NCBI GenBank assembly: GCA_949358305.1
Contig: OX442314.1
Location: forward strand, 1,736,001-1,800,000
Length of the DNA: 64,000 nucleotides
Reading direction: 5' to 3'
From: Strigamia acuminata
Taxonomy: Eukaryota
In this document: positions 1-64,000 of the stretch, piece by piece
Layout of the letters: each line of letters opens with the position of its first letter
Numbering within the stretch: position 1 is the stretch's first letter
Position numbers and translations under genes: made by a program
The notes under the pieces: generated by a model
What the model was told of the DNA's origin: nothing
Database searches by the model: none
The model's input: only the letters and a program-made list of their open reading frames with translations

Positions 1-691
1 ACTAAGCGCACCCGGTTTGCATTCCCGTGATGCGCCTCCAGATACGCGAGGATTTCTTCCCGGCTCTTGTTCGGGACGAATCTGCTCACGACCTCAACAT
101 CGTTGATCAAATCGTTGAACTTATCCGGTTGGTATTCTTCCGGGATGTGCAACGGCGCTTGTTCGGGTTGCTTTAACCGTTCGGCGATCAAACGATCGAT
201 GACGATGTTTCTTCTGTTGGGATTCGCACTCAAGGTTTCAACCATCGCGTAAACTTCGTTCCGATCCACCAAGAAATCCGGGTGGAGCACTCGAAGCCTG
301 TTAATGATATTAGTCACTTCCTACACAAATTATATTCATTTTAATTATTTTGATTGATAATTGGGATTAATTTACGACGAAATACTTCTGTGATGTCGAT
401 TTCAGCTTCTGGCGCGGGCGCAACGGCGATCATCCCGGGAATGTACGGAATGTCGTCTTCGTCGTCGTTTTCGTCGTCGTCGTCACTGTCATCGTCGGGA
501 ATGTACGGACGATTAGCAATGGTGTCGTCGTCGTAGTCGTTGTCTTCAACTGCATGCTGTGGCGCGGGCGCAACGGCGATCATGCCGGGCATGTACGGAA
601 AGTCGTGTTCGTCGTCTTCGTCGTCACTGTCATCGTCGTCTTCGCCATCGTCGCTGTTCTGACGGGATTTACAAAATTTAACTTTTTTCAT
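1..691 (-). CDS. RNF216: 5' part of an RNF216-like RBR E3 ligase paralog (exon 1 691-386, exon 2 320-<1; runs off the window)
   Basis: Acidic exon 1 (MKKVKF...PYIPGMIAVAPAP...DITE), GT..AG intron 385-321, in-frame exon 2 EVTNIINRL...NDVEVVSRFVPNKSREEILAYLEAHHGNANRVRL. Homologous to 32673-33110 and to the 5' end of the RBR gene at 58275-54382. Confidence 0.7.
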
Positions 692-3158
692 CGTTTTTCA
701 TTCTTAAATTACGAAATCAGATGGCTTTTCTGTTGATATTCATAACTGTTCCACTCTGTCAAAAGATACGGGAAGTTAGAACGGGTTTTGCCCGAATTAA
801 TCGTACGTTCACCTGGAAATTTGATGCGATCAATTTCGAGTTGTTAAATAAAAGAGGGAGGTCAAAAAGTCAAAAAAGTCAAAAAAACATTTGTGGCAAG
901 AAGAACCCGGAATAGGCTTTCAGGCCTACATTTGGAAATCGAAGCCAAAAGTTGTGAGATGACCGTTGTTCTGTTTGTTTTGGTTTAAACAAAACAAAAT
1001 ATCGTTATCATCCTTTATTATTATATTAGTTGCAAAATTATTGTTATTATTTTCATTATTATTATTATTCGTGGAACGATTTCACGGATTTTGAGAATCG
1101 ACTCATTTTTATTCGAGCACAACATTTTGGATCTCCCGAGTTTAAACATATTTCACAACAATTGTTACGATCATCTGACCTCAGGTTTATTAAACACACT
1201 GCTGATTCATTTTGAATCGTTTTTATACAGGACGGAATAATACATTTGAAATAAGTTACAAACGGAAGCAAAAATAAAAAATTGTAGGTCAGAAAAATTT
1301 AAATTTAAGCAAAAATAAAAATTTTTAGGCCAAAAAACTCAACTTCAGCCAAAAACAACAAAACATTTTGGCCAAATGACTCACTAAATTTTGAGCCCTT
1401 ATACGAGTAACTCAATTTAAGGCCAAAAAAATCACTTTTAGGCAAAAAAAACTCACTTTTAGGCAAAAACATCAAAGTTTTAATTTAAAAAAAATTCAAT
1501 TTTTTGTAATAAAAACCAATTTTAATAAGAAAAAAATTGACCAGGTTTGGATGCTAGAAATTTTTTTTTTATGTCAATAATATATTGGACAAATAATAAA
1601 TTGAAAAATTCTATTAATTATTAATTAGAATTTACTCGCATATTAAAAATAACCTTGCCTTCTTGCCTCGTGTCAAATATAGTTTAATTGCATTTTTCTT
1701 ATTGTTATTCAGCAATCGAATTATTTTAATTAATTAAAATGTTAAAATTTATTGTCTCTCATGAAATCAATTGAATACAAGCAATTAAACTAAACCCGCA
1801 TACAAAAACGATTTGACGTGAGTGATGGAGGGACACCTGATTCAAATTGTTCATCGATATGGAAGACAGAAGCTCCATTACGCCTTTTTTTTGAGGGCTT
1901 TGGAGACCCATACATCCAATTTAGAAATGTTTCCTGAGATATAGACGGTCTCAAATCTGTTTAGTTTTTAATTTTATCTCATTCTGTTCACAAGTTATGA
2001 GAAATATTGTAAATAGTCACTTTTTGGAGTTTTTAATTTTTTTCTCTTCAACTATTCATTATTTTTCAAAAAACTTTTAACGAAATGATAGCTCTAACAA
2101 TCCTTTAAATCCTCCTAAAACCATTTTTACTTATGAAAAATAGTTTCTGAGAAATTTCAAATATTAAAAGTTCCAAAAATAGGAATATGACATTTTTTTG
2201 GCAAGGAGTTGTATACTGCATGCAGTGGCAATACGAACAGATCAAGTGCCGCAAATCCATTAATCGCAACTTCAAACTGTAAGTACAGAAAGCTAAAGCA
2301 ATCGACCAAAAGCAATCACCAAAGCATATAATTTATGAGTGTATGAGTAGTGTGTTCCGCCTTTCTTAAATGCAGGGAAAACGGTTTCAATCATAAAACC
2401 CCATAAATAGTTGAGAACAAAAACAAATATTAATTTTGTTTTTGATGTTGGTTTATTACTGCTTTTATGACAAAATGAATAATTCATCAAGTCTTTTTTA
2501 ATCTAATTCAGTAATGTTTGTTTTTATGTCAACTATGCACACTTTAATCAAAAAATATATTGATTAGGTACGCCCAAGCACGAAAAATTATTGCTTTCAT
2601 TTCAGTAGGTAAAATTGTTCTCACCAGAGGCGTGGCAATGTAAATCTATTGAGTTTCAGTGGCGCCAGACAGCTCAACTTGTTCTCTCCTGACTGAATCA
2701 ATGGTGAGCAAACTCAAAAATGTTAAAAGGGCGTAAATTTATTTTTCTCACAGAAGAAAATCAATCAAAAACTCATCAGCTTAAAAGAAAGTGAAAAGAG
2801 AAGTAATATTTTATATTTTAATTCATTAAAATCTGTTTTAGTTGTTTTCCCATGTCAATGCCAACCGTGCTCCGAGAAAAGCGAGCAAAACTCGTTCATT
2901 TATTCATTAGCACCGGCGACACAATTCACGAATATCTTCGGAAAGCCATGAATGATAAAAAATAATTTTCTTTAATTTAGTGTTTTGATACGTCTTTATA
3001 ATGAATGAATTCGAACAGACCAAGCACATTTGAAACTGTAAGTGCAGAAAAAAAACATTACAATTGTTAGTTTAAACATTTAAGCAAGCTTGTCAGATAG
3101 TCCTACCCTACAGACGGAATAGACGAACCTAAAAGGGGAGAAAGAGAGGTCTGAGTGG

Positions 3159-3828
3159 TGTAGTGAGGGATAATTCTAGAGTAACGGCTGGCGATCGGGG
3201 ACTCCTCAGTCAGGAGTGACTAATGCTGTTTCTTGGGTTTTTTCTTAACAAGGGGGCCAGCGCCCCCCTCTGCAAACCTCACTTTAACTGTTTTTTTTTA
3301 ATGCGATGGGGAATTGGGCATTTTAGTCACGGTATGGTTAGCATGCTTAGTCATTCCTGGTTTGTGTCTGTAATTTCATTGGTCCAGAGTCTCTTGTCAC
3401 CAGGCACTTCTTAATTCTAGTAGTTGAGTTTCAAACGTCAGGGACCGTCTCCCTGTTGAGAGTGTTCATCACTGTGATACCCAGTAACCTGGTTCAGACC
3501 GAGTTGCAGCCTACATAAGTGTTCAAGTAAGTGTGATGAGAACAGATAAGAGTAACCGACCGCACCGTACTTGGGACATATGAGTGTTGTCTGTTGGTCT
3601 TGTGTGCAACAGACCAGTTGCTAAGTGGCATCTCCCTTTGGGCAGTGTTAGCACAGAAGCAAACCCCTAGACCTAGAGTAGATCAGTGCTCCTCATTTTG
3701 GAATTAGATACAACCAGACAGTTACATCACATTTTGAGAATTGAGCTTGTAGTAAAGCTATTCCTCTAATCTTTGACCCTGTCCTTAGTTGAAATCCACC
3801 TTTACTGTTCGAGGACTGAATTTTACCA
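3159..3828 (+). mobile_element. Possible LTR remnant just upstream of DEG/ENaC gene A
   Basis: Purine tract AAAAGGGGAGAAAGAGAGG shortly before TGTAGTG; non-coding and GC-richer than flanks; AGTAAA near a CA end. No second LTR or TSD seen; ends uncertain. Confidence 0.3.
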
Positions 3829-3956
3829 AATCTCCTGCCAGAAATACTTCATTGTTTATCAATTTTATGTAACACCCGTCATCAGATACATTCAAAGTTT
3901 AAATTCATTCAGTTCTGCGTGTTATTCTTTAAACAGCTAAAACGGAAGACAAAAAT

Positions 3957-6900
3957 ATGCGTGTGTTTCACCCATTAGGCCGAATTCAACAACTAAGGAG
4001 GAGAAGACTGCAACACATTGTTGTCACTGTCATAAAAGAAGAATCGGAGATACCACCATTTGCCAAATCTCTGAAAAACATTTCAAAAAAGAAAAAATTT
4101 AATTATTATCTGTTTTTCGCATTACTTATTATCAATTTGGCAGTTTGCATTTACCAAACTGTAGATCGGATATTGTATTACATGGATGAACCGACAACAG
4201 TCAATGCGGATTTCATTGAAACAGTGCATGGCATTTTCCCGTATGTTTACTTTTTCCCATACACAACTCAAGAATTTAATAATTTTGGAGTAAAAGTGAG
4301 TGGCAGAAAACAAGATCTTGAAAGCTGTGATGGTAGGAGTATAGCCGAGAGAAGATATGCCGATACAAATAATTTTAAATACCAGTATAATCTACTTGAT
4401 GTTTTCAAATACATGAGTATACCGAGTTACATAACTGATGCACACTTCAAAATGGTAAAGCTCTATCTATTTCTTGTTCTTAGTTTAATAAATGAGCAAT
4501 CCTATTTCAGGGAAAATTGCGCATTAATCTAACAATTCAAAATTACGATAGTTTTGTACAAGCTACTGCTCAAGTTTCAAGTCGTACGTAAAAAAAAATG
4601 CATTCACGATTTTTATTTCTAAATCCTTTATTGTTGATTAGTATTGCAGCTCCCATATGGATATTCTGATTACAAGATGGTAATCAAACTAAAATTCCCA
4701 GCAAAATGCAAAATGGTTAATGTATGTTTACAATGTTGCCGAAGTTACAAAATTTGTGTAGGGCCATAACTGTTAGACTTGTTCTTAAAATTTTCAGGTA
4801 AAAATAAATCCTTCACCGGTCTACTATTATGCAGCTGGTTTTATTGAAGGAGTGCAATTGTTACTGAATGCAAAAAACATTGCAACCATTCATAGAGATA
4901 GAGAAAATTTGAGAGCAACTAGACATAGTGCTACAACTAATTTGGAAAAAGTAAGATGCATGTGCAAGGAATTTGAAATGCGTCGCAGGATCTTATTTTA
5001 ACTTTTTGGGGTCCCTAACATACGTTTTAAAAAATTAAATCTAAATTTCGTACTTGTAGAGTCACGGATTATTTATTTTAATTTGCTAAAATTATGGGGG
5101 CGTATCCTTTTGACACCTGGCCCAATTCTTCTGTCTTTTCAAATACACGGGCAAACGTTGATGGGTAGTTGCAAAAACGGTACGCCAGCCGCAGTTTCTG
5201 CACCCAAATCAATACTACCACACGTCAAATTAAAGGGATCCTTTTGGACACAGATATAAATACTGTTCCAGATTTTCTTGAAATTAAATATCACACAAAG
5301 GAATTCATTTGAAACTTAACAAATTTACTTTCAGTATCACTTTCTCCGCACGAAGAGAAATCCTTGCGATAACAATTTACATGGCTGTTTGCTCCCTTGT
5401 TTCATGAAGAATGTTACTTGCAGGTAAATTTGTATATGCTTAAACAAGCTAAACATGAAAATATAATTGCAGTCATAAAAATAGTGTTCAAGTTAGCTTT
5501 GAAATGAATGTTTTTGTTTTGACGACCAGAAACAAGTGAAACCTACGATGTTTCAGGGATATTTTGAAAGCTTTATATTGACCATCTGTTCAATCAGTTA
5601 TGGTGTTCACAGTTGTGATACACAACACCACAATGAACAAAAACTTCCCATCTGTTTAACTGTTTTAAGTTTGTTCAACCATTGAGATTCACTATATCAT
5701 ACTAAAGTCATTTGATAACTTTAGTTCCTTTTACATTATGATGCATTAAACATCATAATTGAAAGAAGTAAAACAGTTGACCACACTTTCCAGAATCCAG
5801 AGTTCAATTTTTTTCTCCATGTTGCTTCAGTTATTTAGCCTAACTGTTTTAATTGCTTGCTGTGCATCAGCTACCTATTCATTCTAAAGAAACATGAATA
5901 AAATGTACTGTATCTCAGGTTTCCATTTTACGATGCAAGAAGCCTACCAGAATGCGAGAATAATGAACTAAAGCGTCAACGTGAAAAGTGGATGAAATCA
6001 ATTAAAAATGATAATGAGGATGCAATAGAACTGTGCAAATGTCCTCATTTATGCCATGTGACAGAAGTGAGCACATCCTTCGATACAATACCCTATTCTG
6101 AGAATATCCTCGATGTTTCTCTTCTGAATAAGTTCGTTCGTACATTGCAAGAACAATTTTTTTACGACATAATCTCTCTGCTATGCGACATTGGCGGAAA
6201 CATCGGACTCTACTTCGGAATGTCTTGTTTGACACTCGTCGAAATATTTGTTCACTGCTACAAAATGCCTTCTTTAATGTTCAGAAAAAAAAATAAATCA
6301 AATTCAGAGTTAAAAGGAAAAATTCAAGCAATTCTAGAAATTAATAAGAAAACGCACAAGCGAAGCAAACTGATAAAGATTGTGCTACTATTTCTGATTT
6401 TCACATCGATTTACCAAGTTTATGCTTCAATTGATCATTACTTTGATTATCCAATCATCAAATCAGTTATTCTGGCTAGAGACAAAATCATTCAGTTTCC
6501 ACGAATTGTACATTGCCGAGAATCTGAAGAAATAGTAAAAGTCAAGGAAAATGTAAGTGAACAACTACACTATGATGTTCGCCATTACAAGCTTTATTAC
6601 TTACTCCATTCATCGTCGAAATTCGCAAACAATTCTCTGGAATTATGGAAGGCCTCTTCTAATTTAGAACGCCATTATACCGAACTCCAAGTAAGTAACA
6701 AGATTGATTTTCCTTTAAATGCATTCATTGCTCAATTTCACATTTTTAAACAAATAGCTATTTTTATAGATGTTCCATAAACTTGGTAAATCTTTTGATG
6801 TTGTGCTTTACGGCAATGTGTCAGCTGTGTCAACCGTATTTGGAAACTGCACTGAATTTAAAAAAAGTAAGGTAAATACAAAACAAATTATTGTTTTCTC

Positions 6901-7734
6901 ACTTTTAAATGTTTACAGTTGATCTGCCTTATTCTCCGCACAAGAACCATTTAATTGTAACCTATTCCTTTCGTAACATTTTCAAATGGAATGTGAACCA
7001 ACCAGTGAGATCTTCCGATATTTTTATTTCATTCAGTTGATTATTTGGATTGCATTCATTCTAGAACTTCATTCTACCACAGAACCAATATCTTCACCCG
7101 AAATATATTGTTTACACACCCAGTATGGGTTTTGTTCAAATTTACATTTCTCGTAAAACGGTAATGTTTGTACTAAAAAATTCACTATGGTATTTGCAAG
7201 TTTATCCCTTTTAGCTGGTTCGAATAAACACTCCGAAAAACCCTTGTGCAGCAAATGATCGAGTATCAGAATGTGAAGAAAAATGTTTTGCAGGGAAGCT
7301 ACAGCTACAACCTTTCAAGTGCAAGTGTGTTTTCAATGCATTGGTTTGCATATTAGACAATTTGACTGGTAATCACAGTTTGTTTTACTATTAGATTGCC
7401 ATTTATGGAAACGAGTAAGATACCTTTGTGCATGACCACTGAAACGGCCGAAAAAACTGTTAACATGTATTTGGAGGCTCAATTCACGACAGATCCACGC
7501 AAAGACTGTGACTGTCCAGCTCGCTGTGAACAAACAATATTCCTATCTTCAGTACAACAGGAAATGAATAGGAAGTTCCTCAGCAGAAATACATTCACGA
7601 TTTACAGCAACATTCGAGAAATAATTGCAGAAGAGAAACAACTTTCCATTGTCAAATTGTTTTGTCAAATGGGATCAATCATTGGAATTTTTACCGGTCT
7701 ATCAATATTTGCACTCGTCGAATATTTCATATGA
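3957..7734 (+). CDS. Tandem double-domain DEG/ENaC (pickpocket/ASIC-like) channel, gene A, ~797 aa
   Basis: Exons 3957-4454, 4511-4583, 4642-4721, 4798-4950, 5335-5423, 5919-6690, 6770-6866, 6919-7004, 7065-7160, 7215-7324, 7395-7734; all GT-AG, 2394 nt, no stops. Two TM1 (RILYYMDEP; SIDHYFDYP), two Cys-rich thumbs (CKCPHLC; CDCPARC), two TM2/filters (LLCDIGGNIGLYFGMS; LFCQMGSIIGIFTGLS). Confidence 0.9.
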
Positions 7735-7858
7735 TTGCAAAGCAATGAAATAATTCGTAGAACAAATACTTTTTTTTCACTCTTTCAACTGAATCCTTCA
7801 CCTCATAATGCACAAGTTCTTCTTTTTAATTAATTGAACATAGGAAAATTATGACGTA

Positions 7859-8187
7859 ATGCAGTTTTTGGCCCCACCCACAAAAAGAAACCTACAAATT
7901 ATTAAGAGCACTACCAAACAATATTTGACGACTCAATTCAAGACAGATCCCCAGAAAGACTGCAAATGTGCGGCACGCTGCAAAGAAACAATATTCGTAC
8001 CTCTATTTATTCAACTAAGAAAAGGGACAGGCAATTTGATAACATACGGTATTGACAGCAACATACGAGAAGTAATAGAAGAACAGAAAGTAATTTCATT
8101 AGTCAAATTATTTTGTCAAATCGGATCAATTTTTAGTATTTTGAACCAGTCTCTCAATATTTTCACTCGTTGAATATTTCATTTGAA
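7859..8187 (+). pseudogene. Degenerate tandem duplicate of the last exon of DEG/ENaC gene A
   Basis: TQFKTDPQKDCKCAARCKETIF...SLVKLFCQIGSIF versus AQFTTDPRKDCDCPARCEQTIF...SIVKLFCQMGSII. A 1-nt insertion near 8143 shifts the TM2; the shifted frame reads TSLSIFSLVEYFI*. Confidence 0.8.
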
Positions 8188-10545
8188 TTAAAAGTCAACA
8201 AAACCACTCTTCAACTATTCAATGTATTTCTGTACAAGTAATTCTATTATTTCACTTCTCACAAACATTGTGTTTGTGTCTTGTAAAAGTATAGAATAAA
8301 TATATAAACGTATAGGCCAGCCCCATTTAATGCATGTTACATGTGTAGCTGAGTATCAGTAACAAATAACTTACATAGTCTAAGCACATTTAACACCAGC
8401 TGCATTCGTAATGTAATTTTAAACTTAGTGTTGATTTTAATGTCAAAAACTGAAATGTATTTCATCTCGAATGTACTAAATTATAAAATAAATTCTTGTT
8501 GTTTCATCTTAAGTATTAGTTTGAGGTTACTGAAGCATCTGAAAGACCCAAACTGAGGACATCTCAAGAACAAGAACCCAAACGAGAAATATCTTAATTG
8601 TAAAAATGAAATAAACCATTTTAATATGAAAATAAACTTAATGACAAACAAGACACAAGATGTTAGAAGTCTTATTTTCTTATTTCCAAATTAATAACAA
8701 TTAAGCAACAAAATATTTGTAAGCAATTTCAATATTTCTAGTGTCAGTTTCTTTCAAAATGCAATTTGTATCATTTGTCACCAGTGACCATTAGTTCGTG
8801 AATTAAATTCATCAACACGTTCACCATGCCTGACATGTTTCATTGGCAAAAATTGACCAACATTTTGAGAATTTATACCAAAATTGGTCGTAATTTAAAA
8901 AATTTAACTGAATTTCTAGAAAAATTGGAAAAATAATTACCAAAAATTTCAGATAAGTTCAAGTTCAGGTACTTGAATAGTTTGTGTGTGAACAGCTTAC
9001 AGCGAACATGAGCTTCAACACGTTCCCAATTCCATGAACGAGTTGCAACACTGCTTCTTACACACTAACAAGCAAGTGACCATTCATCACAAACAATGTG
9101 AGTAAATTTGGCAAAACAATGGAATCACCCAAACGCCCACTCTGTTCCCATCGTTCCACAACACAATTTCGCCCACCAGGAATTGTAAAAGTGTAGAAAA
9201 TAAAAAGAAAAAGAAACTTACCGGTACTTACCTCATTAAATTACTGAAATCTGCCAGCCTGCGCATAAACTCCACAACGGTCGATAAGAAGAGGAAGTTT
9301 ATAATGTCATTGTCTCTATCTTGGATCTAGCCACTTTATCACATCACCAGACGATGTGCTCAATAATTCACATAATCAACTAAAAAAAAGAAAAAAACAA
9401 TCAATTAATCAATCAATCAATTAGCAACAAATCACTGACCATCACCAACTATAAAAAGCAAAAAATCCCAACTGAGTCAAATGACGTTTAATTTTGGCTG
9501 ATTGGGTAGGATCGGGCGTTGATTTGAAGAATGTAGCGCACTCTTCAAACTGATGCGATTTGTTTTACGTACAAAACAACTCTCGATAAAACTGTGCTCG
9601 CTAGAACCAGACACCAGATTTCTAGCTAGGCTTTTTGGTTTGTTGTGGCCACTCAGGCTGGGTCGAATGACAGTGGCCGAGCGCGACGAGTGTTGCACGA
9701 ATGTCCGAGTTTACTTCGAGAGCTCTCGAGATCGAAACCCGGGCTACGTCCGTCAATTCTTTGAACAGAAACTTTCGGTAGTCTCTGAAAACAGTGCTTG
9801 ATCCGAATCGCAAGTTGTTGACGAACAGTGCCATCGTTTTTACATTTCTATACCACGTTCGCTTCTCGAGAAACGACGCCATTAAAGGCCAATTCGAGTT
9901 TACGGAAGAGTATCGGCGACATGTCGCACTTTTATTTTAACTTGATAAAATATCTCTGATAATTTTTATCGTTTAATTTGATTCGATTTAATCTTTTTAA
10001 ATAATAAAATATTTAAAAAAAACTATCAAACAGATTTGATTTATCAAACCATATTTTATCAAATATCCTTAATAGGCCTCCGTATATTTCAACGAGGCAT
10101 TCAATGCAAATGATGATGAAATTCGTTACGAGATGTCTCTCCCGCATCGTTTCTTCCCGTTCATTGGTCACTGAAGCGAATCGCTTACCGGTAATAAATA
10201 TGAAAATATGAAAATAAATCATTCATTGCTAGATTTGAAAAATATACTACCAGTTTGTCACGTTTCGCCAACTTATTAAATGGACAAGGGATAGATTACG
10301 AAAATGTCACGTCAGTGGCATGATTTAAAAAAATTCTCAAATTTATTAAAACTTTTTGACAAAAATTGGAGATAAATTTGTACGAGTTGCAAAAATTAAT
10401 TTTTTTTAAACAAATTGGGAAAATTAAATTTCACATCGCTTATTTCGACAAATTCGAGAATTTTTTAAAAAAAAATATGCAATTATTTCCTGTATTGTGA
10501 TTGGACTGCAGCGTTACTACGACTCGCTTCTGTTGCTATGCACTA

Positions 10546-10559
10546 GTTTCTATGGCAGC
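10546..10559. promoter_or_regulatory. RFX X-box-like motif in the zinc-finger gene promoter (GTTTCTATGGCAGC)
   Basis: Matches GTTnCyATGGnAAC with one change; inverted CCAAT (GATTGG) upstream. Better copies at 34394-34407 and 52187-52200. Confidence 0.4.
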
Positions 10560-10934
10560 CGCCGTTATCTTTGGCTTTTTCAAGTTTGATGTAGCGCACT
10601 TTTCGCTCACGCACGATTAAACGCATTTTTATTTCGTTTGAAAGGTGTCGAAGTTGCTAAACACTACAAAAATGGTAGCAGACGATTGCTAAAGGTAAAT
10701 GGAGTCTATAAATTTTCTTTTTGAGCAATAATCTAAATTTTTTTTATTCCATTTTCGTGCATCGAACGTTAGGCCTAACTCATGGAATTGAATTCGATCT
10801 TTGCCCACCAGAACTCCTTTCGACTGCATTCTTTTTGATCAGGTAAACCACTGACTTGACAAAATATTTGTACATTATTTAAAGATTAGGATGGACTGAC
10901 CCATGGTGATTATATGGATGAAACCACCAGAGTA

Positions 10935-11210
10935 CACTCGATAAACTGTGTGTGTTGTATTTGTAGTGGGTGTTTCGTCAACTCAAGGATAAATTTAGTT
11001 GATTAAACAAAGGATTTTGGTTGTCAATAAAACTATTTTGTACAGAATAAAAACATGTTTAGTCATTTTCTGCAAATTTCAACCAACAAAATACGTGCAG
11101 CAAAATAATTTTGTCTGGTAACTTAGTAGTTGGTTGTCACCTATTTTAATAACAATTTTGGTTGCAACAAATTTAATAATAGCTGTCAAGGCAAAACGTT
11201 TTTTAGAGTG
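10935..11210. mobile_element. Small TA-flanked MITE-like insertion (CACTC...GAGTG)
   Basis: Short inverted termini flanked by TA on both sides, in the zinc-finger 5' intron. Confidence 0.35.
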
Positions 11211-11364
11211 TAATGATTTGCAATCGTAGGATGCGTTTTTCCTGTTCAGAGTATTATTAAAGGACTGCCCAATTAACTTACAAGGTTACATATTTCAACT
11301 TAATTAATTGTTATTTTTTAAATTTCAGAATCATTAGCTTATTGTTACTTTACTGAAGTAAAAA

Positions 11365-12081
11365 ATGGAGAGAAAACGCCAGGATTATTGTTGCAATCGG
11401 TGCGACTATTCGTGTTCATACATTTATCTAATGAACCGGCACATGCTTAAACACACTGGTGAAAAGCCTTTCAAATGTCAAATGTGTTCACTTTCATTTC
11501 GACTTAAAGCAAAGATGACTGTCCACATGCGAATTCACACCGGAGAAAAACCATTCAAGTGCCATTTGTGTGATTATTGTTCGAGTTATAGTGAACATTT
11601 AAAAAGACATCTATTAACCCATTCAGGAGAAAAGCCATTCAAGTGCCATTTGTGTGATTATTCCAGTGTTCAAAGTGGGAATTTAAAAAGTCATCTATTA
11701 ACCCATTCAGGAGAAAAACCATTCAAGTGCCATTTGTGTGATTATTCTTGCAATCGAAATGGAGATTTAAAAACACATCAATTAACCCACACAGGAGAAA
11801 AACCATTTAAGTGCCATTTGTGTACTTATAGTTGCAATCGAAATGGAGATTTAAAAAGACATCTATTAACCCATTCAGGAGAAAAAGCATTCAAGTGCTA
11901 TTTTTGTGATTATTCTTGCAATCGAAATGGAGATTTAAAAAGACATCTATTAACCCACACTGGAGAAAAACCATTCAAGTGTCATTTGTGTACTTATTGT
12001 TGCAATCGAAATGGAGATTTAAAGAGACATCTATTAACGCATTCAGGAGAAAACCCATTCAAGTGCCATTTATTTGTGTGA
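11365..12081 (+). CDS. Tandem C2H2 zinc-finger protein (8 complete fingers, 9th frameshifted)
   Basis: Repeated CxxC-x12-HxxxH with TGEKPF linkers. A 4-nt insertion near 12070 breaks finger 9, which continues CDYSCNHSGSLKSHQL in another frame to a stop at ~12154. Splice acceptor at 11328. Confidence 0.9.
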   Translation: MERKRQDYCCNRCDYSCSYIYLMNRHMLKHTGEKPFKCQMCSLSFRLKAKMTVHMRIHTGEKPFKCHLCDYCSSYSEHLKRHLLTHSGEKPFKCHLCDYSSVQSGNLKSHLLTHSGEKPFKCHLCDYSCNRNGDLKTHQLTHTGEKPFKCHLCTYSCNRNGDLKRHLLTHSGEKAFKCYFCDYSCNRNGDLKRHLLTHTGEKPFKCHLCTYCCNRNGDLKRHLLTHSGENPFKCHLFV

Positions 12082-12920
12082 TTATTCTTGCAATCATAGT
12101 GGGAGTTTAAAAAGTCATCAATTAACCAACACTGGAAAAAAACCATTCAAGTGATCACCTGAAAAAATATTTAACTAACCTATAGAGATTAAAAAGTTTT
12201 GCATTGTTATTGTTTATAATTCTTACACTCAAAATGGTTGCTTTTATTTGGTTTGTTTTAATTTGGATTTTAAAAAAAGATTGGTGCTTTTTTCTATTTT
12301 AATTGAAAAGTTCAGATAACATAGTTATTAAATTGTACTCCGTAATTGTTCTCGCTTGTATCCATGTTTAAAATGTGCAGAAAACATTTAAAACCTGTAT
12401 AAAATACTTGAGAAAACTTACATTTGTGACAATAGTCGACATTGCGCGTAAATCTGGAAATTTGTTCAAGCCCATTAAACAAAATTAATTATTTTTTGTT
12501 TATTCCAAGTTATGTGTTTTTATGTTTTTTAAAGTTACATTTTGTCTTTAATCATTTTAAAAAAAGATTTTCTCATTTTTCTCTATTTGTTAATTAATTT
12601 TTCCATTTGTCTTGATCTGAATCACATATTGCTATTTCTCTTCATAAACCACATTTTGCTTTTTTTCTCGTTTTTAATCACATTTTGTTGTTCCTCCTTT
12701 TTTTTGGCAAAGCATTTTTTTTATTCAAAGGTGCAGTTTCTTTATTTTTGCCAATGCAACTTTTTTTTTCGTTTATAATTGTACTTATTTTATGTAATGT
12801 TTGTTGTTTTTATGGAGCAGAAATAAATGGTGTAATCATATAAACCATAATTTGTTTTTGTCTACACTTGGCTACGGTATTAGTAATTAAATAAAAGTCA
12901 TAACCGACTTTAATTTGCCT

Positions 12921-25291: not shown

Positions 25292-27886
25292 TAAATAATT
25301 CAATGTTTAAAAATAAATAAATACGGAGTAAAAAATAGCTAAAATTTGTCACAGCGGGTGTCGAATCGAACGCCACGCTAAGAATTTAAAATCGCTACGA
25401 TCGAGGTCATTTTCCTCCATTTTCAAATTGAATTCGACTTCTAGAGAAGAAAACATAATTTAAAATCGCTTTCATGTATTATAATACAATTTTTAAAAAG
25501 TACTCAAACGATAATTTTGAAATTCCCAAAGTCACTTAATCGTGTTTCGTGATGTCGACATGTTCTCTTGCTACAATGGACACTTAAACAGATTTGTTGT
25601 TTAATTCTCAACATAAATTGTTACACTCAAAAACGGTGTGACGGTTATGTTAAGTTTAAGAGAAAGTTCCTCATTCGATTATGCAGTCACAAATACACAT
25701 GTTTATTCTTCTAGGCCAAATCATACATTCATTCAATATATTTCACGTATCGTTATAACAATTAGCAATGATTTGCATAACTCATGACATTATTAAAGAC
25801 TCGATTGGAAATACACAACATTCCTTCCCTATTTCCTTTTTCAGTCTGATCAAACAACGGGTCACAAATTCATTCAACGATATTCACGCAAATAATTTTA
25901 AACAATATATTTTAAAATACTTTTTTTTTAAATTTTGGTCTAACGTTTCCTTGCTTTTCTCTTTACTTCTTCTCTCGATTCTGCATCATTTCTTTAAACG
26001 ACGCTTCAGCTCTCGTATTGGTCGCTACTGGGCTCTGTTCGACCTGCGTCGGCTCGCCAGAAATTGGCGCTGGAACCATCATATCTGCCACTTGCAGTCC
26101 TCGCTTCGTGGTACGTTTGCCTGCAATCTGCTGCTTATAGTTAACCGGAATTAAATCTTCGTCGCCTTCCTCCTCCCACGATGAAGAGTCTCTGTAATTG
26201 GGGGCTAAGTTTCGGGTCGCCCTGGCTCTCCGCGGCGACGCTGACTGTGAATGATCCAGTGCTTGCAAAATACTTCCCACAAATTGCAGTCTTGGTGAAC
26301 CAGGCTGTAATAACACATTTTTACACAAAAAGATCCATTTTAAACTTTTGTATGCGTGCTAAAAATGAATATTCCGAGCGTAGTATTTAGAGGGTTCCAC
26401 ACACGACCAAATAAAAAAGCCAAACTGGATGGAAAATTTCTTTTATTTATTTTTGTGGCTCAATAAAACGTCGACTGTCGCGGCCCCAAACCGTCGAATA
26501 GGTGACTAAAATACCTTATAATTAAGTTTGGACTTGAGCGAGATTGTATAAACTGTCATAAAAATAAATATTCGAGAAGATTTAATTTGCTAATTTAAAA
26601 AAAAAAAATTTGAAAATTGCCCGCTGGCCGGCTGCTACCAATAGTGCGCATGCGCATTTACCCAGTGCTTTACTGCAGCACAACCGTTTCTTTCGAGGCG
26701 TGCTGCAGTGAAGCACCGGCGCACATTGACGCCATTTTTTTTATAGGGTTTTAATGTTAATAAAGATTTAAAAATTAAAAATTGAAAAATACCATTTTTT
26801 ATTTACTGAGTAAACATATCAATGACTTGTAAAAACCTACTGCTGCTCACTCATTATTCATAAACAAAAGAGGTCAAAAGGGGGAGTTTTAATCCCCCAC
26901 AATCCGATTACCATGTGACCAAAGGGTCAGTAAACTTGCCCAAAGTAATTTACTATGAATCTCAACAAAATTCCAGCAGTTTTTGATAAATCTCGACATT
27001 TTATTATACTAAAAACTAAATTTATTCAATAAAAATGGCGAAATATGTTTAAAAAGTGAAAAAAAAGTTTGACAAAATTAGAAAATTGTGTTTTGCAGGT
27101 GTCTTGAATCAATTTAATTACAATTTAATTCCAATTTGAAAAAATGAAAAAAATTTAAAAATAATAAAAATTGTAATTCCTAGGTGAGTAATCAACTTTT
27201 ATTTCTTCACGATTTCAAAACCCAAAACCAAATTAAACCAAAAAAAAACTTTACGAATGAGTCACGTAGCATCTTCAATTTGTCGAACGAGATCATTCAT
27301 TTCATCTTCTCAATGTTCTGGTCGATCGCTGACCCGGCTGACCCACTGAGACTTTCGCTTTTTCTGTTCTTCGTGTTACATTTGACGAAACTTTTGGAGC
27401 GGCGAGTTGAATTGACTGTCCTTTGTCTCCGTACTCCAGTACATTAAAATGGCCGCCATGAGACTTTCTTTTGAAACGTTTGGCCCGATGAAATGAATGT
27501 TTTTTTTCTTTTTAATGTACCTAAAGAGCATGGCGTCGGTTATAAACTGGTGTTCCAGAATTTGATTGAATTCCGATGAAAACTTAAGAATGTCTTTGAC
27601 CAAACAACCTGGGAAAAAAGATATTTTATACACCAGTAATTATAAGAATTTTTGATTACATTTTCTACAAGACTGAATAGGGGTCTGGTTGGTTCGAACT
27701 TCGAATATGTTTGAGAGAGTGGTAACCGTTAGGCTGTATAGGAACTCTTCAATCATTTTTTTCTGTGTTTTGCTAAATCCATTCGTCGGCTTGTAGAATT
27801 TTGAAAAATAAATTCTAAAGGAAACGCTTCCTAGTGGCAGTTTTTTCATATTTTATTTAGATTTTTTACATATTGTTTAATATTGT

Positions 27887-30800
27887 TGTGAAAATCGGAT
27901 GATTTTACGCGTGAATTATTATTCGAGTTTCATTTGTATTGTTGAATTTATATTGTTATTTTGTATTTCCATTTTTTATTTAAGATTTTGATATTTGAAT
28001 TTGTGATTTTGCCAATTTGTTATAATATGTCTTTTATTCTCATTTGTATGTTTTGACCTGTTCATTTTATTGGAATCCTAAATTGTTAATCCTTTTTAAT
28101 CCGTTTGCATTCCTCCACCTGAACACGTCATTCCCTTACCTTGCGGACGCTTGTGATTGGTTCTCCGAACTCGGGATTTGCATTTCCTTTTCCCTTTATG
28201 AATAGAATAAAATCAGTGTACTTTTGCTTTGTAAAACGTGTGGTTGTGCTTCTTTACTGCTCCGACGCCATTTTGAAACTTCAATTTAAACATCATTTGT
28301 AGCCAAGGACTTTGGAAATTGTGTGGTAAATTTGTAGGAACATTTATTTCTCTTCAAGTTTAACATTGGTGCCGAAACCCGGGAGCATTTTAAATTCCGA
28401 TTCTGGATCTAGCGAAAAGCGACCAAGAGATCGACGACACCGTACAAGCACTCGACGCACTGGAAGACCGTTTGGCCGCATCAAGAGCTGATTTAGGCAG
28501 GTACATTCAACTAAATTACACCCCTAATCTACCCCAGAACATACGACCGAACGCGGACGCGCAACCGGCGGACATCGACGCACTAGCGGCGGCCATTACC
28601 GCAGCAGTGACGGCGGCAACACCACGCGCAACACCGACGAACGGTCAAACGTTCATCAAACGTAAGCCACTCGAAATGCCGAAGTTTGACGGACGTAAAC
28701 CGGAGGAATGGGGAGGTTTTTGGAAGACATTTTCCATTCAAGTTGGCGACGACGAACAACTGGATGGAACCAACAAATTGCTATATTTGAGAAACTATTT
28801 GGTCGGCGACGCGTTAGACGATATCAAGGCACTGGAAATCACCACAGGAAACTACGAGATTGCAATTACGCGCCTGCAAAAGAAATATGGCGATAAAATC
28901 GTTCTCGAAAATAAGTATCTGTCGAATTTGTTAAACTTGCCCTCTGTCAACAGCGATCGAGACCGGATGGGTTTACAAAAACTCCACAGACACGTGGAAG
29001 TTAACATAGAAAATTTAGCCAACATTGACGTACCTTTGGCAGAAATACAGCGGACCATTTTCCCCGTGCTGTCGTCGGCTGTTCCGCGCAGTATAATCAT
29101 GGAATATGACAAAGACTGCGACGGGGAGAGGTCAATAACAAAGTTGATGGAATGGTTGAGCGACTACCTCGCCAAACACGCCAAGTATGACATGCTGAAA
29201 ACCCAATCGAAGCCAGATGCGTCTCACAACAAAACGTCGGACAACAATCCCCCCAACAAAGGACGATTTGGCCGACAAGAAAAGGAACCTCGATCGGGAT
29301 CGGCGTCGCAACTGTCAGTATTAATAATGAAATGTCAATTTTGCGATTCCACAGAACACAATCGGAAAAGATGCCCGCTCACGATGGAGGAGAGACGTAA
29401 AGGACTGCAGAAAAAAGGGATTTGCATGAGATGCTTGGGGAAAGTGCCCCACAAGACGGAAGAATGCAGAACTCGCATGAAATGCTACAACTGCGAGGGA
29501 ACACATCACACCCACGTGTGCGACACACCAAAGACTACGGAAGCCAGCGAGGGAATCACCCACACCAACGCAGTCGTCACCGCCTGTCCACCCAAGTCCG
29601 AATTTTTGATGGTGCAGATGGTGAAGATGGCTGGACCAACGCACTCAACTTTGGGAGTGTGCTATATCGATGGGGAAGCCCAACGCACATTCATACGGTC
29701 TGAATTGGTTAAAAAACTGAATTTACGAATTTTAGGAACTGAGACAATCAATTTGGCCGTGTTTGGACAAGAGCCCCGATCAGAAGTACGCAACAGAGTT
29801 GAACTAATACTCAGCCCCGCCAATTCGAAGTCGCCAGCCGTCACGATTGAAGCCATTGAAGCTGCCCACGTCACGTCCACCCCCGGAGAACAGCCGAATA
29901 AGCAACTAAAAGCAGAATTACAACGAAGAAAAATCGAAGTGGCCTGCAAGCAAGTCGCGTTACATTCGAAAGAGGTGGACTTACTAATTGGAGTGGACCA
30001 TTATTGGCGAGTGATGGCGGGACAGACCGAATTTTTGGAAGAAAACTTGATTGCCGTAAAGACGAAATTTGGTTGGACGTTACACGGACAGACCACAAAC
30101 GGAACGAGAGTCATTGCTGCACCGGTGAGAATTAATCAAATTACGCTTACTCCATCGACAGATGATCCTTTGCGCCGGATGTGGGAGCTGGAACCGATCG
30201 GAGTCCGCCACGAGTCAGTCGAAACCAACGACGACGTTGAGACGTTGAAAAAATTCGAAAAGACCATCAAGTGGACGGGATCAAATTACTACATGCCACA
30301 CAGCCCAGTAATCAAGGAGTTGGTGACTCCAGAAATAAGGGAAAAATCGAAAACTGAAGATTGGAGACACGTAGCGGGAATAGAAAATCCTGCTGACCGC
30401 CTGACGAAAGGAATGGACGCAGAAGTGATGATAACCGACTTACTTTGGTGGCAAAGACCGAATTGGCTACGCGGAAGTCGACAAGATTGGCCAAATTTGC
30501 CCACAGATCCGGTCGAAGAACATGACGACGAAATTGCGGAAATCCACGTCGAGGCGGTGCAGACAACGACAATTAATATTTTTCCGTTTGACAGGTTTGG
30601 ATTGCTGTCAAAGGCAATCCGAACGCTGGCATGGGTTTTTAGATTTGCTGACGATGCTGGAAAACAACAAACAGATGCCAGCCGACGCGATCGAGGTCCA
30701 TTGAAGGCAATCGAGCTGAAACATGCAAAGTTCAGTTTGATCAGAATTGCGCTAGCAGAAGTTTATGGCCGAGAGATCGAAAGAATGAAGGATGACAAAT

Positions 30801-32079
30801 CGGTTCATGGAGAGTCAAAATTGCGAGATCTGAATCCACAGCTAAACGAAATTGGACTGATTAAGCTACGAAATAGACTACATGAGTCGCGAGATTTGCC
30901 CACTGCTACTCAACCTTTAATTTTGCCTCCTAAACACAAACTTACAGAACTAATTTTGCAATTCTCACATTTACAGGTCCTCCATTGCGGACTGACATCC
31001 ACGCTATTCAAGTTTCGAGAAAATTACCGGACACCATCCGCAAGGAGGACCTTGAAGACGATGTGGGATCGATGCGTTGTTTGCAAGAAAATCAACGGAC
31101 AACTGATGCGGGAAGTGCCAAGTGCCCTCCCAGCCGACAGAACGTCAAAAGATCAACTGTTCGCGGTCACCGGAGTCGATTTCGCGGGACCAATAATAGC
31201 AGTTCACTTGGAATTGGTGCCCTCACTAGCAACGACAGACTTTTTGGGAACAACAGACAATCTCGAACCAACTCAGAAGCAGTTTATTCGACAATGGCGC
31301 TACCAACAACGCGTATTACTCTCATTCTGGAATCGTTGGTCTCGGGAGTATCTGACAGATTTAAAATTTCAAACGGGCAAATCAAGCGTGCGAGAACTTC
31401 AGTCGAACGACGTCGTTATAATTGAAGAGCCATTTAAACCACGTCTAAAATGGAAAATGGGTAGAGTGGTCGAAGTTAAGCGAAGTCGAGACAACAAGAT
31501 CAGATCGTGCGAACTGACACTCGCCAATGGAGAACATTTGCGTCGACCAATACAACGTCTTGTGCGTTGGAAGTGGAGTCAAACAATCCCCGCCCGGCAG
31601 TGTGAAAATCGGATGATTTTACGCGTGAATTATTATTCGAGTTTCATTTGTATTGTTGAATTTATATTGTTATTTTGTATTTCCATTTTTTATTTAAGAT
31701 TTTGATATTTGAATTTGTGATTTTGCCAATTTGTTATAATATGTCTTTTATTCTCATTTGTATGTTTTGACCTGTTCATTTTATTGGAATCCTAAATTGT
31801 TAATCCTTTTTAATCCGTTTGCATTCCTCCACCTGAACACGTCATTCCCCTACCTTGCGGACGCTTGTGATTGGTTCCCCGAACTCGGGATTTGCATTTC
31901 CTTTTCCCTTTATGAATAGAATAAAATCAGTGTACTTTTGCTTTGTAAAACGTGTGGTTGTGCTTCTTTACTGCTCCGACGCCATTTTGAAACTTCAATT
32001 TAAACATCATTTGTAGCCAAGGACTTTGGAAATTGTGTGGTAAATTTGTAGGAACATTTATTTCTCTTCAAGTTTAACA
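27887..32079 (+). mobile_element. BEL/Pao LTR retrotransposon, internally deleted (RT/RNase H and integrase core missing)
   Basis: 479-bp LTRs 27887-28365 and 31601-32079 (TG..CA, 2 mismatches seen), TSD ATTGT, PBS TGGTGCCGAAACCCGGGA (tRNA-Phe). Confidence 0.95.
28472..31705 (+). CDS. BEL/Pao polyprotein remnant: DUF1759 Gag, Zn knuckles, protease, partial RH/IN
   Basis: MPKFDG..W..FW..F, CQFC/CMRC/CYNC knuckles, YIDGEAQRTFI, WRHVAGIENPAD, GVDFAGP, FWNRWSREYL, RRPIQRL. No YxDD motif. First ATG at 28676. Confidence 0.9.
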   Translation: MAASRADLGRYIQLNYTPNLPQNIRPNADAQPADIDALAAAITAAVTAATPRATPTNGQTFIKRKPLEMPKFDGRKPEEWGGFWKTFSIQVGDDEQLDGTNKLLYLRNYLVGDALDDIKALEITTGNYEIAITRLQKKYGDKIVLENKYLSNLLNLPSVNSDRDRMGLQKLHRHVEVNIENLANIDVPLAEIQRTIFPVLSSAVPRSIIMEYDKDCDGERSITKLMEWLSDYLAKHAKYDMLKTQSKPDASHNKTSDNNPPNKGRFGRQEKEPRSGSASQLSVLIMKCQFCDSTEHNRKRCPLTMEERRKGLQKKGICMRCLGKVPHKTEECRTRMKCYNCEGTHHTHVCDTPKTTEASEGITHTNAVVTACPPKSEFLMVQMVKMAGPTHSTLGVCYIDGEAQRTFIRSELVKKLNLRILGTETINLAVFGQEPRSEVRNRVELILSPANSKSPAVTIEAIEAAHVTSTPGEQPNKQLKAELQRRKIEVACKQVALHSKEVDLLIGVDHYWRVMAGQTEFLEENLIAVKTKFGWTLHGQTTNGTRVIAAPVRINQITLTPSTDDPLRRMWELEPIGVRHESVETNDDVETLKKFEKTIKWTGSNYYMPHSPVIKELVTPEIREKSKTEDWRHVAGIENPADRLTKGMDAEVMITDLLWWQRPNWLRGSRQDWPNLPTDPVEEHDDEIAEIHVEAVQTTTINIFPFDRFGLLSKAIRTLAWVFRFADDAGKQQTDASRRDRGPLKAIELKHAKFSLIRIALAEVYGREIERMKDDKSVHGESKLRDLNPQLNEIGLIKLRNRLHESRDLPTATQPLILPPKHKLTELILQFSHLQVLHCGLTSTLFKFRENYRTPSARRTLKTMWDRCVVCKKINGQLMREVPSALPADRTSKDQLFAVTGVDFAGPIIAVHLELVPSLATTDFLGTTDNLEPTQKQFIRQWRYQQRVLLSFWNRWSREYLTDLKFQTGKSSVRELQSNDVVIIEEPFKPRLKWKMGRVVEVKRSRDNKIRSCELTLANGEHLRRPIQRLVRWKWSQTIPARQCENRMILRVNYYSSFICIVEFILLFCISIFYLRF

Positions 32080-32326
32080 ATTGTTTAATATTGTTTAATA
32101 TTGTTTAATATTGTTATATTATTTGGTCATGAAATGGATGTTTTTGGTCAAAACTTGAATGTTTTCCGAAAAAAAAAGATTGTTTTGGCCTAAATTTGAA
32201 TTTATAGTCCAAAAGATTGAATTTTGAGTCGAAAAACTGAATTTATAGTCCAAAAAATTGAATTTTTCATGTAAAAAAAATGATTTTTATTTATATTTAA
32301 ATATAAGTATTTTTATTTTAATTTGC

Positions 32327-32617
32327 AGCCAAGAGAGACGAAGAAAGTTCGAGCGCCGTTCGAATGTGAGCGGAAAATTCGGGTGAAATTAGGAAAGAAA
32401 AAAGCGCGGGAGATACGATTGGAGAAATTTGTGGAAATCTTGCGAGGCCGAGTGAATGTTGGTCGGTCGCAGTTGTTGTTGGCTGAAAAAGACGACAAAA
32501 GTGTCGGTTTGAATGGATGCTCAAAGTGAAGGAGCGACATCTGCCGATTGAGAGCCGGGAAGTGGAGAGATGGCGGCGAAACACAAAAGTCAGAGCAAAA
32601 TCGTGACGAAACTCAGC
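32327..32617 (+). pseudogene. RNF8-like exon-4 fragment
   Basis: MLKVKERHL...KHKSQSKIVTKLS matches 18095-18197; frameshifted. Confidence 0.75.
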
Positions 32618-34023
32618 CAAATGGCTAAAGGAACCCGAGGAAACGCCGTTCAACATCCCGGAGGAACAGAACGTGGACAAATACGACGAACTACTCAATG
32701 ACGTGGAGGTGGTTAGCAAAGTCGTTCGGAACAAGAGCCGGGAGGAGATCCTCGCGTATTTGGAAGCGTTCCACGCGAATCCGGACCGAGTACGCATCGT
32801 GATCGGCGAGTTGCTCGGAATGAACGGGCCGGCGCCGTTTCCTGCATCGAATGACGTTCGGAGCTCCGGAAATGATGGGGCGTCGCCTTCGGCCGAATCG
32901 ATGACGATGGAGAAAGTCAGATCGATTTTCGAGCTTTTCCCGGACGCGGATCCCGAATATCTGCGGAAATTCGTCGAGAAATGGGCAGACAATGTGAATC
33001 ACATCAACGCGACGGTCTACGGGTGGATGGACAATCGGTCTCGTCCGAAGTTGGCCGAAGCTCGAAGAGCGGCGACTAAACGGAAAATTGTGGAAAGGTT
33101 TTCTTGTAGTTTTGTGTATTTTTATAATAATACAAGAAAAGGTTTTTATTAATGTTTTTCGTTTTGCAGCGATTTCAGCGTGGAGGAGTTCTTGGAGATG
33201 TTTCCAGTCGCGGAGAACTTTTTCAACAATGATGACAAGAGTCACGACTGTTTCGTACAGTGGAACGCGTATCAAAACTGGTTCTGGCAGAACCAGTTTC
33301 GATACGCATTCCACGCCGATTAGTTGAAAGTGATGCATAAACACCATTTCTACCTCACGCCGGTCATGAAGGAGCCGTTTCCCACATTTCATTTCAAAAC
33401 ACATTCAACCCAGACATTCTCCTCTACTTTCTTCGTCTTCTTTACTCAACGTAACCCCAGAAATCATGGCAACAAGTGCAACGACCAAAAGTATGCCGAC
33501 AATACCTGCAGTAGCAACGATAAACTTCTTACTGAAACGTTTCCCAACAGACGGTGAACTAATCAATTAATCAATTAATCAATTAATAAATAATAAACCT
33601 AATCGATTTATTCGATTAATGCAGAACCGCGAGCAAAGAAGACGAAAAAGACCGTGAGGACAAAGAAGTTTCCGACTCAACGCGTGCCCATGCCGAAACA
33701 AATCGACGCCGAAAATCGGTGCCCTAACATTCAACTTGCCTTGGCCCTTCAATTTTTGGCGACCTGCACCAAGGCCCCGGCCGATAGTGCCTGCTCCAGC
33801 CCCAGGGCCGTTTCGACCTATGAGGCGAAGAGGCGGCCGCCAGGTGGCCATGCCGTGGTACGTCACTTTACCAAGGCATGGCCACCTGGCGGCCGCCTCT
33901 TCGCCTCATAGGTCGAAACGGCCCTGTCTAGCCCCCTTTCTTTTTGAACCACCTGCGTCTGACCACGATCTTTTTGGGCAACCTGCGCCGAGGCCACGTT
34001 GTCGTCGTGATCGTCGTTATTAA
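32618..34023 (+). pseudogene. RNF216-like N-terminal and C-terminal fragments lacking the RBR core
   Basis: DKYDELLNDVEVVS...ELFPDADPEYL (CUE-like); DFSVEEFLEMFP exon with frameshift and stop; MPKQID exon; Pro/Arg-rich tail. Confidence 0.8.
33803..33926. mobile_element. 124-bp palindromic hAT-type MITE
   Basis: 58-bp arms (1 mismatch), 8-nt loop, CAGGGCCG termini, 8-bp TSD TCCAGCCC/TCTAGCCC. Confidence 0.9.
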
Positions 34024-34835
34024 TTAAACAAAGCAATAATTAATTATTATTGTTTATTATTGTTCTTTGAAATACAAAGAAAATCACTTTCTGTCTTTAG
34101 CAAATAAGAATAAATTGCGAGTGAACCCGGTTGAAATTTGACAAAATTGTTTCAATAATTGTCGAGAATTCCTTAATTTCTGAGGTTCTTGAAGTTCAAC
34201 GTTTTCTTTTCTATCAATTCGGAGGACAATCTGCTGATTGCAGTTGAATTAATTCTTATGCTTAATTTGGATCAGACCCACTAATTTCACATTCAATCTC
34301 AATTAATTTTGTCACGCACCTTTTGCAAACAACAAATTGGTTAAATTTCTACATAAAAATCAAATAGTCAGAGATCAGAATCAATAACGAGCCGTTTCCA
34401 TAGAAACTAAGGCACAGTAACACTACAATCCAATCACGATGCAAGGAGTAAGTAAGAATTTCTGTCACAAATTCACAAAAATTCACTAAAAAATAAAAGA
34501 GGTTGTTACACTTAATTTAGTGTTTATTTGTAGATAAAATGACAATTTTTATTTCAATTAAACCAAACTAAACCAACACAAAACTATAGTTTACATAGAC
34601 TATGGAAATTTGTAATTGAAACAGCAAATAAAGTACCGGTAGGTTATTATTTTTATTTAATTACTAAATACCGTAGCCAAGTGTAGTGATAGACCTGGAG
34701 ACAGACTCTGACTTGACAATAATGATTTTTGCTGATACATGTTGAACTAATCTGTGTCAAAAGAAATTTTAAATGTTCTTACATGTGCTTAGCTAATATT
34801 AGTAATACTTTATTTAAACCCATTAGAGTGTAAAT

Positions 34836-37800
34836 CTACCAATCCATATCTTGATTCCGATACCAATTATAAGTTTTTAAAATCAAATTGTACAATGACA
34901 GTAGTGACATTCCCAAACCTAGTCCTACAATGCTACCGAAATCGCTTAAGAACTGAGATATTGGATATGCTTGTTTCTCTTCTACAATCTCTACAGAGCT
35001 ATCAGCAAATTGCAACAATAGAATTGTAATCTTATCTTCTTGATAATTACTTTCCCGAAAAGTACTTTTGTAAAAAATATGTTTGCAAGGTTGTTTACAT
35101 TTGCATTGTTTTTGATTCGAGTCAAGATTGCTTAAATACGTGAAATGAGCGGCAGTTACGGCACTTGTAGTGTTACATACTGGCGAATTAGGTTTTCCCA
35201 TGTACGGTAATCTGAAATCAAGAGGAGATTTCTCAAAGATGCAAATGGTTGCAGTTTATCTGCTGAAAAGGGTTAGGTGTTTTTCGAACAGATTCAATCT
35301 GGTGATGCAGCAAATGAATCTTTAATCGCTATCATGTCAAAACAAGCTTGCAAGTTTGTGTGTGGTTAATGCTAGTGTAATGACCCATTGCCAACTGATA
35401 ATTGACCGTGGAGTGGCTGATCAGTCAATGTTTAGAACAGCGAAAATGAAAATAGATGTGATAAAATTGGAGCTGATGTATGAAAAGAAATGTTAACTAC
35501 TTGTATACCTGCATTTAACACCTCGAAATACATTGTTATGCCAGCAAGCACTTTTACACTTGAGATAAGCACTTTTGGCCTCTTCACATGGATTGCGCTT
35601 TCTATTTCTTCTTAGGATCTATTTCGTAAAAGGAATCTTAATATAAGCATTGATATAATTTATTTCATTTTCTACCTGAACGTCTCGAAGTACTACTTCA
35701 ATGACAGACGTGTTGTTTACATTGTTTACGGTAAATGGTGTCAAAATGTTAACTCCCTCTTCCCGATTATTTATGAATAGCTGCGTGTTATTATAATCCA
35801 AAATATTTATATTAATAATTAATACTGTTTGTGCACAAAAAATATTTTTTCTCTTCAATTAGGAATAATTGTGTACCCGATCAAAACACAAACAATATTT
35901 ATAACTTTTTTCAGCTTTGGAGTAACCTAAAAACTTTATTTGCTTCTTTGTGCTTGAATAAATACTAAATAGACATTCTCGTTATCTTACTGTATTTAAG
36001 AATGCTGCTTAAAAAGGCACAGAGACTGACAATTTAACACAGGGGTCAGCAAGTAAATTTAAGTAGGGTCCGGATACTATTGAAAATTTTTATTGAGGTC
36101 CAGAATAAAAAAACTCATAATACTTATTAGTTTTAAATTTCTTACTAAAAACCTAAGAAAACGGTGAAAAAAACAATTAAAAACCGTACTAAAACCTAAG
36201 AAAACGGAAAAACACATAAAAACCAAATAAACACACACAACCCAAAAAATACCAATAAAACCTAAAAAACACGGAAAAAAAAAACAGGAAAAACAAGAAA
36301 AAACACAGAAAAACCAAAGAAACCGAGGGGAAAACGTCGCTAAAATGTCACCTCTAATTCCGAAAACAATATGTCGCTAAAACGGACGTCGCTACACTGA
36401 ACCTTTCCGTATTTGGCGGTCCAAGTTTCGACCTACCGCCGTCCGCCTGTTGCAGACCGCTGATTTAACACATTCCATTTTGTTTGAAAAATTTCGGTTG
36501 ATGTCGAGTGAAAATGTTTTTTTACACACCTTTAGCTGCAGATCACAAGCTTCTGAAGGAGTTCGATGTTTACTACACTCAATGTAAAGTTTGGTGGTAT
36601 TTGTGCTTGTTTTATCTGTAAGTCAGCGAAAAGGTCAGAATTAATTTTCAAATTCGTCTGCAGAAAAGCAGTTTTTACAGTTAAATAATTCCAAAAAAAA
36701 AGAAACATTAAAAAATCTCTGAATTCAAAAGTAGACTTTGAATACAACCATTAATTAACTAAAATCAGAAAATAATTTTGTAAATTACCATTCCTTATTT
36801 GTGAACAATTACCAAATGGAAGTGAAATAAAATTAGTTGATGGTACCTGTAAACATAAAACTTGTATTGTTTGGTTTTTGTTTGAGGAATATCACTTATT
36901 ATATTACATCATTCTTATTACGGGTATCAATAAACGTTAGGTCAATACTAAGTGATTCCCAGATGTTTTGCAATGACAATTTGCTGTTAAACAATTGCCA
37001 GGGTGATATGTTGCCACAAGTGTTTTTGGGTTGTTTAAGTAAGTGTAATCGAGCTTTGTGCATTTTTTCGTCCCATTTTTCACCACAAACTGTGACAGAA
37101 GGAAATTCGGTGTAACGTCGTTGACTTATTCGAATGACTGTTGTACTTGGTTCATCAAGGTAGTAATTGATACGACTGTGCAGACAATACAAAGTAAATC
37201 CTGCAACAACTAATACGAAAATTAACTTCAGCTTTTCTAAGACTGTATATATTTTGGTTTGCTCTTCAGTCTCATGAACTTTTTTTTTGCACATTTCATA
37301 CAGACGCCTAATCTTATTGATGGATCTTTTTCGGTGAATGTTTGATGCAACATAATATAAATACCAAATAATGTCAGGTAATGAGATTACGGATAGTCCA
37401 ATAAACAAGCCCAGATTGCCTCCTAAATCTGATAGTAAGGCAATAACGTCATATGAGTACCGTTCTTCATACACAGTGACCTTCTCATCAGTTAATGCTA
37501 ATGTTAAACTCATCGTTTTATTATTTTTAGCTATGCCTAAATCAGTATACGGTGTAAAAGTTAAATGTTGACAAGGACGTTGACATCCGCAATGAGCAAT
37601 TGGTTCATGAACTGTAACCAAGGACAGAACATCAGAATACGTGTATTGTGCATCATTTGCTAATTTGCAAAGTGGCAAATCTAACTTCATGGATGGAAAT
37701 CTTGTATACAAGAAATTTAATCAGCTGTTTAATTGTGATACCAAACAAGAAGCCTTTTCACTACATGTTCTTACCTGCATTTTAGCTTTTTAAATTCGTT

Positions 37801-38894
37801 ATGTAAGCAATTCCGATAGCATTCTCTGTATTCATCTTCGTTAGAGCATGAACTGATCGGTGAATTTTGCAATATGAACTACAATTGAATAAATTAAAAG
37901 GTGTTGCCCAGGAATTTCAAGTCCTTAGATAAAACTTTACTTTGTTACAACTAAAATTTATTGTAGATGTTGAACCAGGATTCATCTCTGATACAGGAAA
38001 GTAATTTCCAACGTTTTTGAATGCCAGCAAAACCTAAGGGCAAAGAGGAAAAAATTAATGTAGCAATTGCTATTGTAATTTATAATCAAGTTACCCCATA
38101 ATAAGGCTTATTGCATATCAAGTCGTAATTTTTTTTTAAATTCACTGTCAGTAACTTTCTGACAAATGATTTGCTAGAAGCTTCAGCTATGTCAATGAAT
38201 AATATTAGTGTAACAATGTAGGTATTGATAAATGCTTGTTTGTAGTTACCAAATCGAAATGTTGAACATATTCCGAATGTACTGTCAGTTTCCGTCTGAA
38301 CAATAGAAGTATTTGAATATCCCTATGCAAATATATTTTAAATTGTGATTTTTAACTGAATTTCTCTACTGTTTTTTTTTTAATTTTAATTTTTACTTTC
38401 ATTTTTACACTGTCGATGTCATCAGTATTGTTAGTTGCTTTCCAAAGTGTATCCATATCGTAAGTTGGGTTTTTAATACTCATTAGTGCATAAAGCATGG
38501 ATTGGCATGTAATGGATACTGATGTTTTTTTATTTGCTATACGAGTTTCTTCCCAAAGCCTATTCATTTTCTTTGTATCTGAACTACAAACCATTAAGTC
38601 TGGTAAAGTAACATTTTCTGATCTACTGGTTACGTCGACAGCTGTAGGATAACTGAAGTAATGCATTATTCTTTCGTATGTCTGATATGTGAGCATGCAC
38701 ATGCAAAATGTGAATAAAAGCAGCCAAAGGATGTGATGTTTGCTCCTCCAACGTTTCCTACTGTTTATGAAATCTTCCAATCCGATTACATCGCAGTTGG
38801 GTTTGTTGGCATAATCCTTCATTAATTGGTGAATTGTCAGACGGAGTTGTCTTTTCCCTCTTCTGTATCTCCACATCAAACTATTATTCTGCAT
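34836..38894 (-). CDS. Tandem double-domain DEG/ENaC channel, gene B, ~795 aa
   Basis: Exons 38894-38397, 38322-38250, 38186-38095, 38033-37941, 37878-37775, 37700-36908, 36846-36789, 36615-36530, 35780-35676, 35618-35509, 35211-34836; 2388 nt, no stops. TM1 RIMHYFSYP / RINYYLDEP; LPDLMVC / FPSVTVC; FGIC / FGNC; TM2 LLSDLGGNLGLFIGLS / FLSDFGSIVGLGLGMS. Confidence 0.9.
36040..36462. mobile_element. hAT-type MITE in intron 8 of gene B
   Basis: TIR CAGGGGTCAGCAA / TTGCAGACCGCTG; perfect 8-bp TSD ATTTAACA. Confidence 0.85.
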
Positions 38895-39065
38895 TATTTT
38901 GGTACTTTCCAAGCTTCTAGAGTGACTGAATGAGTTTGATCTAACTGTTTGTTTGCTTGAGCAAACATGCAGAGGGATGGCGAAACTGAAAAACGAAACA
39001 TCATTATTTTTTTAACATTGATTGTTATGCATGTCTTCGGAAAGAATATGGATTAATTCACTACC

Positions 39066-39665
39066 AAATTTTGTCAAATTTTTCAAAAATTTGACAAAAT
39101 TTTTCAAAAATTTGACAAAATTTTTCAAAAATTTGACAAAATTTTTCAAAAATTTGACAAAATTTTTCAAAAATTTGACAAAATTTTTCAAAAATTTGAC
39201 AAAATTTTTCAAAAATTTGACAAAATTTTTCAAAAATTTGACAAAATTTTTCAAAAATTTGACAAAATTTTTCAAAAATTTGACAAAATTTTTCAAAAAT
39301 TTGACAAAATTTTTCAAAAATTTGACAAAATTTTTCAAAAATTTGACAAAATTTTTCAAAAATTTGACAAAATTTTTCAAAAATTTGACAAAATTTTTCA
39401 AAAATTTGACAAAATTTTTCAAAAATTTGACAAAATTTTTCAAAAATTTGACAAAATTTTTCAAAAATTTGACAAAATTTTTCAAAAATTTGACAAAATT
39501 TTTCAAAAATTTGACAAAATTTTTCAAAAATTTGACAAAATTTTTCAAAAATTTGACAAAATTTTTCAAAAATTTGACAAAATTTTTCAAAAATTTGACA
39601 AAATTTTTCAAAAATTTGACAAAATTTTTCAAAAATTTGACAAAATTTTTCAAAAATTTTTGTCA
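39066..39665. repeat. 21-bp tandem satellite (GACAAAATTTTTCAAAAATTT), ~28 copies
   Basis: Essentially perfect array, ~170 bp upstream of the gene B ATG. Confidence 0.97.
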
Positions 39666-40616
39666 TAAATTATCAGAAATAACCCTTTGTTCCTTTGATT
39701 TTGTATTTGGAGACGTCAAAAGAAACAATACTGTACAATTGTTCTCGGCCCAAACAGACATGGTTTATTTTTGCGAGACCAGAAAATTGATCAATCAGTA
39801 AATACAACTACTGTCGTTTTTCAACACAAATACGATAAAAACGACTTAAGAAAATTCAAACTAAGCACTGTTGCAGTTTAGTGAAAAGCTAAACATGTAG
39901 TACAGTACAAATTATTCCTCAAGAAGATTGGCAAATTATAAAAGGTACTCACACTTTAGTGCCTGTTCATTTGCAAGGACTGCATATTTCATACCAACAC
40001 ATTTCTGGTTTCTTTCTTCTGTGAATTTTACCTGCACGACCCTGGCACTACGGCATCCTGTAGAAATTGCGTGGGGTTGCTTTACGGCTAGCTTCTCTGC
40101 TTAGACCCCATTCGATCTGATTGCGATATTGGCGAAAAGATCTCGGATTTTGGGCTGATGACTTGAGCTGCAGTCTATCAAATTCTAAACTTGTTTGCTC
40201 CTAACACGGTAGAGTTTTGTATGCTACTATAGCTTGGTGAATTTTATGATGTTTTTTATTTGCCCTTAAAAAGGACATTAATCATTCATGAATTATATTT
40301 CCGGTGTTTTAATAATCAATACTTTCGAGTTTTGCAAAAGAAATATTAATAATATTTTGCAAAGAAATAAAGATTACATCTTCCATGCAATTGACGCAAA
40401 TGCCAGGGGCGAGTGAGCAATATTTGTTTTATTTCGACAGTGTGTGCACTGTCGAAATTCAAGCAGTTGCGCAGGTTGTACTTTGACATGCGCCACGACT
40501 CGGACGGGGAAATGGCGGAGGAAAATGACTCGTTCGATCGATTGTCTGAAATTAAACAGTTTTGATGCAGAATTCAATTTTTATCATTTAGTATTTTCAA
40601 CAATAGAAGTATATAA

Positions 40617-43454
40617 TGTGTTCCTTGGTTTGATATTGTTGATTACAAAGTGGGTTATTACGGAGTCGTGAATAAAGCAGCCATCTTGGTTAGTAGAATT
40701 AACATAAGACATTTATTTGCATGTTTTTACACAGGTGGCGCTGACAGTTGACCAGCGTCACAAATTGACATATTGAAAGATGGAGTGCGGACACTCCAGT
40801 ACCCCTTTAATTGGGATCCAAAAGGGAGCAATTTTACAAAATGAAATTTTAAAACATTGAATTTAAATGTAAATAAGGAATAAAATAACATACAATTACA
40901 AAGTTGAATTGGCTCATTAATTTGATGGGAAACCATAAAATTCCGTCGGTTTCTTGTTGCGAACAGGTCGGGGACTGCTTACGGAATTCAGAGGCGGTCC
41001 AGGCGGTGACACAGGAGCAACAGGCGGCTGAGAAGGCAGCGGTGGTGTTGACGGTTTTGCAGGTGAGGTTGCAGTCCGAGTTGCGGTTACAGGTTGAGCA
41101 AGTGTCGGGGAAGCAATTGCACTCTGAGGGCTCACAAACGGACCAATGTGCCAATCATCCCCCTTAATTGGAAGTGGCGTTCCAATTGATAAGTCGTGTT
41201 GCAGTTGGTCGGTGTGTCGTGACCAAATGACGGCGGAAGTCTTGCGCAACGAACGAAATGAAACCAAGAATTGGTCCACGGAATCTGCCAAAGAGAGTTG
41301 AAATTTGGTTAATTTCTCCATTTCGTCATGGAAAAAGTTGCGGTGCTGCAACAATAACGTGTGGAACGGGTCGAGCGCGTCAGTGCTTGCCAAGCAGTCT
41401 GTGGAAGCCAGCGCCGTCGCTGCAGCAGCAACAATCACGTTTGGAGTAGACTCGTTCGGCGGGGAAGCTTCTACATCCAGTCTAGGGACGGTGAATTTAG
41501 CAGTCGTGTTTGTTGGAGGTTGAGTGCGCTTTCGAGCAGCGCGTCTGCGTGCAGACTTTGAAGTGGTCAATGCAGTCGAATTCACAACAGCACCCATCGA
41601 AATACCAGCTGGGGACAACAAATTGAAGGTGTCCAACCAATTTCGACCCATGACTGGCACTGACCCAGTCGCAGCAACACAGAGCGGTAGGACGTATTTG
41701 CGGCGATCGTGCTGCACCGGCACATGGCAAACCCCGTCCATCGGGAGGACGTGTCCGTCGTAAGTGGACATCTGCGAATCGAGCGGCTGCAACTGAAATC
41801 AAGAAAAATTACGATTATACATCTCGCGACTGATGGTTGTCGCTTCAGCGCCCGTGTCGATCTGCATGAGCAGCAATGTGTCCGCTACTCGCATTTCCCG
41901 AACCAACGGTTTGGTCGGTTTGATGCTGATCGAATTTATCGCTTTTCCAGCCTGTCGAGGTGTTGTTCGTATCCAGGGCCGTTCCTAGTAAATATCTGTG
42001 GTGAGGCGAGCATTAAAAATGCCGCCCACCTCCCCCCCCCCAAAAAAAAAAAAACCTATTTCTGAATATGTCCGAAAATATTTTTAAGAAAAAAAAAAAA
42101 TTATTTATTTTTTTTTTTTTGGTTGAAATTGCCGCCCCTGTCAGTGTGCCGCCTGAGGCGGCCGCCTCTTTGCCTCATAGGTCGAAACGGCCCTGTTCGT
42201 ATCGAGTAGAAGGTGAGCTTCCGAGGCGCAGCAATTACAGCATGGTGGTAAGCAGTTGTAGCGGTTGACATGCAGGCCGATTGTGTGTGCCCTACGAGGC
42301 CACAGCCCTGGCACTTGGTGTGACGATGTTCGCAATCGTCTCTGCGGTGTCCAGTCTGTCCGCACGATCTGCATTTTCCGTCGACATGACGTGGCTGGTG
42401 CCCAGTGCCGTTGCACAATTTGCACTTGGTGTTGTCGTGCTGTTGTAATGGCTGGTCTTGTTGTTGATCGGTGGTGCCCCTCGAGGAGCGTTTGCCACCT
42501 TCGTGCGAGTTCGCATTGGATCGTGAGAAGTTTCCGCTGTTCTGAAGTTGGTGCACCGACTGCTGGGTGTCGAGAAAACTGGAAACGTCCGCTCCGGCGA
42601 TCTCGGCGGAGGTGGCTGCCTCGAGAGCCAATGCAAAAGTAAGATCTTTTTGCGTATAGAGCGTCTCTTGGACGTGACGCATGTTAAGACCAATGACGAA
42701 CTGGTTCCGCATCTCGTCGTCTTGCGAATCACCAAAGTCGCAATATTTCGTCAGCGAGTGCAAAGCGGACGCAAAATCGCTCACCGACTCGCCCTTATTG
42801 CGTTTACGAGCACGAAAGCGCACGATTTCACCCTGCTTGACCGGCTTTGGCTTTTGATTTTTCACCATTAAGTCGGTTAGTTGCTTGAATGTCAACTCCG
42901 TCGGCTTTTTAGGTCGGGCCAGATCCACAAATTTGGCAAAAGTTGCCATTCCCACGCAGGCCAAAAGCGTATTTACTTTTTCTGCGTCCGCGACGATTTT
43001 GTTGCATGAGAAGACGCATTCCATCTGGAGGATGTAGGTTTCCCAATCGTCGAGCGGGTTGTATTTTTCCGGAGCCGCAACCAAAGGCATATTTGAACGA
43101 TGGAATTGATGAATTCAAGGCAAAACTTACAGGTGAAAATTCGGGCCTAACGGTCAACGCGTGGTCACGAGCGTACGGTCAGTGGCAAAAATCTCATCAA
43201 AACGACAAGAAAACACACAAAAGTTCAATAGTAGTTGATGGTTCGATTATACTCATCCCTCGTCGCCAATAATGTGTTCCTTGGTTTGATATTGTTGATT
43301 ACAAAGTGGGTTATTACAGAGTCGTGAATAAAGCAGCCATCTTGGTTAGTAGAATTAACATAAGACATTTATTTGCATGTTTTTACACAGGTGGCGCTGA
43401 CAGTTGACCAGCGTCACAAATTGACATATTGAAAGATGGAGTACGGACACTCCA
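40617..43454 (-). mobile_element. Ty3/Gypsy LTR element 1, Gag-protease only
   Basis: Near-identical ~182-bp LTRs 40617-40798 and 43273-43454; PBS TGGCGACGAG (tRNA-Ser GCT type); PPT AATTAAAGGGG. Gag 43090-42200 with CCHC knuckles; protease IDTGA ~41850; RT/RH absent; IN scraps (WSRHTDQL). TATAA on both flanks, but the TSD is not cleanly resolved. Confidence 0.92.
41974..42195. mobile_element. hAT-type MITE inserted in Gypsy element 1
   Basis: CAGGGCCGTT...AACGGCCCTG termini, perfect 8-bp TSD TTCGTATC; same family as 33803-33926. Confidence 0.92.
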
Positions 43455-44307
43455 CTATAAGAAAATTTTGCATTTATTCAACAGATGGAGCCACTGTGGC
43501 AAACCTGGTAGCACTCACAGCCACTGCGTGCCAACAAATGTGCCAGACTTTGCCCAATCTACGAAAACTACATCTTTCTGGGTGTGTAATCCAAGACGAC
43601 ACGATGACGTACATCGCCCGGATGCCACTCGTTGAGCTTGCCGTGGCCCTCGAAACCACCGAACATTTCGTGCGAAACTTTGCGCAGAAGACTCCATGCT
43701 CAGGAAAACGTAGCGAGTGCTCAAATGGTACGCCGAGGGCGTTTCGATGGACTGCTTCCGCTTGATATTGACCACGATGAAATCGATCGAAGACTTGGAC
43801 GTTTACGATTCGAGCTGGCTCAAAGCGCTCCTACCGATCGAGGCGCCACCGCAGCAATACAACATCACAAAATTGGTGTTCGAGGCTCCAGACGACGCCA
43901 TTGAGGATGAGATGGACATTGGCGTGCTCGCGTGTCCTAAAGTGAGCAGAATCGACATCAGTTGTAAAGTTTTTACACTCAAAATGCTGAACACGCTGAC
44001 GAAATTCAAGGAGCTGAGCACATTGCACGTTCACATGCCGTCGCACGTGGGCGCGACGTTCGAGATGGAATAAGTGAAATACGTCATGTCAACCATAGTT
44101 TATACGATGTTGTTTTTCTACTTGATTTATTGTTGTTCAACAGTTCCACATTCGTTTACCTGTTGGAAATTTAGAGAATCAAAATTTCACGCAGGAATAT
44201 CGTCAGCAAAAGTGCACAAACTGTTGTTTACATATTGTTTACATTTACCGTGCGGCAGAAACCCCCTCCCCCCCCTCCAGGCGTTACGTAATTGATGGAC
44301 GGCCCCT

Positions 44308-45087
44308 TACGAAGCTGGTCCGCGTGACGATTCCAAATAATAGCGTTGCCAAAGCTCACGTCGTATGTAGTGGACGACGTTTTGGCCGAAATTATTCTGG
44401 GCACCCAACGAGACGCATGTAATTATTCTCGTGCATAAACAAGTTCTCCTAGTTCAAAGGAACGATTCGTGTCGATGGCAGTTGGTTCCGACATCAAACG
44501 CAGATTGAGGAGGTGGAGACGAGTTCTCAGCGTGTGTTGCAGAAACGCCTCAGCTGACGAGACTCGAGTAGTGACATGTAGCATAGAACTATAAGCAATT
44601 AAAAATTGACTTACAGCATTCAAAAGGGTTAAATTTAAGTTAAAAATTTTCCATCTTGCGCCTTGAATGTCTTAACAAATCCCTCAACTGCTCCATTGGT
44701 GGCTGGATGGAATGGCGGCGAACGTGTGTGGCGAATTCCATTTCTAGCCATAAAGTCAGCAAACTCGGCAGACGTAAATTGAGCGCCATTGTCCGTATGG
44801 ATGTGGATTGGCAATCCATGTTGCTCAAACCAACATTTCAACACGTCAATTGTTGCTTTGGATGTCGTCGTTGACATTGCTCGAACTTCGCACCACTTGG
44901 TCCGAGCATCCACGGCCAAAAGGAATGATTTGTCGTGAAAGGGACCCGCAAAGTCGAGATGTTTGCAACCCCAAACCTTGTCTGGAATTGGCCAACGAAT
45001 GTCGGGCGTCTTGGGCGGGTCAGGAAGTGCGCGCCGGCATGCGTAGCACAAGCAAACCATCATTTCACCATTGCAGTTGATGGACAA
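44308..45087 (-). pseudogene. Decayed Gypsy integrase (rve core plus C-terminus)
   Basis: HLDFAGPF, VDARTKW, HGLP..IHTDNGAQF, PPFHPATNGAVE, LRTRL, WNRHADQL; frameshifts and stops. Confidence 0.9.
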
Positions 45088-45886
45088 TTCGTCGCTGGAG
45101 CGAGCGATTTGGTGGCATGCAATTACGTCATTGTCATTCCGTTATTGTTTTCGTGCTACTTGGACAGTGGATATTTCGGCCAATTATGTTATCTCATAAG
45201 CTAAACACGTACTAAACCTAAAGCGTTACTCCATGTAATCAAACAACTTACCCGAATATAGGTAACTATTTTTCTCCGTTGAATATTTTAGACAGATGAG
45301 ATTTCATGTTCTCAGGACCCAAAATGTTGCAATTAATATTCCAACATTCTGTGAATATGGGTCTTTACGTCATTACGTTTATATCAACACAGAAATAAAT
45401 AAATAATATTTGCCTAAATAAGATTGCAACCAAAGTAAATAAATTTCTCAATTCTTCAATTTCAAACATGATATTTATTTTGTTTGCTTTTCATTCCTAT
45501 TTTATGTAAACATTTGGCATTAATCACGGTTCAGATATAAAATTAAAAATATACTTATAAAATACATACCGGTATTAGGGATGAGAACGGGACCAATTTT
45601 GGGGTCCCGTCCCGTCCCGTGTCCCGAAGTATGTCCGTTTTCTAGTCCCGTCCCGTCCCGTGTCCCGAAATGTCCAAATTTTTTCAGTCCCGTCCCGTCC
45701 CGTTTCCCAAATGTTCAAATTTTTTCAGTCCCGTCCCGTCCCGTGTTCCGAATGTTTTAATTTTTCCTGTCCCGTCCCGTCCCGTGTCCCGAAATGTTCA
45801 TATTTTTCCCGTCCCGTCCCGTCCCGTGTTAACGTATTAACGTAATACGCAACGTAAACGTAATACGTTCATCATTAACCAGTATA

Positions 45887-47101
45887 CAGGGTGGAACAAA
45901 AGTCTGTTCCCCTCAAATATTTCCTCAGCAATTGCATCTAGGCCAACTTTGATGAAGCGATCGTATAGGAAGTTAGGTGAGAGCAATCCAATGATGTCAT
46001 CAAATTTGACCTTGACGGCCATTTTCAAGGATATTCACTTGCTAACTTCTAAACCAATCAGGTTAGAGCAAAAAAGTCAATTACAAAGTTGTAGAGCACC
46101 ATCAAATTAGTACTATCCAACTTATCTTAGTGATCTTAAGTTAAATGTTTTCCTTTTAAAAAGGAGACAAATCAGCTGAAATAAAGCTAGCCATTGTGAC
46201 AAAACTTAAATTTCTATCACAAAAATACTAAATTACTTAAATAAACGTATTCAAATGTGCATCATTATGCAAGTAAACAAGAAAAACCACTGCCTTTTTT
46301 AATGCCTCAATAATTATTTTATCACAAGATTAACCCTTGGCTACACGGATTTATGGACAAGCTTTTTCTTGAATAGAAAAATTTTTTTTCCTATAAATTT
46401 TTTCTGCTGAAAATTTGTGACTTTGTTTATCTGATAATAAAGTAAATCTCAGGTGAAATTTGTAATGATTCATCATTTATTTAAATATTCAACTTAGAAA
46501 TTTTCTGCCCCTTAAAACTCCAGCATAACTTTTAAGCTGGCTTTGCTGTATTTGTAAACAGCGCTTCAGTGAACAGCTTTTTGCATTTACCAGTAGTGAT
46601 TAAAACCACCTCCAGATGGCTCAAATCTATTTATTTTTATTGTTTAGGCATTACGTCCTCAATAAAATTAGTTCCGAACTAATAACAAACTAAATGGCGC
46701 TTTAACCAATCGACTTAAAAATTGTCCATAAATCCGTAATGGCTTAACCAGAACGGCACATTTTATCCTTATGCCTCCGAGGGTTAAAAAATTTCACTTT
46801 GCTAATTTTTTTGTGATTTGTCTCCTTTTTAAAAAGAAAACATTTAACTTAAGATGACTAAGATAAGTTGGATAGTACTAATTTGATGGTGCTCTACAAC
46901 TTTGTAATTGACCTTTTTGCTCTAACCTGATTCGTTTAGAAGTTAGCAAGTGAATAACCTTGAAAATAACCATCAAGGCCAAATTTGATGACATCATTGG
47001 ATTGCTCTCACCCCACTTCCTATACGATTGCTTCATCAAAGTTGGCCTAGATGCAATTGCTAAGGAAATATTTGAGGGGAACAGACTTTTGTTCCACCCT
47101 G
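45887..47101. mobile_element. TA-flanked element with ~290-bp TIRs (Tc1/mariner-like), nested in the hAT element
   Basis: CAGGGTGGAACAAAAGTCTGTTCCCC... at 45887-46174 is inverted at 46814-47101. Confidence 0.9.
46334..46783. mobile_element. piggyBac-type MITE (innermost nest)
   Basis: TTAA|CCCT...AGGG|TTAA; subterminal inverted repeat ACGGATTTATGGACAA. Confidence 0.7.
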
Positions 47102-48298
47102 TATAAATGACGTTGAGATATTATAAAATCAAACAACATACTATTTCGTTGCGCTGCAACATAGTCCCCCGTTTCAAATAATGTGTTGCGACTTGTGAGT
47201 CACGATCTTGCTATTGTTGTTGAAAAAATAAGTTGTAAAAAGGCTTATTTTAAATAAAATAAATTTCACCAAGTCCCGTTCCGTCCCGAATCCCGCATAC
47301 AGCAAAAATTACCAGTCCCGTCCCGTCCCGAATCCCGTGGAATTCAGTTACACCCAGTCCCGTCCCGTCCCGTGTCCCGTGGAATGCAGTTACACCCAGT
47401 CCCGTCCCGTCCCGTGTCCCGCGCAATACAGATTCATCCAGTCCCGTCCCGTCCCGAATCCCGCTGCGGGACGGGACCGGGACCGGGACCGGGACCAGTC
47501 CCGGTCCCGTTCTCATCCCTAACCGGTATGTACATAAAATATAAAAAAAAATCGACAGTATAATGTGCTGAATAATTGCCTTTATTCGATTTTATTATCT
47601 ATAAATTGCACATCCAGCGTTTGATACCTCACAAACTGATTGATCATACTGTGATGACCTCAAATATTCCTATTTGAGTGAGCACCATATTTCAGAATTG
47701 TCTCGAAAACAAGAACAAATATTATTCTATGTTCTGTTTCAATGTAAGTTGAAATAGAACATATACTGCCATAGTTAAATAAAAGACACAATATTACCTA
47801 AATAATATTGTGTTTTGCAGCAAGTTTTGGCCCAGCAACAGCGTCAACCAATCACGCTGCGGTGTGCATAGCTTTGATGATCTGCTAGGCGTGTGCCTGG
47901 GCGGAGCATCCCCTCCTCTCGCGCGTGCCTGGCTCAATTGTTGCACATGACCCGAAAGCGGCCGTGTGTGATCTTTACGCAACTCGTCATCTGCGCAGCT
48001 TTACTGAGCAGATTTTGGAGTGAGCCAAATGGTTTTGGCCCACTCTTCCCGCACTCTTGATTCCACTTCCAAACTGTTCACAACCGTGTCAAACTTCTGC
48101 TCAACTCTGCAAAGTGTGATCTGTGATTTATTGGAAGAATTGAGACTCACTGCTGGTCTGTACCAACCGTACAGAATAGCGCCTTTCTGCTTGATTCATT
48201 ACGTGTGATTTAAGCCATTTTCTGTGTGGAATTGACATTGAGCTTGCTCTGTCAATTTGAAGTGCTTTGTGTCGAGTTTACTCCACAAAGCGAACTAA

Positions 48299-51200
48299 TG
48301 TGTTCCAGTCGTTTGATATAAAGATGTAAAATGGATGTATATTTGGACGAAGGTCAAGAAGCAGCCATTGTTAAGTTGAAATTAGCATAAGTGATTTATT
48401 ACGTGAAATAATACAAGGGGCGCTCGTGTTAGCGGGCGCGTCACAAAATAACGATAAAATAAAATGGAGTCGGAACACTCCATCATCCCCTTAATTGGAA
48501 ACCAACCAAGGGAGCAATTACACAAACAAATAATTAAAATGTAATGACAAACAAATGTAACATACTTGTTGGTCAAAAGACCATTTATTTATCGATATCA
48601 AATGTCGTTCATGTTATTTAGTTCTTAGCTCGATGTAATTCGATGTATTAATTGCGTTTTATCACTTATATATGTCTAATACGGCATTTATTTATGCTTT
48701 TGTGCTGTCACATACGTAATTCCGTATGATTTGTATTGTTATCTATGAGATTCATTCTTTTCTTAACTTTAATGTTGTTTTCCGGCACCAGAGTGCCCAC
48801 ATTGTATTCAATCTGTAACCAAGATGGCAGACATCTCAGTTAGAGCTTTCCTGCCAATTTTCTCTCCAATATGTAAGTTAATTTTGTTTTCAATGATTAA
48901 ATAGAATTATATTTTGTTTTAACTCGTTTTACACGTTTGTATAAGTGTAAAACACTTCTTTGCATTGTATTTCGGCGCCGCATTTCACGATACGGATGCG
49001 TATCGTTCGTCGCTCATTTGCGAACATCGGCGACGCCATTTCCGTTATCGGAATTAACCGTCGCATATTTGCGACGCCATTTGCACGCTTCCCGGCGATA
49101 TTTCGCCAATATCTGCGCCCCTCTGTCCTACAATACTAAGATCGAATTACAATAAAACAAATCAACTAAACAAATTACAAACTCAATCCATAATTTAAAT
49201 TCACTGGAAAACCGTAAAATCGCGTTGGCTTTCTTTTCCTGGCTGGCCGTACAATGCGAGCTGCTTGCGGAGGTTATTGAGGCAAGGACTGAAGCGCAGG
49301 AGGTGACGGCGGAAGAGGAGGAAGCAACGGAATAGGAAATCTCGGAGGTGAGTTAGGAATTGGAATAGGCATATTTGGCTGGGGTTGGTCAGGAGCCGCG
49401 AGTTGAGGTTGAGCTTGAACAATTGGCGGAATCTCAGTGGAGTTCTGAGGCACAACAAATGTGCCCAAATGACGCTCATCCCCTTCAATTGAGCGAGAAG
49501 GCAAAATTACAGTTCGTTTACGCAATTCCTTTTCAAGCGCCGGCGGTGCCACGTTGTACCGGCCAATTTCGTCGCGGAAAACGTGTTTATGTTTGTCCAA
49601 AATCGTCCGCAACCTCTCGCGATCAGCTGCACTGGCGGAGCACTGCGGCGCAGCATCTTTAGCTGCCGCAGCCACAGGAGGGGCCGATTCGTACGCAGGG
49701 GCAGCAACAGTCGACAGCGGAGACGGATCGTCTTGCGGCGCAGGAAACACTTCTACCTCGCGAGTTGGAGCGATGGTGGCGGCCAATTCCAAGTTGTTTG
49801 GATCTGCAGCCCGCTGTCGAGTCGCACGTTTGCTAGCGAGTTTCGGAGGAACACCGGCAGCAGCACGATAAATTACGGAACGAAGGGCCGCACCAGCAGC
49901 GTGCAGCAAACCGAATTCGTCCATCCAGTCACGTTCCAGCAACGGAACTTGACCGTGTTCGGCCACACACAACGGCAATTCGCGTGTTTTCCCGTCGTAC
50001 GTAACTGGAACGATGCACACGCCCGTCATCGGCAAAGAATGGCCATCGTACGACGATAATTCAGTGGAAAGTGGCTTGATCTGGAACTGAGAAAAATATT
50101 TATTATGCATCGTGCGACTGACGATCGTCGCTCCAGCTCCAGTGTCAATTTCCATCCACAAAAGCGTTTGAGCAATTCGCAGCTCGAGAACGAGTGGTTT
50201 GGTCTGCCTTATGGACACTTCATTCACCGCGATCGAGGTTTTAGGCTTCCTCGTACGAACGGTGTTAAATGTCAACTTGCGAGGTGCTGACACGGTGGTG
50301 TGGTGAGCGGACGCTGAAAGCTTGGTAGCTCGACAGATGGGCTTAATGTGCCCCTCAATGCCGCAGCCATGGCACTTTGCATTGCGGAATCTACACTCAT
50401 CGTGGCGGTGTTCCGACCTGCCGGAATGTTTACACTTTACATTTTCGTGTTGCGACTGGGGACGATCCGACTGCTCTTGAGATGATCCAGTGGTGCCCCT
50501 CGAGGAGCGTTTGCCACTTCTAAGCGAGTTCACGACGTTTCTGGAGGAGTTCCCGCCCTTATTAACGTGATGCACCGACTGTTGGGAGTCCACGAAGGAG
50601 GAAACATCTGCTCCGGCGATTTCTGCTGACATGGCCGTCTCGAGGGCTTTCTCAAAGGTGAGATTCTTTTCAAGATACAGCGTCTCTTGAACGTTACGCA
50701 TATTTAAACCGACAATAAATTGGTTGCGCAGCTCGTTATTCTGGGTGTCGCCAAACTCACAATATTTTGTAAGTGTGTGCAAAGCACTCGCGAATTCGGC
50801 CACGGATTCCCCTTTATTTCGCTTCCTATTTCGGAAACGGACGATTTTGCCTTGAGCAATCGGTTTTGGCTTTTGGTGTGTCTTCATCAATGCGATCAGG
50901 TCCGCGTACTTCAGTTCCGTCGGAGCCTTCGGCCGCGCCAAATCCACTATTTTGGTGAAAGTGGCCATTCCCATGCACGCTAAGAGTGTGTTCACCTTAT
51001 CGGCGTCCTCGACGACTTTGTTGCATGAGAAAACGCACCCCATTTGCATGACGTACGTCTTCCAGTCGTCGAGCAGGTTATATTTCTCGAGAGTACCGAT
51101 TAGCGGCATATTTGCACGAAAATTTTCCAAAAAGCACACGAAAAACTCACAAAGTCGAAAGCGGGCCTAACGGTCAACGCGTGGTCACGGGCGTACGGTC

Positions 51201-51476
51201 AGCGGCGAAAATCTCATCAAAACTTGACAAGAAAACACAAAAGTTCATAACAGTTGATGGATTCAATTTGTACTCATCTCTCGTCGCCAATTAATGTGTT
51301 CTCTGCAGTTGATGTCTCGATAAAGTTGGAAATTAGTGCTTGTTAGTTAAGAAGCAGCCATGTTTGATGGTGGAATTAACATAAGTGTTTTATTACGTGA
51401 ATTAATACAGGGGGCGCTCGTGTTAGCGGGCGCGTCACAAAATAACGATAAAATAAAATGGAGTCGGAACACTCCA
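48299..51476 (-). mobile_element. Ty3/Gypsy LTR element 2, Gag-protease only, chimeric 3' LTR
   Basis: LTRs 48299-48482 and 51295-51476; PBS TGGCGACGAG; PPT AATTAAGGGGA. ORF 51139-49274 with Gag, CHGCGIEGHIKPIC, MEIDTGAG; no RT/IN core; no TSD. Confidence 0.9.
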
Positions 51477-51810
51477 AGATGTCTTCTTAAAACCCCACTT
51501 TGAATGCACGAATAATCACACAAATGGCACTTGAATGGTTTTTCTCCTAAATGGGTTAATCGATGACTCTTTAAATTTCCATTTTGATTGCAAGAATAAT
51601 CACATAAATGGCACTTGAATGGTTTTTCTCCAGTGTGAATTCGCATGTGGACAGTCAAGTAAGTTTTAAGTCGAAATGAAAGTGAACACATTTGACATTT
51701 GAACGGCTTTTCACCAGTGTGTTTAAGCATGTGCTGTTGCAATCGGCAAATGTATGCACAGGAATAATCACACAGATTGCAATTGTAATCCTCACGTGTT
51801 CTCTTGATTT
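51477..51810 (-). pseudogene. Third zinc-finger copy, truncated by Gypsy element 2
   Basis: Four fingers homologous to 11365 onward; ATG replaced by ATC; cut at RRH|LTR. Confidence 0.85.
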
Positions 51811-52186
51811 TTTTTTACTTTAGTGACAATGACACTGAAATGAACGTAGTCTGAAATGAAAAAAATAATACTAATTAGGTTCGATAACTATATAGGACAC
51901 ACTTTAAATAATATTGGTATGTACAACAGAAAAAACGCGGAAAAACGCTAATGGGTCGAATTCAGTTAGGCGAGTTAGGCCTAACGTTCGATGCACGATT
52001 GCTCTTAACTTCATAAACCGTAAAAACATCCAATAATACCCCAAAAAAATGTGATTTATCTACTCTCCTATCTTTACCCTGATCTGCTTACACTTTGGAA
52101 GCTTTCACACGTAATAAACATGCATTTAATCGAGGAAGAACGAAAAAGTCGATAAACCAAAATACAATAAGATAGAGCAAACGGCG

Positions 52187-52200
52187 GTTGCCATAGAAAC
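52187..52200. promoter_or_regulatory. Canonical RFX X-box GTTGCCATAGAAAC
   Basis: Same position relative to the zinc-finger copy as the motif at 10546. Confidence 0.5.
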
Positions 52201-52844
52201 TACAAGTGCATATTAGCGCCGACTAGTGAAAACATTTAAAAAAAACACAATGCAGCAAATGAGCAAAGGCATAAACACAACAAATTGAATGCCGGGCCCG
52301 GATGTTGTAACGCTCCACCAAGTTGCCTCGAAGAAACCACGAGAATTTGCGATTTCGGACGACTCGACCTGTTGTCAAGAGCTAATCGTTTTTAATCCTC
52401 TCAAATGGTTTATCTTAAACGTTGGAAATTGCTCGTATGACAAGCTTTAAGTTAATCTTTTAAACTTTATTTCAAAGCTAATGAAAATAATCCTTGCTTC
52501 ACTGCAATGCTTTGAAATAATTGCTCAATTTCATGTTCATGAATAAATAAACGGGAAAATAAATGACATTTGATTCACGAATTAAAAATTGTTAGAAAAG
52601 TTAATTTTTTAAGTTAATTTTTATCTTTTTTCAATTAAATTCAAGCATTTGCAATGTGCATTCAATTTGTAGTTTGGGACTGCATGTCTGCTGGTTACAC
52701 ACGGGTATATTTTGCCTGGCCTTTTTTGCAAAAAAAACACAAAACAATTGTGTAAAACACCGAGTTGCAACGCATTAGGCATTACCAGTTTTGGCATTTT
52801 CCAGTTTTCAAGAAATTGAATAATTTTAATTCTTTTCCGTAATC

Positions 52845-53422
52845 ATGTGCACAAAGTGTACACTCGTGGCATTCACTTTGCAAGTGTTCTTCTCAAGTTT
52901 AAGTTCTTTTCAATCAACAGATGAAAGCTACGTAGCGGCTTACAATCCTGCAACCCAAATGTGTTGCTCCGCCAGTGTTTCCAACATTCTCTAATTCGTA
53001 CCACAAGTGTTGCGGATCGTCCAAAATAGATGAAAAGAGACAGGTTTGCTGTGACGGCAAAGCGTATCCTTTGAAAATCGGCATGTTCAAACAAATTTGT
53101 TGCGAGGACAGCGTTTTTAGTCGGGTTCAAACCCAAACACGTTGCGGGAACAAGCTTTACGACTCTGGGAAATACATTTGCTGCAGGGGTGTTGTCAAGA
53201 ATATCACGGATCAGGGCTCGGAAACTCATTGTGGTTACAGCGATGACGTAACGTAACTTTACTCGTGCAAAAAATGAAAAACAAACCAAACAGATTTTAA
53301 TTATTATTACTATCAGATGTAATATACCGAGCGCGATGTGTAGTTGTCAGCACGAATGCCCGTTGATATTACTACGACAAGTTGATGGCCCAAATTGGCT
53401 AGTCAGCATTTTCAGTGGATAA
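52845..53422 (+). pseudogene. Secreted galaxin-like Cys-Cys repeat protein with one frameshift
   Basis: Hydrophobic leader MCTKCTLVAFTLQVFFS; repeats YNPATQMCC, HKCCG, RQVCCDG, QICC, CGNKLYDSGKYICC; frameshift ~52973; probable second exon from 53317. Confidence 0.6.
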
Positions 53423-53994
53423 ACGACGCGATTTACTGTAAACACAATGGTTTGCCTTACTTACATAAAGCATCAAAGAACAAAAATTTGTCTCTATTTT
53501 TCGAATTGACACACGTTTGGTTTAAGTTTAAATTTATTTGCTGAATTTGATTCTGAATTTTAACCTTTACCTTGAATAATTAGAGAAATTAATTTTTTGG
53601 GTCAAAAATTTAATTGTGGGCTTTTTAGTAGTACACTGGAGAACACTGCAGTGTATAACAAGAATTGTTGCACAGGAAAATCGCATCAGTACCTGTATTC
53701 AAAAATTAAAATAACAATTTTAGTTTAAGTGTATTTTAAGTTTTAACATGGGTTTAAACCGGAAATGATGTCATTTTTGGTTTAAAATTTAAGTAACACA
53801 CAAAATATTTTAGTTTTTGAATGCAGCTAGTGTTTTCTTTTACCATGTGCTACCATTCACAGGTATCATAAATTCTAGTTAAATTGGCAATGGTTTGTCA
53901 AAAGTGGATGATCTCGTCATTCTGAACGAGTTAAAACCGATGTTGACTTCATAGGTTAAGCATGTTGTCGGATTTGTTTAAATTCTTTTACTCG

Positions 53995-54350
53995 GTCGTG
54001 ATTGGCTGCACCTTGTGATTCTTCCACGGTCACGGGATACGATATGACGTCGTAAGTCATCAAAAACCCAACTGTATCGTTGATGCACGCTATTTTTACC
54101 AGACGCAAGGATGCGTCGCACTTGGCGGGAATTGTTTTTCATTTTCACCTTCAAAAGTGACTGCAGCGGAGAGAGAGAGAGATAGAGGTCCATCTGGCGG
54201 CGATAAAATGAAGCAGAAAACCGAGAGATTGGAAAAGGAGTTGAAGCGCGTGCAGTGTGAATTAAGCCAGCAGAAGAGGAAAGCCGAGGAAACGTTGAAA
54301 CAAGGCTGAAGGAGAAGGAAGAAGAATTTGAAAATAAAATGGCCAAAAAA
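53995..54350 (+). pseudogene. Internally deleted RNF8-like copy (promoter, part of FHA, coiled coil)
   Basis: Stitched matches to 17090-17150, 17412-17468 and 17660-17870. Confidence 0.85.
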
Positions 54351-54381
54351 AATTTCTTTATTATTTTCTATTATTTTTCTA

Positions 54382-57300
54382 TTATTTTCTATTATTGAAT
54401 AAGAAAAGATAAAGAAAGAGCGCAACAATACTGACAAATGACAATTGAATGAAAAAATTTAAATAATGGTCTTCGTCGTATCCTCCTCCTTCCTCTTCCT
54501 CTTCTTCCTCTTCTTCCTCTTCTTCCTCTTCTTCCTCTTCTTCCTCTTCTTCCTCTTCTTCCTCTTCTTCCTCTTCTTCCTCTTCTTCCTCTTCCTCCTC
54601 CTCTTCCTCCTCTTCCTCCTCTTCCTCTTCCTCTTCTTCTTCCTCTTCTTCTTCCTCTTCTTCTTCCTGCTGCTGCTGCATGAGTCGCTGGAAGACAATT
54701 TGGCCAAACTCGTTGACCATGGGCATAAAGCCCTGCGCGTACTGCTGCTGGGACTTCTGCAGGGCCTCGAACGACGTTTTGGTCGGGTCGTGGCGCAGCT
54801 CGACCGCCTGCGCTTCCGGATGCATCTCGATGTACTCTTGCTTCGCCCTCTTGGCGCCCTGCTCCACCTCCAGCCGGTGCATTTCGGCGTCGTTCGATAA
54901 TTGAGGACACCTGAAGTTGATTAATTCATCAATTGGCATTCCATTTCAATCATTAACTCACCCTCCATTGTCGAAATGCGTGTAGTCCTTGATAGCCTCG
55001 CGACACACGTAGCAGAAGATCTGGCCGCACGTGCATGTCATCTTGTTGCAGCCGTGTTCTTTGATGATGCGCCGTTTGCATTTGGGACACGTGCGCACCA
55101 ACGCGTCCGTCATCTGATCCTCGACGTACGTGCGGAACTGCATTTCCTGTTTCTGCTCGATCTCGTCGCAGCGCAGCGGGAGGTGGTTCGGTTTCTTGCA
55201 CAACCTTCATTCATAAACTAAATTAGCATTTCATTTATTCCTTTTTTCATTTTTACATCACCTGCACGTCACTTTGAGACATTCCGGGTTGAGGCAGCGG
55301 AAGATCTTGAGGTCCGCGTCCGGAATGATGGTGCAAAACGAGCAGTGAGGACACGACTCGAGATCCGGGATGTCGGCGCGCCGGATCTCCTCCTCCTGCA
55401 TCTTGCGCACGACGTTTGAAAAAACATTGGGCGCTAAAACATCCCGCAGCACGACGGGCGGGAACTTGCGTTCGCAGTATGGGCCGAGGCAGGGGAAGTG
55501 GTAATTGCCCTGGCCGATCTGCACCTCGGCGTGACGCCGGATGCACGATCTGCAGAACAAGTGCCCGTCCGTGCACTGCAGCATGTCCTCCAAGAGCACT
55601 TCGTCCTCGAAGCAGCAACTGCACTCCATCAGTTCGTCGTTTGCCTTCGCCACTTCGATTTTACTCAGTTGTTCCGCCTCCTTGTCCTTCTTGTATTCTA
55701 GAAAAGGAATGACTCGCAATTGCACGACACGATTTTTGCTCTTTAAACTGTACGAATGATCCTGTCTTCCATCTCGATGAACAACTTCTCTTTGTAGAAG
55801 AGTTCGTCAATTTGTTGTGGCATGACTTTCAGGGGGCTCATCGCCTTCTTTTTGCTCACTTTCTTCCTCCTTTTCTTGATTAACGGTTCTGTAATCAATC
55901 GAATTAATCAATAAGTACCGGACAGTCACAATTTGTTATTTTCGTTTGATGAATTCACTGCATGCTGTTTAAACTGAGGTTTATCGATATGCCGGTAAAA
56001 CTCGAACTACACCGGCAAGCATGCTAATGTGAGGTAATACGGTACTGCGCATCCCATCATGCGCAGGCAATTTTCTAATTCCAGTTGTTATTTACACTGG
56101 AAAAAAAATCAGATTTACTCACTTGTAAAGAATTGTAAATATATAGGTAGATGGATTTTACAAGTTTGTAAATTAGATTTACAAACAATTGAAAATAAGT
56201 CTTTTCCAAACATATTTACAATCTGGAAAGAGACCATTTCCAAGACTTTTTTTACAATAACTTTACAAACATTTTCAATTGTGTAATTATAAAATTTCAT
56301 AATATATTTCCAATGTATTTCCCATGTATTTCCAATGTATTTTCAACATATTTCCAATATAAAAAATTTACTACCCTCCATTTTGAAAAATTTAAATACA
56401 CTAACTCAATTTTTTTTTTTTTAGTTAAGCTGTTTGACTTTTTTTCAATTACCATTCAACAATTAGTTTTCATTAATTTCATCACTATTTAGATGTTTTA
56501 TTGACAGTTTTATTCAAATTTATTTATCTTAAAGTTTTCTTTTTTCTTACCATGACCTCTGTCAGAATTGAACCTGGGACCCTTTGTTCCAAAGACCACT
56601 GCTCTGTCCACTAGGCTAGTATGACTTGAAATAGTTTATGCATAACTTCCTATATATAGTAACTTCTTTGTTAAATAATCTATTTGAGATTGATTGTATT
56701 AAAAATACAATCAATCTCACATTGATTATTTGTAGAGGAATCGGATTGTTTCATCGACGGTACGTTTCATCGACACGTATTTTTCCGTCCCTGCGCCCTG
56801 ATTGGCCCGATTTCGTATTGTCCATGTCGGTTCGAAATTGGACCGTTTTATACATTATTTTCTCTTCTGAGTTCAAATTTGACACAATTTTATTGTTCCT
56901 GACAGTATTTTACCTTGTTCTTGTTACTTTTCAGATATTTAAATGTTACATTTAAATTTCAAGTATTTTCTTGCTTTTACATTATGTTTACAATCATTGT
57001 GCAATGAAGTTTACAACACATTTCCATCTAAAAGAAAATTGATTGGAAACATAACATTTCAAACAAAAGATTTACAACTAATTGAAAATGAGTTTTCATC
57101 TCTAGGATTTACTACACATTTTCAGAAGTTTGGAAATATATAAATATTTCCAACACATTTCCAACAAATTTCCACATCATAGTAAATTCAACTTTTCCAT
57201 ATAAATTTTCAACTTGGAAATGTTTGAAAATATGCTTTTTTTTCCAGTGTTAGCAGTATTAAGCTTAATATTAGACTTAATAATGCTAAAATAAAGTAAA

Positions 57301-58275
57301 TAAACAACAATAAACTCTACTTTAAAAGTAATTCACACTGTATGACCATTGTTGTTTATTTGACCAGACGGTCACAATTTGTTACTTTCGTTTGATTAAT
57401 TCACCGTCAGTGGGGGAAACGTTCCAGAGCGCATTCATCTCTTTCATGATGGGCGTGAGGTGAAAACGGTGTTTCTCCATCACTTGCGTCAAATCGTTTT
57501 TGTACGCGTATCGGAACTGGTTACTGACGTAGCATTCGACGTGCAACCGGTACGACGCACTCACGACTCGGTCGTCGTTTTTGAAGTAGTTCTCCGGGTC
57601 TGGGAACATCTCCAGAAATTCCTCAACGCTGAACTTGCTGCAAAATAAATTCGGGGAAAATGATGACAAAAATCAATACAAACAACGACAAGTCATGAAA
57701 AAAAAACATTAAAAGCACTTTGTTCATAGGAACACTATCAAACGAAATAAAATAGACAAATTAAGTTGAAAACCTTTCGACCAATTTCCGCTTGACCGCC
57801 GCCTTTTGAGATTCGGCCAACTTGGGATACGAACGACTTTCCAACCACCCGTTAACCGTCGCGTTTATGTAATTCACATCGTTCTTCCATCTCTCCAGAA
57901 AAGTGCGCAGGTATTCGGGATCAGCATCCGGAAACAGCTCCAAAACCGAGTTCACTTTCTCCATCGTTGCCGACACGTGGTTACTCTTTTCGGTCGAAGA
58001 CGACGCGATTGCTTGCGGTCCGTTATTCCCGGCATTCGGGGCTGTGTTCGTCACAGGAAACGGCGCCGGCCCGTTCATTCCGAGAAACTCGCCGATGACT
58101 AAGCGCACCCGGTTGGGATTAATTTAGGACGAAATACTTCTGTGATGTCGTTTCTTTCAACTTCCTGCTGTGGCGCGGGCGCAACGGCAATCATGCCGGG
58201 AATGTACGAAATGTCGTCGTTGTCATTGTCATCGTCGCTGGTGTAGTGGGATTTAAAAAATTTAACTTTTTTCAT
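54382..58275 (-). CDS. RNF216: RNF216/TRIAD3-like RBR E3 ligase with a 59-Glu tract and hydrophobic C-tail; deletion across intron 1/exon 2
   Basis: Exons 58275-58137, ~58115-57774, 57637-57405, 55888-55754, 55697-55262, 55204-54962, 54910-54382. RING1 ECSCC...QCTDGHLFCRSC, IBR CPHC...CLNPEC...CRLC...H...C, RING2 CPKC...EHGCNKMTCTCG...CYVC with the catalytic Cys. Confidence 0.85.
54490..54666 (-). repeat. GAA/GAG coding repeat (59 Glu)
   Basis: 177 nt, largely 9-nt GAAGAGGAA units. Confidence 0.95.
56095..57249. mobile_element. MITE-like intronic insertion (CACTGGAAAAAAAA termini)
   Basis: Inverted termini; TSD unclear. Confidence 0.55.
56553..56625 (-). mobile_element. tRNA-derived (SINE-head-like) sequence
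   Basis: A-box TAGCCTAGTGG and B-box GGTTCAATTC at tRNA spacing; poor stems. Confidence 0.5.
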
Positions 58276-58950
58276 CGTTTTTCATTCTTAAATTACGAAA
58301 TCAGATGGTTTTTTGTTGATATCCATAACTGTTCCACTCTGTGAATAGAAACGGCAAGTCAGGACGGGTTTTGCACGAATTACTTGGATTTTCACCTGGA
58401 AATTTGATGCGATGAAGTTCGAGCGTCAACTGAGACAGGGTGGTCGAAAAGTCAAAAAAGTCGAAAAAACATTTGTTGCATGACGAACCCGAAATAGGCT
58501 TTCAGGTCTAGATTTGGAAATGGAAGCCAAAAGTTATGAGATGACCGTTGTTCTATTTGTTTTGTATTAAACAAAACAAAATATCGTTCTTATCCTTTTT
58601 ATTATTTTAGTTGCAAAACTATTGTTAATATTTTCATTATTACTATTATTATTATTATTCGTGGAACGATTTCAAGGATTTTGAGCAAAACGAGCGGATC
58701 GAGGTTGCCAGGCGACTCCAGCTTAGCAGCTCAACATTATTTTATGTAAGTATTGTTGCAATACCGAATTCAATGGCGAAAACATAAAAATGAAATCTGT
58801 TTTGGATCGCCCGAGTTTAAACATATTTCACAACCATTGTTACGATCGTCGTATCATCTGACCTCAGGTTTTTTAAACACACCGCTGTGTTCATTTTAAA
58901 TCGTTTTTATACAGGACAGAATAATAGATTGGAAATAAGTTTCAAGCTTA
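58276..58950. repeat. Duplicate of the RNF216 upstream region at 692-1275
   Basis: Colinear high similarity with indels. Confidence 0.9.
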
Positions 58951-58954
58951 AGCA

Positions 58955-59645
58955 AAAACAAGGAAGAGCAGCGCCTGAGTAAATTCGAAGTGGCGAAGGC
59001 AAACGACGAACTGATGGAGTGCAGTTGCTGCTTCGAAGACGAAGTGCTCATGGAGGACATGCTGCAGTGCACGGACGGTCACTTGTTCTGCAGGACGTGC
59101 GTACGGCGTCAGGCAGAGATGCACATCGGCCTGGGCAAGTACGAGTTCCCGTGCATCGACCTATACTGCAAGAGCGAGTTCCCGCTGATGGTGCTTTAGA
59201 ACGTTTGACCGCCCAAGGTATTTTCTAACGTCATGCGCAAGATTCAGGAAGATGAGATCCAGCGTGTTGACATCCCGGACCTCGAGTGGTGTCCGAATTG
59301 TTCTTTCTCCACTCCCATGGCAAACGCCAACGTCATGATCTTCCGCTGCCTGAACCCGGAATATCTCAAAGTGACGTGCAAGTGAAAAGAAAATAAATAA
59401 AAACAAAAAATTGTTTTTTAGTGTTAATTAATTTTCTTTAAAAAGACTTTGCAAGGAACCGAACCACCTTCCGCTACGTGTGTCACGAGGCCATCGAGAA
59501 CTACAAGCATTTCGAGAACGGAAGGTGAGTTAATGACTGATGAGTCACAAAGGTTAATCAATCGCATTTCAACTCACTCGTCAGGTGTCGACGATGAACT
59601 GCATCGGCTGGAGGTGCAGGAGAGCCCAAAGAAGGCGAAGAGACT
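58955..59645 (+). pseudogene. Inverted RNF216-like RING1-IBR fragment with RING2 deleted
   Basis: VAKANDELMECSCCFEDEV...; stop at 59197; CKEPNHLP joined to CYVCHEAI; splice sites damaged. Confidence 0.9.
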
Positions 59646-60699
59646 GAAATTTGATAAAATAGTTTAAAGAATTGAGATGACTGAAATTCAACGTTTTCTT
59701 TTCTGTTCATTGAATTTTCATTCTTTTCTGTTCCTCTAGGAGGAGAGGAAGAAGAAGATAAATATATTTTTTTACTTTTGGAGAAACCGGACTCCTTTCA
59801 ACCATGATTTCCTTTCGATTTTTTCAGATTTGTTCCGATTTCAGGAATACTTTTTACTACAACAGGATTATTTTTGATCAGGAAAATTTTCGACCAGGAT
59901 TTCTTTTGACTGGGAAAATTTCCGACTTGGTTGAAAGGAATTCTGATCAAAAAATGACGGGCAAAAACCGCGTTATATTGAATTTAAAATTGAAAACACC
60001 CCCTTGATACTGCACTGCATCGCACAAAGAATAAAAAAAATGGAGGATGTTGCGCCGATGCGTAGGATCAAGAAAAAAAAATAAGATCAAAAAATTAAAT
60101 TTAAAGAATAATTCATGAAATTTTCAGTGGTTACCCACTAATTTCATATTCAATCTCAATTAATTTTGTTACGCACCTTTTGCAAACAACAAATTGGTTA
60201 AATTTCAACATAAAAATGAAATATTCAGAGATTAGAATCATTTTAAAACATTTTTGCAATTTTTTTTTACCGGGCACCACCAGAAAAATAAACAGTTTAG
60301 CAATATTGCAAATAAACAAAGTAAACAGATGTTAAATAAAGAAAAAGTGATTACAAAATTGGTGTTTTAAAATAGATTTGTTTACTTGGTGGCTCAGTGT
60401 TTCAGTTCGAGAAAGCCGTTTGGTTTTATCTTCAAATGGAAATATGGAGGCGCATATCGTTTTTGTTGGTCGAATGGTTGCGACCGATCGATCTCTGTCT
60501 AGCGGTCCATCTGCCGACGAAATTCAACTTTGTATCAACAAACAAACACAAATCAAACACAACGGCACGAGTTCAGCGCGCGCAATTTCAAATTCATCTC
60601 ATCGAGCCGAAGTTTCGGCTTTCATTTTCGAATGTCGACGAAAAGGGTTAAGAGCCTTTCGGATTTTTTGGCACGATTTTTTAATTTAATCATGAAAAT

Positions 60700-61150
60700 C
60701 GATGAAAAGAGGTGAATTTTTAAAATCCCGCCACAGCAACGACGATGGACAACGACGGCGACGACGTTGCTGATCGTCCGTCCATTCCCGGCATGATCGC
60801 CGTTGCGCCCGCGCCAGATCGTGAAATCGACACTACACAAGTATTTCATCCTAAATTAATCCTCACTATCAAACAAAGTAATTAAAAGGGATTTAATTTA
60901 TATGTAAGAAGTAGCTACGATCGTTAACACCCTTCGTGAGCTGTATTGGGATTTCGTGGCAGATCCGAACGAGGTTTAAGCGTTGCTTGAATCAGAGCGC
61001 AAATCCCAACAGGAGGGGAACATCGTGATCGATCGATCGGATGCTTACCAAATGGCTGAAGGACCCCGAAGAAGCGCCCTTGAACATCCCGGACGAAAAG
61101 AAAGCGGACAAATACGACGAATTGCTCAACGACGTGGAGGTCGTGAGCAC
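60700..61150 (+). pseudogene. RNF216-like exon 1-2 fragment
   Basis: PSIPGMIAVAPAP, intron, then ...DKYDELLNDVEVVS; stops and frameshifts. Confidence 0.8.
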
Positions 61151-61189
61151 ATAAAATAAACAAAACAAACCAAATAACTAAGCTATAAA

Positions 61190-62515
61190 AGCTTTCTATA
61201 AATTTCCGTTTAGTCGCCACCTTTTGGGCCTAGGCCAACTTGGGACACGAGCGATTTTGCCAACCACCAGAAACGGTCCACAGATCGTTATTCTATTCGG
61301 CCGAAGTCGACGCGACCAGTTTCGTCCGTTTTTCCCGGCGCTCCGAACGTCATTCGCCACAGGAAACGGCGCCGGCCCGGCCATTCCAACCAACTCGCCG
61401 TACCCGGTTCGGATTCTCGCGAAATGCCTCAAAATACGTGAGTATCTTGTTCCGAACGAACTTGCTCACCACCTCCACATCGTTGATCAATTCGTCGAAC
61501 TTGTCTGTTTTCCTCCGGGATGTTCATCGGGGCTTTTTCGGTTTGTTTCAGCTGTTTAGCGATCAACCGATCGATCACTGTGTTCCTTCTGTTGGGATTT
61601 GCGCTCTCTGATTAGAGCAGCGCGTAAACCTCGTTCAGATCTACCACGAGATCCGAATACAGTTCACGAAGCATGTTTATGATCAAAGTCACTTTCTAGA
61701 TACAAATTTGTGAGTGTTCGGACGGACGCCACGTGGTCTGGGGAGGACCGCGAGGCGCTGGACGCAACACACACGATGATTAAATCCACGAAATACACGA
61801 AAGACACAAGTTTAGGTTTTGGTTATTACTTTATTGTTGTCTAGGGGTATGATATGGTGTCTCAAGGTGTATTTCCCAAATGTAATAGCGGTTTTGCCGC
61901 TATTCCTGATTGACCACGTGTCACGGCAATCGGTAGATCGCCATGACACGCGAGATCGGTTATTGCAGTTTGTGCCGCGTCGTCGCAACGTTCTTACGAA
62001 CGTGCGGCGAACACGGCGTGTTGGACGCTTCAAGTCCCGACCGGCGACAGCATTGCTGCGTCGGTCCTTCGGGTCTCAACTACGATCGGCATTGCAAAGA
62101 AGGTCGGAACACGACCGTTCGCCATGCTGGTCAAGAATCAACTGTCGGGCTTCTGCGGGGCCCACCACTTCCGGAAGGGGCACTTCCGGTTCCCAATTGG
62201 CCGGAGCCAAATGACCAACAGCTCCACCTGGTGCGGGGGACCGCGCCAGGTCGCGCACGAGAAACACACGAGGTGCGCGAGAGCTGGGAAGCGCCGTGTG
62301 TTGCAGTGAAGTGACACAGCCTGAGTGGGCAGCTGGTCACAAATTGAATGCATTTTAATTTAGTTTGAAACTTGTGAAGTGTGGCAATAAATAATTTACG
62401 ATCAAATATCTCTGAAATGTCATTTTTTTTTGCCTGCGCGCAACAGTCGCGCGGGGTCAAGGGCAATTATGCCGGAATGTCCGGACGATCCGTTGCGTCG
62501 TCGTCGTCGCTGCTC
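61190..62515 (-). pseudogene. RNF216-like exon 1-2 fragment, inverted partner of 60700-61150, with a solo LTR in intron 1
   Basis: DKFDELINDVEVVSKFVRNK, GMAGPAPFPVAND; exon-1 remnant DDDDATDRPDIP at 62510-62470. Confidence 0.8.
61709..62341 (-). mobile_element. Solo LTR, 633 bp
   Basis: TGTGA...TCACA termini, 4-bp TSD AATT, AATAAA on the minus strand ~61830. Confidence 0.85.
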
Positions 62516-63258
62516 TTACATGCACTTATACCAACACCCAACGACCTTATGATGTAAAAATGTAAATAAAGTGAAAAATGAACCTTTTAAGATGGAAAAG
62601 CGTAAATTATTTTAATTTGTAAAAATGTAAATAAAGTTTAAACCGATGAAATTTTTCGATGAGATAAATTTAAAATTGTGCGCTAAGACGCGCCGTTGTT
62701 TGATTTGTCTTTGCTTATTGATACAAATTTGGATTTTGCCGGCAGGTAGAGCAACTGCATCCGTATTTACCAACACAACCATCACAACCACCGCCCACAT
62801 CATTTTCACAACCTTTATTGCATTCAGCTTCGAAACCAGATGACCAAACGGTTAAGGTTGGATGTCCCAACCACCCGGAAACGTCGCGTGTAAATAATAT
62901 AATTCAAATAGTTTGTCCATTTCTCAAGAAAAGTTTGTATATGTATCCGTGACCATTAGTCTGTCTTGACCAGGGCGCTAAGCAGACCGTTCGCGACCAG
63001 CCGACCAACAAGATCGAGATATTACCCTTTATTTTTGGTTGAAAAAAAAAAACAAAAAAACCAAACAGCTCGGATTGCATGAAGTGCAGAGCCACAAAGT
63101 AAACAAATATCAATTTTAAAACAAAAAAGTCGTAATCAATTTTTTATTATTTCTTTAGCATGTGTTTCCATTGATTTTTCATATTGATAAAATGTCTACT
63201 TTTTATTCTGGTGCTGGTGCCCAGTTCGTCTCTTGTTTGGACACACGTGCTTATTTTC

Positions 63259-63495
63259 TCAATCCTGGTCGTGGTCACAATTGCAGTTATCGTCGTCGTC
63301 ACAATGACCGTCTCTTTGATGATCATTCTGACATTGATCTTGGCATTCATTTCCGTCACACGCATTTGCTGTCATGGCTAATCGGATGAAAACATGTCGA
63401 TGCTAAAAAAATTAATAGATTATTTTTCATGCAAAATATAACTTACCCATGAACGACAGAATTACAAGGAACAAGATGAATGCTAGATATTTCAT
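63259..63495 (-). CDS. Secreted anionic CS-alpha-beta (defensin/toxin-fold) peptide, 55 aa
   Basis: Exon 1 63495-63447 (MKYLAFILFLVILSFM), phase-1 GTAAGT..TAG intron of 69 nt, exon 2 63377-63259 (AMTANACDGNECQDQCQNDHQRDGHCDDDDNCNCDHDQD*); AATAAA at 63207-63202. Confidence 0.85.
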
Positions 63496-64000
63496 TTTCG
63501 ACTGATGAAACAAGTTGGAGAAACAAATTGACCGGTGGCTTGTGCAAGATTTTGTTAGCAGGATGTGACTGCTCCAGATTGCCTTAGTTGATATACACAA
63601 AATGTAATTACAGTTAATGGCCATGTGTGGAATTCAATTGTTTCTATTCACTTGATTTCATTACACAATAACTTTTAATGTTTTAATTAATTAAAATGAA
63701 TTGATAGCTGAGTAACAATCAGGAAAATGCAATTAAACTATACTTGACACGAGTTAAGGTTATTTAAATTTTAAATTCTGAATTCTAAATTCTACTCCGT
63801 AATTTATAATTAATAATTTATCAATTGATTCTTACTTTTCCCGAGCCATTTTTAATCCAAAACTAAAAAAAAAAATTCAAAAATTGATGTAAATGATTCT
63901 ATCCTTTGACTATTTCATATTTATGTTGAAATTTAACCAATTTGTTATACATTTTCGAAAGAAGTGTGACAAATATAATTGAGATTGAAAGCAAAAGTAG

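What the first reader, a model, noticed from the sequence alone, without database searches (positions are those of the whole stretch)
3957..7734. Natural two-subunit concatemer of a DEG/ENaC channel (gene A)
Seen: one 772-nt exon (5919-6690) runs without stop or intron from the thumb and TM2 of subunit 1 (LLCDIGGNIGLYFGMS), through a ~40-aa basic linker, into TM1 and the ectodomain of subunit 2. All 11 exons splice in frame, and intron phases 0,1,0,0,2 occur twice. So this is not a gene-finder merge of neighbours. Known: DEG/ENaC/ASIC subunits have two TMs and assemble as trimers. Inference: a 4-TM double subunit cannot close a trimer alone, so it may hard-wire a 2+1 heterotrimer with a free partner, link trimers into arrays, or be cleaved in the linker. 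I do not know of a characterised natural example.
Basis: partly seen in the sequence, partly recalled or inferred. Interest (0 to 1): 0.92.

Follow-up and report, generated by a model that had tools for sequence, protein, structure and literature searches.

The report
Natural two-subunit DEG/ENaC channel chains
This gene, likely from a centipede, encodes two different DEG/ENaC ion-channel subunits joined in one predicted protein chain, a design shared by a whole gene family; because such channels are known as trimers, the double chain likely needs a third subunit from another chain.

Summary
Observation confirmed. Gene A (3957-7734, +) splices as 11 GT-AG exons into 797 codons with no internal stop. 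It holds two complete DEG/ENaC repeats, joined inside one 772-nt exon by a basic 35-residue linker. A second gene in the window (B, 34836-38894, minus strand) has the same build and intron phases, although its repeats are only 19-22% identical to A's. Among 150 database hits, 33 span the same TM2-linker-TM1 junction; 16 are named Strigamia maritima. Trees put first repeats in one clade and second repeats in another, so one old fusion was followed by family expansion. The closest solved channels are the single-subunit centipede channels BRTNaC1 and PDPNaC1. Repeat 1 keeps the canonical pore motif; repeat 2 is altered. Most likely mechanism (inferred): a fixed 2+1 heterotrimer completed by a free subunit; self-assembly into linked trimers is the main rival. 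Unexpectedly, decapod crustaceans hold three-repeat chains of apparently separate origin. Ten paper searches found no natural DEG/ENaC concatemer, and the scan's notes held nothing alike. Transcript, protein and assembly remain untested.

The parts
3957..4454 (+). Gene A exon 1: N-terminus, TM1 of repeat 1 (about 4107-4163), start of ectodomain 1
4511..4583 (+). Gene A exon 2 (ends phase 1)
   Evidence: predicted from splice signals and phase only
4642..4721 (+). Gene A exon 3 (phase 0)
   Evidence: predicted
4798..4950 (+). Gene A exon 4 (phase 0)
   Evidence: similar stretch seen in P0007 and P0022
5335..5423 (+). Gene A exon 5: first thumb cysteines of repeat 1 (phase 2)
   Evidence: profile iE 6.4e-4
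5919..6690 (+). Gene A exon 6, the fusion exon: thumb and TM2 of repeat 1, linker, TM1 and ectodomain start of repeat 2
   Evidence: two profile hits, iE 9e-29 and 9e-19
6268..6372 (+). Predicted cytosolic linker, aa 415-449, 35 aa, net charge +9
   Evidence: topology inferred
6770..6866 (+). Gene A exon 7 (phase 1)
6919..7004 (+). Gene A exon 8 (phase 0)
   Evidence: similar stretch in P0006
7065..7160 (+). Gene A exon 9 (phase 0)
   Evidence: similar stretch in P0006 and P0011
7215..7324 (+). Gene A exon 10: first thumb cysteines of repeat 2 (phase 2, weak donor)
7395..7734 (+). Gene A exon 11: thumb and TM2 of repeat 2 (about 7675-7731), stop
   Evidence: P0011 ends at the same aligned place
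7844..8190 (+). 5'-truncated, frameshifted copy of the last exon (49% identical), likely a relic
34836..38894 (-). Gene B: 11 exons (38894-38397, 38322-38250, 38186-38095, 38033-37941, 37878-37775, 37700-36908, 36846-36789, 36615-36530, 35780-35676, 35618-35509, 35211-34836), 795 aa, same two-repeat build and phases
36908..37700 (-). Gene B fusion exon, 793 nt; linker about 37229-37348 (40 aa, net +6)

Best explanation
Gene A is one reading frame holding two different DEG/ENaC repeats joined by a short basic linker, one member of an old two-repeat family likely of centipedes, and its predicted four-helix chain likely fills two adjacent positions of a trimeric cation channel whose third position is likely taken by a free single-repeat subunit. 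Shown: the ORF, the two repeats, the paralogue and relatives, the repeat-specific clades and the pore-motif asymmetry. Inferred: the fusion arose when the last exon of one tandem gene joined the first exon of the next. The linker stays cytosolic and fixes order and stoichiometry (repeat 1, repeat 2, partner). Repeat 1 supplies a canonical pore helix and repeat 2 a modified one. The role is likely sensory (pH, heat or chemical), by descent from the BRTNaC1/PDPNaC1 lineage. My odds: about 0.9 that the two-repeat chain is real and made, and about 0.55 for 2+1 with a free subunit given that.
For: (1) Gene A and gene B have the same 11-exon plan and phases, at 19-22% identity between their repeats. 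(2) S. maritima T1JEH2 matches B's fusion exon at 51% identity over 95% of its length. In a profile search, 33 of the 150 listed hits have a best stretch running from TM2 through TM1; 16 of the 33 are named S. maritima. (3) First repeats form one clade and second repeats another: 8 of 8 and 10 of 10 rows at 97/95 and 100/98, 96 and 97 under a mixture model, and 15 of 15 and 17 of 17 labelled rows in the wider tree. A1+A2 as one clade is rejected, p-AU 1.7e-5. (4) The linker is kept at 35-62 aa with net charge +3 to +13 in 26 of 27 aligned rows, and 6 of those 26 have no Met for an internal start. It is 38-52% identical to close relatives, about as conserved as the ectodomains. (5) All four window repeats keep 8 thumb cysteines and a GxS motif. 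(6) AlphaFold2 of the relative P0015 gives four membrane helices, pLDDT 73 and pTM 0.70 for the whole chain; the best fold match is BRTNaC1, E 7.6e-19. (7) Asymmetry: the second Gly of DxGG is present in 28 of 28 first repeats and 1 of 11 second repeats. At the PDPNaC1 Ser376 proton-block position, first repeats have Asn in 24 of 28 and second repeats Ile/Val in 8 of 11. (8) Single-repeat relatives sit in the same larger clade. PDPNaC1 is a homotrimer (PMC12714832, abstract) and BRTNaC1 entries hold three chains each. (9) Decapod three-repeat chains show that fixed single-chain trimers are at least encoded elsewhere.
Against: Nothing beyond DNA and prediction was tested, and no partner was identified. 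The nearby single-repeat proteins are unnamed records, so their species and co-expression are unknown. S. maritima entries are automatic gene models, mostly fragments. Three of them omit the linker (P0011) or TM2 of repeat 1 with the linker (P0022, P0067). One contig of run X1 carries a 7-nt deletion at 3988 that would shift exon 1 (allele or paralogue). Gene A has an AATAAA at 6292 inside the linker and Met codons at aa 414 and 418. A's repeat 1 lacks the cysteine after TM1 that the other three repeats keep, and neither first repeat has an intact His-Gly motif, although PDPNaC1 lacks it too. pTM 0.70 is for a relative and only suggests neighbour-like packing; coordinates were not seen. Engineered two-subunit ASIC1a chains gave currents without any added partner (PMC4529235, passages), which favours the self-assembly rival. 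Trees have long branches.
Confidence: 0.5

Rival explanations
1. The double chains assemble among themselves. One chain gives two repeats and a second chain gives one, and the spare repeat dangles or seeds another trimer, so three chains can build two tethered pores or an open array. Different paralogues could mix.
For: Engineered ASIC1a dimers were functional in oocytes without added monomer (PMC4529235, passages). Repeat 1 keeps the canonical pore motif of the homotrimeric relatives. The family is large, so doubles may outnumber singles.
Against: That paper also saw monomer-sized by-products, which could explain the currents. A 35-residue linker would force two trimers very close together (inference). 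A dangling repeat would risk ER retention (general knowledge).
Confidence: 0.27
2. The gene yields separate subunits, by cytosolic cleavage of the linker, by early polyadenylation, or by an internal start. The fusion would mainly co-regulate two ordinary subunits.
For: AATAAA at 6292 in A's linker and Met codons just after TM2. Some S. maritima models omit the linker. Engineered concatemers break down.
Against: A transcript ending there would lack a stop codon. Met is absent from 6 of 26 linkers, and linker length and charge are conserved. Luminal furin cannot reach a cytosolic linker (established topology).
Confidence: 0.08
3. Two double chains form a four-repeat (pseudo-tetrameric) pore, a new stoichiometry for this fold, much as K2P channels pair two-repeat chains.
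For: The arithmetic fits with no partner. The second-repeat pore helix is bulkier. PMC4529235 argued for ASIC1a tetramers (abstract and passages).
Against: The reviewed DEG/ENaC structures are trimers (PMC10148893, passages), and PDPNaC1 is a homotrimer. Decapod chains stop at three repeats.
Confidence: 0.06
4. Artefact or dead gene: a mis-assembly, a chance read-through between tandem genes, or a decaying pseudogene in a fast birth-and-death family.
For: The region is rich in paralogues and no listed contig spans the linker. There is a relic exon at 7844-8190 and one frameshifting variant at 3988.
Against: The same junction occurs in gene B and in another species, with position-specific clades. 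None of the 11 listed coding variants makes a new stop (40 of 431 variant rows were shown).
Confidence: 0.05

Closest known systems
BRTNaC1 (centipede heat/proton channel; PDB 8YMR and related; PMC9974506)
   Same: Best sequence match of the family profile (E 5e-46) and best fold match; compact ectodomain, similar thumb cysteines and DxGG pore helix.
   Different: 431 aa with two TM segments and seven exons; one subunit per chain. Gating of A and B is unknown.
PDPNaC1 (centipede proton-dissociation channel; PDB 9JF7; PMC12714832)
   Same: Second-best match (E 6e-34); no canonical His-Gly motif; Gly at the 378-equivalent position in all four window repeats.
   Different: Homotrimer of 421-aa chains. 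The Ser376-equivalent residue is Asn in repeat 1 and Ile in repeat 2 of both window genes.
Engineered ASIC/ENaC concatemers (e.g. PMC4529235)
   Same: Head-to-tail TM2-to-TM1 cytosolic tether; two-subunit constructs conduct.
   Different: Laboratory constructs that keep the full termini. Here the fusion is natural, old, between two diverged subunits, and trimmed to about 40 aa.
Obligate heterotrimers: ENaC alpha/beta/gamma, PPK1/PPK26 (recalled; PDB 6WTH and 9PZN appear)
   Same: Unlike subunits share one pore, some with altered pore helices.
   Different: Separate genes and chains; no covalent order.
Repeat-fused channels of other folds: K2P and TPC (two repeats), Nav/Cav (four repeats) (recalled)
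   Same: Gene fusion hard-wires pore asymmetry.
   Different: Their repeat number divides the four-fold pore. Two does not divide three, so an odd slot remains.
Decapod three-repeat ASC proteins (Halocaridina KAK7028032.1 and KAK7013173.1; unnamed Logan records P0060, P0072; Penaeus and Petrolisthes proteins of about 1000 aa)
   Same: TM2-to-TM1 fusions with short linkers and repeat-specific clades.
   Different: Three repeats, so potentially a complete channel. A shared clade with the centipede repeats is rejected, p-AU 0.016. Uncharacterised.

Membership tests
DEG/ENaC/ASIC (Pfam PF00858) | ASC domain homology | tested here: met
   Pfam hits on the first, central and last exons of A and B; exon 1 of A is below the cut-off
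DEG/ENaC/ASIC (Pfam PF00858) | Two TM helices around one large ectodomain, per repeat | tested here: met
   TM1-TM2-TM1-TM2 order in A and B; hydropathy 4 of 4 in A and 3 of 4 in B; AF2 of relative P0015
DEG/ENaC/ASIC (Pfam PF00858) | One subunit (two TM helices) per polypeptide | tested here: not met
   Two repeats per predicted chain; filed as a tandem fusion of two subunits, not as an ordinary subunit
DEG/ENaC/ASIC (Pfam PF00858) | Cysteine-rich thumb | tested here: met
   8 aligned thumb cysteines in all four repeats
DEG/ENaC/ASIC (Pfam PF00858) | TM2 with DxGG...GxS pore motif | tested here: met
   GxS in all four window repeats and in 27 of 28 first repeats and 8 of 11 second repeats of the family; second Gly replaced in 10 of 11 second repeats
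DEG/ENaC/ASIC (Pfam PF00858) | Pre-TM1 His-Gly motif | tested here: not met
   Absent in A, Ile-Gly in B repeat 1, absent before repeat 2; not universal, as PDPNaC1 lacks it
DEG/ENaC/ASIC (Pfam PF00858) | Trimeric assembly | not tested
   No complex prediction was obtained; needs experiment
DEG/ENaC/ASIC (Pfam PF00858) | Voltage-independent cation conduction, amiloride sensitivity | not testable with these tools
   Needs electrophysiology
BRTNaC1/PDPNaC1-like centipede channels | Closest solved relatives by sequence and fold | tested here: met
   single-repeat neighbours P0034 and P0044 in the tree also match them best
BRTNaC1/PDPNaC1-like centipede channels | Heat or proton gating in antennal neurons | not testable with these tools
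   No expression or functional data
Decapod three-repeat ASC chains | Common origin of the repeats | tested here: not met
   Separate clades; AU p 0.016

The most novel reading that the evidence does not exclude
Arthropods fused DEG/ENaC subunits into single chains at least twice. Decapods reached a complete three-repeat, one-chain channel, the trimeric counterpart of Nav/Cav. Centipedes kept a two-repeat chain that cannot close a pore alone and either tethers neighbouring trimers into coupled pairs or arrays, or works as a large variable receptor family plugging into a shared single co-subunit.
Probability: 0.3. Interest if true: 0.92.

Novelty: new variant of a known kind. Interest (0 to 1): 0.82.

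Why it matters
DEG/ENaC channels are described as trimers of two-helix subunits, and subunit order has so far been fixed with engineered concatemers, which can break down. A natural, old, expanded family of two-subunit chains gives evolved linkers and fixed asymmetric pores. It poses a sharp, testable question: what fills the third slot? With the decapod three-repeat chains, it suggests a route from homotrimer to single-chain channel that parallels Kv to TPC to Nav/Cav (recalled). It also points to an overlooked candidate sensory receptor family in blind soil centipedes. In annotation, such multi-ASC gene models should not be split by default.

Tried and rejected
No whole genome was held, so no genome-wide count of doubles and singles and no partner search was possible. 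Run search: no RNA holder listed. Run X6 laid only one 35-nt piece on a repeat. DNA-run support for gene B was not obtained. A first model with an extra exon at 5060-5179 gave stops and was dropped. Word-index protein searches were weak: none for A's exon, 2 hits for B's, and only the query itself for the family profile. The Atlas gave only generic ASC clusters. A third repeat for A or B was sought in all six frames of the window and not found; the 7844-8190 piece is a truncated last-exon copy. A hidden intron in A's linker: none of 3 GT-AG pairs keeps frame; in B, 1 of 10 does, and it would leave the fusion intact. Independent duplication within gene A was rejected. Summed depth up to about 35-fold at TM2 of repeat 1 hints at tens of paralogues, but the tool warns it is no copy number. 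The three-repeat Penaeus-type chain folded with six long helices but low confidence (pLDDT 64, pTM 0.51), which is inconclusive for assembly. No complex prediction and no VIA alignment were obtained. Literature: ten searches (listings only) and term look-ups in PMC5203786, PMC8438182, PMC7067487, PMC7510291, PMC10148893, PMC4244043, PMC9822975, PMC6938034 and 10.1101/2022.06.28.497943 (passages only) showed no natural concatemer. Subscription papers (including the BRTNaC1 structure paper) and all supplements were not seen, and gene lists there could mention such models. The scan's notes held only separate-gene Naegleria pairs.

Full report
Observation. Building the gene from the window gives 11 exons between 3957 and 7734 with 10 GT..AG introns of 52-495 nt, phases 0,1,0,0,2,0,1,0,0,2, and 797 codons without an internal stop. 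Exon 6 (5919-6690, 772 nt) carries the end of one ASC domain and the start of a second: Pfam PF00858 hits it in two stretches, and a profile built without window rows hits it at positions 263-386 and again at 17-144. Hydropathy gives four segments. The linker (aa 415-449) stays open in 3.4% of 20,000 shuffles, so one gene alone is only moderate evidence. Three DNA runs from two studies cover every bin of the region. None of the 11 listed coding variants makes a new stop, but only 40 of 431 variant rows were shown, no listed contig spans the linker, and one contig has a 7-nt deletion at 3988.

A second gene. Gene B (38894-34836, minus strand) has 11 exons, 795 codons, the same phase series and a 793-nt fusion exon. 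The four repeats are only 17-24% identical to one another, and the last two introns of each repeat align exactly in all four. The fusion exon looks like the last exon of a five-intron gene joined to the first exon of the next (inference). No third repeat exists in the window. The piece at 7844-8190 is a truncated copy of A's last exon.

Relatives. B's fusion exon matches S. maritima T1JEH2 at 51% identity over 95% of its length, so the window is likely from a centipede; the species was not determined. A profile of the two fusion exons against 1.84 billion representatives gave 150 listed hits, and 33 have a best stretch from TM2 through TM1. By alignment and tree, 24 of the 33 belong with A and B; 13 of these are named S. 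maritima, one is an unnamed ENA record, and 10 were not looked up; five of the 24 were placed by alignment only. Four form a young S. maritima multi-repeat group that may be merged gene models. Five are other multi-repeat proteins. Linkers are 35-62 aa with net charge +3 to +13 in 26 of 27 aligned rows; 6 of the 26 lack Met. Three models omit the linker or TM2 of repeat 1.

History. In a 113-row FastTree, labelled first repeats (15 of 15) and second repeats (17 of 17, plus two unlabelled fragments) each form one group. A 43-row IQ-TREE, limited to the more complete repeats and a subset of singles, gives 97/95 and 100/98, and 96 and 97 with a mixture model. A1+A2 as one clade is rejected (p-AU 1.7e-5), as is one clade for centipede and decapod repeats (p-AU 0.016). 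Long branches are many and the root is not inferred. Whether the two repeats are each other's sisters is unresolved. The reading is one old fusion followed by expansion.

Nearest characterised channels. The family profile matches BRTNaC1 (E 5e-46) and PDPNaC1 (6e-34) far ahead of ASICs (5e-20). BRTNaC1 is a 431-aa, two-TM, heat- and proton-dependent antennal channel (PMC9974506, part 2 of 5 read). PDPNaC1 is a homotrimer lacking the His-Gly motif, with Gly378 setting selectivity and Ser376 mediating proton block (PMC12714832, passages and section 10). AlphaFold2 of the S. maritima double P0015 gives four membrane helices, a partly helical linker, pLDDT 73 and pTM 0.70; its best fold match is BRTNaC1. 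The spliced window proteins themselves were not folded.

Asymmetry. First repeats keep Asp (28 of 28), the second Gly (28 of 28), Asn (24 of 28) and GxS (27 of 28). Among 11 second repeats, the second Gly is kept once, the Ser376-equivalent is Ile or Val in 8, and GxS holds in 8. Both repeats keep eight thumb cysteines and are about equally conserved against close relatives (39-55% in the ectodomains). Both therefore look maintained, with different roles (inference).

Mechanism. By established topology the linker is cytosolic and tethers TM2 of repeat 1 to TM1 of repeat 2, as in engineered concatemers. A trimeric pore then has one slot left. I favour a free single-repeat partner (0.5). The reasons are that singles of the same larger clade exist, the second repeat looks like an auxiliary subunit, and the short linker suits neighbours within one pore. 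Self-assembly into tethered trimers is the main rival (0.27): engineered ASIC1a dimers conducted alone, though with breakdown products (PMC4529235, passages). Processing into separate subunits (0.08), a four-repeat pore (0.06) and artefact (0.05) follow. None of these was tested.

A wider pattern. The same search returned three-repeat chains: two Halocaridina models, and unnamed Logan records of 1268 and 1272 aa on contigs of 4.4-4.7 kb, the first seen full-length three times. It also returned a class of about 1000 aa with a shrunken middle repeat, in Penaeus, Petrolisthes and unnamed records. Their repeats group by position (10 of 10 each, support 96, 95 and 82). One folded with six long helices at low confidence. 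Helobdella and Polypedilum multi-repeat models group within the protein and may be merges.

Novelty. Ten searches of the held library and term look-ups in nine further papers showed no description of natural DEG/ENaC concatemers (see Tried and rejected); subscription papers and supplements were not seen. The architecture already lies unremarked in UniProt gene models. Verdict: real, conserved, a new variant of a known kind, with the assembly question open and directly testable.

Noticed in passing
window 34836-38894 (-): Second two-repeat DEG/ENaC gene (gene B) with an identical exon plan; close S. maritima relatives.
   Followed up: yes
proteins P0046, P0087, P0060, P0072: Three full ASC repeats in one chain (1244-1289 aa) in Halocaridina rubra and unnamed Logan records: candidate single-chain trimeric channels.
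   Followed up: partly
proteins P0069, P0122, P0147, P0150, P0115, P0080, P0058: Chains of about 1000 aa, most with three TM2 motifs and a strongly shrunken middle ectodomain (Penaeus, Petrolisthes, unnamed); P0115 was called on a 69-kb contig, so it may be intronless.
   Followed up: partly
proteins P0009, P0010, P0013, P0026: S. maritima-type models with two or more similar repeats of a different, young lineage: a second fusion or merged tandem genes.
   Followed up: partly
proteins P0062, P0037, P0078: Multi-repeat ASC models in Polypedilum, Helobdella and Notodromas; possibly gene-model merges.
   Followed up: partly
window 7844-8190 (+): Truncated, frameshifted copy of gene A's last exon, 110 nt after the stop.
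   Followed up: partly
window 6076-6236 and other exons of gene A: Very high summed contig depth, hinting at tens of close paralogues of gene A in this genome.
   Followed up: no
window 4240-4260 and exon 2 (+): Repeat 1 of gene A lacks the conserved cysteine after TM1 and apparently its partner; its tree sister P0021 lacks them too.
   Followed up: no
window 39060-39670: Tandem array of a 21-bp unit (about 29 copies) just upstream of gene B, open in several frames.
   Followed up: no
window 28394-31705 (+): 1103-codon ORF with DUF1759, integrase zinc-binding and DUF5641 domains; Bel/Pao retrotransposon-like (label recalled).
   Followed up: no
window 17558-18613 (+): FHA plus RING gene, RNF8/CHFR-like (label recalled).
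   Followed up: no
window 11362-12081 (+) and 51347-51814 (-): Two similar C2H2 zinc-finger ORFs.
   Followed up: no
window 1-250, 32600-33150, 55258-55806, 57382-58123, 61182-61611: Several dispersed paralogous pieces of a gene that looks like an RBR ubiquitin ligase (RNF216-like; label recalled, and Pfam gave no hit for the one piece tested).
   Followed up: no
window 42101-43114 (-) and 49274-51166 (-): Two related gag/protease-like retroelement ORFs (label recalled; no Pfam hit for the one tested).
   Followed up: no

What the first reader, a model, noticed from the sequence alone, without database searches (positions are those of the whole stretch)
34836..38894. Second, highly diverged double-domain DEG/ENaC (gene B) indicates a conserved family
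Seen: the same architecture on the opposite strand ~27 kb away. The junction exon 37700-36908 holds TM2 (LLSDLGGNLGLFIGLS), a ~38-aa linker and a new TM1/FPSVTVC. It has 11 exons with the same phases; exons 1, 2, 8 and 10 have the same lengths as in gene A (498, 73, 86, 110 nt) although the proteins are very different. Both genes are intact amid pseudogenes. Inference: an old fusion kept by purifying selection, i.e. a subfamily of tandem channels.
Basis: partly seen in the sequence, partly recalled or inferred. Interest (0 to 1): 0.88.

Follow-up and report, generated by a model that had tools for sequence, protein, structure and literature searches.

The report
Two-in-one DEG/ENaC channel gene family
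This gene, likely from a centipede, joins two DEG/ENaC ion-channel subunits head to tail in one reading frame, a join also present in four Strigamia maritima gene models, and its protein would likely fill two of the three slots of a channel normally built from three separate subunits.

Summary
Confirmed. Gene B (38894-34836, minus strand) models as 11 GT-AG exons encoding 795 aa with two DEG/ENaC units, as does gene A 27 kb away. The fusion lies inside one exon: TM2, a 40-aa basic linker, TM1. Four Strigamia maritima models, 43-50% identical to B, keep the same junction at nearly the same length, so this is a multi-gene centipede subfamily, not an annotation slip. All four halves of A and B keep the TM2 GxS motif. 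The closest solved relatives are the single-unit centipede antennal channels BRTNaC1 and PDPNaC1. Best reading (inferred): a natural two-subunit concatemer filling two positions of a trimeric cation channel. Against a simple 'purifying selection' story: contigs of two DNA-like runs show many 85-99% copies, with 27 of 33 displayed coding changes non-synonymous, one a stop. One origin for A and B is unresolved. Expression, assembly and range beyond Strigamia are untested. Six literature searches found no natural tandem DEG/ENaC.

The parts
34836..38894 (-). Gene B, predicted 11-exon, 795-aa two-unit DEG/ENaC
   Evidence: GT-AG, one terminal stop; Pfam ASC in exons 1, 6, 11
38397..38894 (-). Exon 1: N-terminus, degenerate re-entrant-loop segment (IG where HG is usual), TM1 of unit 1 (about 38676-38732)
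   Evidence: ASC match from profile position 4 at aa 33; N-terminal aa 14-50 58% identical to P0001
37775..38322 (-). Exons 2-5 (38322-38250, 38186-38095, 38033-37941, 37878-37775): ectodomain of unit 1
   Evidence: aligned to P0001/P0003
36908..37700 (-). Exon 6, the junction exon: thumb end and TM2 of unit 1, linker, TM1 and start of ectodomain of unit 2
   Evidence: same junction in P0001, P0003, P0004, P0005
37352..37465 (-). TM2 region of unit 1 (aa 366-403) with GGN and GLS
   Evidence: 72% mean identity among B-type proteins
37232..37351 (-). 40-aa basic linker (aa 404-443), predicted cytoplasmic and partly amphipathic-helical; no HG motif
   Evidence: helix only from low-confidence models
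37085..37231 (-). TM1 of unit 2 (aa 444-470) and post-TM1 FPSVTVC (aa 486-492)
35509..36846 (-). Exons 7-10 (36846-36789, 36615-36530, 35780-35676, 35618-35509): ectodomain of unit 2
   Evidence: aligned to P0001/P0005
34836..35211 (-). Exon 11: thumb end, TM2 of unit 2 (about 34878-34952; GSI and GMS), short C-tail, stop; AATAAA 22 nt downstream
3957..7734 (+). Gene A, second two-unit DEG/ENaC (junction exon 5919-6690), about 23% identical to B
7844..8194 (+). Partial, frameshifted duplicate of gene A's last exon (73% nucleotide identity over 281 nt)

Best explanation
Gene B carries two DEG/ENaC subunit units fused in one reading frame, and its protein likely acts as a natural concatemer whose two halves would occupy two of the three positions of one trimeric, likely sensory, cation channel. 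Shown: two ASC units, four hydrophobic helices, an open in-exon junction, conserved in four S. maritima models. Inferred origin: tandem duplication of a six-exon gene, then loss of the first stop and of the spacer, merging the last exon of copy 1 with the first exon of copy 2 (intron phases 0,1,0,0,2 repeat twice). Inferred topology: N-in, C-in, so the lysine/arginine-rich linker lies in the cytoplasm, probably as a helical hairpin from TM2 of unit 1 to TM1 of unit 2. Inferred assembly: the third position is filled by a single-unit DEG/ENaC or by one half of another tandem chain; the fusion fixes order and ratio of two unlike subunits and gives an asymmetric pore (GGN in unit 1, GSI in unit 2). 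Inferred function: a weakly selective cation channel of sensory neurons, by likeness to BRTNaC1 and PDPNaC1; the stimulus is not predicted. The family expands and decays by birth and death, so this particular copy may be under relaxed selection.
For: Two ASC stretches in one exon. Junction span from the GxS serine to the post-TM1 tyrosine is 77, 77, 77, 77, 76 residues in five B-type proteins and 72 in A. K+R 10-15 against D+E 1-6 in the linker window of all six. No methionine shared across linkers and best linker splice donor 4.0 against 3.5-10.8 for real ones: no sign of a built-in single-unit product. GxS present in 4 of 4 halves; thumb cysteines kept. Unit-2 ectodomain is as conserved against P0001 (47%) as unit 1 (46%). 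Only 1 of 12 displayed indel rows is coding, in the last three codons, with 55% of the stretch coding. Engineered ASIC concatemers form working trimers (PMC10329638, passages). PDPNaC1 lacks HG yet conducts (PMC12714832, section 10).
Against: No RNA, protein or current data. Two does not divide three, and no partner subunit was identified. TM2 of unit 2 is seen only in window genes A and B, because all four S. maritima models end before it. HG is missing in all halves and unit 2 has no recognisable pre-TM1 segment (ASC match starts at profile position 26). Displayed coding variants among recent copies are 27 non-synonymous: 6 synonymous, with one stop. The engineered concatemers keep native tails plus 19-residue linkers, longer than the 40 aa here.
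Confidence: 0.5

Rival explanations
1. Three tandem chains build two linked trimers (six units), or a chain of cross-linked trimers, with no separate partner subunit.
For: Solves 2-into-3 without a partner; both halves keep pore motifs; no close single-unit relative appeared among 6 hits of 30-446 aa.
Against: A 40-aa linker that is largely helical (low-confidence models; amphipathic moment up to 0.83) is short for bridging neighbouring trimers (inference). The search is word-limited and the genome was not available, so a partner may well exist.
Confidence: 0.2
2. Only one half forms the pore; the other is a tethered accessory, regulatory or cleaved-off unit, as with UT-A1, whose two-unit construct yielded trimers largely of its N-terminal half.
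For: Unit 2 lacks the pre-TM1 segment and has GSI for the usual GG(N/Q/V); A's unit 2 also has Q for the conserved TM2 aspartate. PMC10541013 (passage) reports the UT-A1 precedent. P0003 and P0004 end just after the junction exon.
Against: Unit 2 keeps GxS, the TM2 glycines and thumb cysteines in both A and B, which are about 20% identical. The short S. maritima models are automatic and may simply read into intron 6.
Confidence: 0.17
3. The fusion is real and was functional, but gene B is a recent copy drifting towards a pseudogene.
For: Many 85-99% copies (2622 records laid in X1; 11 contigs at one coding position), one with a stop; omega about 1.2-1.7 on the displayed rows. At several sites all listed contigs differ from the window by an amino-acid change, e.g. 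aa 290, where the other three halves have an aromatic residue.
Against: The 2388-nt frame and all 20 splice sites are intact despite insertions in introns. Only 40 of 573 substitution rows were displayed, chosen by support, and they mix several copies. Coding indels are depleted. Fast ectodomain change is also expected of sensory receptor families (own knowledge).
Confidence: 0.1
4. Two neighbouring single-unit genes, or an assembly artefact, misread as one.
For: Erroneously fused gene models are common in tandem arrays (PMC5952958, passage). P0001 itself begins with a spurious-looking near-identical partial repeat.
Against: No stop, intron or conserved start between TM2 and TM1 in six sequences from two species, with linker length fixed to within 2 residues (38-40 aa); a contig in X2 spans 37226-37411, i.e. 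the linker.
Confidence: 0.03

Closest known systems
BRTNaC1 (heat/proton-activated, 431 aa, PDB 8YMR/8YMW/8YMX) and PDPNaC1 (421 aa, PDB 9JF7), Scolopendra antennal DEG/ENaCs
   Same: Top PDB matches to P0001 and to the junction profile (E 5e-11 to 7e-10; 6e-17 to 1e-16). Compact units of about 370-420 aa. PDPNaC1 also lacks a canonical HG motif (PMC12714832, section 10).
   Different: They are single-unit chains ending shortly after TM2; PDPNaC1 is a nine-exon gene and a homotrimer (section 7 and abstract). The match is mostly thumb end and TM2, so gating by heat or pH cannot be transferred.
Strigamia maritima T1JEH2, T1JEG4, T1JGJ4, T1IYF0 (uncharacterised UniRef models)
   Same: 43-50% identical to B over aligned residues, 44-58% to each other; all carry the TM2-linker-TM1 junction.
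   Different: All are incomplete automatic models without a name or TM2 of unit 2; none is annotated as tandem. Orthology to B is not established.
Engineered ASIC concatemers
   Same: Head-to-tail linked subunits form functional trimers (PMC10329638 and PMC6497441, passages).
   Different: Artificial, three units, native tails plus added linkers; here natural, two units, 40-aa join.
UT-A1 urea transporter; K2P, TPC and Nav/Cav internal repeats
   Same: Natural duplication and fusion of channel subunits. UT-A1 is a two-unit chain in a trimeric family (PMC10541013, passage). K2P, TPC and Nav/Cav are recalled, not from a call.
   Different: K2P/TPC/Nav repeats divide evenly into a four-fold pore; in UT each unit has its own pore (recalled). 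In DEG/ENaC the pore lies on the three-fold axis, so two units cannot complete it.

Membership tests
DEG/ENaC superfamily (each half) | Pfam PF00858 ASC above the curated cut-off (23.6 bits) | tested here: met
   B exon-level pieces 47, 72.7, 58.8 bits and 27.6 for the start of unit 2. A: 59.1 and 28.4 pass; its two TM1-side pieces score 19-20.6, under the cut-off.
DEG/ENaC superfamily (each half) | Two TM helices flanking a large ectodomain | tested here: met
   Four hydropathy peaks per gene, two per half.
DEG/ENaC superfamily (each half) | GxS motif in TM2 | tested here: met
   GLS, GMS (B), GMS, GLS (A): 4 of 4. Motif per PMC8438182 (passages).
DEG/ENaC superfamily (each half) | Cysteine-rich ectodomain (thumb) | tested here: met
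   31 Cys in B, 25 in A; thumb cysteines align in all four halves. The GxC of the GxCxxFN motif is present in B1, B2, A2 and absent in A1.
DEG/ENaC superfamily (each half) | Pre-TM1 HG motif (common, not universal: 43% of 578 insect PPKs; absent in PDPNaC1) | tested here: not met
   No HG in any of 4 halves; B1 has IG in the aligned segment, B2's ASC match starts at profile position 26. That IG sits at the profile's HG position is my reading from recall of the motif.
Canonical DEG/ENaC subunit (whole chain) | One unit with two TM helices per polypeptide | tested here: not met
   Two units, four TM helices, no stop between; definition per PMC9822975 and PMC10148893 (passages). Filed as a variant, not a canonical subunit.
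DEG/ENaC superfamily | Trimeric assembly, cation current, amiloride block | not testable with these tools
   Needs expression and electrophysiology.
DEG/ENaC superfamily | Hand-shaped ectodomain fold | tested here: inconclusive
   My models have mean pLDDT 41 and 40. The Atlas model of P0001 (pLDDT 0.51) aligns to ASC clusters at TM 0.50-0.63 by target.
BRTNaC1/PDPNaC1-type centipede channels | Clade membership, antennal expression, heat or proton gating | not tested

The most novel reading that the evidence does not exclude
Geophilomorph centipedes have an expanded, old family of natural two-subunit DEG/ENaC concatemers: the first pseudo-heteromeric chains in a channel family with a three-fold pore, assembling either as 2+1 with a free subunit or as pairs of covalently linked trimers, with a built-in asymmetric pore and the re-entrant HG loop replaced by the linker.
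Probability: 0.6. Interest if true: 0.87.

Novelty: new variant of a known kind. Interest (0 to 1): 0.74.

Why it matters
The reviews and structure papers I read describe DEG/ENaC/ASIC subunits as two-TM chains that trimerise. A natural two-unit chain does not fit a trimer evenly, so it poses a direct, testable question of stoichiometry: 2+1, or linked trimers. It would give a natural template for fixed-order heteromers and show what a 40-aa join does to the lower pore and the HG loop. It also suggests that gene-family pipelines, which split 'erroneously fused' models, and the truncated S. maritima models have hidden a receptor subfamily in blind soil centipedes, whose Scolopendra relatives use such channels for heat and acid sensing.

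Tried and rejected
No whole genome is held, so no genome-wide copy count or partner search. No RNA holder listed: no evidence either way on expression. Variants were seen only as the displayed rows of one read layout, so a linker-specific dN/dS is left open. The sensitive HMMER search of 1.84 billion representatives never ran, so range outside Strigamia rests on three word-limited searches (2, 1 and 6 hits). AlphaFold2 on 6- and 8-row alignments gave pLDDT 41 and 40: not used as evidence, no fold search run. Complex prediction not run: only incomplete models could be submitted and a pass would follow from likeness to solved trimers. Metagenome scan: 1 of 374 candidates confirmed, an unrelated intronless single-unit DEG/ENaC of about 590 aa (L001). 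Atlas feature searches listed only 378-485-aa ASC clusters in the rows shown; a blank there shows nothing. Domain tree of 15 rows (P0005 unit 1 left out as too short): B-type unit 1 and unit 2 each form starred clades; A's halves are long and unplaced. Four-way site patterns 5:2:6 give no overall support for A1+B1 / A2+B2. Alternative splice donor or internal start in the linker: no support, with a matrix trained on only 20 donors. Earlier scan findings: nothing in 3 look-ups.

Full report
Observation. Reading the minus strand and gene A, I built both exon models from coordinates. Gene B has 11 exons between 38894 and 34836, gene A 11 exons between 3957 and 7734. All 20 introns are GT-AG, phases are 0,1,0,0,2,0,1,0,0,2 in both, and each gives 795 aa with one terminal stop. 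The exon-1 match depends on the start codon and on offsetting indels. For internal exons, 3 of 8 same-position pairs match against 0 of 16 other pairings (p 0.028, post hoc). The models are predictions; no spliced read was available.

The fusion. Exon 6 of B (37700-36908) is open in one frame only and yields two Pfam ASC stretches: thumb end and TM2 of unit 1, a 40-aa linker, TM1 and FPSVTVC of unit 2. Hydropathy gives four helices per gene. The phase series repeats twice, which fits duplication of a six-exon gene with the last exon of copy 1 merged into the first exon of copy 2 (inference). The four halves are only 18-25% identical pairwise, so both the internal duplication and the A/B split are old.

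Relatives. The junction exon found 2 proteins among 2559 candidates of 462-2000 aa: S. maritima T1JEH2 (51% over 95% of the query) and a single-unit butterfly protein. A search among shorter proteins gave 6 hits of 2623 candidates: three more S. maritima models and three weak fragments. All four S. maritima models carry the junction. The span from the GxS serine to the post-TM1 tyrosine is 77, 77, 77, 77 and 76 residues in the five B-type proteins and 72 in A; mean B-type identity is 72% in TM2, 39% in the linker, 59% in TM1. B and T1JEH2 are 44% identical over 704 aligned positions, 46% in ectodomain 1 and 47% in ectodomain 2. The organism is therefore likely a centipede related to Strigamia (inference). 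All four models are incomplete and none reaches TM2 of unit 2. No split single-unit orthologue appeared, but these searches are word-limited and the sensitive search never ran.

Copies and selection. Two runs of one study hold the stretch (word shares 0.56 and 0.36; none on record as RNA). Their contigs cover introns as well as exons and none of the 15 joints shown (of 47) matches an intron, so they behave as DNA. In X1, 2622 records were laid: 539 at 99% or more, 750 at 95-99, 938 at 90-95, 395 below 90; 11 contigs (8 in X2) cover one coding position. That is more than two alleles, so B has many recent paralogues, provided the runs are of this species; depth is not a copy number. Of 40 substitution rows shown (of 573), 33 are coding: 27 non-synonymous including one stop, 6 synonymous. 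Neutral expectation is 21-27% synonymous, so the rows fit omega about 1.2-1.7. This tells against amino-acid constraint among recent copies. By contrast only 1 of 12 indel rows shown (of 49) is coding, in the last three codons, with 55% of the stretch coding (p 0.001; 0.006 after dropping the four rows in a repeat). Both subsets were chosen by the tool for support and mix several copies. The picture is a birth-and-death family with long-term constraint on frame, linker length and TM2, and fast or relaxed change elsewhere.

One origin or two. B-type unit 1 and unit 2 each form a well-supported clade; A's halves are long branches. AU tests reject neither arrangement (position-wise p 0.36 and 0.38; gene-wise p 0.08 and 0.13). 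Site patterns are 5:2:6. Local features lean to one origin: shared exon lengths, linker 38 against 40 aa, and GSI in TM2 of both second units against GGN in both first units. I put one origin at about 70%.

How it likely works. DEG/ENaC subunits have cytosolic ends and assemble as three (PMC9822975, PMC10148893, passages), so a TM2-to-TM1 join is topologically allowed; the linker is strongly basic in all six proteins. All four halves keep GxS. None has HG; B1 keeps a degenerate pre-TM1 segment, conserved in T1JEH2, whereas unit 2 does not. In ASIC1 the HG loop lines the lower pore under a domain-swapped TM2 (PMC7308080, passages); that the swap brings the TM2 end near a neighbour's TM1 is my recollection and would suit a short linker. 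PDPNaC1 lacks HG and conducts with broad selectivity (PMC12714832, sections 7 and 10). I therefore commit, at 0.5, to both halves lining one pore with a third subunit from outside; linked trimers 0.2; one active half 0.17; decaying copy 0.1; artefact 0.03. That the junction is real and has been translated I put at about 0.9. Structure predictions were too weak to help.

Comparison. The best PDB matches are BRTNaC1 and PDPNaC1 from Scolopendra antennae, single-unit chains of 431 and 421 aa (PMC9974506, passages; PMC12714832). Each half meets the sequence tests for DEG/ENaC except HG, which only 43% of insect PPKs have (PMC8438182, passages); the whole chain fails the one-unit architecture, so it is a variant. 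Linked ASIC subunits work when engineered (PMC10329638, PMC6497441, passages). The nearest natural parallel I found is UT-A1, a two-unit chain in a trimeric family (PMC10541013, passage).

Novelty. Six full-text searches listed no paper on a natural tandem DEG/ENaC; I saw listings and abstract starts. The S. maritima genome paper (PMC4244043) and two arthropod chemosensory surveys (PMC5850775, PMC5952958) have no ENaC mention in their main text; PMC5203786 and PMC8438182 have no 'fused' or 'fusion'. PMC8438182 notes 46 of 578 PPKs with three to five predicted TMs without discussing tandems in the passages seen. I read no supplements, and subscription papers are not covered, so an earlier mention cannot be excluded; two-domain database entries elsewhere were not surveyed.

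Verdict. Real, conserved across species, apparently undescribed architecture in a much-studied channel family; function and stoichiometry untested. New variant of a known kind, interest 0.74.

Noticed in passing
window 27887-32079: LTR retroelement with 99.6% identical 479-nt LTRs and one 1103-aa ORF (DUF1759, integrase zinc finger, DUF5641; BEL/Pao-like by recall); no reverse transcriptase or integrase core hit, so likely a recent, internally deleted copy.
   Followed up: partly
window 39076-39659: Perfect 21-bp tandem array, 27.8 copies at 100% identity and partly self-complementary, ending about 180 nt upstream of gene B's start codon.
   Followed up: no
window about 36000-36480: High-copy repeat inside intron 8 of gene B (summed depth over 100,000 in X1); accounts for the 749-nt intron.
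   Followed up: no
window 1-1300, 32500-33400, 54800-63900: Several 70-85% identical copies and fragments of an RBR-type ubiquitin ligase gene (IBR and RING hits); RNF216-like by recall. Intactness not checked.
   Followed up: no
window 17411-18613 and 53988-54367: FHA plus RING gene (RNF8-like by recall) with a partial second copy.
   Followed up: no
window 11362-12153, 16240-16418, 51347-51881: Three related C2H2 zinc-finger arrays.
   Followed up: no
window 52936-53256: ORF with galaxin-like cysteine repeats (E 9e-10).
   Followed up: no
P0001 residues 1-164: The S. maritima model starts with a nearly identical partial copy of its own exons 1-3, suggesting a very recent tandem duplicate or an assembly duplication beside the gene.
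   Followed up: partly
L001 3009-4907: Intronless single-unit DEG/ENaC with an intact HG motif on a 6.3-kb metagenome contig; unrelated to the tandem family.
   Followed up: partly
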